Source: Nemertoderma westbladi (Eukaryota > Animalia > Xenacoelomorpha). From it: DNA of 64,000 nucleotides. The position numbers were made by a program, and so were the translations under genes. The stretch spans positions 1 to 64,000 of the forward strand of contig JAUCBJ010001244.1 in assembly GCA_032718475.1 (NCBI GenBank), given 5' to 3'. Positions 1 through 64,000 of the stretch are shown piece after piece. The notes under the pieces were generated by a model. The model saw only the letters and a program-made list of their open reading frames with translations, was not told where the DNA came from and searched no databases. Positions within the stretch are counted from its first letter, which is position 1; the number at the start of each line of letters is the position of its first letter.

Positions 1-91
1 GTACGAATACTGTAACTGAAGCATGGCAACTGACCAAAGCGTAGTTAATATAAAATATTTGGTGCTGGAATAATTTCTTTAGGTTGACAAG

Positions 92-275
92 TAATTATTT
101 TTGGGGGACGACTAATTGTTTTTGGGGGTAGAATAATTGTTTTGGGGGGTAGAAGAATTGTTTTTGGGGGATGAATAATTGTTTTTGGGGAATCAATAAT
201 TGTTTTTGGGGGAGCGAATAATTGTTTTTGGGGTATGAATAATTGTTTTTGGGGGATGAATAATTGTTTTTGGCT
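92..275. repeat. ~21-bp minisatellite (AATAATTGTTTTTGGGGGG-like units)
   Basis: Repeated aataattgtttttggggg units; the three overlapping ORFs here are repeat translations. Confidence 0.85.
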
Positions 276-430
276 GCCCAAACTGTCCATGTACAGCTGG
301 TTGTACTGGATCCTTTCTGAAAGCCAAATTGTAGTTTATCGAACTGAATCTTGTCTCTCTGAGTATCACCCATTCAAATACATCCAATTAAATCCATCCA
401 TTCATTAAGAAGAGCCTTTTGGGCATCACT
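276..430 (-). pseudogene. Non-LTR retrotransposon reverse transcriptase fragment
   Basis: Minus-strand translation LQFGFQKGSSTTSC matches the QFGF-x-K/RGxST motif of LINE RTs. Confidence 0.5.
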
Positions 431-1862
431 CTTATCATCAGTAACCTGGAGTATTGTCTGTATCACTCGGCAATGCATATCTCATACTGACAGCATTTGT
501 AGCCTGATGCTGTCAGAAATACCTGCCTCAGTGATTGTATTATTTTGTGTCGTTTTTTGACGGCCTTAGGGCTGAGTACTACTTAGGGCTTAATGTCCTG
601 ATCCTATGTTTTTTGTTAGTTTAAGGGGTGTAAGACTTTAGTGTTTACCCATTTATTATGCCTCAGTGATGGTAGTCCATGACCTTCTACCAATAGAATT
701 AGCAGGGTGCATGATTGGATTTTCATTGAGACAGATATCCTTGAAAGAAAACCTATATGTTTCATTTTCTTCCGTTCCCTTATTCAGGATTCTTACATGA
801 AGCTTGTAGCAGTGATACATATACATCCATATATGTTGCGCCTTCCAAGGTTTCATTAATCAAAGGTTGTTCTGGGTACTTAAAAAATCCAGTAAAATGT
901 ATTACATAGCCAGGATCTAGATGATGGTGCTGTCCCTGTTACATGAACTCTCATATCAGGACGACACGCCAATATGAGTGATTCAGCGTGTTATCACTTT
1001 TATTCACTTTTATTTAATAATTATAAGCTGTTTATTGAAATAATAATTTTTGGATTGTATTGAATATTACTATTCCTATTGTGTTATTGTGATTTGAGAA
1101 GTATTCCAAGTATAGTATGGTATCTGAATTCCAAAATGCTTCTTTTTTTTATATATAACAAAAACATACATAATGTCTGCTGAATTTTTGCTGAGTTCTA
1201 AAAATCCGCTATACATTATTTTATAAAAAAAATTAATATTCAGGGGCCATAGGGGGGATAAATTTGCATACAGTACGAGTACAGTACTGCCATAATCTGA
1301 TAATCAAACGGATTTCTGTAGCAGGGTAGGTACATGTACAGTTTAAAGTTTCTCTATTGTGGAGGTCCTTGTCTCTTTGGGATAGACTTCGCTCGACCTA
1401 GTAGTAGTAGTAGTATTATGGTAATTAAAATATTCAGCATTAGGCGTCCTACTAACAGCCTCATTTAATATAAAAACATTAATTGGACATTCTTAAAAAA
1501 TTTTATCATTAGTGAATTATCATGAAGTAGGCCTACTTTTTACAAATACGAAAAATTATGTGGTAGTCAACTCAACTCACAAAGTACTACTGAACATTTA
1601 TTCCATTTGTCTATACATACAGTTGATCTAGGAAACATTACATATCAATGCTAAAATACCAATGCTGTTTAAATATATTCATAAACTAATTACTAACGTT
1701 CAAGTACTCTCCTTCTACGAACAACAGTGTGAAAGAGTTCGAATTGAAGGGCTCCTGTCGCAGAGGCAACCCCTTCTCGTTGACAGCCTGTGGAATATCA
1801 ATAGCTGTCGATATTACCCACCTCCTTTCCTTTGAATTTGTTGTGGAATAACAGGGACACGT

Positions 1863-2107
1863 ATGGAACAAACCATACGTGCCCTGACACATCACCCCAG
1901 TACAAACTGAGGTTAGGCGAATCTACAATTAAAAATAGTAACAGCACTGTCTGTAGTCTGTAGTCGCACTGTCTTCAGTCCATCATGGAACAAACCATAA
2001 GTGCCCTGACACATCACCCCAGTACAAACTGAGGTTAGGCGAATCTACAATTAAAAATAGTAACAGCACTGTCTGTAGTCTGTGTGGCACTCACTGTCTT
2101 CAGTCCA
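1863..2107. repeat. Tandem duplication of ~123 bp
   Basis: atggaacaaaccata...gtgccctgacacatcaccccagtacaaactgaggttaggcgaatctacaattaaaaatag occurs twice in tandem. Confidence 0.85.
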
Positions 2108-3436
2108 TCTTATCCTTATCGGCCACATCTGTGGCCGCGATTTCGGCCACTCCCGTTTCTTCGCCGTTCGGTGCTTCCTCGCCGTTCGGCATTTCCTTGC
2201 CGTTTGGTGCTTCCTCGCCGTTCGGCGCTCCCATGACGTTGCCAGATGCCGCGCTGTTTGTCTGTCCCGCACTGTGAAGAGGTGCCACGCTGTATGGCGC
2301 TCTCTCGACACGTCTGTAAGCTCTCCCACCGCGTCCTCGTCGATGGTCCTGTCCGCGGCCCCGTCCGCGGCCCCGAACCGCGGTTATCTCTCGTCTCGGT
2401 GGCCCCTCAGCTGCGTGCCTCAGTCCTCAGTTGCTTCAGCAAAGTGATTTTGGGTTATCGCTACCCGGCAATGACTAATATTTATTGCGCTGTATTTGTC
2501 AGCCATAATAATAATTTTTGTTTTGATTATTGTTGTTTTTGGTTTTAATAAACTTAACTTCTTAATAACTTCAATAATAGGGGGGGGGGGGGGGGGGGGG
2601 GGGGTCGAGATTGTGTGACACAGGGGGGAGGGGGGGGGGGGGGGGGTTCCAAAAATCGGAAAAAATTTGCGTGACATACTTTATGAACGCACCCTTACAT
2701 AATGCCGAAAATTAAACTGTGTATTACCGGCATATACACCATACAGTACTTATGTATTTTATAAACCGCTGGTGGAACAAAATAAATTGTTTCATTTATT
2801 CATAAAAATGTCATATAAAAGTCGTGCAGAGAAGTGTACTAGCATTGTGTTAAAAGGAGGGGAGGGGTTCAAAAAATGGCAAAAATGGCATTAAGTAATA
2901 TGTGAACTGCCCCATAACCATATACCATATTCGTAACAAAAATATTCGAATATTCGTTGATACTTTAAGTTTAAGTATATTAATATTATAATTATTATTC
3001 AAATATTATATAAGAATAATAATAAGTATAATTTAGCTATACAGTAATATAATTTAATTTAGCATAATTTAATTTATTATCAAGCAACCGATGGCGGCTG
3101 TCCATAATGGTTAAGGGTATTTTGAATTGTGACCCTACAGTTTGTTATATTTATAGCAGGTGCCTCCGACATAATTAGATTATATAAGCTTATACGTATA
3201 CAGATAAGTTTAAAAATATAGTTTTAATAAAAATTTACTAATTGCGTTTACTAATATATCTGTACGGTAGTGTCTGAAAGGAGAACAGGTCTTGAACAAG
3301 TGTAGGTCTCTTAAATAGGATGTACTAATACTGTAATTATCCAATCACAGGCCCCAATGGACTGTTGTAATATATTGAATGCTGGGTGGGGAGGCTAGTT
3401 ACTGGGTTAGTCTATCAAATAAAAACCAATATTGCT

Positions 3437-3811
3437 TATATTGGGTAGTTAGGCCCCAACCTATATCCATTCACAGGGCTATATTGAGTAGTTAGGCCCC
3501 AACCTATATCCAATCACAGGGTTATATTGGGTAGTTAGGCCCCAACCTATATCCAATCACAGGGTTATATTGGGTAGTTAGGCCCCAACCTATATCCAAT
3601 CACAGGGTTATATTGGGTAGTTAGGCCCCTACCTATATCCAATCACAGGGTTATATTGGGTAGTTAGGCCCCAACCTATATCCAATCACAGGGTTATATT
3701 GGGTAGTTAGGCCCCAACCTATATCCAATCACAGGGTTATATTGGGTAGTTAGGCCCCAACCTATATCCAATCACAGGGTTATATTGGGTAGTTAGGCCC
3801 CAACCTATATC
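3437..3811. repeat. 43-bp minisatellite, ~9 copies
   Basis: Unit AATCACAGGGTTATATTGGGTAGTTAGGCCCCAACCTATATCC repeated head-to-tail with no unique spacers. Confidence 0.95.
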
Positions 3812-4174
3812 TAAATTGCTTTAATACAATGGATATTAAATCACATGATGTACAGTAGTTTTTCATTGTATCAACTGATAATTAATAATGTCGATTACAG
3901 CACGTCCAATTTATGTGTATCTTAAATAATGTATAGAGCACGTGCGACTTACCTTGTACCTGGATGTCTCATTCAATAATATAGTTAATGAACATAATTT
4001 TGAAAAAATGAATGAAAAAATGAATTTAATTCGACAGACCCCAATTGTATAACACTGTGTTGAAGAAGGGACAGCGTTTTTGACACAGGCATTGAAGCGA
4101 GGTAGTCTGCTGTTTCAAACAGCGTGGTGTAGCGGTCTGTATGGCTGGTCGGCAACTGATAAACACTGGTTTAA

Positions 4175-5160
4175 GTCAGTGGAAAGTTCAGCTTGGAACA
4201 GTGATTCCAACGCCAAAGGCATGTTTGTATATTTCAGAACGTCCCCAGCCAAAAGGATTTTAATACAGAGTTGGAAGCCAATAACAGTTCTTCAAAACTG
4301 TCTAGTACTGATAGGCTATACTGGAGCTGCTGAGAGCATAATCATGACAAATTTTGAGAAACTCAGACTCTGTCACAGTATGCTAATCAGCAACCAGCTT
4401 TGCCTTCTGAAAACCTAACAGATTGCCTACAGAATACAGGTCAATCTTGTTGGAAATATGTCCCATAGACATGATAATTTTTCAGTCTTCATTGGTGTTA
4501 CATTGGAATAGACAATCATAACTTGCTTTGTAGATGTCAAATCAACATAGCAACTCATGTACTCTGATTGATTTTGAATTATAGGTCCAACGACCACCGC
4601 TAAAAGTTCCCCAGCCAATGGCTCCCCCTTCTCGCAATTTCAGTTAAAAAGCTGACATCAGTTGCAATACCAGAACCTTAAAACTTTAATAACACGATGC
4701 CCATTCCATCCGCCCACCATGACTCACTGAGTTCGCTTGGGAATGACCACTCACTCCCCTTGCAAATTTTCCCCTCAAATATATCTGTCAATTAGTAAGC
4801 ACTCTTTTACTTAAGTGAGTAATTACTCAAGCACTCCAATTTCATCATCTTTCTTTGTTTTGTTGTACATTTACTATATACCGTATACCGAAGGTAATTG
4901 AGGAATACATTTGGTGCAGGAGTCTTATTATTTTGTTCCTGGAGAATGGACTGCATGATACGGCAATGCATTACTGAAAATGAAAGTATCAGTTATGTCC
5001 ATATATGTTGACCCATGTAAACATTCTCTCATCAATTGATTTTCTGGAAGTTCATAATAGTCAAGAAGTTCTTGAACATCATCAAAATGTCGTCGTCCAC
5101 TAGTTACAAATTTTAAAACATCAGGACGGAATTATATTGTAAGTCTATTCACGTCACTTA
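4175..5160 (-). pseudogene. Decayed fragment of divergent Helentron-like RepHel (Rep-helicase linker region), copy A
   Basis: AGELLAVVVGPII...KQVMIVYSNVTPMK and WWADGMG align by eye with AKQLLDEVFLPIA...KPAIVVFSCISPLQ and RWIDGN of ORF 54730-55827. Confidence 0.55.
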
Positions 5161-5994
5161 AACGATATATATATATTATATTATATATACCAATTGAAGG
5201 AAAGGAGCAAGTTACAGGAGGCAGACTTTTCTAACAAAAACAAAAAACGAACACTTTACCAATTGTGGGAAATGAGCAGGTTACAGAGGCGGGCTTATAT
5301 ATATATTATATTATATACACCAATAGAGGTAGGAGGTAGAGGCCATTTTTTGGATGACCATTTTGGGTGACCATCTCAGATTCAGCTTGCTACCCCTTAC
5401 ATCGATTGCTTATCCTATTAGGACACTAAAAATGCAAAAATAATAAAATTAGTTCCATTTCACCAGCAGGACAAAAATTTAGTGATCGGTGCTCCAAATC
5501 GCTAATTATTGGTAATGAAGCATTTCAATTGGAAAAGTATTAGAACTTATCTTTGTCGTAGAGGGGCCATTTTTGGCTCATTTGAACCACAATTGCCTAT
5601 TTCGTGGGGGTAGAAAATGATGTCTCGATTAGATTTAATCGATTTCCAAATATTTAGGAAGCTCGATGCAGATATATTTTGGCTACGATTTCCAAATATT
5701 TAGGAAGCTGGATGCAGTTATATTTTGGCTAACTCCAAAAATTGTAGCCGATGAATGGTTCAAAGGTCAAAACATCAAATTCAAAACCGAATTGTAATAT
5801 TTGATTTCCTGCAGCCTTAGTTCAACTGAGTAAAGCAACCACAGTTTTAAGCCACGTCGTCAACGTGATGCAGGGGGGCAGAGTTTGGCTTTTTGGTCTT
5901 ACTGGAGGCCATATAAACCAGAAATATGACACAAATGTATTGGCTTTTTGATCGTACAGAGGCCATATAAACTGTTCAATTGACAATTGACAAG

Positions 5995-6488
5995 TTTATT
6001 TAATAATATTTTAGAATTATTGAAGCCTTGACCCTTTAAATCGGGGTTGCGTTGGGAACACGCAATCTCAATAGTTATTCACTCGATAGCTATTTTGCAC
6101 CAACCTGAGCTGAGGCAAAGAAACACACTTAATAGCTGATCAATACGATTGACGGCGCCAGAAAACCAGTTATTAAAGTTGCTATTATTTAGAATTTGGT
6201 TATTGTTACCGCTAGATTTAAAACAGAATGATTCAATTTGAAAACTCTCACTGGTAAATGGCTACTAACGCGTTCTTGGATATGATGAAAATTTCCATTT
6301 AAAGTTAGTTCAACATCGAGTCTTGTTTCAAAGAGATCATTGTTATAAGTAAACAGTCATCCGTGTGCGCTTCCGTTGGTGGGAGGTTGAAAGGGATTGT
6401 TTGGGGAAATAGAGTTATAATCTCGTGAAGTTGATGGTTCGTTATTGGAGCTGCCACCGCCGACTTGTTCTGGAGTAGAGTTGATGGT
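5995..6488 (-). pseudogene. Diverged fragment of the pPolB gene of the 31900-46096 element family
   Basis: Reverse complement matches ~35126-35674 (e.g. ccatcaactctactccagaacaagtcggcgg, tttaaagggtcaaggcttcaataattctaaa) with indels. Confidence 0.88.
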
Positions 6489-6871
6489 ATGTTCAGTATA
6501 CTTTCATTATATGGGATTCCTGATGAAATTATTGCAGCAATCAGATCAGTATACGATGGTTCGACAACATTTGTGTCTACTGTTGACGGTAACACAGAAC
6601 CATTTGAAGTGTTATGGGGCGTCCTCCAAGGAGACACACTTGCACCATTCTTGTTCATTATTGTGGTTGACTATGTTCTACGCATGTCCTTAGATCATCA
6701 TAATGATGATGGGGTGATGATAACTCCACCTACTGGCTCCAGAAGTCGAGGAAATCCTGCCAAGTACCTAACTGATCTAGACTATGCTGATGACTTAGGA
6801 GTACTCTCAGAATCATTAGAGGGAGCCCAACGGCTCCTCAGCTCATTAGAACATGCTGCTTCTAGTGTTGG
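6489..6871 (+). pseudogene. RTE-like LINE RT fragment (truncated duplicate of 9560-9950)
   Basis: GVLQGDTLAPFLF and LDYADDL motifs. Confidence 0.85.
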
Positions 6872-7049
6872 CTCTAAACTTGGCATAAGTTATCATCAGG
6901 GAGGTTAGAAACCACCTGTTCCCTGAAACCCTTTATTAAGTTGGCGTGACAAGTAAACTCCTGATTTGCCAGGTCAGTGGAAAGTTCAGCTTGGACAGAG
7001 ATTCCACAAATATGGTTGTGGGATCTTTGATTTTGTCTATTGCTTGTTT

Positions 7050-8230
7050 ACATAAATCTAAAGAAGCTCAATGTTCCAATACTGAAACTTCATTTTGTAA
7101 TAGACATTGGTTTATGACTGCTTCCCAGTCCTGTGGTAAAATGTTACCTGAAACTTGGCATAAGTTATCATCAGGGAGGTTAGAAACCACCTGTTCACTG
7201 AAACCCTTTATTAAGTAGGAGTGACGAGTAAACTCCTGATTTGCCAGGTCAGTGGAAAGTTCAGCTTGGAACAGTGATTCCAACGCCAAAGGCATGTTTG
7301 TATATTTCAGAACGTCCCCAGCCAAAAGGATTTTAATACAGAGTTGGAAGCCAATAACAGTTCTTCAAAACTGTCTAGTACTGATAGGCTATACTGGAGC
7401 TGCTGAGAGCATAATCATGACAAATTTTGAGAAACTCAGACTCTGTCACAGTATGCTAATCAGCAACCAGCTTTGCCTTCTGAAAACCTAACAGATTGCC
7501 TACAGAATACAGGTCAATCTTGTTGGAAATATGTCCCATAGACATGATAATTTTTCAGTCTTCATTGGTGTTACATTGGAATAGACAATCATAACTTGCT
7601 TTGTAGATGCCAAATCAACATAGCAACTCATGTACTCTGATTGATTTTGAATTATAGGTCCAACGACCACCGCTAAAAGTTCCCCAGCCAATGGCTCCGC
7701 TCCCCCTTCTCGCAATTTCAGTTAAAAAGCTGACATCAGTTGCAATACCAGAACCTTAAAACTTTAATAACACGATGCCCATTCCATCCACCCACCATGA
7801 CTCACTGAGTTCGCTTGGGAATGACCACTCCCCTTGCAAATTTTCCCCTCAAATATATTTGTCAATTAGTAAGCACTCTTTTACTTAAGTGAGTAATTAC
7901 TCAAGCACTCCAATTTCATCATCTTTCTTTGTTTTGTTGTACATTTACTATATACCGTATACCGAAGGTAATTGAGGAATACATTTGGTGCAGTAGTCTT
8001 ATTATTTTGTTCCTGGAGAATGGACTGCATGATACGGCAATGCATTACTGAAAAGGAAAGTATCAGTTATGTCCATATATGTTGACCCATGTAAACATTC
8101 TCTCATCAATTGATTTTCTGGAAGTTCATAATAGTCAAGAAGTTCTTGAACATCTTCAAAATGTCGTCGTCCACTAGTTACAAATTTTAAAACATCAGGA
8201 CGGAATTATATTGTAAGTCTATTCACGTTA
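7050..8230 (-). pseudogene. Decayed fragment of divergent Helentron-like RepHel, copy B
   Basis: ORFs 7500-7715 and 7068-7325 align by eye with the linker region of ORF 54730-55827; stops and frameshifts present. Confidence 0.55.
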
Positions 8231-9950
8231 CTTAAACGATATATATATTATATTATATATACCAATTGAAGGAAAGGAGCAAGGTACAGGAGGCAGACTT
8301 TTCTAACAAAAACAAAAAACGAACACTTTACCAATTGTGGGAAATGAGCAGGTTACAGAGGCGGGCTTATATATATATTATATTATATACACCAATAGAG
8401 GTAGGAGGTAGAGGCCATTTTTTGGGTGACCATTTTGGGTGACCATCTCAGATTCAGCTTGCTACCCCTTACATCGGTTGCTTATCCTATTAGGACACTA
8501 AAAATGCAAAAATAATAAAATTAGTTCCATTTCAACAATTTAGTGATCGGTGCTCCAAATCGCTAATTATTGGTAATAAAGCATTTCAATTGGAAAAGTA
8601 TTAGAACTTATCTTTGTCGTAGAGGGGCCATTTTTGGCTCATTTGAACCAAAATTGCCTATTTAATGGGGGTAGAAAATGATGTCTCGATTAGATTTAAT
8701 CGATTTCCAAATATTTAGGAAGCTGGATGCAGATATATTTTGGCTACGATTTCCAAATATTTAGGAAGCTGGATGCAGTTATATTTTGGCTAACTCCAAA
8801 AATTGTAGCCGATGAATGGTTCAAAGGTCAAAACATCAAATTCAAAACCGAATTTTAATATTTGATTTCCTGCAGCCTTAGTTCAACTGAGTAAAGCAAC
8901 CACAGTTTTAAGCCACGTCGTCAACGTGATGCAGGGGGGAGGAGTTTGGCTTTTCGGTCTTACTGGAGGCCATATAAACCAGAAATATGACACAAATGTG
9001 TTGGCTTTTTGATCGTACAGAGGCCATATAAACTGTTCAATTGACAATTGACAAGTTTATTTAATAATATTTTAGAATTATTGAAGCCTTGACCCTTTAA
9101 ATAGGGGTTGCGTTGGGAACACGCAATCTCAATAGTTATTCGCTCGATAGCTATTATGCGCCAACCCGAGCTGAGGCAAAGAAACACACTTAATAGCTGA
9201 TCAATACGATTGACGGCGCCAGAAAACCAGTTATTAAAGTTGCTATTATTTAGAATTTGGTTATTGTTACCGCTAGATTTAAAACAGAATGATTCAATTT
9301 GAAAACTCTCGCTGGTAAATGGCTACTAACGCGTTCTTGGATATGATGAAAATTTTCATTTAAAGTTAGTTCAACATCGAGTCTTGTTTCAAAGAGATCA
9401 TTGTTATAAGTAAACCGTGTGCGCTTCCGCATCCGTGTGCGTTTCCGTTGGTAGGAGGTTGAAAGGGATTGTTTGTGGAAATAGAGTTATAATCTTGTGA
9501 AGTTGATGGTTTGTTATTGGAGCTGCCACCGCCGACTTGTTCTGGAGTAGAGTTGATGGTATGTTCAGTATACTTTCATTATATGGGATTCCTGATGAAA
9601 TTATTGCAGCAATCAGATCAGTATACGATGGTTCGACAACATTTGTGTCTACTGTTGACGGTAACACAGAAAGAACCATTTGAAGTGTTATGGGGCGTCC
9701 TCCAAGGAGACACACTTGCACCATTCTTGTTCATTATTGTGGTTGACTATGTTCTACGCATGTCCTTAGATCATCATAATGATGATGGGGTGATGATAAC
9801 TCCACCACCTACTGGCTCCAGAAGTCGAGGAAATCCTGCCAAGTACCTAACTGATCTAGACTATGCTGATGACTTAGGAGTACTCTCAGAATCATTAGAG
9901 GGAGCCCAACGGCTCCTCAGCTCATTAGAACATGCTGCTTCTAGTGTTGG
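7248..9950. repeat. Direct duplication copy B
   Basis: Near-identical to 4175-6871. Confidence 0.92.
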
Positions 9951-10642
9951 TCTTTTTATTAACTCCAGAAAGACCAAATTTCTGACAGTTAACTTTGAAA
10001 GTCCTCAGCAAGTCTCTGATCGGATGAGCATAAGCTCAAAGGATGGTATGCTTGAGCATGTGGATGACTTCTGTTACCTGGGATTATGGATCCGGAAGTC
10101 AGGTGAGGACCTTCGAATACGTAAGGGAAAGGCATGGGCAGCCTTGAATAGGCTTTCCAGGATTTGGAAGTCACCTAGAATTAATCGGAAACTTAAGGTC
10201 CGATTATTAAGAGCAGCAGTAGTTCCAGTACTCCTCTACGGGAGTCCATGCTGGGCTCTAACTGCTGAGGACACCAAATCTCTGGATGGCACATTCACAA
10301 GAATGCTACACCGGGTTCATTGTGTCAAGTACAATGCACACATTTCCAACCAGACACTATATAACATTGGAGGTGTCTCATTGGTTCCCCCAAGCACTAG
10401 AACAAAATCGCCTCCGCTTTGCAGGGCATGCCGATCCTAGTAGTAGTAGTAGTAGTAGAGTTGATGGGGGATGAGTGGGAGTTAGCTGGAGTTTTGCATT
10501 TCCGCGAAAAAAGACGAGTGTAGCATTCATGCTTAGTGATGGACGATAGGGTGAGCGAATCCCCGCAGTGACAATCGGCTAGCTCATTTACTTAAGTAAA
10601 TCCGGTGCCCCCATTGTAACATGAAGCAAGATGACCAATCAT
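9055..10642 (-). pseudogene. Diverged 5' fragment of Polinton pPolB, split by an RTE insertion
   Basis: 9055-9559 encodes FLCLSSGWRIIAIERITIEIACSQRNPYLKGQGFNNSK, nearly identical to ORF 34810; 10454-10642 continues the match to ~34950-35140. Confidence 0.88.
9560..10453 (+). mobile_element. 5'-truncated RTE-clade LINE with (TAG)n tail and 14-bp TSD
   Basis: RT motifs GVLQGDTLAPFLF, DYADDL, FCYLG, VLLYGS..W and RLRFAGH; (TAG)n tail ~10438-10456; AGTAGAGTTGATGG at 9546-9559 and 10454-10467. Confidence 0.9.
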
Positions 10643-10719
10643 ATTTGTTCTTTTTTTAAATAATGAAAATTTGTTTCCGAAAAATACTTTATAAATGAGT
10701 CCAGAAAGAAGAGATACAT

Positions 10720-11260
10720 AAACATTTTTAACCTTATTAAACCCGGGGGGGGGGGGGTCAATATGACCCCCCCCCCATGGTTTTTTTATTATAATTCTGA
10801 AACAAACGCAGCTGGGAATCTGAAATTTTATGACTTTTCCTAAAAATCTATTGTCTTCCTAGTAGTGAAAACAATTTTCAAAATATTGGGTACTTTTCGA
10901 GTTATAGTACCATTTTTTAACCCTATTTTTGGCACTTTTTTTGAGACGTTTTTTGAAAATTACATTTCATTAAATATGAATTGTAACATCTCTATTTTTG
11001 ATTTACACCGGTTTTTTGGTGTTAGAAATTGGATGGAATTCATATAAATTGATTTAGAAATTTCAAACTTGTTTTTTTCGGTGGGTGCCAAATTTTGGTG
11101 ACAGCACCAAATTTTGAAATAAGTCAATTTTGTAAATTGATTGTTTGAAACTTTTTTTTTTACGCAATTGGGGTTTTTTGGGGTTCTGGATTCGATGAAA
11201 TATATACGAGTTACACCAAGCGTATCAAACTTGTATTTTTCGGTGCTGTCATACCTGTAT
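10720..11260. mobile_element. Non-autonomous DNA transposon end/fragment
   Basis: Palindromic GGGGGGTCAATATGACCCCCC near 10745-10777; internal part recurs at ~29900-30050. Confidence 0.45.
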
Positions 11261-11839
11261 TTGAACTTATTTGTCGTTAGGGAACATCAATGGAGTGAGT
11301 GATCTCACATTGGCTCATAATAATTGCATTAGCCTTCCCTGAGTATATAATATTTGTTACCTGTTTATTCCAACTAGTAGCTTTGGAGCTCTGCAGAGAT
11401 TACTTCTCATGCAGACGTTATACCTCTGGTCAGGTCGCTGCCAGTGGTATTTATTACATGTCTTTATGTCTATGTATAATTAATTGCTCTCACGTCTTGT
11501 AATTATAATTCTAATCACACTTGTAATTTGTTCTGTCGTTAAGGCAAGTCACTATACGTTTCTCCTAAAGAGAAACACAAATACCACACTTGAGTTCTTC
11601 AGAATTAATTAGTCAGCCATTTGCTTGTTATATTGTGTTGTCACACCCTCCCGGTATCGTATCTCAGTTAAATACAATAGATAATCAAATACCGTATTGA
11701 ACCAAATAAGTTATAGAGTAAACCAACTTATGAGAGGAAGGCAAAGGGGAAGCGATCGATACAGTAAGCGGCCCTTGTTGACAGGTACACTAGCGCAATC
11801 CCGTTTATTGTGTCAGACCAGCAGTTTAGAACGTCATAA

Positions 11840-14072
11840 ATGCATGAATTATCAGCTCTGATTGCTACAAGCCAAAAATATATTAATTTGAGATTGAAGG
11901 AACATAATTTACTAAAAGCGCTAACATGCACCCATACCACGAGATGGAGGTGTCTGTGGGGTCTACCGTACGAACATTGTGATGTCAGACTCTGCTACCA
12001 GCACGAATCTGCCACCATAAAAAATGGAACGGAAACCTTTGTTGGAAATCCTCCAACGTATTCCCCTCCCGACTCGAATCCCGAAATGGAAGTTGACGAG
12101 ATCAACGACGAGGAAATTGTAGTGGACTCACTGGATCAATTCGGGGATCCTGAGGAAGATCTCGAAGTGGATTTGGAGTACGTGGTGCAACACCTCAGAG
12201 TTGTTGGTACTCACGCACTGCACGATGACATATCCACGTTGTATTTCATTCGGAATGTCCCTGTGTATGACGTGGCCATAACCACCCGGGTGCTAGTCCT
12301 ACTCAATGAATATCTGGGTGTTTTACGTAGGAAATACGCTGCACACAAACATGCCAATATCAATGGCCTACTGAGTCAGTCACATTACTTCGCTAAGTGC
12401 TGATGGAAGTGTCCCATTGCTATTTCCCGAGGCCTTTTTATTTCCCCTTATTTTATATTTTGCCAGGGAGGATAATTCTATATTAGGAGCACTCCCTTTG
12501 GTTCTGTATTCTAATAGAAATCAAAACAAGCGTGGTCTCGCTTCTCTCTCTGACCACCTGGAGATGCGATTACGGGGTGTGAGTGTAACATCAAAAATAC
12601 TTGCTTATTTAGATTTTACATTCGATAATTTACTCAACACGCAACTCAATAACAACTCTGCATCCTTAGTACTAAACCACAGTCTAGAATTTTTAAACTT
12701 AAATAAAGTAAGTATTGGGATGAGGGAAAATAAATTAAACTTCAGCGAGATCGAGTCTCGAAAAAAGGTAAACAAACTGGCCGCTCTGACTAAGGACAGA
12801 CCCTGGACCTACTTTATTACATTGACTTGTAATGACACTGAGACACCCGGTGTGGCGCCCATTACCAACGCCATGAAACGTAAATACGGCCGCTGGCCAC
12901 ACAGAGGACTGCAAGTTTCAACTTGTTCGATGAGGTGTTGTATTGCTCAGAGTGTGGGTGCGCACCGTACATTATGTACTCCATTGGCTGCAGTTCAGCA
13001 AAGAACAACCTGCGGACATGTTAAAAACTTGTGGCACAGGTTCGAGTTCCAAGACCAGAAGTCCATAGGGAACAAGCCAAATGTACATATGGTTATAACA
13101 TTATTTCCAGAGGGCGTCAATGTGTCACTATCTAGAATCTGCTGCCAATCTAAAAGTTTATTTCATGGGAGTTTCGGAATTTAGATGATTTTATTGGGGA
13201 AGGACTAGTGCGAGACTTGCGGGACAAAAATAATTTTCTAAATCAGTTACAATTTTTACAAACGCACAACTGTAACAGTGCATGAAACATACTGATAAAT
13301 TTGGAAAACCCATTTGCAGATATACCAAATATCCGGAATCGGGGGGTTTCCAAATTTATTCCAAAGGAAAATCTGTATTGCTGGGTCGTATCAGTACGCT
13401 GCTATGGCTAACGAATTCTTCATCCCAACAATACCTCGGCTCTTTGTGTAATGCCGCCTGTACAAACGTCCAGGTGTGCGCTGTACGTTTTATGAAGGTG
13501 TACTTACTAAAATTGGGGCGAGCAAAGAGAAACACAGAAAACATATAATACAAGAAAGTAAGGTAGCTGGGGAATTTAGGGAAAAGGAAAGATCGCAAGT
13601 GAACGAAAAAATTACAGGGGCTAGGATTGCTGAAGAAAAAAGGGCCAAGAAAGACAAGGGTATCACAAATAGAATCATTAGTACAAATGAAATTATTTTT
13701 TATTCTTTAAAATTTGATTATTTCACTACAACAGTTACATTCCTCCACCTACAAACTGTATCACCGGAAAATAGGTCAGGCATTGTTTATCGTTATCCAG
13801 CCAACAAAACCAAATATTTAACTGATTCTGATGGTACGTTTCTGCCTGTTTCATGTAGGGCCCATCTACCCCCCACGAGACAATTTACTAACTCTCAAAT
13901 ACTACTTATTAGAGACTATATTTCTAGTTTATACTGTTCCGATATCTTTACTTCTTTCAATCTGCGTCCCCCAGAACTAATGCCATTCGACATTGTAGAG
14001 ATTTATACAAAATGTTTCATTGTAAAAAATTCATTGTCAAAGATGTCCCTTAATCCATATATAACACCTTAA
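11840..14072 (+). pseudogene. Frameshifted HUH Rep domain of a divergent Helentron/Helitron2-like element
   Basis: Motif 1 YFITLTCN; motif 2 RFEFQDQKSIGNKPNVHMV; Q.H.C...C.K...CRY; and RIISTNEIIFYSL...LQTVSPENR resembling the R..SAQEA.Y...FI.T..P.ER block. Confidence 0.7.
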
Positions 14073-14637
14073 AAATCCTTGAATAATCGCTTTTTATCGT
14101 TTATTTTTAATATTCATTTATATTGAATATTATGTATAATAATATTATGTTCTATATTCGCTACTAACTCTCCATTAATGTCTAGTTATTTGTGTAATTT
14201 ATTCCTAGAGTATAATTCATTTACCCAGTAACCTCGATTATTTTACCATTAATTAGTTCTTCATAATATTTATAATATCATATTACAATATTAATAATGG
14301 TGCCTATTTTATTGACTGTCGGTTAGTTCTTGTGGTGAGCTTCTATTTATATAACCAATGGTCAATAATATATATATATCACTCAAGATACAAAAGTTGG
14401 ACTTCGAAATTATATAAAATTATTTTGACCCGAAATTTAGCACACTCTTCTACTAGATACTGGAATAAAATTCTCATTGGTAAACAGTAAATAACAAACG
14501 ATTAGGTGGATCCAGAGCACCCACCATAAGACCCATTCCACACCCGCGATAGCAGCGTTCTCAATTTAGTCTTGGCAACTCTTCGAGAACCAGTTTTGCC
14601 CGTGGGGTTGTTTATTGGAGATAAATTTATAAATTTA

Positions 14638-14903
14638 CTAGCAGGCAATACCCGAGGCGGGTTACCTGATATTTCCCGCTACCGGTATAGGCCTACTGGT
14701 GTAGCAGCACCGGTATAGGCCTACCGGCGTACCAGTACCGGTACCGAACGTGAATTAAACTTTTCGAAAAGTGGCCTATAACGACCGCTGGTTAAAGTTA
14801 TACACACATGCCAAGTCCCAGCGCAATCCCTCGGCCCGTTTTGGAGGAGTTCGAACACAGAGAGAGAGAGAGATAGACAGAATTTGATTTTTATAGGTAT
14901 AGA
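14638..14903 (-). mobile_element. Complete short non-autonomous Helitron (266 bp)
   Basis: Minus strand reads A|TCTATACC...CTAG|T, with subterminal hairpin CCCG-AGG-CGGG (14651-14661) and a microsatellite near the 5' end. Confidence 0.85.
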
Positions 14904-14989
14904 TTAATCGTTTTGTTTTTTATTGCCTCTAGAAGGAAGTTCTAGTATATTTAGATTTATATATTTTGTCTTATTTAATTCTATTTAAA

Positions 14990-15780
14990 TTTCCAGCCAG
15001 TCATCTAAAGTTTCTATTTGCCTTATTGGTACATCGGGAGATCATCCATCTTATTCTGAGATCCATGGACGTCTGCGATATTGGTGCATTTTGTCAGGAA
15101 GTCTAGGTTTTATGTTTTTATCATCTATGAGCATCTGGATGGCAGAAAGCTGGCTTTAGCAATAGAGAAATATGCAACCTTTCTCACATGCTGTTGGAAT
15201 CGTTTCATGGATCACCTTCACCAATGGATTGAACAAGGTATCGATAAACCATTTGTTGATGTGAAGTATTTATGGACACGAATGGAGGCTCAAGACTAGG
15301 GATCCCCTGTAGCAAACATGCTACATATCCATGGTGGAATAACCCTCCACCCAGAGTCTATAGAGGAAACCACAGGGAGAATATGCTGCGAAACCATTGA
15401 CTTGCTATCTCCTATGTTTGAGACAGATTGTCCTGAATTGGTTCAGCAAGGAATGATTGAGGATGATCAATGGTCTGAGCTATGCTGCCTTGGGCATCTG
15501 CAAAATCACACCTGTGACCATGCTGGCAGTCAGTGTCATAAGCGTATTGATGAGACTGGAAATACGTTTTGGCGAATGCTTCACACTGAAGACAGATATG
15601 TATACATTGTATAGCGATGATGCCTTTGATGATTTTGAATCTATAAACATTATTCAAAGAAATGACGATGGAACTCTTAGATTAGATGATCAGGGTAATC
15701 GATATAGTAATCTTATTGGTGGTCGTCATACTTATCCCGCTGGTGGTCATGAGTTAGCTGTGCTGACAAAACCTATCTAA
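14990..15780 (+). pseudogene. Second, more diverged Helentron-like Rep fragment
   Basis: WTRMEAQD*GSPVANMLHIHGGITL (HUH motif) and LQNHTCDHAGSQCHKR parallel the 13.0-13.3 kb Rep. Confidence 0.6.
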
Positions 15781-15803
15781 ACCCACCCTCCACCTATACA
15801 CTA

Positions 15804-16928
15804 GGCCAGTTCATATATCGGATTTGGATTGAGATTTGGATTTAGATTTGGATTTGGATTGAGATTCGGATTTGTATTGAGATTCGGTTTGTGGAGTAAG
15901 GTTCAAACTAGGAAGGAAGGTTCTGTGGTATCAATAATAAGCTTTTCAATATGAGCTTTTCTGTATTTTGAATAACTATATTCAGTAACTCTACCGATTC
16001 TGAAATGGTAAATAATTTTCGCTTCAGTGTTGCAGCTGACATGTTAATTGAAAGATACAATGTTTAACTGCGGGACAGTTTATAATTATTTATAATATTT
16101 TAATTTAAGATACACTAATACCGGTAACTGTATGCATCATAGATATGCTTTCAGTAAATGGTAGCAATTCCAAATTCTAAAGTGAAAGTAAATAGTACCA
16201 CGCGGTTAATCACAACAAAGAAAAGTAATGCATACAGGTACTACAGTATGGTACTTGTAGCACGTCCTACTGTACTATAATAATTACAGTAGGCCTTGCT
16301 TGGAACCTGTATTAATTAAGTGAGCTGCCAGAAATCTTTACTGGAAAAGTACTGTACATTAGGCCCTTTTATTGTTCAAAATAAACTAAAAGTATATTTA
16401 AAACACTAAACCTTCCACTCCCGGTAAATAAACTGTGTACATACTGACATATGTATGACAGATATCTCAGGGGGCGACCCCTACACTATGTGTAAATCCT
16501 TAATAATAATAATAATAATAATAATATGTGATTAAAATTACATTTCGTTCAAAGTGGTAAGTTTTTTTGTTTATGAGTAGTAAAATAACAAACAAACAAA
16601 TGTTTTTCCAGTAAGAACCGATACCGACTCTCAGATAACTAACAGTTGAGGTTGAAGTCAAAGTAACACATAAAATTATAAATTCAAATTTTTATATTTC
16701 TTCTTAATAGATTTCGAAAAATACACCCCTTAAAATTAAATCATTATTTTGTTAAAAAACCCTTAAATTTAAATCAATATTTAGTAAGATACATTAATAA
16801 ATTACTGTATTTATTATTAATACCACAGAACCATCCTTCCTAGTCTGAACCTCATTCCAAATCCGAATCTTAATCCAAATCCGAATTTCAATCCAAATCC
16901 GAATCCAAATCCGATATATGAACTGGTC
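15804..16928. mobile_element. Non-autonomous TIR DNA transposon inserted in a minisatellite
   Basis: TIRs GGCCAGTTCATATATCGGATTTGGATT / AATCCAAATCCGATATATGAACTGGTC with (GGATTT)n subterminal repeats; TA on both flanks. Confidence 0.85.
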
Positions 16929-16930
16929 TA

Positions 16931-17515
16931 CTGTAAATCACTGCATTATCTATAAACCCACCCTCCACCCATATACATTACAGCATGTATCTAAACCCAC
17001 CCTCCACCTATATACTGTACATTACTGCATTATCTATAAACCCACCCTCCACCCATATACATTACAGCATGTATCTAAATAATAATAATAATTACAAAGA
17101 CTGTTGTTCTTTCGCTACAATTTATTACATTCAGACGAATTTTCCCAAATATTCAGTAAACAATTATTTTCAGACGAATGTTCCCAACAATTCGCTACAC
17201 AATTACCGGAATTGATTCCGACGCGAACTACATACTTATAATGGATTTGGCCCCAATAGACGACTAGCGGCCGCCGCTTCCTTCGAGAGACGATACGAGA
17301 GGCTGCGTCGTGTTGGTATTCCCAGGCTAAACCCACCCTCCACCTATATACTGTACATTACTGCATTATCTATAAACCCATCCTCCCTCCACCCATATAC
17401 ATTACAGCATGTTTCTAAACCCACCCTCCACCTATATACTGTACATTACTGCATTATCTATAAACCCACTCTCCACCCATATACATTACTGCATGTATCT
17501 AAACCCACCTTCCCA
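16931..17515. repeat. AAACCCACCCTCCACC-based minisatellite (alternating ~40-bp subunits), interrupted at ~17075-17330
   Basis: Repeated aaacccaccctccacc(t/c)atata...cattac units. Confidence 0.85.
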
Positions 17516-17779
17516 CTTACTTTTTTATTTTACCCACTAAAAACGTTTAACAAATTATTATTGACGTTTTTCGTCATTTACCTGCCAGCAACATTATTTT
17601 AATATAAAAATGTAAAAATAAAAATTATAAAATTGCAGATAAAGAACGAAAGAGTGCCTAGATAGTAGATACCTACCCTACATAATGGTACAAAAATGTA
17701 ATGAATATTATAATAAGTAAATTTTAAAAAGAAATAAGCAACACTTACTTTTTAGTCCCAATGTATAGCACATTTAAAT

Positions 17780-18660
17780 GGCACAGACTGCTATGCCTTG
17801 ATGTGTTTCTCAGTTGACCTGAAAGCTGGTTTTCCCCTTGCAATGGTTCTGATGGAGTAACAGTCGCAGGTAAAATTCATAACCGGACAAAGGATGGACA
17901 GTATGAACACGCCTGACTGTAAAACCACTTACGTTTGTACCACTTCTTCGTAGAGTGGTTAAACGTAACTTTCTTTGGAAAATCTACGTAGGAAACATCA
18001 GTCCCAGGATTGGTGGCGTTATAGTTAAAGAAGGCTGTTAATTCAGTGTTGTGCGACTTCTCTGAAAGAACATTTTGAAGATCAGCCCCCTGGCATAATA
18101 TGACCATTTGATCATTCTCCAGATAAATTCGGAGAACCTGAATGGGGGAATCTGCTGCGTGATTTCGAAGCTCAGGGTGCGCCATGCAGCCTCGGGGGCG
18201 CCAATGTAATGCATATTCTGGTAGCTGGTGATCACGTTGACATCCGTGGCATCAAGCATGAGCTGATCACCCCCAAAAATCTAGACATCTAGACAATCTA
18301 AATCAGTACCAGCAGTAAAAACACAATAAATATTGTGTTTTTACTGCTGTACTGTTACTGGTTTTTAGTGCATACCTACCGGTAAGGTTTTTTTACTGAA
18401 AGTCGCTTGACTATAAATAATAAATAAATGTGTTCAACATGAATGTTGTGGGCATGGGGTAGACCACGTTTCTAAAACTCAACAATATGAATGCGGGCAT
18501 TCAGACTCCCTAATATTTTCTTATCCCACACTTCATCAATGAGTTGTTTGAGTTTCATTCTGAAGACATGGGTGACCAGGTCAGGATGATCTTCAGCACC
18601 ACTCCTTCAAAAAGCGACTGCTGGATATCTGGCCAGTTGGTGTTGCACGTCATGGTTATA
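17780..18660 (-). pseudogene. Canonical Helitron RepHel fragments
   Basis: TMTCNTNWPDIQ, HIVEF*KRGLPHAH, YIGAPEAAWR, TELTAFF, KKWYKR and FYLRLLL motifs. Confidence 0.85.
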
Positions 18661-19017
18661 AATCCATCAGGCTTTTTAAATTCGCGCCAGATAGCCAATG
18701 CATCCTGTACTTAAATGAAATGTGGTTATTTGATAATGCATGAGTGAGGTTAAGGTTTGGTATATTTCCACATTGGGCTATGCGTTTCAAAGCCATTCTA
18801 TTTGCCCTAGTAAGAGGGTCTATGCAGCTACAGGTGGCACCTCCTTTATGCTGCATGGAGGTGGCAAGTTTTCTTGATCAATGACCTAGAATACCTGACC
18901 TGACCCGCAAATTTCCCACATACAACACATCTGTCACGTTTCTTACTACAGTACCTCCAGTACTGCTCCAATTACCTTCAGATATTCCAGACACCCCATC
19001 TGATGTAACCCTTGATT

Positions 19018-20166
19018 TTACGCCTCACGCTCCTTACGTTCATTCTCCGCCTTCACTTCACTCTCTTTACGTTCCGCCTCATGCTCTTTACGTTCACTCT
19101 CCGCCCTCACTTCACGCTCTTTACGTTCCGCCTCACGCTCTGCCTCGTGCTCTTCTTGCTCCTTCCTTTCCATCCTTCCTATTTCCTCGCACTCCCTAAA
19201 GCTTCTCGCGGCCTTCTCGGCCCTCTCTTTGTTCTCTCTTACCAGTTCTTTCTCCCTCTCTATTAACGCACTCTCTTCCTCCAACTGTCTCTCTAATTCT
19301 CTCTGGTCTTGCGCCGCCAGATCAAGTTGGCACGCCAGATCTATATTTTGCACCCTTCTTCCTTTTGCGGAGGATGTAGCAGAGTTATCGGTTACGACGG
19401 ACTCCCTTCGCCCTCCCGTCCTACTAACTTTCCCCCGCCTCCTAGAGCTTCCTCCAACCGACGAGACCGAATCCTCGGGGTTAACCTCGGATTCGCCCTC
19501 CTCCGGTTTCCTCCAACCCACTAATTTTATTCCCCGGGCATCGACTAAGTATGGCCCTATGTACACTACACTAGGCTGCATACCCCTAGATTCCCATAGT
19601 TCAAACAGTTCTCTGCCAACCTCTCTCGCTCTCTCGCTGGCTAGTTCTCCCTGTCCAAAATGCATTAGGTAATCAAAATGTCTGTTCGACTCACTTAGTC
19701 GACTTAGTCGTTTCTTCAACTTTACCTCATCTATCTTTGCCCCTCCTTTGGCCTCCTTCAGTTGTTTCCAGGTCGCGTTGTAGGCCCGTCGAAGTCGATC
19801 GCTGACCCCGACGTCCTCATCGCCCACATCTCCTCTATCTCTCCAGGTCCGGCGCTGTACCGGCGGCCCCACCGTCGCCGTTCCGGTGGGCCGCTCGTCG
19901 CCCTCAGCCTGTGGCTGGCCGGCGACATCGGCACATAGACCGCCGCTGTGTGTCGACTCGTCTCTCTCTCCTCCCAACTCGTATCTTTCCATCTTGACTC
20001 CCGACTCGTCCTCTCTTTGTAGACAGTCCCCCTCGTCTCGGACTACCGGATCGCCCGTTACCGATGGGTCCAGCGTCGTGGGTCGGTACCGTTGCGTCGC
20101 GGCCTCGCGGATCGTTAAGTCGCCGTCCGGGGTCCGCGGTGGTGTCGTTTCGCCTGTCCAGCTCAT
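19018..20166 (-). CDS. Gag-like N-terminal ORF of an LTR retrotransposon (E/R-rich coiled coil), truncated element
   Basis: 382-aa ORF starting ~75 bp downstream of an LTR; EAERKE repeats; no pol follows. Confidence 0.6.
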   Translation of the reverse strand: MSWTGETTPPRTPDGDLTIREAATQRYRPTTLDPSVTGDPVVRDEGDCLQREDESGVKMERYELGGERDESTHSGGLCADVAGQPQAEGDERPTGTATVGPPVQRRTWRDRGDVGDEDVGVSDRLRRAYNATWKQLKEAKGGAKIDEVKLKKRLSRLSESNRHFDYLMHFGQGELASERAREVGRELFELWESRGMQPSVVYIGPYLVDARGIKLVGWRKPEEGESEVNPEDSVSSVGGSSRRRGKVSRTGGRRESVVTDNSATSSAKGRRVQNIDLACQLDLAAQDQRELERQLEEESALIEREKELVRENKERAEKAARSFRECEEIGRMERKEQEEHEAEREAERKEREVRAESERKEHEAERKESEVKAENERKEREA

Positions 20167-20241
20167 CTTTACTGGTGGCTGGTCAGTCAGTTTCTGGTAG
20201 CTGTGGATCTAATTACTAGGGCAGCAGTTGGCTTTAATTAC

Positions 20242-20793
20242 TTTGACGGGATCCACGGAGGATCCCGGTTTATCCGGTTTTTAATCTACGCGTCCCCGCC
20301 GTGCGTGTGAAATGGTGAAAGAGTTATTAATCGCTGTATATAGTCCTTTGGGTATAATAGTATGAGATATGTAAGATAGGTTGATATAAGTTACTATAAA
20401 ATATAATATTGGCACTAGACGAAAGACGTTAATTAAAGTTTCGGTACTACCCTAGCTAAACTGACTTACAATAAGTGAATGAAATGATTACTGTACTGAT
20501 AATATATTGCACGGTTGGCCGTATTGCGTTACCTAACCGATGCCTTCCCCCCTATTGGCTAATAACCCTGTTGTCGCCCTTTTATCCCCCCTGAAGTGCT
20601 CCCCTTCGCCCCTGCTATTCTCTCTCTCTCAGGGGTGTAACCCCTGACCCCTATTGTGCGCGTGCTCTGTGGAGTTTCTCCTCCTGACTTTGTTGGGGTG
20701 ACACAAGGTTGACATTGGTAATCAACCTCGTGTTCCTAATATTGCTTAACGGCTCACTTTATGGAGTGGTTAGCGGAATTAAATAAGCTAACA
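20242..20793 (-). mobile_element. 5' LTR, same family as the LTR at 49073-49598
   Basis: Minus strand starts TGTTAGC; colinear similarity to 49073-49598 (ggatcccggtttatcc, cgcgtccccgccgtg, ggtaatcaacctcgtg, ataagctaaca). Confidence 0.8.
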
Positions 20794-21370
20794 TGTTTAT
20801 TATAATTTTCTTAGGCGATTTGACAATGGTTTACATGATAACGAAGCTGGAGGTTTAAATAATTTAAAATTTGTGACAGGCCCACGTTGTTATACAGTAT
20901 AACTCAACATAGGATTCAATGGGATTAGCCATGCTACATCTAATAAGAGCCCAAACAGCCACAGATTATTGAGGGATTGACTCAGGACCAAACTGGCCCA
21001 TTTTATTTTCGTGTGAGGGTAATTTATGTTTTGGGCCCCGTTCTCATCTTTATATTTCATTCTATCATTCTACTGTATGACAAAAATAATACAAATGTAC
21101 TGTATATTGTATTGTACAGTGCCTATTGTATTGTATATTTCATCTACTGTAGTACAATCTATTCATCTCGCATCCCTATCTGATTGATTTGTGTCAAATT
21201 AAATTGCCTTTGGCAACATTATTTGATACAAATCGATCGATTACACAATTAATTAATTGTTTAATCGACCAATTAATTAATTGTTTAATTAATTAATGAC
21301 CTACTTAACACCCAAGGTGCGAAGTGGGTCTAACTGTCGCCGAAAAGGGGTAACTCTTACTACTCATTAA

Positions 21371-22443
21371 CTTGGTCACTTTGGCGGCCAAAATTACCAA
21401 AATTGCCAAGTAAAAACTGCGGTATTCATGAAAGGAACTGCTGAGGCACGTTGGCTTGTCAATCACATCCAGTGAATACAGGCTGAGTGTAAGTAAAGCC
21501 CAACATGTTGGCGCTGAGGTAGAGTTCTGAGGTAGAGTTATCTCTACGTTTAGGTAGAGAGAAAGGCTCCAGTATAGTAATGGCTGGACTCGCCACTGTA
21601 GTAAACATGCCTGTAAGAGTGCAGTGTGAGGCGCCCTAACTTATTATTTTCTACATATTTTTTACTAATCTAATAATTAACACACCTTTACCTGTCACTT
21701 AGGTTATAAGCAGTGTGCTAGCACTTGCAGCGTAATAATTAATTATTTACTTTAATTATATTCGATTGGTAATAAAAATAACAAGTTTATATATTTAATT
21801 TGTAAAAATTCTTTAAAATATGAGAAAAGTACTTTACATAGATTTTTCTTTATTTACCTGTTTAGTACGCTATAATATAAATGCTCTCATAAATACAGTT
21901 AGGGGGGGGGGGGGGGGGACTGGACGCAATAAAAATTCATCACTCTCCAGGGGAAATATGACGCAAATAACAGATGATTACTCTCAAAAATAAAACTGTA
22001 ATGTTCATTTATGTTTAATTTATTGTTTTGGTTAAAATAACGTGCCACTATAACCTGCTTCTTTCCCTAAATTGAGAATTTAACATTGAGGCAAGATATT
22101 AATTCGCCAAGGCGAGTTTTGCGTCCAGTCCCCCCCCCCCCCCCCGCATCCAACTAACTCCCTTATTACGTATTAGCCTGTGCTGTATCAATGCCTCAGT
22201 GGGTGGTCTCTACTACAACTGAAAGGCCCGACTCAGCTCCAGGTAAGTTAACAATCTGTCAATAATAAAAATGAAAGCGAGCCGACATTTAGTCAGAGCA
22301 ACCAAATGGATGGCCAAGGAGACGGGCTGTCTGGACTTGACTGAGTCGAGTTAAATCGCTTCGCCAAAACGACCAAGTAGCCCATAGAAATACACTACAT
22401 TTTTTTGGCGATTTTGGTCATTTTGGCCGCCAAAACGACCAAG
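21371..22443. mobile_element. TTAA-flanked non-autonomous TIR element (piggyBac-like ends)
   Basis: TTAA|CTTGGTCACTTTGGCGGCCAAAA ... TTTTGGCCGCCAAAACGACCAAG|TTAA. Confidence 0.8.
21902..22145. mobile_element. Small nested inverted-repeat element with poly-G/poly-C ends
   Basis: G(n)ACTGGACGCAA ... TTGCGTCCAGTC(n). Confidence 0.65.
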
Positions 22444-23272
22444 TTAATGTTTATTGGGATTGGGACTGTATTTACAGTCGTTGCTCGGCGACACAAAACC
22501 CCTCACGCGATTGGTCTGGGGTTTGAGGGGGGGCTCCGTCTTCCTCTTGTAGGGCCTCTTGGCTAAGATTAGCATGGCGCCCTGTTACAGGCGCCATTTT
22601 AAAAGTGTAAGTATTAATATACAATATAATATACACACACACACATGCGCGTTCACGTTCATGTATATAATATATTGGGTCATGCATACTATACTACTGT
22701 AGTTCGGCCATAGGGACATCTATTGCCCGATACCCGACTAAATAGCTTGTGTTATTTATATGTTACTATAAATTCTAAAATTATAATATTTCATCAATAT
22801 AATATATCTCAAATAGAGAAATAGTTCAAATTTTATTTTATTCAAATTTATAACCAATTTTTATATATATTTGGAAAATATTTTTTAATATATATTTAAT
22901 GACGTATTCAATTTATAATAAAGAATATATATATTTTTGAATAATTGAATGTAATATTTAACATTCATTAATATTTAATATTATAATATTTAATATTCAA
23001 TTACATTGAAAAATTGTCTCTGAAAGAAATATTTGTTTCAGATCATTAGTATTTATATTTATACATTTTTCTTTAATTATAGGAATATATTAAATTTTCG
23101 AAAATATTTTTAGCAAAAAGTCATCTGGAATAAAATTGATAAAATAAATAAATGAAAAAAAACATTGGGCAAACTTTACAGCATTAAGGTCCACACACAC
23201 ACACACACACATGAACGCACATTATGTGTATATAATATATAAGTATGTCGTTACTACTTAGAGCAAATTTGT

Positions 23273-23750
23273 TCACTTCCTTTTACCAGTACCGTTTCGT
23301 TGTTTCTGCTGCTGCTTCTCATTCCCCTTGGCAGCAGTGAGAGGTTTTAAATTGGGTTGGTGAGCGACGGGCTTCGGATATATCGGTGTGGTGGTATGCT
23401 TTGAATTCGGTGTGGCGTTGATCGTAGGCTTCGCTCCAACAGTGTTTCCCTCGTTCGCTTTAGCTTGGCCTATTCCACTGACCATCGGAGGTTTCCAAGC
23501 ATTAACATCGTTAGTGCTATTAATAATGATAGGTCGCCCTCTCTCAGTTGCTGCAAATATGCGGCCGTCGGTACTCCATACCATGCGACTTCCAGCCTTC
23601 TCCTTTGCAGCTGTCAGGAGAGCCGATTTGCGTTTTGTTAATGAGTCAGACACGAAGATACCCGTTCCTTTAAACAATTGTCGATTTTCTATAACCTTAG
23701 CCTTTGCCCTATGATTGGTAAATTTAATAATCGATAGATTTTTCCGTTTC
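23273..23750 (-). pseudogene. LINE ORF1p C-terminal fragment (L2/CR1/Crack type)
   Basis: IIKFTN...GTGIFVSDSLTKRKSALL...VWSTDGRIF matches the IFINEDLT...VWT.DGKI pattern of these ORF1 proteins. Confidence 0.7.
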
Positions 23751-24789
23751 GGTTCTCCGTCATCCGAATCCGTAATCTGATTATATTCGTGCGAACTTTT
23801 TAGATCTGGCTATTTTACCATTTCCATGGTATAATAAATATAATTTATAATTAATATTAATATCAATATGCCAAGAGGTTAAGTTTATTACAAACAACTA
23901 TACCCATAATAAGGGTCTGTTAATTCCTGTAGGATGTTATGTCATACATTTTTCGTAGTGGTAGCGATACGGATTGTGACATGTTGCAGAATCTGCTTGG
24001 AGAGTGTAAATGTGCCTTTGTGGGTGGGGTGTTATGTTTAAATACGGAATTTGTGTGTTTCAGTAAAATATAGCATTTAATATTACAGTTTATCTATGTC
24101 GGGAAGGGAGGGGGGGGGGTGGGGGGGGGCTATAGTCCCTAGCCCTCCTTGGGGACTAATCAAGGACTTACTATTGGCCGAACGGATATTTAACTACACA
24201 ATGAGATACAGCGTGTAAGGCAGTAAGTGGGCTGCTAATAATTAATAGCCCATATTTATTTTTAAGACGAATAATAATTGAACACCCAATTATCTACCCC
24301 TCCTGTACTCCTCTTACAGCAAGCAGTGTTTGTATAGTAAGCAGAATGTCAATGTGTATAGAAAATGAAAATTTCCCGTGGATAACATACATTTATTTAG
24401 TCGCCCAGTTTTAGCCCCTGTCTAATTATTAATTAAACTAATAAATGAAAATAAACTAATATTTATTCTATTAATAATTACACAAACATTGTGTTTAACT
24501 CTTTATTACTCAAAATATGTTCAATATTAATAAATACAGTGTGTGATCCTACATTTATTTGTAAGTTCGATACGATTTTAAATTATTCCAGAGCCCGTCA
24601 GCCCCCGGACGTTAACTATGTGCGGATGTGTGTGGATTTCATCTATTAGAGTTTATATTTTAAATATTATTATTTATATATTATTTATTTATTATTTATA
24701 TTATAAAAAGTTAAGTAAGATTACTTTATCAATGACAGTTATATAAAGATATATGTATGTATGCATATACATTAAAATAGCAAAGTTAA

Positions 24790-25560
24790 ATTACGCAATA
24801 CCTGAATACGTGCCCGTTTTGGCAAGTACTGTACAAATATCTACCTTACCCGTGTTGGCAAGTGCATACCTTGCCCGTTTTGGCAAGTACATACCTTGCC
24901 CGTTTTGGCAAGTACATATACCTACCTTGCCCGTTTTGGCAATTACAAATATCTACCTTGCCCGTTTTTGCAAGTACATATATCTATCTACCTTGTCCAT
25001 TTTGGCAAGTACATACATACCTCACATACATACCTCACATACATATCTCACCTCCATGTGCAATGTAAAAATAGGTACAATAGTCCTACAGTAAGTTATT
25101 AGTTTATTAATTATTTACTATGTATACTGTAATTACGTTTTATAATAAATTGTTCTGTACATTACATCTTTATCGTTGAGTCGGACATTGTTACGCTCTC
25201 GGTAAAGTTGTACATGTACGTACATAGTGTAATTACGTTTTATATTGGTTTTAGGTTAGCGTAGTGTAATATTGTATTTGTAACCAAGTAACATAAAGGA
25301 CCCCCTTGGAAATAAGCTGCAAAGCTTTAGGGGTAATCCTATATGTTATGTTGGACAATACCGGTACATTGTTTATAGTGTATTTGTTATTGTTTTTACA
25401 TAATGTATAAATAAATCTATCTATCTATCATACATATACCTTGCCAGTTTTGGCAAGTATAAATATCTACCTTGCCCGTTTTGGTAAGTACAAATATCTA
25501 CGTTTCCTGTATTGGCAAGTACATATTTATTCCCTTGCCCATTTTGGCAATTACATATAT
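24790..25560. repeat. ~34-bp minisatellite (CCTTGCCCGTTTTGGCAAGTAC...) interrupted by a LINE-like 3' end with (CTAT)n tail (~25100-25430)
   Basis: Units at 24790-25010 and 25430-25560; aataaatctatctatctatc at ~25410-25429. Confidence 0.75.
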
Positions 25561-25729
25561 AAACCTTGGGTACTGTCCTGTTCCCCACCCCCCCATCACA
25601 GAAAATGATTTATGTTAATAACCATTTTAGTTAACAATGAGGGAAAGGATCTGAATATATTATTTTTGACAACCACATCCAAACTACAATTCCTACAGTT
25701 AACCTACGCTCAAATCCTATAACTAAAAC

Positions 25730-26069
25730 TACTTCTACAAAATTTATATGAGTCTACATAGATCATAATGTAAATTCGAAGATTCACTGCCACTACATTT
25801 TATCAAAATTATCGAAATTGACTGGCATATTTTTTAAATTACATCACATTCTCCCACTTTCAATACTGAGAACTTTATATTTTGCACTTGTCCATACTAT
25901 ACGGAATAATTCTATGGGAAACAGCTACAATTCCTATACTAATCAAATAAAAACAGCAATTAATAAAATTATTAGAGCAATTACCTTTAGTTACTTTCAA
26001 TCTCATGCGGCTCCCATTTTTAAATCCTTGAAAATTTTACTACTTGAAAATCAATTTGAACTTTTTTAA
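25730..26069 (+). pseudogene. LINE (L2/Crack-like) RT C-terminal fragment
   Basis: KLSKLTGIFFKLHHILPLSILRTLYFALVH...NKIIRAIT...HAAPIFKSLKIL. Confidence 0.75.
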
Positions 26070-26384
26070 TTCCGTGTGTTCGATATATATACTGTATATA
26101 TATATATATAATATATATTAAGTCCATTCAAAACAAGGTTTCTATGGTTCCAATTCCTTTTCTTTTGTTTTCACTTTCGATGCCTTTTCTTCTTCTCTCC
26201 ACCTTAGTTACAACTGTGAAATAAATTATATATTATGTTATATACTGTTATATACTTACTATATTAACATGTTAAATATATTAACAAAATTAACAAACAA
26301 ATATGGCAAATGCAAATCAAACATTAAATGTCAATCATTATCTAATACATAAACCTTTCACATCATAAACTCTCATTTTTTACA

Positions 26385-26657
26385 GGATGGTAACAGTGCT
26401 CATATGATTGTTAGAGTTGGTAAAGGTGACTATAAGGTTGTTAGAGTTCGTAATGGTGCTGATAATGTTGTTCGAATTGGTAATGGTGCTGGTAAGGTTG
26501 TTAGAGTTTGTAACAGTGCTGGTAATCTTGTTAGATCTGGCAACAATGTCGGTATGGTTGTTAGAGTTTGTAATGGTACTGGTAATATTGTTTTTGTTGT
26601 TAATGGTGCTGATAATGTTTTTCGAGTTGGTAATGGTGCTGGTAAGGTTGTTAGACA
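26385..26657. repeat. 30-bp minisatellite, ~9 copies
   Basis: GGTAATGGTGCTGGTAAGGTTGTTAGAGTT-like units; open in several frames. Confidence 0.85.
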
Positions 26658-26865
26658 CCAATGTTGGAATATTGTTGTTCTAAATCAAAGCATCAATGTT
26701 CTCCAATGGAATTATTATTCTGAAATAAAATTCAATAAAATTAAACAACAAAATTAAATATTCTGAAATCGGGTTGGTACTGGTCAAACGACTCAGAGGA
26801 AATATGGCTTAGTATATTTCAATCCATTCCGGCAACTCTATCAGGTAGAGCCATGTTCGATAAGG

Positions 26866-28709
26866 GGATGTAGGTCAATTCGGTCCCGGACAATTCGGTC
26901 CCGGACAATTCGGTCCGGACAATTCGGTCCCAGACAATTCGGTCCCGGACAATTCGGTCCCAAAACACTAAATAAATGGGACCGAATTGTCCGGGACAGA
27001 ATTGTCCAGGACCAAATTGTCCTAGGACCGAATTGTCCTAGGACCGAATTGTTCGGGACCGAATTGTCCGGGACCGAATTGTCCAGTTCCTGATAGCAAC
27101 TTTTTAGTGCTTTTTTGATATTGGTGAATGTTCTAGAAAATTAGTAGAGATATTTGTTATGGTAGCTAGTGTTATTTACTTGCTAGAACTTTTTGAAATT
27201 TTAAAAATACTGTATTTTTTTTTATTTTTGTTATTGGTAGTGTTCGAGAACATTATTATATATTATTTATTAAGGTGTAGCTAGTGTTTTTTTTTTACTA
27301 GCTAGCATTTCCTTAAAATTATAAAAATACCTGTGAAAACATTGATATTTCAGAATTAGGCCTAAACTGTTGCTGATTATATTAATTACCAACAATATTG
27401 ATATTGATGAATAAATATGAATGAGATCCAGCTATTATCTACAGTACAGGCCACCAGAAAACGCAGATTTGTACAATTGTGAACACATTTTATCAAATGT
27501 GTACCAGTGTAATGTAATGTTGTTGAACGGGACAATTGAATATAATTGAACATAATTGAATTGGCAACAACCAAAATTTTTTCGCCAAAGGATACAATTG
27601 AATACTTTTGAAACGCTTAGTACTCTGGAAACTCTCTGTAGTTTGCCGCGAACTGTCACTCACTGCAGCTGGAAATGCGATAAGGATTTTGTTTACCTTT
27701 ATAGTGTGCGGTTAATGGTGTCTAGTAGGCAGGCCTATAGTTAGTGATGTTAAGGCATCTTCTGGTGTTACTCTGTGCCCTCTCGGTGTCAGACTAATGG
27801 CGCGACATCTCCCTGCACTGAATTAATTATTCAATGGTCTAGGCTCCTCCATCCATATATCCATCGACTCCCATACACTCCATGATCCTCCATGTGGTCT
27901 TGTATGTAGTTCTCTCTCTACCAATACAGCCCATGTCCGCAATGTTACGCCCTGGGGGCTCTCTCATCTACCTGATATCAGACATACAGGCGCACCACAC
28001 AATAAGCCTTTGTCGGTCCCAGCAAGTTAGCCAGCCTCCTGCTGTGTGATCTAGAAGATAACTCGCCATAACCTGCCAATCAGGTTACTTGAACAAATGT
28101 GTTCACATGTGATCACATTGGATGAAATCTGCTTTTTCTGGTGGCCTGTACTGTAGGATAATAATTTAGGCTTGTTATCCAACCAACAACACATACAGTA
28201 TACTTACGCAATATATAAAAAAAAAATCAGTTTTAAAAATAACCATTTTAAATACATACTATTACTAGCTAGTAAATAATTAACAAGCTCCATAAAAACA
28301 CCATAGCTACCATAAATAATAATGTTAACAAAAAAAGTAAATTTTTTTATTTAAAAAAAAAAAAAATACTAGCTAGCAAAAAAAAATACTAGCTACCATA
28401 TAATAATATATATTAAGGTTCTAGAACATTCACCATTATATAGTACCAATTAAATTTGGTCCCGGACAAATTGGTCCCGGACAATTCGGTCCCGGATAAT
28501 TCGGTCCCGGACAATTCGGTCCCGGACAATTCGGTCCCATTAATATGCATGTTTTGGGACCGAATTGTCCTAGTCAGTATCCGGACAATTCGGTCCCGGA
28601 CAATTCGGTCCCAAAACATAAAATTAATGGGACCGAATTGTCCGGGACCGAATTGTCCGGGACCAAATTGTCTGGACCGAATTGTACGGGACCGAATTGT
28701 CCTGCTTCC
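26866..28709. mobile_element. Foldback-type TIR element with 8-bp TSD (Merlin- or MULE-like)
   Basis: CGATAAGG at 26858-26865 and 28710-28717; termini GGATGTAGG / CCTGCTTCC; 15-bp GGTCCCGGACAATTC arrays at both ends; inner inverted matches 27121/28420 and 27439/28125. Confidence 0.85.
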
Positions 28710-29429
28710 CGATAAGGCTATGTCCTTGTACCAAAAGACTACCCAGGAATGTACCCAGGCTGCCATAAGAGACAAAGTTCTTCTGTTGTTCTATAATTTT
28801 CTTCTGCTTTAGCAAAGAACTGGTTACTTGACAGGCAGAAGAAGCACAACCTGGCGTCTAATTATGGAACTGAGAATAAAGATTCCACTGACGTAGATCA
28901 AGGACTTGGGGGAACTCCTTGTCCGGGGGACATCAAGAGCTGCTACAACAGCCTTTCATCGTGAACCACCTGTCCCTGAGGTAAATATCGCCCCAGCTGT
29001 ACTCACAGAGGGCATTGGAGAATTACCAACGACACCACCACATCTTCACCAGGCTCAGAAAGACAGAGTATTCTAGTGGCAAGATTGATTCATGAAATTG
29101 ATAGAATTTGGTTTGGGGCCAGATGTATCTTTAAAGGGAAGCGGCGGTGCCTAGTTTACACCTGATATTTTACTGCCAAACATGAAGCACCAGATGGGCA
29201 AGTACATCGGAATATCGCTGTGGGGAACGAAGCCAGCAGTATTTGGTGTCCCTACGCAGATGACCTATCGATTCTCTCTCTTTATGAACATCAAAAGAGA
29301 GAGCGCATGTCACAGCGTAAGAAACGCTATAGCGAAAGAAATTTAAAAGGAATAGATAATAACGATACCTGTACATAACTTTACAGTGTTTGATCCCATA
29401 ACTTTACAGTGTTGTGGCTTAATTTACAC

Positions 29430-29665
29430 GCACTACCAATGTTCGTTCGGCCAAAGCCGGAGGCGACCAGAAGGCTCCTCTTTCGATAGCTGCTACCAAA
29501 GGGTAGGGGTGGGTGCTACTCCTATCCCAAGATTTGCTCCCAGTTACTTAACTGGTACTCATTTCATCGACCCCAGTGGATGAAAGGCTGAGTGGACCAT
29601 GGCGGGGCTGTACCTACAACCAATAGATTGCAGGCCCGGCGCTCAACCAACTGAGCTACTCATCG
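29430..29665 (-). mobile_element. tRNA-headed SINE with Deu/Nin-like central domain
   Basis: Minus strand: A box TAGCTCAGTTGG, degenerate B box, then CACTCAGCCTTTCATCC...GGTCGATGAAATGAGTACCAG. Confidence 0.75.
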
Positions 29666-31089
29666 TATATAATTTAATATAATTACCATTTTACCGATGT
29701 CCAATTTTAACATATGTTCAATTTTACCGTATGTAAATAGTTTTTATTATATTACAATATAATATAATATTCTGTAATTTATGAAGGACCTACGTTTTTT
29801 ATAATAGTTTATCAATAGTTAATAATAGTTTATATCAAATAGTTTATAATAGTTAATATATATATTATTATAATAGTATAACAATTTATCATATTTCATT
29901 TTATGAAATATGATTTGTAACATCTCTATTTTCGATTTACACCTGTTTTTTGTTGTTTGCAATTAGATGGAATTCATATAAAATAATTTAGAAATTTCAA
30001 ATTGTAAATTGATTGTTTGAATCCTTTTTTTTGCGCAGTAGGAGTTTTTTGGAACATACTTATATACAGTACTAATTTATTAATATTCATTAATATATTA
30101 AAGTTTAAGTGTTTCTGAGAATATTTGCATTAATCGAATAGTTCATATGATACGTTAAATTCCAATAGGAATATTTTTTTACTTGCTTTAAATTGGCGGA
30201 TGTAAATGAAAAGCAGTTCGATTTTTCTTTATATTCTGTTATAATAATGTCATTTAACTTCAATCCGTCATCAGCATTTGCCACAAAATTCCCAGTGAAA
30301 TTCCATTAAAATTACAGCCTTCTATAAACAAAAATCACATAAAAATAAATCATAACATTTCTTTTTTTAAATAACATTAAAGTTAAGTTTGCCTTACTCA
30401 AGGTTTCTATTAAATAATAAGTTAGCATTTTGGTACAATGGACAGGGAATATCTTATATGCCCATCTAATGCTACTCATAGGGTTCATTCAGATAGATAT
30501 ATAAGACATATAAGAACTTCCTGAACTAGAATTATAAGAACTAAAGAACTTCCCGAACGAAAAAATAGTACAGTGTCCTTTTATAAAAGCGCATTGCTTC
30601 CCAGGAGAGGAAAGGGAACATTATATAAGATATTGTGAATACAGGAATAGGGACTTTCTTTTTGAGACAAGAAAGCGAAAGAAAAAGAAGTATAAATAGA
30701 AGAGCTACAATGGTCAGCGGCATTGGGAGAAGAAGTGTGGGATTAAACAATGTTTAGTTTGATTTAGGGCTGATTGATTGATGTCTAGTGTGCAAGTTTT
30801 GGTATTGTATTTATATTGTAGTGCGAGCAACAGAACCAAAATAACTGTTAACTGTAGGGGAGATATATAATAATGCCCTGTTAGTATGTAAAGTTGTGCA
30901 TGCATGTATGAACTAGAATAATTCGAACTGACATTTAATATATCATCACATAAATCCCTTATGACATAGACACTAACTTAGAAGCATGAAAACCACATAT
31001 GTAGTGTATTAATATCCTGAAGACATTAGTTCAATGTTATTATCTTTTCCTACTCTGTTCTGAATAATATTTGTATTATGTCTACCATT

Positions 31090-31803
31090 AGAGGTTTTTG
31101 TGTTGTTTTTTTGCCCGAAATCTTGTAACTTAAGTACAATAGATCCAATATATTTATACCAGCGTGTTATTTCTAGAACTGATAAATTTACATATTTGGG
31201 TCATATTATACACGAATCACGTGATGATGATCTTGACATTAAGAAACAAATAGGTAGTATGTACGCCCGTACAAATACGTTGTTTAGAAAATTTAGTACC
31301 TGTACCGTTGCAGTGAAAGTTCGTTTATTTCTAGCGTTTATAACTCCACTATATTGTAATGCTCTATGGTCACGTAGGAACTATTCATCTGTTGTCTATA
31401 ATCGGTTAAGGGTAGCATACAATAATGCAGCAAGAAAGCTATTTTTCATCTCTGTAGGTTCTAGTATGTCATATTTCTCTGGTTGCAATAATATTCCGTG
31501 CTTCATTCATTTACATTTCAAATCAATTCAATCAATTTCGTAGGATAAAATGCTCCAGTAATTATATTGTAAATGCTGTATATCTTTACACCGCGTTGCA
31601 TAGTTCTAGAATTTTTGAAATGTGCAATTCCGAAAATCTGTTAATTTAGCGAATTATTAGTATTACTAAGTACATACATACATAATCAATTGCATACTTA
31701 ATTATTGTAGGTAGACGATATGGGCTGATTGTGCGATTATAATATAATATTATATTTTCCATATGTTGCCTGCGGTAAATAAATAAATAAATAAATAAAT
31801 AAA
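31090..31803 (+). pseudogene. 5'-truncated LINE: RT C-terminus and (TAAA)n tail
   Basis: FTYLGHII...DDDLDIKKQ...KVRLF...LYCNALW...AYNNAARKLF; (taaa)n at ~31776-31803. Confidence 0.8.
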
Positions 31804-31899
31804 TTAGAGCCATTATAGAATAGACAATGTAGTTAGTGATGCATGCCAGAGATTGTGTAGGTAATAACATTATATAAAGGCAAGATAGAAAAAGGTAGG

Positions 31900-32777
31900 A
31901 GTAGTAGGGTCTTGGCCGGCTCTGCGACAGTTGGACCCCACTGACACCCATTGGGTGTCATATGACACCCAATTATCACCCTATGGGTGTCATTGGGTGT
32001 CATTGGCGCCAGACTGTCTGGGTGACACCTCTCAATTAGGCTAATTAGACCCTAATTGACAGGTGTCATCAATTAATTAGTACAATTAAACCCTAACAGG
32101 TGTCATATGACTCCTAATTAGGGTTTAATTGATTATCCTAATTAATCAGACTGATTAGCGCCCTGACACACAATGGGTCGTCAGTGTTGTCCAACTGTCG
32201 CAGAGCCGGCTCAAGAGGGTGTCATAAGTGACACCGCAGCTCTTTTATTCATTAATACTTATTTATATTTAATTTTAATTATTTGCATTTTATTTTATTC
32301 GTATTTAATTCTAAATTAATTATTCATTTGTACTTTATGGGTATACAGCTCCCTTACTGGTAACTAATTACTCCAGACAGCTTTATCGTTGACCTTCGAC
32401 CCCCCAATTAGCTTTAACCAAGCAACAGCATATTAATGATAGTTGTATCCAAGCGCCCCTGCCCCCCACCCCGTGACAGCTCTGATTACTAATTACTCTT
32501 ACATATATCCAACCGCCTGCAGTTCCATAGTCTGCCGCTAGAGGGCGTATTATCTGAAAATTAACATCTTCTCTAACTTTGTTATTTTCAATTTAACTAT
32601 TTATTTGTACCTAATTTTAATTAATTATTTGTATTCTATTTGACTTTATTTATTCATTTGTACTTTATTTTAAATTAATTAATTGTATTACTTTTATTTT
32701 ATATATTGATTTCTATTTTTAGATTAATTTGGTTTTATATTACCAATGAGATCACTATGACATAATGTCTATTTTTA
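31900..32777 (+). repeat. Left terminal inverted repeat
   Basis: Reverse complement of 45193-46096 apart from a few substitutions and small indels. Confidence 0.95.
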
Positions 32778-33264
32778 ACTTTATAATGGCTATGGTATAC
32801 GGCTCCCTACTGGCAACTATCAACTACGTTCATCGGCGGGGGGCCCCTCCTCTGCCATCGCTTTTCATTAGTAGATACAACAGGCAGTGAATCTATACGT
32901 ATACCCCCCCAGGCAATTATAAATGAGTGGTCCCATCTGTTAGCAGCCCCTTTGTCTTCATTATTCAATGGCGCCAGGCGGCCTTGACTACAGCAAATCC
33001 CTATGTCGCCCAAGGCTAATGCTCAAGCGGCCCTCCATTGTTCTCGGCATAGCCGGCGTCGCTTTGCCCCTTTCCTATATCCAGGCAGCCCCTATCATAA
33101 CAATGAAGCGCCACTAATCACGCATTCCTCTCTACTAATCCCTTTCCTTTGCACCAGACCTGCTTCTGTTATACAGCCAACTCAACATAATTAGTCAAGA
33201 TGCCTACGGGGTTTCTAATATAGAATCAACAGGAGAAGTTGCCTTGGTAACCGCTTTTGCGCGA

Positions 33265-33360
33265 ACAGCCAATCAGCGGGCTTCATTTCTGCTGCTGCGC
33301 TCTGATTGGCCCATTTAAGAGACAAGGGCCTCCCTTACTAACCGAATTGCTATTTAATAC
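33265..33360 (+). promoter_or_regulatory. Putative Pol II promoter of the left transcription unit
   Basis: CCAATCAG (~33269) and inverted CTGATTGG (~33302) boxes, then TATTTAA at ~33351. Confidence 0.4.
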
Positions 33361-33470
33361 GTCCCCACTAATATATTAGGTCATTATTTCAATTGCAATT
33401 TACAATTAACATCATTTACCATTATTTTGTTTTCGAATTTAATATTATTTATTTAAGAATATTTATTTGT

Positions 33471-34280
33471 CATTTCGCCGCGTTATCACTCATCGTCGAC
33501 AACAAACTTTCCGCGTATCCGCCGCGTAATATTTCAATATTTCTAATTTCCGATACCATTCCGTTCTATCGGTTGATAAACTCTCTCCTCGTCCACGTCA
33601 ACCAACTTCCTCATCGCCACCGAACTTCCAAACTTCTTCTTTCCGTGAATATCTACTAACACCGTAAGTAAAATCTGCCTTCCATCTAGCTATACTTTCG
33701 ACGCCGCTAGCAAACAATTTACATTTAATGTCTACCGATACAACAGTATTGCAGTAGGCTCATTATTAATTACTGTCAGACTGCGGTGGTACCGATAGCC
33801 TAAACCGTGATCGAAGCATTCGATCAATAGGCTTACATCCGCCTATCTGCTTACAGTATTTTTTATCTTTTTACAAATAATCATCTTATTTTTCTAGTAT
33901 CATTTCGCCGCGCTATCGCTCATCGTCGACAACAAACTTTCCACATATCCGCCGCGTAATATTCCATTATTTCTAATTTCCGTTACCATTCCGTTCTATC
34001 GATTAATAAATTCTCTCGTCGTCCACGTCAACCAACTTCCTCACGAACATCCAAACTTCTTCTTTCCGTGAATATTTACTAACACCGTAAGTAAAATCTG
34101 CCTTCCCTTCCACCATCTGACGGTACTATCGATGCCGCTAGCAAACAATTTACATTTAATGTCTACCGGTACAACAGTATTGCAGTAGGCTCATTATTAA
34201 TTACTGTCAGACTGCGGTGATACCGATAGCCTAAACCGTGATCGAAGCATTCGATCAATAGGCCTACATCTGTCTATCTG
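33471..34280 (+). repeat. 430-bp-period tandem duplication containing putative non-coding leader exons
   Basis: Units start at 33471 and 33901; each has an ACC|GTAAGT donor (33664, 34087); acceptors TTTTTCTAG end at 33897 and 34802. Confidence 0.75.
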
Positions 34281-34809
34281 CCTGTCTACCTGACTATCGG
34301 TACCGCATCATTCGAGTTAGCCTAATGCCACTGTAGTAACGATATAGACCCTATTGAACAACAATGAATACTGCAGTTTTCATTATATATCCTACTGACT
34401 AACTGAGATCTCACACAGCGATTAGCTAAGCCTATCGTTGATTTCTATTGGTTAACGCTACCGGTACGTCTGACTTGTAGCAGACTATATCACTAGCACT
34501 ACTGCACTGACTGACTGCTGTTTATAGACCCTCTTTCCACGAATAATAACTGCCATCGCTATTGTGTCTTGGTTATCGCCACTATCTGACCGCTGGTACA
34601 CTAACACTACTGCACTAGGCACTACCGACGGCGACGGTCTGCTTTATGTTTCACTGTCTGATTGCTACAATACAGCAATAGGCCTAACTATACAAACACA
34701 GTATTGTTGCCTAGTAACCAATTAATACCTACTGTTTTACTTTATTTTTAGCAAGTATACAGTATTTTTTATTTTTTACAAATAATCAACCTATTTTTCT
34801 AGATTCAAG

Positions 34810-37800
34810 ATGCCAAGATCAACAAATAAAGTCAGCTGCCCCATCTGCGACAAAGAGACACGGAGTGATCATTTATCTCGCCACATTAAAACTCATTTCG
34901 TGCAATATAGGTGCGACTGCTGTCCGACTTGGTCTTCGGAAAAGAAGACGCTGGTTGGCCATCTTGTTTCGTGTCCTCAGGGGGGAACAGGATTTAGTTA
35001 CGTAAACGAGCCAGCCGATTGCCGCTGCGGGGATTCGCTCAGCCTGTCATCCTTTTCTGAGCATGAATGCTACACTCGACTTTTTTCGCGGAAACGCAAA
35101 ACTCCGACTACCTCCCACTCATCCCCCATCAACTCTACTCCAGAACAAGTCGGCGGCGGCGGCTCCAATAACGAACCTTCAACTTCGCGAGATTCTATTT
35201 CCCCAAACAATCCATTTCAACCACCCTCCAACGGAAGCGCACATGGACGACTGTTTACCTATAACAACGACCTCGCAGAAACAAGACTCGACGCAGAATT
35301 AACATTAAACGAAAATTTTCCACACATTCAAGAACATGTTAGTAGCCATTTACGTAGTGCCATGGGAACTTTTTTAAGAGTCTGGCTTACAATCAACATC
35401 GTAATGGAGCGTGAAACCAGCGAGGGTTTTCAAATTGAATCCTTCTGTTTTAAATCTAGCGGTAACAATAATCAAATTCTGAATAATAGCGACTTTAATA
35501 ACTGGTTTTCCGGCGCCGTCAATCGTATCGATCAACTGTTAAGTGTGTTTCTCTGCCTCGGCTCAGGTTGGCGCATAATAGCCATCGAGCGAATAACTAT
35601 TGAGATTGCGCGTTCCCAACGCAACCCCTATTTAAAGGGTCAAGGCTTCAATAATTCTAAATTATTATTAAATAAAAAATGTACCGTAAGCGTAGACTGC
35701 CCGCTGGGGGAATGCTTTAAATACGCAGTATTGGCCGCCGCAAATTATAAGAAAATTGATAGAAAACAAAATAATATTAGTAGAATTTCAACGTTTACTC
35801 CTTTCCTAAACATGTTTGATTTTTCGAATTTAAGTTTTCCGGTGGACAGAGTAACTGGTATTCCCCAGTTTCTGAAAGCCAACCCTAAATACTGCATAAA
35901 CCTTCTTTATTGGAGTAATACGGAAGAACTCTCCATTCTAAGTCAACCAGATAGCGCGCACTGTTCCGGTAAAACTGTACTAAACTTATTATTTATCGAA
36001 GCCACAAGCAAAAACCCCGCCCACTACGTAGCCATTACTAACATAGATAGATTAATAAATACAAAAGCTACTTCTACCGGCAACAAGACGCACTGCGAAC
36101 GCTGTCTCAGAGCCTTTTACACTGTCAAATCATTGGAAGAACATCGAGAGCGTTGCTATACGGGTAAACGCCAACTCGAGTATATGCCCGAAAATCTCTT
36201 GGTTAAATTTGATAGGTACGATAAGACTCTATCCCCGCCTTTCTGTATATACGCCGACATTGAAACTATTCTAGAACCTACAAACAATATTAAACTCCCA
36301 CAGAAACATATAGCTAGCGCGGCAGCCTTTTATACAGTACCAAATCAGAAATTAATTAACCCTCCTAAAACAGATGTTCAAATTTTCCGCGACGATGGCA
36401 GTAACCACGTAATGCGCGACTTTCTAACCGCTATGGAAAGTCATTGTAGGGAGTTATACGATTGGTCCATTTCTAGTACAAACACACACGCCCCCATGCA
36501 ACTCACTACTAGCCAGCAAACTGACTTTAATAACGCTACACAATGCTACGTCTGCAACTGTAATTTAACCCCCGATTCGCATAATTTAAACCTCAATGAC
36601 AATCTCAGCACCAAAGTCCGCGATCATGATCATTATAGCGGGGAGTATCGAGGGGCTGCTTGCGTCAGCTGCAACAGGAAACTTTCCCTAAAACGGAATA
36701 ATTTTTATATTATATTTCATAACTTGAGGAAATTCGATATGCATTTACTACTAAAAGAAGGAATGACCGATAGTTCTAGAACACACTGGAAAATGTCCGT
36801 AATACCAAAAAACACCGAAACTTATATTCACCTTAAAGTTAGCTTCCCAATCGATCCGAGTACACCAACAGCCAACGCTAAAGAAAGTATCTCCATTAAT
36901 TTTCTAGATTCCTATCAGTTTATGACTGCCAGCCTAGATAATCTTAGTAGCTATCTCACTAAAAATAACAGTAACCTAGCAACAGCCATACCCCATACAC
37001 TAGCTCAAATGACCCAACTCTATCCCAACATTAGCGATAACACAATAAAAAACAAGGGCGTATTCCCATATTCCTACATTCAAAATATTTCAAACCTATA
37101 CGAAACTACACTCCCCCCATTAGAAAGCTTCTATAATGATCTCAAATTGGAACAATGTAGCGCAGAAAACTATCAGCGCGCGCTTACTACTTGGGATGAA
37201 TTAAACTGTCTAACAATCTTCGACTATATGATTGGCTATTTGGTTCTAGATGTTACCCTATTGGCTGATACTTTCGAGCAGTTCCGATCCCTCTGTCTTA
37301 CTAATTATGGACTCGAGCCCGTAATGTACTTCACTGCCCCTGGATTAACTTACGACGCAGCGCTGAAATTCACGCAATCAGAAATTCAATTACTATCAGA
37401 CGCTTCCATCTACTCGGACTTTGAAACAAATATTAGGGGTGGTCTAGTATTCTTGAATACACATTCCGTAGACGCAAATATCCCCGATAAACCCGACTAT
37501 GACTCCAGTCTCCCCGAGAAATATCTAATTCCCATCGATGCGAATAACCTTTACGGCTGCGCCCTGAGCCAGAAACTTCCCCACGCTAATATTAAACTCG
37601 TAACTACCCCCATAGACCTAGCTACAGTAGACGCGAGTGGGGATACTGGTTATTATTGCATAGTTGATCTACATTACCCGAAAGAAATTCATGATTTGAC
37701 CGCCGATCTGCCTCTAGGAGCGGAGAAGATGTCAGTCCCTAAATCCTTTCTTAGCGAATACATGGAAGATCTTTGGGAGCATTACAATCTCACCGATACG

Positions 37801-38865
37801 GCTAGCTGTAGACCATACAACGATACCTGTACTAAGCTACTACTACATCAGTTTAATAAGGTTGAATACGGTATCCATATTAAGCTACTTCAACTCTATT
37901 TGAAGCTCGGTCTTAAACTTACACAAGTACATAGGGTCTACTCTTTCTCACAAAAATATATTTTCAAGGACTACATTAGTTTTAATACAAATAAAAGACA
38001 GTCGGCAAATAACCCATTCGAGGTCCTATTTTATAAGTTGATGAACAATGCCTTGTATGGGAAATGCCTCCAAAAGGTTAGAGACCGCGTTTCTTTCAGG
38101 TTATGCAATAGCGACGAACAATGCGATTTGCTCTTAGCCAAGCCCAATCACGAATCGTTTGTTGTATTTACCCCCAACTTGAGTGGTCATACTTTCACTA
38201 AAGAGGCTGTTTGCCTAAATCAGGGCGTGTTCATCGGTTGCACTATACTAGATCTATCTAAGCTACAGATGTACGACCTATTTTACAACAAACTGAAGCC
38301 TCTAGAACAAAAACTGGATTGCCAGATTCGCTGTCTAGCCGGTGACACGGATTCTCTAATGCTAAGCGTAACTAATACACCACAGCTAACCTTTCTACGG
38401 GCAATGTTTGAGGGTGGTTTCCTAGATACTTCCAACTACAGTACAACACATCCACTCTATACCATTAAACACAAAGCGGCTCTCGGCTTCGTAAAAGATG
38501 AGAGCTGCGGTTTGCAGTATAAACAGTGGGTTTTCCTTAAACCAAAGGTCTACAGTTTTCACTCCTATGATGCCCCAATCAAGAAAACCGCCAAAGGTGT
38601 ATCTAGATCGGTTGTCGCTAAGCAACTAACACACGAGGATTATGCAGACTGTTTTGTAAACGAGGCAATGCTCTTCCGCTATAACTCTACCTTCACTTCT
38701 AGAAAGCATCAAATTTTTACTGGTCATGTCTATAAGAAGGCACTAACGCTCTGGGATACGAAATCATATTGGAGTAGTAAATATAGCAGCAAACCATATG
38801 GACACTATAGCACTAAGCTTGTTAGACCGGCGAAACGAGTAGTAATCCCCCCTACTAGAATTTAA
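34810..38865 (+). CDS. Protein-primed family B DNA polymerase (Polinton pPolB), 1351 aa, with N-terminal C2H2 fingers and an endonuclease VII-like insert
   Basis: Exo motifs YADIET, FHNLRKFD, YLVLDV; pol motifs DANNLYG, KLMNNALYGK, GDTDS, KGV; CPIC..HIKTH finger; CYVC...RDHDHYSGEYRGAACVSCN. Uninterrupted ORF. Confidence 0.96.
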   Translation: MPRSTNKVSCPICDKETRSDHLSRHIKTHFVQYRCDCCPTWSSEKKTLVGHLVSCPQGGTGFSYVNEPADCRCGDSLSLSSFSEHECYTRLFSRKRKTPTTSHSSPINSTPEQVGGGGSNNEPSTSRDSISPNNPFQPPSNGSAHGRLFTYNNDLAETRLDAELTLNENFPHIQEHVSSHLRSAMGTFLRVWLTINIVMERETSEGFQIESFCFKSSGNNNQILNNSDFNNWFSGAVNRIDQLLSVFLCLGSGWRIIAIERITIEIARSQRNPYLKGQGFNNSKLLLNKKCTVSVDCPLGECFKYAVLAAANYKKIDRKQNNISRISTFTPFLNMFDFSNLSFPVDRVTGIPQFLKANPKYCINLLYWSNTEELSILSQPDSAHCSGKTVLNLLFIEATSKNPAHYVAITNIDRLINTKATSTGNKTHCERCLRAFYTVKSLEEHRERCYTGKRQLEYMPENLLVKFDRYDKTLSPPFCIYADIETILEPTNNIKLPQKHIASAAAFYTVPNQKLINPPKTDVQIFRDDGSNHVMRDFLTAMESHCRELYDWSISSTNTHAPMQLTTSQQTDFNNATQCYVCNCNLTPDSHNLNLNDNLSTKVRDHDHYSGEYRGAACVSCNRKLSLKRNNFYIIFHNLRKFDMHLLLKEGMTDSSRTHWKMSVIPKNTETYIHLKVSFPIDPSTPTANAKESISINFLDSYQFMTASLDNLSSYLTKNNSNLATAIPHTLAQMTQLYPNISDNTIKNKGVFPYSYIQNISNLYETTLPPLESFYNDLKLEQCSAENYQRALTTWDELNCLTIFDYMIGYLVLDVTLLADTFEQFRSLCLTNYGLEPVMYFTAPGLTYDAALKFTQSEIQLLSDASIYSDFETNIRGGLVFLNTHSVDANIPDKPDYDSSLPEKYLIPIDANNLYGCALSQKLPHANIKLVTTPIDLATVDASGDTGYYCIVDLHYPKEIHDLTADLPLGAEKMSVPKSFLSEYMEDLWEHYNLTDTASCRPYNDTCTKLLLHQFNKVEYGIHIKLLQLYLKLGLKLTQVHRVYSFSQKYIFKDYISFNTNKRQSANNPFEVLFYKLMNNALYGKCLQKVRDRVSFRLCNSDEQCDLLLAKPNHESFVVFTPNLSGHTFTKEAVCLNQGVFIGCTILDLSKLQMYDLFYNKLKPLEQKLDCQIRCLAGDTDSLMLSVTNTPQLTFLRAMFEGGFLDTSNYSTTHPLYTIKHKAALGFVKDESCGLQYKQWVFLKPKVYSFHSYDAPIKKTAKGVSRSVVAKQLTHEDYADCFVNEAMLFRYNSTFTSRKHQIFTGHVYKKALTLWDTKSYWSSKYSSKPYGHYSTKLVRPAKRVVIPPTRI

Positions 38866-38879
38866 TTTTATTTTTCTAG

Positions 38880-39395
38880 AATAAGAAATTGAACAACAAA
38901 ATAGAAATAACCAATAAACAGTTTACCGGAAAAAACATTGCCAAATTTGAACTAGAGAAAATTTCACAGCAAATTACAGGTCAAAGTTGCTTAAAACCAA
39001 ACATGTTTATCTACAAAGGTGACGATTCAACTATAATGCTATTTCCCAGCGGCGCAGTAACAATTGTAGGCCTTTGCAATAATTTAGCTAGTGAATTGCT
39101 TTATTTAAAACAGACTATCGGGATGCAATTACAAAATTTGAAACTTAATACCGAAACACGAACTATTATTTTTCCTAGTGTTAATTTTAAATTATTAATG
39201 AAAAAATGTGGACATCACACAATTAATAATAAAGCAATATTTATTAGCTATACCCCCGAATTATTTTGTGCGATTAGAATATATATAGGATGTGCATATT
39301 TCAGTGTATTTCATAGTAATAAAATCGTTTCCATGTGTCCAGCCGGTGAATTCCCTGAATCATTATCTATTTTACAAACTTTATTATTAAATTAG
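38880..39395 (+). CDS. Divergent TATA-binding-protein-like protein (two TBP repeats); 5' end probably spliced
   Basis: STIMLFPSGAVTIVG ~ TTALIFSSGKMVCTG; SYTPELFCAI ~ SYEPELFPGL; FSVFHSNKIV ~ LLIFVSGKVV; ~170 aa fits the TBP core; follows acceptor TTTTTCTAG (ends 38879). Confidence 0.8.
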   Translation, partial: NKKLNNKIEITNKQFTGKNIAKFELEKISQQITGQSCLKPNMFIYKGDDSTIMLFPSGAVTIVGLCNNLASELLYLKQTIGMQLQNLKLNTETRTIIFPSVNFKLLMKKCGHHTINNKAIFISYTPELFCAIRIYIGCAYFSVFHSNKIVSMCPAGEFPESLSILQTLLLN

Positions 39396-39439
39396 TTTAT
39401 TTACTATGGTATACATGAAAGTTTACTATATTATTTATT

Positions 39440-40440
39440 TTGTGTTGGTTTTTATTTTTCCGTGAGTAGGGTTTGAATCCGTGACCATCCGTGTTACCTA
39501 CTTTTTATAATTGCATTAGTAGGACTCAAACCCTGGTTTTTCCTATTTTGTGTTGGATTTATAATTGACGCGAGTAGGGATTGAACCCGTGACCTTCTGT
39601 TTTTCCTAATTTATGTTTAGTTTAGTTACTCTAGTTATTCTATGTTTACTTTTTATATTTTCATGATTAGTATTCAAACCCTGGTTTAACTTATTTCGAG
39701 TTGGATTTATAATGGTCGCGAGTAGGGATTGAACCTATGACCTCCTGTTTATTTTCCATAAAACGGGATACGAGTAGGGATTGAGCCCGTGACCTTCTGT
39801 TTTTCCTATTTTATGTTTAGTTTAGGTACTCTAGTTATTCTATGTTTAACTTATTTTGTGTTGGTTTTATATTGGTCGCGAGTAGGGATTGAACCCGTGA
39901 CCATCTGTTTATCCTATTTTGTGTTTACTTTTTATATTTTTCTATAAAACGGGATACGAGAAGGGGTCGAACATGTGACCACCTGTTTATCCTATTTTAT
40001 GTTTAGTTTAGGTACTCTAGTTATTCTATGTTTAACTTATTTTGTGTTGGTTTTATATTGGTCGCGAGTAGGGATTGAACCCGTAACAATCTGTTTATCC
40101 TATTTTGTGTTTAGTTTAGTTACTCTAGTTATTCTATGTTTACTTTTTATATTTTCATGATTAGGATTCGAACCCTGGTTTAACTTATTTCGTGTTGGAT
40201 TTATAATGGTCGCGAGTAGGGATTGAACCTATGACCTCCTGTTTATTTTCCATAAAACGGGATACGAGTAGGGATTGAGCCCGTGACCTTCTGTTTTTCC
40301 TATTTTGTGTTTAGTTTAGGTACTCTAGTTATTCTATGTTTACTTTTTATATTTTTTCATAAAACGGACACGAGTAGGGATTGAACCTACAGTATGACCA
40401 TCTGTTTATCCTATTTTATGTTTAGTTTAGTTACTCTATG
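39440..40440 (-). repeat. Composite tandem array of ~13 tRNA T-arm/B-box-like motifs
   Basis: Minus-strand units GGTCACGGGTTCAATCCCTACTCGCGACCA and CCAGGGTTCGAATCCTAA embedded in A-rich spacers. Confidence 0.85.
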
Positions 40441-43151
40441 TTAAAGTGAATTTTCACATTATATTTGTGTTAAATTATAAATTTATGTTGCAATTATTAT
40501 TTATATTATAAAAAACAGAAATATTCGAGTTATATTGCATTATATATTTTATATTGAAGTGGAATACTTTAGATGTTGGGGGACTCTGGTTTGCGAGGGA
40601 TATTTGAATGGTGAGTATAACTATCCTTGAGAGCTAGTGCAACGCTATCTCACTATGGATGGGCTTTACCACTGTACTCGCATCTGCTCTCTCATTGGCT
40701 GCTCGATGCCTCCGATTAAGGGTCTAAGACCTTCAAGCTGATTATTTGCTTAGTTTTCTAATTAGAAGGTCGTGAGTTTGGACCCTAGAAGAGCATTATT
40801 CTTTTTCCTAGCTCTTGGTTAACTCTAGCATATACTCTAGCTTCGACTCTCCCAGCTATAGTGATAGTATGCAACCTTGGGAGTTAATGTGAGTAAAGAC
40901 CAAGAGATTAGACTTCAGGCTCCCTCTATTGGTTCATTCTTCTTAACTTTATAAAATAACTCAACCCGTATTTAAAGTTTTAAAAATTATGACTTAGTCG
41001 ACTAATTTTCCAAAGTATATTATAAAAACATATAATTTCTTGAATAGATAGACCTAATAGTAATAAATAATGTGGGGGTAAATACATTTATAATTCTAAT
41101 ATAATTATTAAGGATAAATAGTCCCAATACTAATATAATTATGTAATAGTAAGCAAAATTTTTATGCGCAACCATCAGAGATTATTTGGATATAAAAGAT
41201 CACACAGCAGGAGGCTAACTTGCTGGGATCGTGTGTCGCTATGTCTTATATCGGGTGGATGAGAGAGCCCCCTCCGGCGCAACATTGTGAACATGGGCTA
41301 TATTGCTAGAGAGAGAACTACATATAAGACCATGGCCGGCCCTCATGCAGATTTAGCGGCGCCAAGGCTAACGCGGAAAAAATAAAAAGTAAACACAAAA
41401 TAGGATATACAGATTGTCATAGATTCGATTCCCTACCCCCGATCAGAGTCATTATGATCCTCCCCCGATAATTATAGAATATTTTATAGGCCGGTAGTAT
41501 TGGGGTTATTATGTGACTCATGAAAATAAATCTTAAATACAATACAAATGCTCCATCTGGGTAAAAGTGGATGCAATGTATTTACAAATCGAGTGTGGAT
41601 CAGGATAGTTTTCGTTAAGGTTTCACCTTGGTGAAGTGGAAGCATTGTATTCACATTTCGAGTACCATTTTTATTGAAACTATGGGGCATTTTATATTAG
41701 CCGATTTTTCAAAATTTGTAAAGTTTTGAGGGTTTTTATGAAAAATATAGGGATTTAGGGATTATCATTCAAATTGACTACGAAGAAGGCATAGGGATCA
41801 TTAATGGTGTGCTGAGACTCAGAAATTTTCAGGAAATTTAAATTTTTGCCCTCGCTTCGTGGAAAATATAAAAAGTAAACACAAAATAGGATATACAGAT
41901 TGTCATAGATTCGATTCCCCACCTCGATCGGGGTCATTATGACCCTCCCCCCCGATATTTATACAACATTTTATAGCCCGGTAGTATTATGATTAAAGCT
42001 ACTAACCTAAAACATAACAAAGTGCAATTATCCTATCTGTTCCAACTCGGTGTCACTAGTTTAGATAATATACTATAATAATAGTGATAGCAGATGCTTT
42101 TAATTTCGCGATGAAATAATATCAGCAAACGAGATATAGTGAATACATCATAGATAGAATTTTAAATTTTGCAGTTGCAAGGAGTGATAACCCTTAGGTG
42201 AAAGCTAAATTTGCTCTACTTTAATCAAATGGGGCATTAAAGCTACGAGTATATTTTCCTCTACATCCTCCCTCGAACTTACACAAATCTGGGCAAAAGG
42301 CAGTTGAAAGGCTATCATTTCCCATCATATGCGGTCCTCCCTTTAATGTTTCATTGTTCTATTCATAGTCGCCTTTAAGAATTTCTCGGGAAAATAAGGA
42401 TGAGGGGCTATCACTTTCAACCCCATGCGGCCCTCCCTTTCATGATTTCATTGAACTATCCATAGTACGAACAATCAAACCAAAGCCTTTGAATATCCTC
42501 GCGGCTTATCAGCGGCGCCATGGCTAACGGCTTAATATTAACAGTGAAGCATCTAAAAGACAGAGTGTCTATGATAGGACAGAACAGCGTACTTACAGCC
42601 TAGAGGTGGTCGCCCTGAAAACTTTGCTCGCCATCAATACATACAAAGCATCGCTTGATGGATAGAGTAATAGGGTGGATATTTTCATTTTGGTGAATAT
42701 AATTTATAGCATTAATCACGAAAATCGCTAAATAATATATTTTAATTAAAATCAGCTCTGATAAACAACTTGCATATCGAGTTTGTAAAGAATTCATAGG
42801 GATTGGCTGTTTATTTAGGGGTTAACATGCAAATTGATTACGAAGAAGCAGTAGGGGTCATTAATGGTATGCTGAGACTCACTTACTTCATGGCTCGCTC
42901 TCATAGAATAGATTAACTAGTAGAGAAAAATGAAAAATAACCGGTTAAACATCTTATATTTTTTAAACAATATGGGGAAACAAGAATAAATAATTTACCG
43001 ACAACATCAATATTAAATAATATAACAACAGATAAATAATTTACCAACAACATTGAAAATAAATAATATAAGAACATCAACAATAACAAAAGATATAATC
43101 AGAACAGTTTTTAATAAATAGAGACTGTTTATATTAATAGGGTTGCTGGTC

Positions 43152-44843
43152 TCAGAGAATATCTGGTTTAACCCTTTTAGGGTCCGATACTATTAATGGT
43201 TGCGATAATTTTCTCTTTAATAGTTTATTGAGATAACCTTTTCTTGGGGGGTGAGATAGATTAAGGTGTGTTTGCTGCGGGAGAAATATGCCTTCTCTGA
43301 GAGAACGTTTTAGTAACTCGAAAAGGCGCGCGATGGTAAAGTCGTTGGATAGGGTGATAGTGTTGGTATTTTTCGTATTGGTGAATATAATTTCTGCTGG
43401 TTTGTTCTCGATATGAATGTAAGGACTGAGATAGTAGTGAGAGTTGGGTGGGTTGGTTATATTTATCGCGAGAAAATCGCTGCCCCTAATATTGAGACCG
43501 TTGGTGAACTGAAAAGTGGAATTCTCTTCGTCTTTCATTAAAATGGGCCAGATACCAACATATTTTTCGGATTTGAACTTATAGATAAAGGCTGCGATAC
43601 TGCTATTTATGAGATAGCGCTGGTGATTGGGGATTGTAATCTTCTTCGGTTTGAAAGCAAATTGTATAGCCATAGCCTTGAATCTGATTAGAGCCTCGCG
43701 CGCTTGAATTGTGTTAGCTATAGTAAAGGATTCGTTAAATTTTCTCTCGGTTATCTGTAAATCAATTTCTGAATCGCTGATACAACTTTGTATCGATATT
43801 CGCTCGGAAATGTTGTCTTTGTATACGTTAAGTTCATCGTAGCAGACACATTCACTATCCTCGACGGTTGAATCGAACCATTTCAATTCGCCGACCTCGG
43901 TTGGTGTAAGAAGAATCATGCCCCTAGAAGAAACAATAGCCTTTCCATCGTCAACCTCGTAGCCATTGGTGATCGCTAAATTGCGCTCGTTCCGAATATT
44001 TGTAACAAACCCAAAAGTGCAATAGTCAAAAGCAACCCAATTTCCCGGTTTTAGGACAAGGTGAGTAGTAGGATTAATAAAAGGGCGACAGATGTTTACA
44101 TATTGTTGAAATAAATTGGCGCAGGTGACGGAAAATGTGATCCATGAACTGTTTACAGTGTCTTCCAGCTTTATTAACTCGAGTGGATTCACTGGGTTAA
44201 TACTTCCATAGGTGCCAACTCTATAATTGAATCCAAAGTAATAGGAGACTTTATTGGCGAAAAAGCATGTGAGCTCATTCAATTTCTCGCCGAAAGTGAG
44301 AACATCCTTGTCGAAAAGTTTAAAGAAACGAGTCTCCTCTTCCTCGGTCGGAGTCGACGAGTTCCAGATGAGAAGAAGAATCGAGTTTGCGATACTATGA
44401 AAATCAAATAAGCGATCATCGGAGAAGAAGGAGGTTACGAGGGTGGTTAAACCCAGTAGACGATTTGCCACATCTTGGTTGATGTTTTCTCGAATAAAAT
44501 CGACTATACTAGTTGGAATCGTAAACGTCTCGGGCGAAGTAGTTAGATTGAACGTGATTTTGTTGTCCATTTTTAAAAGTTTGAAACCGTGGTTGGAGGA
44601 ATGAAGTTTATTATCGTCGAGGGTTTGATATTGTCCATCGTGAAGTTCGTAGCAGGCGCGGAAAATAAAGTGCGCGTAGTTTGCCGGAATCGGGATGGGT
44701 TGGTTTAAGGTTGTATTTATCGTTAACGGGAAGAGTTTGTTCGCCGGATCGAAATATAGACCAAACGAGTTGTCTTGTAGCATAAACTGATTTTCGTTGC
44801 AAACCAGATCGTTGCTTGAATAGCTGATTTCTGAATGTGCCAT
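43152..44843 (-). CDS. 563-aa orphan protein of the element, basic NLS-like C-terminus
   Basis: Long intact ATG-initiated ORF in AT-rich DNA; ends KLLKRKL...PKRVKP; no family motif recognised. Confidence 0.85.
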   Translation of the reverse strand: MAHSEISYSSNDLVCNENQFMLQDNSFGLYFDPANKLFPLTINTTLNQPIPIPANYAHFIFRACYELHDGQYQTLDDNKLHSSNHGFKLLKMDNKITFNLTTSPETFTIPTSIVDFIRENINQDVANRLLGLTTLVTSFFSDDRLFDFHSIANSILLLIWNSSTPTEEEETRFFKLFDKDVLTFGEKLNELTCFFANKVSYYFGFNYRVGTYGSINPVNPLELIKLEDTVNSSWITFSVTCANLFQQYVNICRPFINPTTHLVLKPGNWVAFDYCTFGFVTNIRNERNLAITNGYEVDDGKAIVSSRGMILLTPTEVGELKWFDSTVEDSECVCYDELNVYKDNISERISIQSCISDSEIDLQITERKFNESFTIANTIQAREALIRFKAMAIQFAFKPKKITIPNHQRYLINSSIAAFIYKFKSEKYVGIWPILMKDEENSTFQFTNGLNIRGSDFLAINITNPPNSHYYLSPYIHIENKPAEIIFTNTKNTNTITLSNDFTIARLFELLKRSLREGIFLPQQTHLNLSHPPRKGYLNKLLKRKLSQPLIVSDPKRVKPDIL

Positions 44844-44959
44844 CGTGATTGTGTATCGGTAACTCGTTTAGGAAATAAAAATAAATAAATACTTTTACGA
44901 AAATAATTAAAACTTTTCAGGAAAACAAAGAGACAATGATTGGGAATGTGGTGAACGGG

Positions 44960-45062
44960 GGCTATTATAGAGGGGGCTAGAATGGGTTAGCCAATCAGGG
45001 AACAGGAGGGAGAAAAGACTGTATAATTAAACCAATCAGAGAGCAGCTTTGATGACGTCACA
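44960..45062 (-). promoter_or_regulatory. Putative Pol II promoter for the 563-aa ORF
   Basis: CRE-like TGACGTCA (45053-45060), two CCAATCAG boxes (~44991, ~45032), TATAATAG on the minus strand at ~44962-44969. Confidence 0.5.
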
Positions 45063-45192
45063 TCAGGCGAGATAATGATTGCCCAATGTTATTCAATGGT
45101 AGACAGAATGGCGCCATTGAATAACGAAGACAAAGGGGCCGCGAGAGGAAAGATTATAAAGTTAACGATAAGGGATCTATAAACCATAGAGC

Positions 45193-46096
45193 TAAAAATA
45201 GACATTATGTCATAGTGATCTCATTGGTAATATAAAACCAAATTAATCTAAAAATAGAAATCAATATATAAAATAAAAGTAATACAATTAATTAATTTAA
45301 AATAAAGTACAAATGAATAAATAAAGTCAAATAGAATACAAATAATTAATTAAAATTAGGTACAAATAAATAGTTAAATTGAAAATAACAAAGTTAGAGA
45401 AGATGTTAATTTTCAGATAATACGCCCTCTAGCGGCAGACTATGGAACTGCAGGCGGTTGGATATATGTAAGAGTAATTAGTAATCAGAGCTGTCACGGG
45501 GTGGGGGCAGGGGCGCTTGGATACAACTATCATTAATATGCTGTTGCTTGGTTAAAGCTAATTGGGGGGTCAAAGGTCAAAGGTCAACGATAAAGCTGTC
45601 TGGATATAGATAAGAGTAATTAGTTACCAGTAAGGGAGCTGTATACCCATAAAGTACAAATGAATAATTAATTTAGAATTAAATACGAATAAAATAAAAT
45701 GCAAGTAATTAATTAAAATTAAATATAAATAAATAGATATTAATGAATAAAAGAGCTGCGGTGTCACTTATGACACCCTCTTGAGCCGGCTCTGCGACAG
45801 TTGGACAACACTGATTGACCCATTGTGTGTCAGGGCGCTAATCAGTCTGATTAATTAGGATAATCAATTAAACCCTAATTAGGAGTCATATGACACCTGT
45901 TAGGGTTTAATTGTACTAATTAATTGATGACACCTGTCAATTAGGGTCTAATTAGCCTAATTGAGAGGTGTCACCCAGACAGTCTGGCGCCAATGACACC
46001 CAATGACACCCATAGGGTGATAATTGGGTGTCATATGACACCCAATGGGTGTCAGTGGGGTCCAACTGTCGCAGAGCCGGCCAAGACCCTACTACT
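45193..46096 (-). repeat. Right terminal inverted repeat
   Basis: Reverse complement of 31900-32777. Confidence 0.95.
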
Positions 46097-46460
46097 GGTA
46101 GGAAAGAGAAACATTTAGAGAAACATTAAAACCTTAATAATAATCTTAATAAATAACCCTAATACAAATAAACTTTATTTTATAACTCCAGAATAACCTT
46201 TACATTTGGTGACCCAGACTGTTGCACTTGCATCTTTCTAATTTAATTAATTTCTGAACTTTCTCTGATTATTACACCTCCAATATAAAAACATGGCAGA
46301 AGATGGAGATCCACCACAGACACCAATCAAAGATGATCACAGAGGAGACGTAAAATTTTCTATATAAATGGAATGGCATATCATATTAACCGACAATTAC
46401 CCAATCACCCCCAATATATTGCTATACTATCATTTATTGCTATCTATACATTGCAATGTC
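46097..46460 (+). mobile_element. 3' part of an LTR, PBS and decayed gag start of a Gypsy-like element interrupted by the Polinton
   Basis: AATAAA-rich stretch ending TTACA (46204), then TGGTGACCC PBS-like sequence and ATG at 46293; candidate LTR start TGTAG with TATAAA at ~31856-31899. Confidence 0.5.
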
Positions 46461-47248
46461 TCAATCGGTCCATGTTTGCAGCCGTCTGCGCATCCACGTA
46501 ATCAGAATCATGGGTTCATCTCATCCAGCTATAGACTCTTCGAGTTTCTTGCCTATAATGATTGCAGTTTTGATTGTAACTTTGGCCTGCATCCAGCAGT
46601 TGCTCGAGTTCACTTTCAGCTGTGATGAGACATTGGGAGAAGAATCTCTGTATCATTGTTATAATGTTTGGAGGCAACGATCTGTGTGTGAGAAACAGAT
46701 TTTGTTATCACCAAATTGAAGGCAATGATTACAGAATATTCATCCAATGAGGCCTCCTCCGATTTATGGGCACAAATCGTCCCGCGGTCAATGCACCTGA
46801 AGAGAATACCTGTGGACCCCGATTTTGATTCGCGGCGTGTGGCTACAAACAGCAGGATGGTGGTGTGGCTGAGGTAATACGAATATGGCCGCATCATAGC
46901 CATGAAAGGTGCTCTATGCCATCGGCTGCAGGGAGCCCAATTCTAGCCGATCCCAATTAAATGTCTTAACTTTTCAATTTCGTAGAAGATAGACTTCATG
47001 ATTCTCTACAAGCAACCAAAATTTCAGCTCTGGAAAATGAGACGTTCCGGAGAAATTTAACATTTTATAAAAACCACACAATCTGTCGTAGCTGACGTCA
47101 GACTGCATGATTTTTCACCAAACCTTACAAATTTTCTAAACTTTCCCTCTACTACCTACCTACTAAGTTTGGTTCAATTTCGAATTAGCGATGCTGAGAA
47201 ATTCGCATTTTTGAATCGGACAGTGAGCCAGAAGAAGTTTCAATAATT

Positions 47249-48170
47249 GTGGATAATATTGTAGAACCATCGTATTGCTATAAAGAAGGTACTACAAAGG
47301 GGAATCTACAGAGGGAGGGGTACTATCAAAGGTTCAGTGTGGATAGTTCCCCTGAACTCTTACGATGGAAATCATCTTTAGAGCAGCAGCAGAAGACATC
47401 AAAAAAATGTATAATAGATCAGTTGTATAAGGTCTCAAGAATGGCCTATCAAATACAGAAGGCCCAAAACAACGTTGAAATGGGTTTCATGGAAGAGTCT
47501 TTGGCTGACTTTGACATGCTACAGTCAATATTTGCAGATATGCACAAAGAATGTGGCATGAAAGGGTCAGCCATAGACTCTATCATTGAAGTGATCATTT
47601 CATAATTCAAGTTTCGGCTTAAGGAGACAGGATCCAATCGGACCTCTTTACTGCAGTCTGATAGTTTTAATCACACCCTGAAAGCCATCAGGAGATACCA
47701 CTCCAATGGGATATTAGTATGGGAAGCTATAGAATCCCAAGCGAGGGAGATAGACTTCCTTCAGACAATTTCATGATATAAAATCTGCAGATGCCTTAGA
47801 AGTGATAAATAACAAGGACATTCGTGATACAGTACAGAAGCATTGCTTGAGTGCCGGTTATATATGCAGGAATGTAAGTATGTCATGTCCTCGTTGTAAG
47901 ATACATGATGTGTCTTATATGTATTGGTGAGCAGCAGAGGCCAAGTGTGGCTGGCTGCATGAAACTCTCTGCGTTTCAACGATCAACACATAAAGCCTTT
48001 GTTTCCCCCATCAAACCAACATCTAATACTTGTGGCAAATCACAAAACAAATACATCATCGCATGCAGGTGTTGTACTTGATGCAGATACGTTTAGTATG
48101 ATTGAATCATATATTAAAACTATCAGAAACAAGTGGCCCAAGCAGTGGCAAACCCCAATGGCCAATATAA
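47249..48170 (+). pseudogene. Decayed tyrosine-recombinase-like (Crypton-like) coding fragment
   Basis: QQRPSVAGCMKL and LVANHKTNTSSHAGVVL...IESYIKTIR resemble the R and K motifs of eukaryotic transposon YRs; many stops. Confidence 0.45.
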
Positions 48171-49072
48171 CAGTATATAGGCTTAGGTATTTTTTTTTTA
48201 TCAAAATAACCCTTATTAATCTTTTTAATTAAAGATCGATTAAATTAAAATAATAATACTGTAAATAAAATTTTTATTAATTATTTTATTAAGTATTATT
48301 AATAAGTTATTAATAATTAATTATTAAGTATTTTTTATTAAAATTAAACTTTTGGAATAGGGCCTACCGGTAGAGTTTAAAATTCAATGTTTTTTTCAAT
48401 TGATCTTTTGGAGTAGGCCTGTCGTAGCTTTGGAGATATTGAAATCTGGAATTGGTATCCTTACTGGTACCTGGTAGGCTTATTCCATTGTACGTATTCT
48501 TGTAGTATTTCAGCTAATTTTGAAATGTAATAAACCACGTACATGACGATATTAGAATCGTTGAGTCTTCACACCCAAAGAATTGGTTTTGTTTGCGGTT
48601 ATTTTTTATGATTTGGTTTGTGATTTTGTTTGTGATTTGGCTGTTTGGTGTGATTTCTTGTGCTTAATAGTATAATTAATTCTGTAATTGTTAATAGTGT
48701 AATCCTAATACTAATCTAATACCCGGCTCAAATCAATTTGGTGCACACCACTTGGCTGCCCGATTTTTTTGGTTATAGAGCATAGAGTGACTACTGAGTG
48801 TCTGGCCATGTTACTACTGACTGTCTGAGCATATGGTTTCCCTGAAATGGAAAAGTGATCGTTTATTGTTTTGGTTAGAAAAGCCCGCATCATTAACCTG
48901 TTCCTTTTCCTCTAAATGCGCTATTTAAAAAAACAAACACAAGTGGTGTGCACCAAATTGATTATTAAGCATACCTACTATAGAAACATGGACCGCATAC
49001 ATATAAACGGATGTAACCCCATCATAAATGTAATGAGTAATAACCCATGACAAGGTCGTATGAGTCAGCGCG

Positions 49073-49598
49073 TGTGACGGGATCTACGGATCCCGGTTTA
49101 TCCATTGGGTTTTCTATCCACGCGTCCCCGCCGTGTGTGAAAGGTAAAAGAGTTCTGATGTTCGGTGATATGCATAGAGGTATAATAGTCTGAGATATAT
49201 AGTATAGTATGACACAACAGGTAATATATAATGGCGGTAGCGGACGGTGACAGAAGTCCCCGTTCCACCCTACTGATCTGACTGAGTAAACTGAATGAAT
49301 GATTACAGGTTACTGGTTATATTGCACGGTGGCCTTATTGCTACTCAATCGATGCCTTTCCCCCCTCTGATTGGTTGATATCCCTGTTGGCACCCTTTGG
49401 AGTGTTTCCCTTCACTCCCTGTGTTCTCTCTCAGTTAGGGGTTTGGCCCCTGACCCCTATTGTGTGTGTCTCCTTTGGGGCCTATTGTCCCCGTTTACTG
49501 GGCTGACACGAGGTTGATTGGTAATCAACCTCGTGCTCCCAATATTGCTTTATGGCCCACTCTATGGGTTTGTGTTAGCGGAATTGGATAAGCTAACA
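49073..49598 (-). mobile_element. 3' LTR with adjacent polypurine tract
   Basis: TG...CA ends (tgtgacgg ... gctaaca); minus-strand GGGGGGGAG PPT at 49599-49607; homologous to 20242-20793. Confidence 0.85.
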
Positions 49599-49959
49599 CT
49601 CCCCCCCATGCTATCTTCCCGGTGAGAAGATAGCATCCAACTAAAGTGCGCTACAATTCCGCTGGATCCCGATCTAGTATCGGGTGTGGGGTGGGTTATT
49701 TTCTTTCGGAGCCGGCTTTCCAGGCCGCTCCCTATGGGTATGATATTGCTACCCTCTGGCGTTTCGTGTCGGGCCGATCGTGCGCTTCTCTCACACAATT
49801 TTTGTTTCCCCAACACTCTCACCACTCTACTCCAACCCTCGCATACTCCCGGACCTCCTCGTCCCACACTCTTCCTCTCACTTCTCCTCCCCCACACTTG
49901 AATTGCGCCCACGCTCTCTTCGCACTCCGCACTATTACTCCATCCCTCTCTTGTCACTC

Positions 49960-51470
49960 CCTAAGGCTTTAATCTCTAATGCTACCCCTGTGCTATCATA
50001 CTATCTACCTACTGCTTACTAACTCTAACTATCTAACTAACTCTGCTAACTACTAACTCTTACTACTTCTAGCTCTAACTGAGAGCCTCTAACTTTCTAC
50101 TGACTCTAACTCTCTACTAAGTCTAACTAACTCCTACTAACTTTCTACTTCTACTAACTCTACTTGACTCCTCTGAGTCTACCAACTCTGCTAACTAGCT
50201 CTACTAACTCTACTCCACTAGCTCTGCTAACTCTACTCCACTAGCTCTGCTAACTCTACTCCACTAGCTCTGCTAACTCTACTAACTAGCTCTACTAACT
50301 CTACTCCACTCTTCTAACTACGTGGCGCTTGCGGTGCCCACAACCACTCTACTATATGGCACCCTATGTGCCCTCTCTGCTCTACTCTACTACCTGGCAC
50401 CCTATGTGCCCTCTCTACTACACTACTACCTCTCTAACTCTACTACCTGGCACCCTATGTGCCCTCTCTACTACACTACTACCTCTCTAACTCTACTACC
50501 TGGCACCCTATGTGCCCTCTCTACTACTCTACTCTATCTCTAACTCTCTAAATCTACTACCTGGCACCCTACGTGCCCGTCTCTACTCTTCTACTCACTG
50601 GTACCCTATGTACCCTCTCTACTACCTCTAACACTCTACTCTACTACCTGGCACCCTATGTGCCCTCTCTACTCTTCTACTCACTGGTACCCTATGTACC
50701 CTCTCTACTACCTCTAACACTCTACTCTACTACCTGGCACCCTATGTGCCCTCTCTACTCTTCTGCTACCTGGCACCCAATATGCCCGTCTCTACTCCTC
50801 TACTCCCCCTTTACGTCTCATCGCCTACACGTGACGCTCTGAGTGCCGGCAGAGTGGGTACGTTAATTATGTGAACTACTACTGACTCTACTAACTCTCT
50901 TCTAACTCTACTAACTCTTTTTGTGCCCGGCACCTCTTGTGCCCGGCACCTTCTAACTCTACTAACTCCTTTTGTGCCCGGCACCTCTTGTGCCCGGCAC
51001 CTTCTAACTCTACTAACTCTCTACTAACTCAACTAACTCTACTACTAACTCAACTAACTCTACTACTAACTCTTTTTGTGCCCGGCACCTCTTGTGCCCG
51101 GCACCCACCCTAATTAACATACCCTGCTCTTACATCAAACACGTCATCACGCCCGTGCCCCACTAAGTTCAGCGCATTCCCTACTAACTCTAACTACGTG
51201 GCGCTTACGGTGCCCACAACCCTCTACTGCCACTACTTTCTCTCTAACTAACGGTACTACATACCCTCTAACTCTAACTAACTAGCGGTACTTACGTACC
51301 CTCTAACTCTCTTCTACTAATGGTACTACACGTACCCTCCTACTAACTCTTCTACTAACGGTACTACACGTACCCTCCTACTAACTCTTCTACTAACGGT
51401 ACTACGTACCACCCTTTAACTAACTAACTAACTAACTAACTCTTACTACCTAACTTCTACCTACTCTATT
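49960..51470. repeat. Strand-skewed C/T/A-rich composite tandem repeats, probably internal 3' region of the LTR element
   Basis: ctctactaa, ctacctggcaccctatgtgccctct, gtgcccggcacc and ggtactacacgtaccc units; G-poor + strand. Confidence 0.8.
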
Positions 51471-51593
51471 ATTTAATTATTTTCTTATTTTAATTAAATA
51501 ATTATTTTATATTTTGTGCGTGGGAAGGGCGTCTCGCCCTCATTCCCACCCCCCTCAGTCCAAAACTTTGGACGACTAAAAACTCTCACGTGC

Positions 51594-53650
51594 CCTGAAT
51601 ATAGACATGGCATTGTCAAATATACACAGGGAGATGTAGGTATATTGGAATCTGTCCAAGCACGCGATGCAATAGTTGGACTACCTGAATGGCATCAATT
51701 TACTGACAATCAGGTTCTTACAGTTCACGAGATGGGGAATAGTGAGTATATTGCCGACTCCATAACATCCTTTAGTATCAGAGCTCCTGAACTCCGAGTT
51801 TTTGATAAAGTAGAGGTTTTCTTTGAATGCTTTGGTATTATAGGGAAAGTACAGAAATATCATTGTCACTTAGAACTTAAGAAATGCCGATGGATTGATG
51901 GCAATAAACGTCATTGGAAACTAAGGCCTACTGGCATTCCAATAGCTGTGGAATTTCTTACATGTAAAGCTGCGAATGGGAATATTATTGCTAAGCAGTT
52001 GTTAGATGAGGTATTTTTTCCCATTGCTGCAGGACAATTACATAAGAGATTTGTAAGCTCTCTTGAACGTCATAAAAAACCTGCAATTGTTGTATTTTCT
52101 TGTATAAGTCCTTTACAAATGAGCCGTTTCTTATTTCATTTGGTATACATAATTGGCAGCTTTGAGACAGAGTTAGATCTTCTATCTGTCGAAGATATTC
52201 GGACTTCATTCGTCAGAGCAAGTCTTATATCAAATGAGAATAATGTGCCAGCTGAGGAGGTTAATAGCTTACTTCAATCATATGTTGTGAAAGAGCTCAC
52301 TTTTCAATCCATTGGAAATATTCAACTCCAGCGTTTCCTCCATCTAGCTATTACTGGTGTTAGACAATTCTTTGCTGGAGATGGTTTGCTCTATGAGGCA
52401 ATAGCTCTCTTTTATGAGGATAGTATTCGGGACCAGTGTACTGAACAAGTAGCTAATATTGAGAGTATGAGACGCAGAAATTTAGTTGATTCACTATATG
52501 AGAAAGATGGTTTGGTATTACCTGATGAGCAGGGTGTTTTACCACAGGATCGACAATTAATAACTGCTACCCGAGAATGCCCTCTTAATTGGAAACCTCT
52601 TTAGAAATCAGTTCAAGGACAATCACAGGATTCCATTGCTGAGCAACGAGATATGTTGCAGATATTAGTAAATGCTATTGATGAATATCAGCATCCATCA
52701 CACAACATTTGTCCATTCTCCATGGTTAGTAGGAGCACCAGGTGTAGGAAAGACAACAGTAATGTTGGAAGCTATGGCTTACAGCCTTGCATGTGGTCTG
52801 AATGTTATGCTCACAGCAATTACAAGTGAGAGAGCCAGAGTATTAGGGGGTGAACATCTTCATTTACTTATGCCATTTGGTGTTCATCATGGTAAAATAA
52901 CATCTACAGGATTAGCTCAAGAATGTCTCTTAAGTTTAGCAAAAAGTCCATCTAAACTTGCTTTACTTAAACGATTGAATATCATTTTCTTTGAGGAGTA
53001 TGGCATGCTTTCTTGTGAACAACTAGCAGCCATTGATCTCATACTGCATAGAATATGTAACACACAAAGGCCATTTGGTGGAAAATTATTCATAGGATGT
53101 GGAGATAGATCATTGCCAACTAGAGCCTGTTGAGGGTCGAGTAGTTTGGCTTAGTACTCATTTTATTACAACCTTTACTGTTATGGTTTGCTGACATTTT
53201 GTTCGTAGTGCAAATGATGAAGAATTGCAACTAGTTATAACAATCTTGCGCACATCAAACCCATCCATCTCCTAATTTGATTGATCAAATGATAGGAATA
53301 TTAAAGAGACGCTGTAACTTCCTTGATAGCTGGGATGATGTCCCAGATGATGTCTTAAAGGTTGTAGGAACTCGGGCTGGTGAACAGGAAGTATTACAAA
53401 AATATCTTTCACAGCACCGAAACGAAGTTGGAACAGTTTCTATCACTAGCCATGATCAGGTAACTAGTGGGAATCCTTCGGAGGATAATTGTTGGAGGGA
53501 TACCGATTCACCTAGTATTATTAATTTTATAACAAGATCATGTCGTGAGCCACTTGATTTGATTCTGTTCCTTAACCAGATCCTCCGTTTTACATTTAAT
53601 AGACAGAGTGAGCAACCAAAGTTTTCAAATGGTCAATTGTGTCTGCATAC
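51594..53650 (+). pseudogene. Duplicate copy of the Helentron-like linker plus PIF1 helicase N-half (partner 54817-56870)
   Basis: Near-identical to 54817-56870 (offset ~3223), sharing the same premature stops; Walker A GAPGVGKT. Confidence 0.9.
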
Positions 53651-54719
53651 TAAAGTAAACTAATATACTAATAGTCGCAAGTCTTTATATAAAATATACA
53701 TTACTCTAACAATAGAATAATTGTTGTAAAAATAACACAATAAAAATTTATTACTAATATAAATTAATAACTTTTTAATTTTCAGATAAAAATTCATCAG
53801 TTGGAAAATCAAAAACGTATGAATAACGAGCCCAAAAAGAAACGCCGACACGAGAATTATACAAACTACCATCGTTAACAGTATGCCACGATCTGAGGGT
53901 GGAGAAGTTTGAGGCTATACAATACACAAACTCTACATATCAGTTACTAAGTTTGTGCAGTATATAGCGAAATTGGAGAAGGCTATAAAAACGGCTATAT
54001 TTCGGATAGAATTTGAAATATAACAAAAACATTGATTTTTTAAATAATCTATTCCATCCATTATCCCTTTTAGATAAGATCTGGAATGTTTCCATTCTTT
54101 AAACTCCAAATTTTGCGTTTTTTTAACATTTAAAGTATTAATTTAAATAAACTAGATATTTATTAACTTAATCTACGCAACATACTACAATTAAGGGTGA
54201 TGGACCAGCGAAAAATTTGGTTAGTTTTTAAAAATTTAAAGGGTAAATCTAAATACTAAATTTATATTTATTTACGTAGTGTAAACACTACAACAGCCGC
54301 GAGCAATAATTAATTCTCATACATTGCAACCAAATTATGTACCACCATTAAATCTTTCTTTTTTTATACATCATTATAAAAGAAAACAAAAGTACTGCAA
54401 AATAAAATTTTGAAGTAAATTAGACTAAATTACTAGATCTAAATTTGTTGATTAATTATTATATTAAAACAATAATGGGGAACTTTTTTACAAAAACGAT
54501 TTCAACCAATCAAATTTCACATCCCAACGATCATTTTTTCGATCATTTTTTATTTATTCGTACGACTACTAGAACTGGAGATTATACAATTTGAAGATCT
54601 CCGATGACCGATAAGTCTATTCCGTGTAATCCCGCAAAGACCGCAGGTTATTCGAGTCCCGTCTTCATAATAAGATTCTAAAAGAGAAGGAAAAAAAAAG
54701 AAACAAAGACTGCAATTAA

Positions 54720-57700
54720 GTCAAGGGAAATGGGATATCCAGAGGTTGTACATAATCTTCTAGGGTTTCCATATATCCGAACCAATGTTGAATTTGTTCA
54801 GGTATCGACCCTGACTCCTGAATATAGACATGGCATTGTCAAATATACACAGGGAGATGTAGGTATATTGGAATCTGTCCAAGCACGCGATGCAATAGTT
54901 GGACTACCTGAATGGCATCAATTTACTGACAATCAGGTTCTTACAGTTCACGAGATGGGGAATAGTGAGTATATTGCCGACTCCATAACATCCTTTAGTA
55001 TCAGAGCTCCTGAACTCCGAGTTTTTGATAAAGTAGAGGTTTTCTTTGAATGCTTTGGTATTATAGGGAAAGTACAGAAATATCATTGTCACTTAGAACT
55101 TAAGAAATGCCGATGGATTGATGGCAATAAACGTCGTTGGAAACTAAGGCCTACTGGCATTCCAATAGCTGTGGAATTTCTTACATGTAAAGCTGCGAAT
55201 GGGAATATTATTGCTAAGCAGTTGTTAGATGAGGTATTTCTTCCCATTGCTGCAGGACAATTACATAAGAGATTTGTAAGCTCTCTTGAACGTCATAAAA
55301 AACCTGCAATTGTTGTATTTTCTTGTATAAGTCCTTTACAAATGAGCCGTTTCTTATTTCATTTGGTATACATAATTGGCAGCTTTGAGACAGAGTTAGA
55401 TCTTCTATCTGTCGAAGATATTCGGACTTCATTCGTCAGAGCAAGTCTTATATCAAATGAGAATAATGTGCCAGCTGAGGAGGTTAATAGCTTACTTCAA
55501 TCATATGTTGTGAAAGAGCTCACTTTTCAATCCATTGGAAATATTCAACTCCAGCGTTTCCTCCATCTAGCTATTACTGGTGTTAGACAATTCTTTGCTG
55601 GAGATGGTTTGCTCTATGAGGCAATAGCTCTCTTTTATGAGGATAGTATTCGGGACCAGTGTACTGAACAAGTTGCTAATATTGAGAGTATGAGACGCAG
55701 AAATTTAGTTGATTCACTATATGAGAAAGATGGTTTGGTATTACCTGATGAGCAGGGTGTTTTACCACAGGATCGACAATTAATAACTGCTACCCGAGAA
55801 TGCCCTCTTAATTGGAAACCTCTTTAGAAATCAGTTCAAGGACAATCACAGGATTCCATTGCTGAGCAACGAGATATGTTGCAGATATTAGTAAATGCTA
55901 TTGATGAATATCAGCATCCATCAACAACATTTGTCCATTCTCCATGGTTAGTAGGAGCACCAGGTGTAGGAAAGACAACAGTAATGTTGGAAGCTATGGC
56001 TTACAGCCTTGCATGTGGTCTGAATGTTATGCTCACAGCAATTACAAGTGAGAGAGCCAGAGTATTAGGGGGTGAACATCTTCATTTACTTATGCCATTT
56101 GGTGTTCATCATGGTAAAATAACATCTACAGGATTAGCTCAAGAATGTCTCTTAAGTTTAGCAAAAAGTCCATCTAAACTTGCTTTACTTAAACGATTGA
56201 ATATCATTTTCTTTGAGGAGTATGGCATGCTTTCTTGTGAACAACTAGCAGCCATTGATCTCATACTGCATAGAATATGTAACACACAAAGGCCATTTGG
56301 TGGAAAATTATTCATAGGATGTGGAGATAGATCATTGCCAACTAGAGCCTGTTGAGGGTCGAGTAGTTTGGCTTAGTACTCATTTTATTACAACCTTTAC
56401 TGTTATGGTTTGCTGACATTTTGTTCGTAGTGCAAATGATGAAGAATTGCAACTAGTTATAACAATCTTGCGCACATCAAACCCATCCATCTCCTAATTT
56501 GATTGATCAAATGATAGGAATATTAAAGAGACGCTGTAACTTCCTTGATAGCTGGGATGATGTCCCAGATGATGTCTTAAAGGTTGTAGGAACTCGGGCT
56601 GGTGAACAGGAAGTATTACAAAAATATCTTTCACAGCACCGAAACGAAGTTGGAACAGTTTCTATCACTAGCCATGATCAGGTAACTAGTGGGAATCCTT
56701 CGGAGGATAATTGTTGGAGGGATACCGATTCACCTAGTATTATTAATTTTATAACAAGATCATGTCGTGAGCCACAGGAATTGATTCTGTTCCTAAACCA
56801 GATCCTCCGTTTCACATATAACAGGCAATCTGTGCAACCTAAATTTTCTAATGGTCAATTGTGTATTCTTACGAAAGTGCCAGCTGATTGTGATGATACA
56901 CTGGAAGCAGCTGTTGTCCCTAAAGGATGCCTTCGGATAAACCCTGAAAGTGCAAATACATGGCCATCAGTTAAATTATCCCAATGTAAACAGCCCCTCC
57001 TACAGTTGTTGGTTATGGCAAGAATGCGATAATGGGAAGACGTATACATACAATTCCCATTACATTACTTTTGTGCAGGCACCATACATGGTGTTCAAGG
57101 TCAAGATGCGCCATCATTAGCAACTCAAATAACTATTGATATTAAGAATAAATATAAGATTTGGCTGAAAATGCAAATAACCACGCTTATTTCTAGGGTA
57201 TTCGATCTTGGTAACTTTTCATTTGTTGGAATCATGGAGGAAACTTTCAATTGTATACGAATCTTGATGAATAAGAAATCGCCAAATCAAGATTATATTA
57301 AACACTTATTGAGAGGTCTCAATGTTCTTGTCGCTGGAGTATCCCAAGATCCTATAACATTTGAAAAACATCCTTTCTGACCATACTATATAGATATTCC
57401 TTCTTCTTATACAGGATTTGTCTATATGTTGATAAGTATTATGTTCCGTGATAAAGTTATATAGGTCAAACTATAGAACTAAAAGCAAGGTTGCTGGCTC
57501 ATCAGAACAAAACAGGTTCTGATTTTACAAGGAATTCTGCATATCACCCTTGGGCTCTGTATGCCTTTGTCAGTGGCTTTCCAGGTGAAGGAAAGGGTGA
57601 CCTTAATACTCGATACCGTAAAGAATTTGAAACTGAATGGCATGCTCTTAATAATACAGGAAAAGCTGGCGGGGATACAATTGTTGGGCGAGAGTATGTT

Positions 57701-57838
57701 TTTCAAGTTGGTGTTGAGATAGTTCGAAATTGGAATACTAAAGTATATAATGATGATGATGGAGAAGTCAACAATTTCGAGCTGAAAATATGTAAACCAT
57801 CGATCTCTCAGTATATTTTATATGCTCCTATTGCATAA
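54720..57838 (+). pseudogene. Helentron-like RepHel C-terminal half: linker, PIF1 helicase and GIY-YIG nuclease
   Basis: REMGYPEVVH...STLTPEYR; GAPGVGKTT; IFFEEYGMLS; PFGGKLFIGCGD; QFPLHYFCAGTIHGVQGQ; then GFVYML...YIGQT...ARLLAH...PWAL...GFP...FETEW. Several stops and frameshifts. Confidence 0.85.
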
Positions 57839-57924
57839 TTCCAATCTTTGTTGCAGATATATATATATATAAATCTTGCTTCTGCATAGAGTATTCCTAT
57901 TTAGAGATTCCCATACACGGAGGC

Positions 57925-58255
57925 AACTTACAACCAAGGGAGTATAGCTGCAGGCAACTTACTGCCAAGGGAACTTGGTAGACTCTAAGAACAGAGTATA
58001 GCTGGAGGTAAATTACAACCAAGGAAACTTGAGAGACTAAGAAGTGTATAGCTGCAGGCAATTTAAAACCACTAAAACTTGGTAGACTCAAAAGAGTATA
58101 GCTGCAGGCAATTTAAAACCAAGAAAACTTGGTAGACTCTAATAAAATAGGACATAGCTGCAGGCAACTTACCACAAAGGAAACTTTGGATACTCTAGAC
58201 TCTTAAGAAAACAGAATGTAGCTGCAGACAACTTACCCTCAAGGAAACTTGGGAT
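57925..58255. repeat. ~45-55-bp minisatellite downstream of the RepHel ORF
   Basis: agtatagctgcaggcaac...ccaaggaaacttggtagactc units, ~6 copies. Confidence 0.8.
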
Positions 58256-58750
58256 TTAAATTTTAAAATAAATTGTAAAATTTGTTGATACATTTAATAT
58301 GTTAACATAGTTATTATATTTTTTTATAATATATGTAATTTTCGTAATTATTTCGCAGTTGTAACAAAGTTGAGAAGAATTTCGCAGTTGTAACAAAGGT
58401 GAAGAGAAGAAGAAAAGGCATCGAAATTACGAATAATGTGATTGCCGGTGACATAAACATAACTTTCACAAAATAGACAGTAGATACCTCGTAACAATCA
58501 GAGAAACACTGCAGTAAATTGTTCAAATTGCTATAATTATTTATATTGCGCTTCGAATATTATAGGGCCTACTTCAAATAATATTCAAAAATATATTCAC
58601 TGCTGTTAAACAGATATTTATTTTAAAAATGTAGATAATTATTCTTCCCCCAAAAAACCATGCCCCTTTTTTATGACCTCCCCCACCAACAAATCCCTCT
58701 TAGGGAAATTTACTTTATTTTATCTTTTAGATTCAATAATCCCCATAACA

Positions 58751-59280
58751 ATGGCGATGATCCGGGAACTCAAACTGATCTCGGGTACCGATGACGTTGT
58801 CTTTGTGTTTCACAACAACCTCCCCTGTATCATAAACTCATCAACTCTCTACAAAAAGGATTATCTACCGCGATCCGGAGGTTCTATCGATTACTTCAGA
58901 GTCGTGGTTTCTACGGACGGGAACCGCGTTGCCTCGGGAACCTATAGGGGTGGGTCGGTGACTGTCTGGGAGTGCGGAGCGACCGGTTGGTGGGTCGTAG
59001 TGGAGGTAGCGGAGAGGGAGTTAGGGATTGGTGGGGGAGGGGATGAATGGAGGGCGGGAATAGACATAAATCCCTCCAACCGGGACGTCATAGCAACATG
59101 TGGGTCCAACAGGGGGATTTCATTAATATCAATACTGGTAGGAAATATAAGAGGTTTCTAACTGGGTGGGGCATTCTGGGAGGTTTGGTGTGTTCGGTTC
59201 AACGGGTCCCGGTTAGCCAGCTGTTCGGATGATAGTACAGTAAAAGTTTGGCTGACTGGAACCCGGGCAGTTAGGAACAC
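58751..59280 (+). pseudogene. WD40-repeat gene fragment
   Basis: STDGNRVASG...SVTVWE, INPSNRDVIATCG and, after an in-frame stop, VWCVRFNGSRLASCSDDSTVKVW. Confidence 0.7.
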
Positions 59281-60667
59281 AATGCCCGATATTGTCCTTT
59301 TGAACGCCAAAATTTCGTCGCCAGAACCAATCTAGCTGCATTTTCCCCATAGACTTACATAGGAAAAAATATGAATGCTAAGCGCATTTGATACATAATT
59401 ATCGCATTTTAAAATTTATACCACTGAATTCCTTGCAAAATATAATGGAGAGTGCTCTAACAACTGCCAAGCAACTAATTGGGTTAATCAATTATCCATT
59501 ATTACTAAGTATAATTACCAACCTACGGCTATAATAAACAATGTAGAGGGAGTCAGAGTGGTGAACTTTGTAAAGTTTGAAGTGTAGTGAGTTGCTCAGT
59601 GTGAGTGTTAGTGTTGCTTCAACTAAATGTCACAGATCTATTTTTGGAACGAAATTAAAAAGGAAAATATTTGCGTGATTCCTTGGTTACATAACAATGT
59701 TTGTTTAATTGTGAGTCAAAGAAAGTAATTGAGCATTATTATGCAGTTGTGTGGACCAATCATGGCCCCACAACAAAGAAAGTAATTGAGACTTATAATA
59801 AGGGTGAAGGAAATTGTTACCAAGGAATGGTGAAGGATACTCAGTACCTAGAACGTTCTGAAGCAGTGTTAATTGAACACAAAAACATTTTTTCAAACAA
59901 AACCATGGATATCATGAAGTCTCTTGGACTGACAACAACGGATGGTGAAGGGGAATGTTTATTAAACCAAGATTTCTGGGCTGGAAATATCACTACCCGG
60001 CCTGTAGTGATGAGTTTTTTTTGTCCCCACCATCCCATGCCTATTTACTTTTACATGTTCTTGTACTAACGTACAAGTATGTGATAGGCGTCTCATGGTC
60101 AGCTATCTCACTAAATTATGCTGCTGGCAAAGAGGAAAGGGCCAAGGTCCTTTTCAATGAGTCAGTAGCAGAAAAAGGCAAGGTTACTGTTGATGTGCTA
60201 CCCCTTGTCTTGAAAATTTCCGGCTCACAGTTGCCATCTAAAGAAAAAGGGAAGAGGGAACAGGTATCGTCATGGGAACATCACGGAACGTCTTAATCTT
60301 CAGCAAAGTAATTGTCCTGATTGGGAAAAAAGGGTTTTGGGTATATTTGAGCGAAAAAGTAACAATTTAAAAATACAAATGATATATTATATGTATGTAC
60401 ACTTTAAATAGAAAGTATAATGTGCCAACTAATTATATAAAATAATATAAAATAATTGAACTTCACAAAACACACATGCACAATATCAGTTAGCTGATTG
60501 TCGGCTCTGTCTTGTTGGCGATAACCATGGGCAGTACGTCTACAATGTGGGTAATGTACTACTAGGTAATGTTCTTATGGAGATGTACGTACAATCAACT
60601 TTTTTGATATACTGGACTTTAATTCTGAACAGCAACATGGACAAACTATCTTCCCTTCAACTACATT

Positions 60668-61010
60668 AGTAGTAGAGTCTTGGCCGGCTCGGTGACAGTT
60701 AGACCCCACTGCCTGGCGCCATACTGTCTGGGTAACACCTCCTAATTAGGCTAATTAGACCCTAATTGACAGGTGTCATCAATTAATTAGTACAATTAAA
60801 CCCTAATAGGTGTCTTATGACTCCTAATTAGGGTTTAATTGATTATCCTAATTAATCAATCCGATACGCAATGGTGTCAGTGTTGTCTAACTGTCGCCTA
60901 GAGGGCCAAGAGGGTGTCATAAGTGACACCGCAGCTCTTTTATTTATTATTGCTTATTTATTTGTACTTAATTTTAATTAATTATTTGTATTTAATTTTA
61001 CTTTATTAAT
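60668..61010 (+). mobile_element. Left TIR of a second, diverged member of the Polinton-like family
   Basis: AGTAGTAGAGTCTTGGCCGGCTC... colinear with 31900-32300 (taattaggctaattagaccctaattgacaggtgtcatc; agagggtgtcataagtgacaccgcagctc). No right TIR seen in the window. Confidence 0.9.
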
Positions 61011-61168
61011 TAAACTTTATTTATTTGTATTAAATAGAAATGGAGATCAAATTAACTAAATAAATGAATACGAGTCCATATTCTCTATAACGAATACAAG
61101 TAAACGTTTTCTGATACATAACGTCTAAAACTGTTGTGGGTCCTTACGCCCTCTTGCCTCTGATCCTA

Positions 61169-61282
<114 letters not shown>

Positions 61283-61562
61283 CTAAAATATCGTAGAGGC
61301 CTTCAGTTAATGATTCGCTGGTTCCCAATATCGAAGCGGTGTTTCCGATCAGGATAGCTATCAGGATACGCTGTAGTAAGAAGCGATGAGAATGGGGCTC
61401 AAATGAAATGGAAGGTACAGATAAATATTTTAAGAACTATATATTCATCGCATTTACCTACCTGTTTTTCTTTTGACCTTATATCACTGTTTCTATACCC
61501 CATCCGATACCCGCATCACCCGGATTTCATTGTCGAACCTCACTAGAAGCCGAGGTGTGCAA

Positions 61563-62029
61563 ATGGCGCTGACGGGATATGTTAACATAGTTCTCAGTAT
61601 AAACAGATGCAGTATAAAGGTCTGGCATCTTTCGGCATCATCTGCTCTGCAATGAGCGAGCTCGGTATACTAGACTGGGCCCAGCTGGCGACTCTCCTTC
61701 CCGCAGAGTTTTCCGGCATAGAGAAGACCTGCCGGGCCTTAATTCAGCATGGCCCCTACATTGGCTATATGGCGGGTCACTCTAACCTGGTCCGATCTTC
61801 CATGTACCCCCTGCTACTCACCATATGCAGGTCCTTAGGATCTAGTGAGTCTCAAGAGAGATACCGTGGAGGAAAGAACGATCGACTCTATATTGGAGCT
61901 CGATCATGGTTGACAGCTGCTAAGGACAAAATAAGGAATGCGGGCGCAGCAATGGCTGGTGCTAATGTCGAGGGGGAGGAGGTCGCCGAACGTGTCATGG
62001 CGTTTGCTCGTGAGTATCACCACAAGTGA
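61563..62029 (+). pseudogene. Putative endogenous negative-strand RNA virus (Mononegavirales-like) nucleoprotein fragment
   Basis: KGLASFGII...AEFSGIE...HGPYIGYM...VRSSMYPLLLTICRSLG parallels the paramyxovirus N core AGLASFIL...GELSTLE...APYM...FSAGSYPLLWSYAMGVG; frameshift at ~61590. Confidence 0.55.
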
Positions 62030-63497
62030 ACATGTAATCTAATAATCTCTCTATGCGGTTATTGTTGTAGTTGAAACTTTAATTAAATCTACTTATTGCC
62101 TTATACTTAATATATCCGCTACTTACATATACCCATCTCTGTAAATCGACAGATCCCATATATAGAGGGGGGAGGTGGAGGATACCTGTACGTCATGACC
62201 ATCAATGACCCCGGGATACGGGAGGTATCTTAGGTTTCTTAATCGTGGTCTGCAGGATTTTGTTACTAGGTAGTTTTTAATACATAATACGTACCTAGTT
62301 TGATATATAATTATACCTGATCAGCAGTATAGAAGATGATCAATATACCTCTTGTGTTTGGCAATATTACCTTACGTGTTTTATATATATATCAACACAC
62401 TCTTGTAACGCATGCTCTTAATTAGCTGCACGGGTCAGCTTTATTAATTTGTATTTAATTTTAAATTAATTAATTTCAAGATTCCTATAATCAATAAATA
62501 TACATTATATAGGTAGTGTGAACACGGCCTAAGGAACGCGGCGTAACGCCGTGAAAAAACATTAAACTTCCAAACGATGGGACTGGTGGTGCTGCAATAT
62601 CGCCGGCGGTGACACTTTATTGAAACGCTTGTAGCTAAAGAATAAAATATAAAAATACAAATTCTGGCTCAGTCACTAAGGATGAGGGAGGTGAAACTAC
62701 TGTAGCTCTGTTTCATTCATGCTATTCATTCAAATTTGTATTAAAGTTAGGGGGGGGGGGGGGGAGGGGCGTGTCATGTATTGAAATTACAAAACTAAAT
62801 TACAACATTAAATTTAAAAGCATTCAATAATTATTCAATTCATTTTCTTAATCAAAGAGACCTTGGTGTACTGGTTGCATTGAATTCGCATCTCTTGGAG
62901 GTCGTGGGTTCAGTGTTAAGTCTGAGATTTGACAGTGCTGCAGTATGTATTCCAACGAAAAAATACGGCACGGGTCAGCAGGTACGGAACTGCAAACTAC
63001 GCTGCGATATGTTGTACCGGTAGGTACATGTGCTGATGTGCGACATGCCGATTGTACAGGCTGACCGGGGTGCATGATAGCAAGAAAATATCTGAAAATC
63101 AAAATGTTAAAAATTAAAATTTGAATATTAAATAAAAGAATTTAAAAATAATTATTAAGAATATATTTTATACAATATAGAGCAGTAGAGTAAATAGTTT
63201 CTATATCGTTATAGTAGAAAAGGATATATTTTTAAATAAATAAATTGGAGATGAGCTGTTGCAACTGTAATTAAAGGTGTAATATTATGGTTTTGTTCAG
63301 AAGTGGAAAAAAATTAATTTACAAATTTATTTAATTAATATCACCTGGAAGCAATACTCGAGCTGAATATCTACTTATTTGCACTCCCCTCCTGTTTCAC
63401 TCTACAGTAGCATGCTTGAGGCTGTTAGAGATGGAATATAAGCAACTTAAGACTGCCCTGCCCGTTCAATAGGAGTGGATTAGGTGGGAGTGTGAGT

Positions 63498-63609
63498 GTC
63501 AGGGGCTAGTGGCTGAGCTGGTTAGCGCTACTGATGAGGCCTGTTAGGCCGAAACGTACGTATAGTATAGCGCTGGTTCAACCCCCGGTGACGCGGTTTC
63601 TCATTTTTT
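63498..63609 (+). ncRNA. Pol III-type (A box/B box) unit containing a minimal type I hammerhead ribozyme
   Basis: A box TGGCTGAGCTGG 63510-63521; CTGATGA 63531-63537; stem II GGCCT/AGGCC; GAAAC-GTAC-GTA 63551-63562; B box GGTTCAACCC 63575-63584; T6 at 63604-63609. Confidence 0.8.
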
Positions 63610-64000
63610 CCACTTCTGGACAAAACCATAATATTACACCTATATTTTTAAAAACTTTCAGTTTCGGATATAGTACACGTATTAATACTGATAAAATATG
63701 TTTTTCCCCTCTTGTATGTCTTTGTTTGTCCCCATTATTTCCCTGAAAGGCGTAGTCAGATAGCCTTCCCTTATACAGGGGTCTGACATTCTGACAGTGG
63801 CATACAGTAAGGCAGTGCAGTATGGACATCGCCTTTACCTCTATGTAGCTCTACAATACACTCAGACTCTGGATACATGGATTACCGCGCCTTTAAAGAC
63901 AGACACAGCATCACACAGTAATTAATGGATTTATTTCATAAAACAATATGAATGGCACTGGACATAATACAGATCAATTTTCTTTGCATCATATGATATT

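Follow-up and report, generated by a model that had tools for sequence, protein, structure and literature searches.

Polintons/Mavericks (adintoviruses) combine a protein-primed family B polymerase (pPolB), which carries an OTU-type region, with (AGT)2 ends, long TIRs, a 6-bp target-site duplication (TSD) and two converging gene arms (PMC8502044, PMC8097293). The (AGT)2 ends together with 6-bp TSDs form the Maverick signature (PMC8097293), and intact vertebrate Mavericks range from 12.7 to 24.6 kb (PMC8502044, PMC8097293). Module loss has already been published, both for capsid-less Polintons in Repbase (PMC4028283) and for polB-less Polintons of Pieris (10.1101/2025.02.07.637071), the latter apparently mobilised without one core gene. 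The losses that these sources report concern MCP, PRO, ATPase or polB, and not integrase and capsids with pPolB kept. Bidnaviruses have a Polinton-derived pPolB, TIRs, no integrase and common segment termini (PMC4061559). Polinton surveys have filtered on pPolB linked to integrase (10.1101/2023.08.22.554363), on eight intact core genes (PMC8097293) or on several hallmark genes (PMC11131425); because surveys filter on pPolB plus integrase, a family that keeps its 4-kb polymerase without integrase or capsid would be missed by design. In the literature covered, which included few subscription papers and no Repbase Reports, neither an integrated family retaining pPolB without integrase and capsids nor a bipartite Polinton is described.

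Here we describe such an element in a 64,000-nt stretch of Nemertoderma westbladi DNA, the whole of which is called the window. It spans 14,197 bp (31900-46096) and represents a Polinton derivative that exists in many copies, of which this is a young one. It is not a Polinton as defined, because neither an integrase, which together with pPolB defines Polintons, nor the virion genes were found in it. Linear pPolB plasmids of eukaryotes are also capsid-less pPolB replicons with TIRs, but are cytoplasmic or mitochondrial and are not known to be inserted by an integrase, whereas the window element is chromosomal and has a predicted Pol II-type promoter and predicted splice signals. Such plasmids are mentioned in PMC11161782 and PMC4061559. 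At 14.2 kb the element falls within the Maverick size range and shares the pPolB with its OTU-type region, the ends, TIRs, TSD and converging arms, and it resembles the Repbase and Pieris elements in module loss and those of Pieris in apparent mobilisation without a core gene. Unlike Polintons/Mavericks, it has no detectable rve integrase, packaging ATPase, adenain, hexon or penton, and its right arm consists of one orphan gene. It differs from bidnaviruses in that neither an S3H helicase nor a parvoviral capsid was detected in it (the orphan has no Pfam or PDB match), in being integrated with a TSD, and in that its TIRs fold to hairpins, which bidnavirus TIRs do not (PMC4061559).

A polymorphic insertion with Polinton ends

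A preliminary description of the window had reported perfect AGTAGT termini, a 6-bp TSD and near-identical TIRs of about 0.9 kb, and each of these features was borne out. Self-alignment places the left TIR at 31900-32784 (885 bp, plus strand, starting with AGTAGT) and the right TIR at 45186-46096 (911 bp, minus strand, ending with ACTACT), with AGTAGTAGGGTC... read inward from each of the two termini. The repeats are 96.3% identical over 912 columns; their outermost 280 bp are identical and indels are confined to TIR positions 280-562. Comparison of the flanks identified the TSD as GGTAGG, at 31894-31899 and 46097-46102 (both plus strand). The element thus has TIRs with the (AGT)2 or (AG)3 ends, and the 6-bp TSD, by which Polintons and Mavericks are recognised. 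The three uninterrupted ORFs that had been described as converging from the two ends were also confirmed, with pPolB and a TBP-like gene on the plus strand and the orphan on the minus strand.

We compared public contigs from four DNA runs (X1-X4, at most three samples) over 30000-48000. A contig joint from 31893 to 46097 omits 14,203 bases, that is, the element and one copy of the TSD, and because it skips exactly this sequence the element is a genuine, polymorphic insertion. The joint occurs in X2 and X3, two runs of one sample, so that the empty allele is seen in one of at most three samples.

The left arm descends from complete Polintons

The pPolB gene (34810-38865, plus strand) encodes a 1351-aa ORF with 55 protein matches at E<=1e-20. 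Its match to PF03175 is partial (E 2.5e-18, model 4-219 of 468), and Pfam also identified an EndoVII-like insert and a C2H2 finger; the partial match and the insert suggest the divergent Beta PolB class of adintoviruses. In an alignment with 13 homologues all exonuclease and polymerase catalytic motifs are intact, and the protein-primed family B polymerase that marks Polintons and Mavericks is present. Conserved Cys and His motifs probably represent a vOTU domain, an assignment made using PMC11161782. The preliminary description had proposed a pPolB phylogeny, and in a quick tree of 47 rows, which took in 18 pre-selected proteins of the 55, locus ORFs of at least 800 aa and rows with at least 650 aligned residues, the window pPolB groups as a Polinton-type polymerase in an eight-row clade (SH-aLRT 99) with P0001-P0003, P0030 and the loci L015, L017 and L018. 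This placement is less sure because the window pPolB sits on a long private branch (length 1.19).

The TBP-like frame (38880-39395, plus strand) is open for 171 aa, or 130 aa from its first ATG (39003-39395), which lies 41 codons past a splice-acceptor-like site at 38879; the whole frame could be translated only if an exon farther upstream supplied the ATG. Its match to PF00352 is weak (E 0.002), and it matches the TBP-like ORF of L018 at E 2e-7. A model from a 30-row alignment (the window protein and 29 homologues) reached pLDDT 74.5 and is predicted to have the two-repeat saddle fold that defines the TBP family. In a Foldseek search TBP structures took the top ranks, aligned over 160-180 columns with a best E of 4.9e-7, and 44 matches in all had E<=0.001. 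The window protein deviates at several columns that are nearly invariant among viral homologues. Searches of viral_contigs with the TBP alignment, and with pPolB only, confirmed no locus.

The metagenome locus L018 is a complete Polinton in which penton, pPolB, TBP-like and penton genes lie on the same strand and converge on ATPase, integrase, MCP and protease genes from the opposite end. Its MCP, protease and penton genes were assigned from known motifs and from profiles built in this analysis. L018 shares with the window element its pPolB clade, a splice-acceptor-like site 5' of pPolB and a same-strand downstream TBP-like gene, but carries ATPase, integrase, MCP, protease and two pentons and has no homologue of the orphan. 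Because this complete Polinton of the same clade has the same arm in the same orientation, the pPolB-then-TBP arm is, judging by gene order, inherited from complete Polintons, and the right-arm block of virion and integrase genes would be the part that was lost. By the same comparison the TBP-like gene is not peculiar to the window element; the legend of the MELD genome maps (PMC8502044, Fig. 5) likewise mentions a TBP gene.

An orphan gene in place of integrase and virion genes

The right arm holds a 563-aa ORF (43152-44843, minus strand) whose N-terminus contains a DLxCxE motif (L13) and whose C-terminus is basic. Inspection by eye of 44844-45185 (minus strand) revealed a putative Pol II promoter zone with CCAAT boxes, TGACGTCA at 45053 and a TATA-like word. 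Homology searches gave no homologue among 7542 candidates (range 309-986 aa), no match in the atlas, Pfam or PDB, nothing better than E>=0.1 in PHROGs and no match to any ORF of 94 related loci; a single match among 1.84 billion protein representatives (P0056) was rejected as a repeat artefact. A single-sequence fold model was unusable (pLDDT 30.5), and neither a membrane helix nor a Walker A motif was found.

The DLxCxE motif, at residues 12-17, was noticed post hoc; it occurs in 0.3% of 20,000 shuffles (4.9% for the looser LxCxE), and [DEN]LxCxE is present in 1 of 284 locus ORFs. Reading of the sequence identified neither a downstream CK2 site nor CXXC pairs. Adintoviruses carry LxCxE 'Oncoid' genes (PMC8502044). 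The orphan is predicted to be a nuclear host-modulating protein, and our best, tentative guess is that it may bind Rb.

Integrase and virion genes were sought with profiles built from the 94 related loci (integrase from 24 ORFs, ATPase 25, MCP 11, protease 9 and penton 25). None of these five profiles matched in the six frames of the element, and the best profile match in the whole window was an ATPase fragment (iE 0.024) outside it. For the rve integrase of Polintons the best value was iE 2.8 with the 24-ORF profile in six frames, and Pfam was negative. Of 616 locus ORFs compared by tblastn, only pPolB and TBP matched in the element. By comparison, every one of the 20 related loci of >=9 kb has one or more of these genes, and an integrase is present in 16 of them. 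These searches uphold the earlier statement that the element has no recognisable integrase or capsid module, and the profile search (iE, six frames) bears out the lack of obvious decayed remnants at 40.4-43.1 kb: the centre at 40450-43150 is non-coding by ORF scan and profiles, with no virion or integrase remnant detected. The hexon, penton, adenain and packaging ATPase that identify adintoviruses were likewise not found with these profiles, which are shallow (with the one-sequence TBP profile even the true target scored no better than E 1e-4), so that a very divergent capsid could be overlooked; the unusable orphan model is a further limit. A short dispersed-repeat fragment lies at 41197-41332 within the non-coding centre.

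The position and size of the orphan raise the question of whether it is itself an unrecognised structural or integration protein, such as a divergent penton, a single-jelly-roll capsid or a novel recombinase, which would make the element more autonomous. It occupies the position of the L018 virion block, the pentons of the clade are 508-536 aa long, and the pLDDT 30.5 model offers no structure against such a role. On visual inspection its size and the spacing of its motifs had suggested a penton, but the penton HMM gave no match, N- and C-block profiles were matched or beaten by 398 and 1655 of 2000 shuffles, respectively, and hhalign returned a probability of 0.2%. Comparison with two MCPs and an integrase gave scores not above shuffles, there is no Pfam, PDB or credible match among the 1.84 billion proteins, and a standard integrase already accounts for the 6-bp TSD and (AGT)2 ends. 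The preliminary description had named a capsid protein or integrase as the outcome that would overturn its reading; by HMM, block profiles, hhalign and the MCP and integrase comparisons the ORF is not detectably either, and we consider a structural or integration role improbable.

The element belongs to a multi-copy family

In the public contigs all 30 bins over 30000-48000 are covered in X1-X3, and 24 in X4. Single X1 contigs on pPolB and the orphan have depths of 1006-1975, against 37-52 on single-locus contigs. Even the lowest bin within the element (42020-42620) reaches 1251, 1786 and 9676 in X1, X2 and X3, compared with 126-260, 237-618 and 409-1320 in neighbouring bins of the element's flanks, so that at bin resolution the non-coding centre lies far above flank depth. 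Contig depth along the entire element, including its centre, greatly exceeds that of a single locus, and the element is therefore a multi-copy family and not a one-off deletion. Summed contig depth is not copy number and no single contig spans the element; tens of copies with this layout can therefore only be inferred.

Variant copies were also observed. An inversion joint at 38413/43836 (X1, X2 and X3) unites pPolB and orphan DNA in another copy, and a joint from 35643 to 38873 (X2 and X4) marks a shortened derivative minus 3.2 kb of pPolB. Orphan contigs at ~88% identity exist, which indicates that the orphan gene is old in the family. In X2 and X3 the pPolB bins are about as deep as the orphan bins, which speaks against a complete master that shares the polymerase and is abundant, whereas in X1 the pPolB depth is ~1.5-2 times that of the orphan, and some pPolB copies may therefore sit in another gene context.

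The preliminary description had taken diverged relatives at ~6, ~9-10.6 and 60.7 kb as proof of a family. The family stands, on public-contig depth and joints; the relatives within the window lend it little support, being fragments and a truncated TIR without the gene set. Self-comparison showed that those at 5995-10641 (minus strand; 5995-6487, 9056-9559 and 10454-10641) are older fragments, 80-94% identical, of ~0.7 kb of the pPolB 5' part, adjoining or split by an RT-coding insert, and that one 3.07-kb tandem duplication doubles them. The third, at 60668-62475 (plus strand), is a separate truncated TIR copy (60668-61029 and 62440-62475) interrupted by a 1.4-kb insert. We rejected this end as a cargo segment: the ORF part of the insert has the depth of a single locus, and the joints of other copies bridge the insert. 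The 147-aa ORF of the insert was considered as an RNA-virus nucleoprotein, an identity unsupported in Pfam, PDB, PHROGs and the atlas.

Probable replication from its own ends and integration in trans

The element has no detectable integrase, yet its 6-bp TSD is clean and the pattern is repeated in a multi-copy family; this implies that an integrase is needed in trans, as the preliminary description had supposed. We favour, with a probability of about 0.7, a self-replicating Polinton derivative integrated in trans. This figure covers two forms jointly. In the one that we prefer, plausible though short of even odds, the element is a satellite of a non-cognate co-resident Polinton; in the other it depends on a dedicated polymerase-less partner. 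An ancestor would have lost the right-arm block of ATPase, integrase, major capsid, protease and pentons, with the orphan now standing behind the right-end promoter. The pPolB, with its fused terminal protein, would prime at the AGTAGT ends and copy excised linear DNA, and the integrase of the co-resident Polinton would recognise these ends and generate the 6-bp TSD. At the level of a motif, the orphan may be an Rb-binding 'oncoid'-like protein that drives cells towards S phase; at the level of a fold, the TBP-like protein may steer transcription. Ordinary non-autonomous elements lose genes such as the polymerase. Here the 4-kb polymerase is kept intact, which fits self-replication from the element's own ends.

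The form with a dedicated partner would be an animal Polinton split in two: a 14.2-kb replication and regulation segment with pPolB, its own TBP and an Rb-binding orphan, and a segment with integrase, ATPase, protease and capsids, without pPolB, bounded by the same hairpin-forming TIRs. The halves would depend on each other, with the TBP-like protein acting as a switch for the virion genes of the partner, a role that could account for a TBP retained with no virion genes in cis. Five X1 contigs that leave the right TIR inward into other sequence at 45378, and a depth that is greater in TIR bins than in coding bins of X1, X2 and X3, may hint at such a partner, although plain non-coding derivatives or inflated sums could produce the excess depth. 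The polB-less Polintons of Pieris (10.1101/2025.02.07.637071) and the common termini of bidnavirus segments (PMC8502044) favour the idea, but no helper or partner came to light in the sequences covered, the sole other TIR copy in the window is the truncated end with its unrelated insert, and a TIR word had 0 matches in viral_contigs. We regard this split as possible, and as the more speculative form. The element might instead be an ordinary defective derivative, in which the right arm was deleted or replaced, the parent amplifies the product passively, and pPolB and TBP are intact through recency. Concerted loss of morphogenesis genes is known, nine MCP-less Repbase Polintons also being without PRO and ATPase (PMC4028283); deleted and rearranged copies exist in the family, and in X1 the depth of pPolB exceeds that of the orphan. 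Such an origin sits poorly with a centre and an orphan that are themselves multi-copy, the latter with copies at ~88% identity, with an orphan unmatched among the ORFs of the 94 related loci, with a polymerase on a long private branch, and with profiles that found no junction remnant of virion genes; we judge it unlikely.

If self-replication with integration in trans is correct, the modules of a Polinton can come apart and still be complemented in trans, the element is a living model for the route by which Polintons are proposed to have become plasmid-like or segmented replicons, and trans-mobilisation becomes directly checkable within one genome. Were the split form true, the two segments together would make up a bipartite virus-like dsDNA element that integrates, intermediate between Polintons and the segmented pPolB viruses and linear plasmids.

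Terminal hairpin and predicted expression signals

The outer 320 nt of the element contain a subterminal palindrome (31910-32216, assigned to neither strand) that begins 10 nt inside the end and folds, as a single strand, into a long branched hairpin of ~300 nt. Its folding energy is -115.1 kcal/mol; 100 dinucleotide shuffles gave -37.1 +/- 3.9, and none of them fell below -45.5. A similar fold is retained in the diverged end at 60668. The palindrome is a candidate origin or end signal. Terminal palindromes are known in Halocafeteria virophages and PLVs, where their function is untested (10.64898/2026.07.28.741278). These also lie within the TIR and adjoin the TSD, but they are ~52 nt long and belong mostly to non-pPolB elements, whereas that of the window element is ~300 nt, branched and 10 nt inside a pPolB-type end.

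A short block containing TGGCGCCA at 32943-32976 (plus strand) was found by self-comparison to recur, inverted, in the right-arm promoter zone (45109-45142) and is likely to be regulatory. The five TGGCGCCA sites in the element are copies of two sites and are not independent. An E2F/CRE promoter logic was rejected, since the element does not contain TTTSSCGC, the canonical E2F word, and the count of TGACGTCA is not above chance. Between the left TIR and pPolB, a 431-bp tandem duplication (33470-34281, plus strand) has in each unit an ATG-free segment that ends in a GTAAGT donor (33664 and 34087), and these segments are predicted to be spliced leader exons; acceptor-like sites lie upstream of pPolB and of the TBP-like frame. 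The predicted junctions lead from 33663 and 34086 to 34803. A phase-0 donor-like site at 34831, in phase with the acceptor at 38879, would, from its position, let the pPolB and TBP-like products share the pPolB start.

No tRNA genes were found in the element centre or in the B-box-like array described below, and Rfam gave no match at threshold. Repeat analysis identified a degenerate tandem array at 39435-40443 (minus strand) of ten units that resemble a tRNA 3' half (B-box of the GGTTCAATCCC type), several of which end in CCA; inverted copies of the unit occur at 41422 and 41908. The array lies directly 3' of the TBP-like gene.

tRNA-like B-box units beside the TBP-like gene

Downstream of the TBP-like gene, sequence matches identified ten tRNA 3'-half-like units with a B-box at 39435-40443 on the minus strand, and two further units of this kind on the plus strand at 41422 and 41908. 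Several units of the array terminate in CCA; none of the 10 + 2 carries an A-box in register with its B-box. Across the window, 18 matches were observed versus 5.7 expected, with 12 of the 18 inside the array. These units could be landing sites for TFIIIC beside the TBP-like gene.

Variation within the element family

The C-terminus of the orphan protein varies across the family (window 43153-43280, public contigs). In contigs from the public DNA runs X1, X2 and X3, the latter two representing one sample, 126 bases at 43153-43280 are swapped for 31 others, and the mapped public contigs differ from the window copy in the last codon of the ORF. X2 and X4 hold a derivative that lacks most of pPolB (35643-38873) and retains the splice-acceptor-like site preceding the TBP-like frame.

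The subterminal hairpin of the element (31910-32216) is also kept at 60678-60910, within the diverged, truncated TIR copy at 60.7 kb, whose internal deletions have left the fold in place (-63.6, against -25.8 ± 4.0 for mononucleotide shuffles). This copy is interrupted by an insert (61030-62440) carrying a 147-aa open frame at 61586-62029, which is present at single-locus depth. The frame seemed to resemble a negative-strand RNA virus nucleoprotein; this identity was unsupported in Pfam, PDB, PHROGs and the atlas. X2 has a low-depth, diverged contig here, with 49 differences in 457.

Related Polintons and other repeats

Polintons of the element's polymerase clade encode two pentons, which are long (508-536 aa) and have a large insertion in the middle; in the metagenome loci, the regions concerned are 1112-2686 and 8999-10525 of L018 and 4770-7386 of L015. 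Thirty divergent TBP-like proteins (P0057-P0086) are homologous to the Polinton TBP; most derive from short contigs, and genomic context is visible in L018 only.

Elsewhere in the window, Helitron-like pieces occupy 11840-14072 and 51498-57838. Helitron_like_N is matched at 12564-13184, and a 3.2-kb tandem duplication contains PIF1 helicase fragments. Arrays of 15-bp repeats in inverted orientation span 26848-28702 and resemble a foldback or MITE element.

What the first reader, a model, noticed from the sequence alone, without database searches (positions are those of the whole stretch)
38880..39395. Mobile element encodes its own TATA-binding-protein homologue
Seen: a ~170-aa ORF directly after pPolB with both TBP repeat signatures. 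Three of the four DNA-intercalating Phe positions appear kept (LFPSG, PELF, VFHS); the first (PKRF in TBP) is not. Known: TBP nucleates Pol I, II and III initiation, some large DNA viruses encode TBP homologues, and it is not a core Polinton gene. Inference: it may redirect host transcription to element promoters, act as a dominant-negative decoy, or bind the AT-rich TAATTA palindromes in the TIRs as an origin-binding factor.
Basis: partly seen in the sequence, partly recalled or inferred. Interest (0 to 1): 0.88.

Follow-up and report, generated by a model that had tools for sequence, protein, structure and literature searches.

The report
Start-less TBP in a stripped Maverick
A virus-like jumping element in this genome has lost its capsid and integrase genes but keeps a distant relative of the cell's TATA-binding protein; the gene lacks a normal start codon yet its reading frame stays intact, so it is likely a weakly made private promoter factor or a recently disabled one.

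Summary
Window 38880-39395 is an open 171-codon frame, 14 nt after an intact pPolB, inside a 14.2-kb Maverick/Polinton-derived element (0.9-kb TIRs, AGTAGT ends, 6-bp TSD) with no integrase, ATPase, protease or capsid. It is a TBP homologue: a profile of 120 Maverick-type TBPs scores it 52.8 bits (best of 3000 shuffles 11.2), and an AlphaFold model matches both TBP lobes (Z 14). It is an inherited gene of one pPolB clade: the 3 TBP-bearing loci found lie in the window's clade, 0 of 28 outside. It begins right behind a splice-acceptor-like 11-mer that also precedes pPolB. The main sequenced copy also lacks the AUG, and 6 of 8 listed variants are silent. Best reading: a fast-evolving element promoter factor made from a near-cognate start; main rival: a recently disabled gene. 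A 'TBP' label on such elements is in print (Starrett 2021, figure legend), and this scan noted Maverick TBPs four times on other DNA. Function is untested.

The parts
31894..31899 (+). left 6-bp target-site duplication
   Evidence: identical to 46097-46102
31900..32784 (+). left terminal inverted repeat, begins AGTAGT; 11 TAATTA words
   Evidence: 96% identical to 45186-46096 over 912 columns; count
33256..33400 (+). predicted Pol II promoter: two CCAAT boxes, TATA-like TATTTAA at 33351, initiator-like TCATT at 33381
   Evidence: read from sequence; motif meanings recalled; untested
33381..34802 (+). predicted non-coding leader: exons about 33381-33663 and 33898-34086 (a 431-bp tandem duplication), donors ACC|GTAAGT at 33664 and 34087, acceptors TATTTTTCTAG ending 33897 and 34802
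   Evidence: all 6 ATGs between 33341 and 34810 fall in the predicted introns; no spliced junction seen
34810..38865 (+). intact pPolB, 1351 aa: C2H2 finger, terminal-protein region, vOTU-like Cys/His, EndoVII-like insert, polymerase motifs
   Evidence: Pfam PF03175 E 2.5e-18; motifs conserved in alignment A1; domain order per PMC11161782 passages
38869..38879 (+). splice-acceptor-like TATTTTTCTAG directly before the TBP-like frame
   Evidence: 3 matches in 64 kb, all in the element; 0.08 expected
38880..39395 (+). TBP-like frame, 171 codons, no AUG before 39003; in-frame near-cognate codons at 38889, 38901, 38907
39444..40443 (-). tandem array with seven Pol III B-box-like words on the minus strand; no tRNA gene
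   Evidence: B-box consensus recalled
43152..44843 (-). intact 563-aa ORF of no known family
   Evidence: no significant hit in Pfam, NCBIfam, PHROGs, PDB, phages or the fetched loci
44900..45075 (-). predicted second inward-facing Pol II promoter: CRE-like word, two CCAAT boxes, TATA-like TATAATA
   Evidence: read from sequence; motif meanings recalled; untested
45186..46096 (-). right terminal inverted repeat, ends ACTACT
46097..46102 (+). right 6-bp target-site duplication

Best explanation
The frame is a fast-evolving member of a TBP family inherited with one clade of Maverick/Polinton polymerases, and it likely acts as the element's own DNA-binding promoter factor, likely made in small amounts from a near-cognate (non-AUG) start. 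Shown: homology, the two-lobe fold (as a model), the link to the pPolB clade, the missing AUG, and the loss of integrase and virion genes from this copy. Inferred: a promoter inside the left TIR makes a non-coding leader that is spliced either to pPolB or to the matching acceptor before the TBP frame; ribosomes start near codon 8, where relatives have their Met. Inferred: the protein grips AT-rich DNA through three kept Phe residues and favours the element's two inward-facing promoters. It is probably poorly coupled to host TFIIB, since one of the two acidic stirrup residues is gone. With the structural genes lost, selection on the gene probably loosened, which would explain the long branch and the weak start.
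For: Homology: hhalign to three Maverick-linked TBPs probability 96, E 4e-9; profile of 120 relatives 52.8 bits against 11.2 for the best of 3000 shuffles, match over residues 6-150; model pLDDT 80.6; Foldseek best E 2.9e-7; VIA Z 14.0, rmsd 3.5, 160 residues, next non-TBP Z 7.8. Linkage: the window's pPolB falls in a 13-row clade (support 100) with all 3 TBP-bearing loci; 0 of 28 long loci outside have TBP. The part before Met42 keeps all four near-invariant family columns there (12, 25, 38, 40), and 52 of 105 relatives begin five residues before the conserved Asn, i.e. at codon 7-8. The main contig of run X1 has no difference over 38867-38956, so the missing AUG is not an assembly slip. 6 of 8 listed variants in the frame are silent against 0.20-0.27 expected, P 0.001-0.007; none listed is a stop or a frameshift. 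The acceptor-like 11-mer is shared with pPolB; a similar acceptor precedes pPolB in 5 of 40 loci, including both long TBP-bearing ones (control rate 4.6%). Viral TBPs generally keep DNA-contact residues and lose adapter and regulator surfaces (PMC7221094, passages).
Against: No AUG at the family start. The protein departs from 5 of 19 near-invariant columns (43, 125, 130, 147, 154) while none of 108 relatives departs from more than 3. End branch 3.22 against a median of 0.18. The element has no late structural genes to drive. Every contig of run X4 that crosses 38879 (four of six) carries the acceptor unspliced. The variant list is incomplete (contig breaks at 38956/38988 and 39121/39123 without a listed change), and only 9 of 21 listed pPolB variants are silent. 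The model rests on an alignment of TBP relatives, so it leans towards that fold; the single-sequence model failed. The 120 relatives were picked with a profile in which the window protein was one of four rows. No DNA-binding or promoter data exist.
Confidence: 0.45

Rival explanations
1. Recently disabled relic: the gene drove late structural genes in a full Maverick ancestor, decayed after those genes were lost, and lost its start in the master copy that founded today's family.
For: No AUG before codon 42, also in the main copy of run X1; 5 of 19 near-invariant columns changed; very long branch; no virion genes in the element.
Against: 171 codons without a stop despite at most 29% identity to any relative in the tree; 6 of 8 listed variants silent; first-lobe invariants and the acceptor are kept; a 3.2-kb deletion form removes the polymerase core but keeps the acceptor and the frame.
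Confidence: 0.3
2. The frame is the last exon of a fusion: the donor-like site at 35686 in pPolB is spliced to 38880 and gives a zinc-finger/terminal-protein/TBP chain that would bring a DNA-bending domain to the genome ends.
For: The site shares 8 of 9 bases with the two leader donors, lies in phase 0, in frame with the TBP frame, and sits near the predicted TP/vOTU border.
Against: In-frame by chance one time in three; the site also codes a conserved residue; two other phase-0 donor-like sites score higher; relatives are stand-alone proteins, 116 of 120 starting with Met (only lengths 92-342 aa were searched).
Confidence: 0.08
3. A 130-aa product from Met42, with only one whole lobe, acts as a decoy that binds host factors or DNA.
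For: Met42 is the first AUG on a leader-spliced RNA and has A at -3.
Against: It would lack strand 1, helix 1 and strand 2 of the model; residues before Met42 are the best-conserved part, and the departures cluster in the second lobe.
Confidence: 0.07
4. Origin-binding or Pol III role: the protein bends the AT-rich TIR for protein-primed replication, or works with the B-box-like array that follows its stop.
For: TAATTA 11 times in the TIR against 1.6; 11 matches to a B-box pattern, all at 39470-40387, against 0.97 expected.
Against: TAATTA is not a TBP consensus (recalled) and is not enriched at the starts of L035 and L037 (ends may be missing). The B-box words are tandem copies of one unit with no A box seen and no tRNA or Rfam match.
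Confidence: 0.1

Closest known systems
TBP-labelled gene in MELD viruses with adintovirus-like PolB (Starrett et al. 2021, PMC8502044; section 10 and passages read, figure not visible)
   Same: [quoted passage not shown] 5 legend.
   Different: The text gives no analysis, and I could not see which element carries it. The window element lacks integrase and virion genes and its TBP frame has no AUG start.
Maverick-type TBPs found here (L034, L035, L037; 298 database relatives)
   Same: Same pPolB clade, same strand downstream of pPolB, about 165-195 aa, shortened first stirrup, three kept Phe.
   Different: They have their own Met start, pass the Pfam cut-off (46-57 bits) and keep YEPELFP; two sit among integrase, ATPase and structural genes. 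The window protein is 19-29% identical and directly abuts pPolB.
Maverick/Polinton elements (PMC8097293, passages)
   Same: TIRs, (AGT)2//(ACT)2 ends, 6-bp TSD, pPolB, size within the 12.7-24.6 kb range.
   Different: [quoted passage not shown]
Viral TBP mimics: KSHV ORF24 (PMC12529657, abstract) and NCLDV TBPs (PMC7221094, passages)
   Same: Divergent TBP fold with kept Phe residues, used or proposed for viral promoters.
   Different: Those come with partner viral factors (TFIIB homologues, a pre-initiation complex) in large genomes; no partner is recognisable in this three-gene element.
Cellular TBP (PDB 1cdw, 1ytb and others)
   Same: Two-lobe saddle, Z 12-14 over about 160 residues.
   Different: 15-19% identity; first stirrup shortened; second conserved Asn and one TFIIB-binding acidic residue absent.

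Membership tests
TBP fold superfamily (PF00352) | Profile homology to TBP | tested here: met
   52.8 bits against a profile of 120 PF00352-bearing relatives, shuffles at most 11.2; hhalign 96%. Direct Pfam score is below cut-off.
TBP fold superfamily (PF00352) | Two-lobe saddle fold | tested here: met
   Model pLDDT 80.6; Z 14.0, rmsd 3.5, 160 residues to TBP; alignment-driven model.
Canonical eukaryotic TBP | Four DNA-intercalating Phe | tested here: inconclusive
   Three kept; the first lies at a five-residue deletion and Phe43 may or may not take its place.
Canonical eukaryotic TBP | Two acidic residues of the second stirrup that bind TFIIB | tested here: not met
   Position 125 is not acidic, 127 is; role of the pair per PMC7221094.
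Canonical eukaryotic TBP | Binds TATA DNA and nucleates initiation | not testable with these tools
   Needs binding and transcription assays.
Host paralogues TBP/TRF2/TRF3 | Groups with animal TBP paralogues in a tree | not tested
   No named animal paralogues were in hand; against 12 canonical-like TBPs from viral contigs the protein falls on the Maverick-type side (support 99, long branch).
Maverick/Polinton | TIRs, AGT end motif, 6-bp TSD | tested here: met
   criteria in PMC8097293
Maverick/Polinton | Intact pPolB | tested here: met
Maverick/Polinton | rve integrase | tested here: not met
   No ORF and no tblastn hit (E up to 0.1) with two integrases in 31900-46096.
Maverick/Polinton | Packaging ATPase, protease, major and minor capsid genes | tested here: not met
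   No hit with six such proteins of L035/L037 (named by eye except the ATPase) or with 639 ORFs of 85 pPolB loci; the 563-aa ORF could not be folded, so a very divergent structural protein is not excluded.

The most novel reading that the evidence does not exclude
A three-gene, capsid-less and integrase-less Maverick replicon that spreads with outside help, runs pPolB and a private TBP from one adenovirus-like spliced leader, and keeps the TBP at low dose through a non-AUG start so as to switch on its own TIR-proximal promoters without host TFIIB control.
Probability: 0.25. Interest if true: 0.8.

Novelty: new variant of a known kind. Interest (0 to 1): 0.5.

Why it matters
How integrated Mavericks are switched on is unknown. 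A heritable TBP family tied to one pPolB clade gives a concrete handle: about 300 natural variants of a minimal 165-195 aa viral TBP, far smaller than herpesvirus mimics, whose DNA preference can be measured. This copy adds a natural experiment, since it shows what happens to the gene when the structural genes are gone. If it is translated from a non-AUG start it would be a rare case of dose control of a basal transcription factor by a mobile element. If it is a relic, the finding is ordinary decay of an accessory gene.

Tried and rejected
Direct searches with the frame found nothing: PDB phmmer 0; 0 of 56 candidates in the large protein set; 0 among 1.84 billion representatives; NCBIfam 0; PHROGs best E 0.18. 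A profile of 13 canonical-like TBPs from viral contigs scored it 7.7 bits, matched or beaten by 3 of 2000 shuffles. The single-sequence model had pLDDT 29.7. The ESM Atlas gave 30 of 30 TBP hits at 0.95 but with recognition 1784, below the tool's bar, so I count it as weak. Locus scans of viral contigs with pPolB alone, with TBP alignments A3 and A5 and with the 563-aa ORF returned no loci. No whole genome is held, so copies could not be counted or aligned. No RNA holder listed. Run X4 is filed as 'DNA?' but one contig ends in what I recognise (recalled) as a cDNA template-switch adaptor at 38203, so it may be cDNA; this is not established. No GT..AG joint appears in the 15 of 17 joints shown and no loose end at 38880 among the 13 of 15 shown; contigs show presence, not absence. 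A 177-bp skip 38696->38874 in X4 has 8 shared bases and non-canonical ends, keeps the stop before the frame, and is not splicing. Trans-splicing of an AUG-ending leader (known from flatworms, recalled) would be in frame at 38880, but the host is unknown and no such end was seen. An upstream AUG micro-exon was rejected by eye for the leader region. A shared late-promoter word before genes of L035 and L037 was not evident by eye. The 563-aa ORF does not match the L035 minor-capsid-like protein and could not be run in the Atlas. No complex prediction was sent. Paper searches found TBP together with Polinton elements only in Starrett et al.; two 2026 preprints on Polinton-like viruses hold no 'TBP' or 'TATA'. 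Supplements were not read and may hold more.

Full report
The element. Window 31900-46096 is bounded by inverted repeats of about 0.9 kb (96% identical over 912 columns), begins AGTAGT, ends ACTACT and is flanked by the same six bases on both sides. These are the end motif and target duplication used to define Mavericks (PMC8097293, passages). Three long frames lie inside: pPolB 34810-38865, the frame in question, and a 563-aa ORF on the other strand. pPolB is intact, with a zinc finger, vOTU-like Cys and His and all polymerase motifs. Integrase, ATPase, protease and capsid genes are not detected: 639 ORFs from 85 pPolB loci hit only pPolB and the TBP frame, and eight core proteins gave no hit at E 0.1. 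The family is multi-copy: 892 and 2009 contigs of two runs lay on 6 kb of it, in identity bands from under 90% to over 99%. The host is unknown; the surrounding repeats and the pPolB relatives suggest an animal (inference).

Is it a TBP? Direct searches are weak or empty (Pfam 18.4 bits, cut-off 22.9). The link came through neighbours. Among 1433 ORFs from 85 pPolB loci, two matched the frame at E about 1e-5, and three pass the Pfam TBP cut-off. hhalign against those three gives probability 96. A search with their alignment found 298 relatives. A profile of the best 120, without the window protein, scores it 52.8 bits over residues 6-150; the best of 3000 shuffles reached 11.2 and the reversed sequence -0.1. 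AlphaFold on 109 rows (108 of the 120; 12 short ones left out) gave pLDDT 80.6 and two strand-helix-strands-helix lobes. Foldseek found 44 PDB matches at E 0.001 or better, and every listed one holds TBP. VIA gave Z 11.7-14.0 for 38 TBP entries and 7.8 for the next fold. Viral TBP-like models also match. The model leans on the alignment, but the profile score does not depend on it.

Where it comes from. In a FastTree of pPolB C-terminal halves (42 rows) the window falls in a 13-row clade with support 100 that holds all three TBP-bearing loci and one long locus without TBP; eight rows in it are too short to tell. None of 28 long loci outside has the gene (32 of 34 long loci were in the tree). 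In a quick TBP tree (69 rows) the protein sits on the Maverick-type side of a split from 12 canonical-like references, on an end branch of 3.22 against a median of 0.18, so its exact place is unsure. The gene is therefore an inherited accessory gene, not a recent host capture. Its ultimate donor was not tested.

Residues. Phe55, Phe129 and Phe144 match family columns that are nearly invariant. The first stirrup is five residues shorter than in canonical TBP across the family. The window protein departs from 5 of 19 near-invariant columns, four of them in the second lobe, while no relative departs from more than three. One of the two acidic residues that bind TFIIB in cellular TBP (PMC7221094, passages) is absent, as is the second conserved Asn.

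The missing start. The first AUG is codon 42. Of 105 relatives with the conserved Asn, 52 begin exactly five residues before it, which maps to codon 7-8; 116 of 120 begin with Met. The window has no AUG there; in-frame near-cognate codons lie at 38889, 38901 and 38907, the second in an A-rich context with G at +4. The main contig of run X1 shows no difference over 38867-38956 and no variant is listed at 38880-38906 in three runs, so this is a family trait. The frame starts right after TATTTTTCTAG, found three times in 64 kb (0.08 expected), the other two before a duplicated leader segment and before pPolB. Matching donors lie at 33664 and 34087, and all six ATGs of the leader region fall in the predicted introns. 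This suggests one non-coding leader spliced to either gene. No spliced junction was seen in contigs, which can show presence only.

Selection. Eight variant sites are listed in the frame; six are silent, against 0.20-0.27 expected (P 0.001-0.007). None is a stop or a frameshift. The list is incomplete, and only 9 of 21 listed pPolB variants are silent, so this is moderate evidence. A deletion form in runs X3 and X4 removes 3.2 kb of pPolB and keeps the acceptor and frame.

Mechanism. Most likely (0.45) the protein is still made at low level from a near-cognate start and acts on the element's own promoters, as viral TBP mimics do (PMC12529657, abstract; PMC7221094, passages). Both promoters lie just inside the TIRs, face inward and carry CCAAT boxes with imperfect TATA words (motif meanings recalled). 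The main rival (0.3) is a recently disabled gene. Fusion by splicing, a one-lobe decoy, and origin or Pol III roles are less likely. DNA binding, translation and splicing are all untested.

What is known. Starrett et al. [quoted passage not shown] Seven library searches found no study of Maverick TBPs; the library lacks most subscription papers. This scan noted Maverick TBPs in four earlier findings on other DNA and a spliced pPolB leader once; these are unchecked notes, not support. Nothing similar to this frame or to the 563-aa ORF was in the scan's sequence index.

Verdict. New here: the three-gene element without integrase or capsid, the shared acceptor, and a conserved frame without an AUG start. 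New variant of a known kind; interest 0.5.

Noticed in passing
joint 35643->38873 in runs X3 and X4: A deletion form of the element removes the vOTU and polymerase parts but keeps the first 278 codons of pPolB, ended by a stop near the predicted terminal-protein border, and keeps the acceptor and TBP frame. It recalls the split terminal-protein gene reported in a coral polinton (PMC11161782, passages).
   Followed up: partly
window 39444-40443, 41422, 41908: Tandem array with seven B-box-like words on the minus strand just after the TBP stop, and two inverted related copies further on; possibly remnants of a tRNA-derived repeat.
   Followed up: partly
window 43152-44843 (-): Intact 563-aa orphan ORF with its own CCAAT/TATA-like promoter and a basic C-terminus; no family found.
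   Followed up: partly
window 60668-62029: A second, about 84% identical left-TIR-like end, followed by a 147-codon frame (61586-62029) that by eye resembles a negative-strand RNA virus nucleoprotein; no significant hit in Pfam, NCBIfam, PHROGs or PDB.
   Followed up: partly
window 5995-6487, 9056-9559, 10454-10641 (-): Pieces of the pPolB 5' region (80-94% identical) interleaved with reverse-transcriptase fragments in a 3-kb duplication.
   Followed up: no
window 12375-13184 and 51498-57838: Broken Helitron-like (below Pfam cut-off) and PIF1-helicase pieces, the latter in a 3.2-kb direct duplication.
   Followed up: no
L035:2790-2816, L037:4210-4239, L034:5165-5194, L037:14590-14633: Acceptor-like pyrimidine tracts lie 16-33 nt before the start codons of pPolB and TBP in TBP-bearing Mavericks, while most other pPolB loci have AT-rich TATA-like words there; spliced non-coding leaders may mark this clade.
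   Followed up: partly
window 26848-28710: Arrays of a 15-bp unit (GGACAATTCGGTCCC) in direct and inverted orientation, like the ends of a foldback or miniature element.
   Followed up: no

Follow-up and report, generated by a model that had tools for sequence, protein, structure and literature searches.

A minus-strand array of tRNA T-loop/B-box-like units beside the TBP-like gene of a Polinton derivative in Nemertoderma westbladi

In the available part of its description (PMC10702118), the snake satellite sSat3 is a tandem repeat whose 67-nt unit consists of the 3′ portion of a SINE head, box B included. B boxes also function outside Pol III genes: in the accessible text of the two papers concerned, TFIIIC-bound B boxes of the IR repeats act as a boundary at the mating-type region of S. 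pombe (PMC2908685), and ETC sites bind TFIIIC with boxes that are conserved between species (PMC3395662). For Polintons/Mavericks, an (AGT)2 end motif and a 6-bp target site duplication (TSD) are given as hallmarks in the sections available (PMC8097293), and an adintovirus study marks a TBP-like gene in its figure legends (bioRxiv 10.1101/697771).

The window analysed here, a stretch of 64,000 nt from Nemertoderma westbladi (assembly GCA_032718475.1, contig JAUCBJ010001244.1, positions 1 to 64,000), contains an array with features of both satellite and boundary (Table 1). As in sSat3, so far as its accessible description extends, a short tandem unit resembles the 3′ portion of a tRNA-related head, containing box B but not box A, and occurs at low copy number per locus in variable unit number. 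SINE-derived satellites are taken to comprise at least four tandem units with part of a tRNA-related head, and 13 units are present here. Unlike sSat3 as described in the same text, our array is part of a mobile Polinton derivative, with which it spreads, and its units are heterogeneous (52–111 bp), with higher-order duplications and no identified parent SINE. Like the IR repeats of S. pombe and the ETC sites, the array has B boxes but no A box; unlike these sites, as the available text presents them, it is internal to an element, its conservation is not significant and TFIIIC binding is only predicted. Tandem SINE-head fragments with box B are known already; within the literature accessible to us, which leaves out most subscription papers, searches returned neither a B-box array inside a Polinton nor a Polinton anti-silencing device of this kind.

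The host element is a high-copy Polinton derivative. The relationship to Polintons proposed in an earlier note on this DNA was upheld by a protein-primed family B DNA polymerase (pPolB), long terminal inverted repeats (TIRs) with (AGT)2 ends and a 6-bp TSD, which the element has in common with Polintons, Mavericks and adintoviruses as portrayed in the available parts of the literature (PMC8097293; bioRxiv 10.1101/697771). Unlike in full Polintons, an orphan ORF (ORF563) and a non-coding mosaic, 3.7 kb including the array, replace the integrase, ATPase, protease and capsid genes. No ORF for any of these four proteins was found in the element, and tblastn with ORFs of at least 120 aa from five relatives found only TBP outside pPolB. 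The TSD is clean but the integrase gene is absent, so integrase is likely to be supplied in trans. The pPolB had 930 homologues, the best at ~40 % identity, and the named relatives in the list were from cnidarians. ORF563 matched no Pfam family, no PHROG under E 0.1 and nothing usable in Atlas, and gave one weak match (E 1.7e-4) to a repetitive 736-aa protein. Other copies of the element were judged from contigs of four DNA runs (X1–X4), which represent one organism and at most three samples, one of these possibly the source of the window itself. Contigs over ORF563 occurred in each of the four runs, and single X3 contigs over the element's genes had depths of 1000–2000, compared to 22–31 for diverged contigs; summed contig depth was not taken as copy number. 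A 431-bp tandem duplication (90 %) lies upstream of pPolB within the element (33470–34281), and older fragments of the family lie outside it at 5995–6487, 9056–9559, 10454–10641 and 60714–61029, consisting of pPolB pieces at 80–94 % and one TIR piece at 84 %. Elsewhere in the window there is a Helitron_like_N match (12417–13184), a Helitron-like 3.2-kb tandem duplication with PIF1-helicase pieces (51516–57032) and a 140-aa ORF (61607–62029, plus strand) which, judged by eye, we take to recall a nucleoprotein fragment of a negative-strand RNA virus and for which nothing was found in Pfam, PHROGs or PDB.

Table 1. Coordinates of the element, its genes, the array and related features (window positions unless a locus of a relative is named)
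Feature	Position	Strand	Remarks
Polinton/Maverick derivative	31900..46096	.	14.2 kb; (AGT)2 ends; 6-bp TSD GGTAGG on both sides
Left terminal inverted repeat	31900..32784	+	~0.9 kb; 92–100 % complementary
Right terminal inverted repeat	45186..46096	-	~0.9 kb
pPolB	34810..38865	+	1351 aa, open frame; Pfam PF03175, E 2.5e-18
TBP-like open frame	38880..39395	+	Pfam TBP E 0.002, below cut-off; 30/30 Atlas matches TBP, score 0.95, a result that carries its own warning of low recognition
Complex minisatellite (array)	39435..40445	-	13 units and 2 box-less leaders; nested 494-bp and 186-bp duplications
B-box 11-mers 1–5	39469-79, 39522-32, 39577-87, 39670-80, 39725-35	-	
B-box 11-mers 6–10	39777-87, 39885-95, 39963-73, 40071-81, 40164-74	-	
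B-box 11-mers 11–13	40219-29, 40271-81, 40377-87	-	
Single unit	39947..40030	-	sole unit with A-box-like 12-mer (a single mismatch; 55 nt upstream of position 52), intact core B box 39963-73 and TTTT
Non-coding repeat-fragment mosaic	40450..43150	.	where full relatives have protease, capsid, integrase and ATPase genes
Inverted block copy (leader and T-loop)	41372..41501	+	box at 41422, not core-consensus; in 130-bp duplicated piece
Second inverted block copy	41858..41988	+	box at 41908, not core-consensus
ORF563	43152..44843	-	563 aa; converges on pPolB-TBP
TBP-like genes of relatives	L025:7815-8402, L026:9129-9746, L030:5194-5740, L033:4029-4595		
TBP-like genes of relatives (rest)	L049:8966-9505, L055:4552-5133, L076:12181-12702		

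The neighbour of the array was confirmed as a TBP homologue, as had been proposed, by a profile built from six relatives alone, which scored the window TBP at 48.3 bits compared to 8.8 for the best of 1000 shuffles. Used as the sole query, the window TBP found no homologue and no solved structure, and single-sequence fold predictions of TBP and ORF563 were useless (pLDDT 30.5). Its first in-frame ATG, at 39003, falls within the homology, which begins ~38 codons earlier; for the stretch before this ATG (38880–39003) a non-AUG start, splicing or read-through from pPolB are candidates. We compared 99 pPolB-related loci (19 viral and the best 80 of 360 metagenomic), which total 693 kb and of which 20 are at least 10 kb long; no loci were retrieved from viral_contigs with the window pPolB alone or with the TBP alignment. 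TBP was found above the Pfam cut-off in seven of these loci, several of which are complete Polinton-like genomes. No locus among the 99 exceeded two near-B-boxes per kb on one strand (52 had none, 44 had one and three had two); the density in the window array is 12 per kb. In TBP-bearing relatives the next gene follows TBP within 100 bp, with no repeat array between, and none of the six relatives with 2 kb of downstream DNA had an array beside TBP, there being at most one near-box per strand. TBP therefore does without the array in these relatives, and the coupling of the two suggested in the earlier note gained no support, although the relatives are distant (pPolB identity at most ~45 %) and a coupling specific to this lineage remains compatible with them. 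On firmer ground, the sequence comparison shows TBP beside pPolB to be an old conserved gene of this Polinton clade, one that has no need of the array.

Each unit of the array joins an A-rich leader to a tRNA variable-loop/T-loop (B-box) motif. All 13 of the co-oriented minus-strand motifs previously listed are present, each within ~5 nt of its listed place, and their B-box 11-mers span 39469–40387 of the window sequence. The strict B-box pattern used was GGTTCRANYCC, which matched eight times in the 64 kb, seven of them inside the array; shuffled windows gave an expectation of 0.41 and a maximum of three, and 0/100 shuffles reached eight. Seven boxes are strict, five have one mismatch and one (39670-80) has two, while the core B-box consensus is fitted by eight and failed by five in the window copy. 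The reading of the motifs as T-loop/B-box-like was correct, with GGTC standing at variable-loop distance. The 13 boxes are not independent, because they arose through nested duplications (494 bp at 90–94 % and 186 bp at 92–93 %), and the right question is therefore how tRNA-like one ancestral unit was. Calculated post hoc, the chance of a B box in one ancestral 100-bp unit is ~2.5e-4, and that of a B box plus GGTC at variable-loop distance is ~4e-7, making tRNA or SINE ancestry likely. The motif string quoted in the earlier note as recurring in several units, running from GGTC to CCA, was exact in two (40229 and 39735), whereas its interpretation as having a CCA-like tRNA end did not hold. TCGCGACCA ends four units and places CCA at tRNA positions 72–74 instead of 74–76, and it was rejected as a tRNA 3′ end for this wrong register; to our knowledge, CCA is not encoded by eukaryotic tRNA genes. 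Two leader blocks (40043 and 39857) have lost their boxes by deletion; these, and the block copies on the plus strand (41422 and 41908), were missed previously.

The remainder of a tRNA was sought with several methods. ARAGORN found no tRNA gene, and at lowered thresholds returned only noise, mostly on the wrong strand, which was discarded. No unit of the array has a tRNA 5′ half, as the first reading had it. Rfam over 38500–41500 gave nothing in the array and one snoRNA (E 0.19) outside it, and single units cut at the variable loop matched weakly as 5′-truncated members of the tRNA clan (E 0.65 and 2.5). The T-stem pairs at 5/5 positions in just one of the 13 units, and the 5-nt insertion of this unit has the lowest cover in other copies. 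From the sequence of the unit we infer a tRNA or SINE ancestry, although a parent SINE was not found.

The array is a family trait, present in other copies of the element, as judged by contig cover (30/30 bins of the array in X1–X3 and 26/30 in X4), by a 432-bp X4 contig that links the 3′ end of TBP to the first two units, and by pPolB-like depth (2021 for an X3 contig over the first unit, compared to 1542 and 1975 over pPolB). Absence from other family members, which had been named as grounds for dismissing a function, was therefore not observed. The connection between the TBP end and array units persists in contigs with ~12 % divergence (X1, X2 and X3), and a joint in X2 and X4 (35643>38873) skips most of pPolB, revealing a subfamily in which this deletion leaves TBP and the array region in place. 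Shorter variants of the array were represented by six joints (39347>40173, 39426>40141, 39446>39891, 39533>39908, 39934>40244 and 40058>40207). The inverted block copies sit in an insertion of lower cover, which run X4 hardly covers, and loose contig ends at 39801, 39903 and 39940 run into other flanks. We infer that the block stems from a dispersed repeat, of which no full SINE was seen; two degenerate unit patterns had no match in metagenome_contigs or viral_contigs. Two foldback-like blocks of inverted 15-bp repeats were also observed (26848–27084 and 28439–28702), and a loose end in X2 joins a foldback-like 15-bp repeat to the array at 39455.

The earlier note proposed comparing the conservation of B-box cores and spacers; an excess at the cores was not supported. 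On the homologous core (-27..+15), specified B-box columns changed 0.75–1.0 times compared to 1.2–1.4 elsewhere (p 0.13–0.29). Wider alignments that include ragged edges gave p 0.025 to 0.12 (0.025 with 15 units and 0.053 with 13 units); the first test, at p 0.025, was set aside because it counted these edges, and the core-only test was preferred. Positions 55, 58 and 62 are invariant in 15/15 block copies, and variation is greatest at 57, 59 and 60, degenerate positions of the B box; changes at positions 57 and 56 are also what CpG decay yields. Leaders and spacers were duplicated together with the boxes, and differences between duplicates fall on B-box columns at the chance rate (2/17 with 1.8 expected and 2/13 with 1.2 expected). 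In the contigs of X1–X4, cover is far lower over the short unit with the broken box at 39670 than over its intact counterpart at 40164. At 39528, within the broken box 39522-32, the contigs of every run disagree with the window, a difference missing from the later listing. In both cases the broken box looks like rare or private decay. Listed cross-copy differences within boxes were 0/7, with 0.9 expected; only seven were listed because contigs fitting two places are shared among units. No significant signal of selection on the B boxes emerged from these sequence tests, which have little power.

The array is, on balance, probably the tandem expansion of a captured tRNA/SINE-like fragment of ~50 bp, carried as a passenger of the Polinton derivative. 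The lineage would have lost its virion/integrase module, repeat fragments filling the gap 3′ of TBP, with the fragment (A-rich leader, variable loop and T-loop) captured at or after this loss. Slippage or unequal exchange in the course of replication by pPolB may then have caused expansion in tandem, and the array was likely carried to many genomic sites with the element. By analogy with ETC sites, as described in the accessible text of PMC3395662, the eight intact boxes would be predicted to attract host TFIIIC but not to lead to productive Pol III initiation, this binding being a by-product and not a selected function. A quite different origin, in which the tRNA likeness is incidental and the units are a non-tRNA dispersed repeat or A-rich TATA-like sites for TBP or the ORF563 protein, seems quite improbable. 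It would fit the weakness of the Rfam scores for single units, a leader that is as conserved as the box and the inverted copies, both of which are less tRNA-like than the array units, with the direction of change unrooted; however, the low post hoc probability that a B box and GGTC would stand at exactly the variable-loop spacing weighs against it, as does the close packing of TBP and the next gene in array-free relatives. One of the two functions offered in the earlier note is a Pol III small-RNA cassette, comparable to the VA RNAs; such a cassette would produce short RNAs antisense to the end of TBP. The note's observation of TTTT after several motifs on a strand poor in such runs was accurate, with four on the minus strand compared to 29 on the plus strand, all four standing 23–24 nt after boxes, and the cassette could also draw on five TATAAAAA (TATA-like) motifs on the same strand (1.1 in shuffles) and on an A-box-like 12-mer that five long units carry 55 nt upstream of position 52, with a single mismatch. 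However, the 12-mers and the TATAAAAA motifs are each copies of one block, and 4–7 % of shuffles yield such a 12-mer by chance; two of the four boxes followed by TTTT are broken, and just one of the 13 units has all three parts. The 11-mer A-box pattern, as given in the available text of PMC11724288, was absent from 13/13 units at a usable distance (30–60 nt upstream of the B box), and folding of six units was no better than that of shuffles in 6/6 (z -1.2 to +1.2). The array shares B boxes and T-runs with adenovirus VA genes and other viral Pol III cassettes, known from a related virus lineage, yet VA genes occur in one or two copies, contain a proper A box and yield RNAs that fold strongly, none of which holds for the window array. 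The cassette is therefore poorly supported and highly improbable, and a Pol III RNA product from the array is unlikely.

The other function offered in the earlier note, a TFIIIC barrier, corresponds to a selected TFIIIC-only cluster, which by analogy with known boundaries might shield pPolB-TBP from heterochromatin or block read-through between pPolB-TBP and ORF563; we regard this as possible, but unlikely. The core consensus is kept in eight of the 13 boxes of the window and probably in ten in most copies, variation tracks the degeneracy of the B box, and the boxes are co-oriented without an A box, as in a TFIIIC-only site. The array also begins ~40 bp past the TBP stop, between converging genes, and persists in diverged and pPolB-deleted copies. 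Against such selection, excess conservation was not significant on the core comparison, boxes have been deleted, and a change at position 54 that breaks both boxes is common to two duplicated units in a well-covered stretch. Array-free TBP-bearing relatives (0/6 with an array in 2 kb of downstream DNA) also count against it, and a barrier to heterochromatin entering from the flanks should stand at the ends of the element, yet the TIRs contain no strict or one-mismatch B box. The combined proposal that a captured tRNA fragment was turned into a mobile B-box boundary, which by the same analogy might shield pPolB-TBP from silencing or read-through, is unlikely.

In summary, if the array is a passenger, it would represent a route for the birth of a box-B minisatellite within a virus-like transposon, followed by its spread to many loci. 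Each such locus would receive several potential TFIIIC sites, and host chromatin could be affected by them regardless of any selection. If the array were instead a barrier, it would constitute an anti-silencing device of a Polinton.

Follow-up and report, generated by a model that had tools for sequence, protein, structure and literature searches.

The question why a second nuclease is found in some rolling-circle transposases is raised by a locus of Nemertoderma westbladi, which lies in a stretch of 64,000 nucleotides (contig JAUCBJ010001244.1 of assembly GCA_032718475.1, positions 1 to 64,000 of the forward strand) that is called the window here. The window is repeat-rich, eukaryotic-type DNA. 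At 54682-57838 it holds the remains of a Helitron-like rolling-circle transposon, a dead copy truncated at its 5' end that cannot make the protein. The copy is real but decayed and belongs to a widespread lineage of RepHel elements that carry an SLX1-type tail. This focal copy covers positions 1304-2334 of the 2354-position family profile; as it starts at position 1304, the Rep that the original prediction had named is absent from it. The features of the copy and of its surroundings are collected in Table 1.

In the three-frame translation, the last helicase motifs share a frame with GFVYMLIS across one TGA (57378-57380), and after a frameshift at about 57456 the next frame reads YIGQTIELKARLLAHQ..GSDFTR..HPWALYAFVSGFP..KEFETEW up to a closing stop at 57836-57838. 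The part behind the frameshift alone matches Pfam GIY-YIG with 28.7 bits against a curated cut-off of 22.6, and it scores 67.6 bits on the family profile, where a maximum of 6.6 bits was reached among 3000 frames from 500 shuffles of the region. The SLX1-like GIY-YIG domain that had been read at 57381-57838 behind the PIF1 helicase was therefore recovered by both profiles. The one stop and one frameshift reported with it are both in the nuclease junction, but the focal copy has three stops and five frameshifts overall, the upstream ones being stops at 55825 and 56414 and frameshifts near 56325, 56483, 56993 and 57044.

Both nuclease breaks, the TGA at 57378 and the frameshift at about 57456, are present with no differences in contigs of the sequencing runs X1, X2 and X3, which represent two studies (X2 and X3 come from the same sample); one of these runs may be the source of the window. 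Because the contigs of three runs carry them unchanged, the two breaks are decay, and assembly error was ruled out as their origin. A diverged contig of the same organism (run X2, matched by depth) spans 57219-57571 with 44 other letters and has four extra bases behind 57456, so that the frame is kept; this in-frame evidence within N. westbladi comes from one contig of one run and concerns the frameshift site. At the upstream breaks the run contigs are without the extra bases near 56325, 56483 and 57044, show an additional base at 56993 and do not agree with the window at the stop 56414. Most or all of the main contigs are free of two of these breaks, those at 56414 and 56483, which may be private to the present allele or assembly.

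Two loose ends near 54720 in the run contigs indicate that other copies go on upstream. Directly before the truncated end lies a short repeat (54557-54668) with many loose ends that is present in all four runs and is probably a SINE- or MITE-like family. The partial duplicate of the focal copy has a right junction that is a loose end in run X1, and 19 of its 23 differences fall within its last ~100 bases, in 10 synonymous and 6 non-synonymous codons. This end likely came from a diverged sister copy, and the codon pattern would fit a fragment from a sister lineage that evolved under purifying selection. A C/T/A-rich minisatellite tract (50017-51441) lies upstream of the duplicate. The minisatellite behind the closing stop is possibly the 3' region of the element; repeat searches gave no defined 3' end of the focal copy, and no convincing terminal hairpin was found among the repeats of 57800-60000. 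Helitron1 ends are marked by a 5' TC and a 3' hairpin with CTRR, with AT as the target, and HLE2 ends by short subterminal inverted repeats and a stem-loop, with TT as the target.

Table 1. Features of the focal copy and of the rest of the window (positions of the whole stretch)
Feature	Position	Strand	Remarks
Post-Rep linker of RepHel transposase (profile from 1304)	54682-55827	+	ends in in-frame TAG at 55825
PIF1 helicase (Walker A GAPGVGKT, FFEE, TIHGVQG, ISRV)	55828-57380	+	Pfam PIF1 E 3.1e-8; stops 56414, 57378
First strand of GIY-YIG hairpin (GFVY)	57381-57455	+	helicase frame after TGA
Rest of SLX1/HIGLE-type GIY-YIG domain (YIG, Arg, His, PW, GF, Glu)	57456-57838	+	after frameshift; Pfam GIY-YIG E 1.6e-6
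Partial duplicate of 54817-56878	51594-53656	+	98.9% identical; without nuclease
Very high-depth short repeat	54557-54668		directly upstream of truncated 5' end; summed contig depth up to 31,000
About 7 copies of ~50-base minisatellite	57912-58255	+	just behind stop
Decayed Rep and linker, other lineage of the family (TYFITLTCND, RFEFQ..GNKPNVH)	11918-14048	+	34% identical to focal linker
Decayed Rep fragment of RepHel family, different lineage	15159-15593	+	
Decayed helicase fragment of RepHel family, different lineage	7002-7391	-	
Decayed Rep tyrosine-region fragment of RepHel family, different lineage	~59850-60250	+	
Decayed canonical Helitron1 fragment, KRGLPHAH	~17700-18700	-	Helitron_like_N 50.6 bits; internal contrast
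Open 1359-residue ORF	34786-38865	+	C2H2 finger, endonuclease VII and protein-primed-type PolB matches (Pfam)
TBP-like ORF	38880-39395	+	E 0.002
571-residue ORF	43152-44867	-	no Pfam match
147-residue ORF	61586-62029	+	no Pfam or PDB sequence match
Non-LTR-type reverse transcriptase fragments	6435-6908, 9493-10440	+	RVT_1 E 2.3e-11 for second
Coiled-coil ORF	19018-20208	-	no Pfam match

Several lineages of the same family lie within the window, and diverged copies were found among the run contigs of the organism. Other mobile DNA is also present. The ORFs between 34786 and 44867 presumably belong to a Polinton/Maverick-like element; inverted pieces of the PolB ORF are found again at 5995-6487, 9056-9559 and 10454-10641, and a 96% inverted pair of ~900 bases (31900-32784 and 45186-46096), part of which occurs again at 60714-61029, brackets the PolB region. 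The reverse transcriptase fragments lie inside a 2.7-kb, 97% duplication (4175-6871 and 7248-9950). We take the coiled-coil ORF to be Gag-like, and the 147-residue ORF recalls, in our opinion, a nucleoprotein fragment of a negative-strand RNA virus. A 73% repeat pair is found at 20244-20793 and 49075-49598.

In such a window, crowded with mobile-element debris and with a stop and a frameshift parting the nuclease from the helicase, the GIY-YIG segment might be an unrelated insertion, a piece of a Penelope element or of SLX1 that came by chance to lie behind the helicase. Relatives were searched with a query free of the nuclease (the linker and the first half of the helicase) against 1.84 billion representative proteins, which gave 802 proteins at E<=1e-3, and the best 150, at 25-39% identity, were examined. 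The helicase end was reached in 100 of these best 150 and at least 70 residues follow it in 88; the tail counts exclude the 50 proteins without a helicase-end anchor and 12 that end within 52 residues of the helicase end. All five core residues (Y, G, R, H, E) are present in 63 of the 88 tails (among the best 150 of 802). A profile made from these 63 alone also recovers 23 of the remaining 25 tails, and 100 shuffles gave at most 4 bits on it. The domain is therefore present, with the same spacing, in 86 of the 88 relatives that extend past the helicase, again among the best 150 of 802. Among 19 hand-picked full-length relatives Pfam detected PIF1 in all 19, GIY-YIG in 14 (12 above the cut-off) and Helitron_like_N in 11, and the five missed by the GIY-YIG model are all degenerate members.

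The helicase and nuclease distances agree across 64 rows (FastTree; Mantel rho 0.595, reached in none of 999 permutations); for the window's own row the agreement is weak, with rho 0.29, p 0.02 and four of ten nearest neighbours shared. The focal stop at 57378 aligns in the middle of the conserved HPFxP linker of the relatives. Since the fusion recurs, the trees agree and the stop aligns within this linker, a separate insertion is very unlikely. The diverged contig of the same organism that spans the junction without the frameshift also speaks against it, as do the lack of an adjoining reverse transcriptase, for which the 19 proteins gave no match (what precedes the nuclease, in the window as in the relatives, is PIF1), and the lack of a RING behind the nuclease. 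The insertion reading is largely refuted by these observations, and we regard it as scarcely credible. The SLX1-type GIY-YIG domain is the in-frame C-terminus of a RepHel lineage, as the original prediction had proposed; the separate insertion named there as the finding that would overturn it did not emerge, the relatives having the fusion in one frame.

Intact relatives encode one protein of 2,200-3,000 residues with an HUH-Y2 Rep, a PIF1 helicase and a C-terminal SLX1/HIGLE-type GIY-YIG domain. The named hosts among 30 proteins looked up are Myxine glutinosa (hagfish), Styela clava (tunicate) and Cyprideis torosa (ostracod). Neither the ends of the element nor its target sites were found, so that the family is mobile by inference. 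Word-index protein searches gave no match with the linker (also at longer and near lengths) or with the canonical Helitron fragment, a viral contig collection gave none for the helicase or for the motif patterns, and a metagenome scan with protein P0003 yielded, from 18 candidates, a single weak 1.3-kb locus that was left unused. Some further traits of single members were noticed. Pfam finds an N-terminal OTU domain in P0008, and behind the nuclease of P0048 and P0122 stretches that look OTU-like and Ulp1-like were seen by eye. The contigs that encode P0027 and P0034 are unusually long, at 724 and 657 kb. Walker B carries EE and not DE in the window (FFEE); the same holds for 23 of the 58 relatives in which the pattern was found.

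The Rep of the family has the motifs F.T.TCN, R.EFQ..GN.PHxH and YxxKY, and the HUH with both tyrosines is kept in 50 of the 51 relatives in which Rep and tail are covered. An HUH-Y2 Rep followed by PIF1 in one ORF, which defines RepHel, was found in the relatives; the focal copy lacks the Rep part. When the family profile was compared with the PDB, Helraiser (7lcc) came first (2.5e-34) and Pif1 helicases next. The Rep part of P0111, as modelled (pLDDT 73), had Helraiser as its sole clear match (E 4e-7; Z 15.1, rmsd 6.0 over 468 aligned residues). The element had been called Helentron-like at the outset, and this label did not hold. Helentron Rep motif 2 is given as ExQxRGS(P/L)HxH in the available text of PMC4067079, and RG(S/L)PH is given by Thomas et al. 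for Helentrons and Helitrons. In the family, 6-10 residues separate EFQ from PHxH in 68 of 69 Rep segments, and none of the 69 carries RG(S/L)PH, neither the RGSPH of Helentrons nor the RGLPHxH of Helitron1. No AP endonuclease (Exo_endo_phos) match was obtained in the 19 full-length relatives, in which GIY-YIG occupies that place. Of the Helentron marks only the aromatic-x-R before motif 2 is retained in part, in 58 of 68 relatives if W is allowed (23 with strict F/Y; the Arg itself in 65). DUF6570, a marker domain of HLE2, was found neither at E<=1e-3 in the 19 proteins nor, for 24 proteins, among the 25 families listed out of 31, in searches run without a positive control.

Because the AP endonuclease and RG(S/L)PH are absent and motif 2 is lengthened, the family is not to be filed as Helentron or Helitron1; by these motif and domain tests it is a variant of the RepHel transposon set apart from both. 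The intact Reps of the family reach at most ~36 bits on Helitron_like_N, against 50.6 bits for a 56-residue canonical fragment in the window itself, and because of this weak match the Helitron classification may widen. We see an even chance that the family is an old, separate major HLE clade, neither HLE1 nor HLE2, with the GN-x-PHxH Rep motif and an ancestral SLX1-type tail, spread over animals and many further assemblies, with hundreds of lineages below 50% identity and repeated loss of catalysis. If so, the family would serve as a natural experiment on the reason for a second nuclease in rolling-circle transposases.

Profile and fold both place the nuclease nearest to HIGLE and SLX1 among solved structures. 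These two enzymes cleave forks, flaps and junctions, according to the part of PMC9071465 available, from which the features of the lineage were taken. Of these, the GIY-YIG hairpin, the conserved Arg, the metal-binding Glu and the SLX1-like fold were all found by alignment, profile and model. The closest PDB profiles to the tail are HIGLE 7wme (2e-11) and SLX1 (3e-11 to 2e-8), compared with 1.6e-4 for one bacterial UPF0213 protein, so that the GIY-YIG assignment passed the profile comparison proposed for it as well as the Pfam cut-off. In the predicted model of P0129 (pLDDT 91.7), residues 666-788 align to SLX1 6seh and HIGLE 7wme with Z 10.1 and an rmsd of 2.7-2.8 over 107 residues. One regular expression for a RING/PHD-like pattern found none in the 88 tails, whose median length is 146 residues.

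The core residues are lost in 25 of the 88 relatives (among the best 150 of 802), including one fully degenerate clade of nine, and at least nine state changes of nuclease integrity are counted on the tree. The degenerate relatives in which Rep is covered keep the HUH and both tyrosines in 12 of 13 cases and Walker A in all 13. Because the Rep is intact in these 12, the nuclease looks accessory, and it seems to be dispensable in some lineages. The domain might mainly bind branched or single-stranded DNA or shield the helicase end, with cutting secondary or used for drive or damage unrelated to integration. The constant length of the tail and the persistence of the domain in 23 of the 25 catalytically degenerate relatives are in line with this, but the conservation of the catalytic residues in 63 of 88 tails across proteins only 25-39% identical argues against it, and we consider such a role improbable.

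Probably, to judge by the related enzymes, the nuclease acts as an accessory cutter that trims or resolves branched donor or target DNA intermediates of transposition. By analogy with Helraiser, the Rep would nick the element's end, the helicase would peel off one strand, and the tyrosines would join the freed strand into a circle and then into the target. The tethered nuclease, if it behaves like SLX1 and HIGLE, would nick the flaps, forks or junctions left at donor or target, and this nicking would let host repair finish; in lineages without an active nuclease, host nucleases may do the cutting. What the comparisons show directly is the domain order, the one-frame fusion in relatives, the conserved Y/G/R/H/E and the co-inheritance with the helicase, together with the loss of core residues in some lineages with Rep and Walker A intact, which speaks against an essential role. 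The GIY-YIG fold by itself does not fix the substrate, because the GIY-YIG domains of Penelope and homing enzymes nick duplex DNA. The same element could use its nuclease to nick the target site, a role supposed also for the Helentron AP endonuclease and the Penelope GIY-YIG. The core residues kept in 63 of 88 tails would suit this reading, but the Rep, being of the Y2 type, can in principle nick targets without help, the solved structures nearest to the domain are those of the structure-selective SLX1 and HIGLE, and some lineages whose Rep is intact have a degenerate nuclease. The nuclease does stand at the position of the Helentron AP endonuclease, the C-terminus of the helicase (PMC4067079, in the text available), and what that Helentron enzyme does is left undetermined in the available part of PMC8788227. 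We hold target nicking to be unlikely. The processing of branched intermediates stays the preferred role, and the role of the second nuclease is directly testable because the family has intact proteins with and without the catalytic residues.

The present family is barely described in the literature searched. The original prediction had left open whether the fusion was new, and this stands in part: beyond one mention, no description of an SLX1-type RepHel lineage was found in the literature searched, which did not extend to Repbase and Dfam, where families of this kind may be listed, or to subscription journals and bioRxiv supplements, but a GIY-YIG domain is already on record in one HLE2 family. 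The HELIANO study (PMC11417382) reported, in the parts available, a GIY-YIG domain captured and transposed by HelenSM92, an HLE2 family of Sphagnum magellanicum, in a single sentence and in the legend to Supplementary Figure S8, and treated it as the capture of one family; GIY-YIG is not among the domains of its Table S11, because 'GIY' occurs once in the supplement. HelenSM92 is thus, like the present family, an HLE family with GIY-YIG, a likeness that concerns the text description alone and not the position or type of the domain. GIY-YIG is mentioned in other contexts in the available text of PMC6431247, PMC3627910 and PMC13565253.

Among known systems, the Paramecium Helitrons, the third HLE clade (PMC13085455), resemble the family as long single-ORF RepHel elements and stand outside HLE1 and HLE2, but 'GIY' and 'SLX' occur zero times in the main text of that source. 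Penelope-like elements carry their GIY-YIG downstream of a reverse transcriptase, whereas here it stands behind PIF1. Helitron1, represented by Helraiser (7LCC), is the best solved match for both Rep and helicase and shares HUH and YxxKY, but its match covers no nuclease tail, and the family lacks RGLPH. SLX1 and At-HIGLE are the closest solved GIY-YIG proteins and share the hairpin tyrosines, the Arg and the Glu; the family nuclease differs in being fused to a transposase, with a predicted cleavage activity, and in lacking, in the 88 tails, any RING-like pattern such as the C-terminal RING of animal and fungal SLX1. Helentrons (HLE2 subgroup b) are similar in having a nuclease fused at the C-terminus of Rep-PIF1, in the aromatic-x-R before motif 2 (if W is allowed) and in the OTU domain, seen here in P0008, but theirs is an AP endonuclease in place of GIY-YIG, and they have four residues from EFQ to PHxH instead of 6-10. 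A second, independent nuclease at the Helentron position, related to SLX1 and HIGLE, suggests that the processing of branched intermediates is what is selected.
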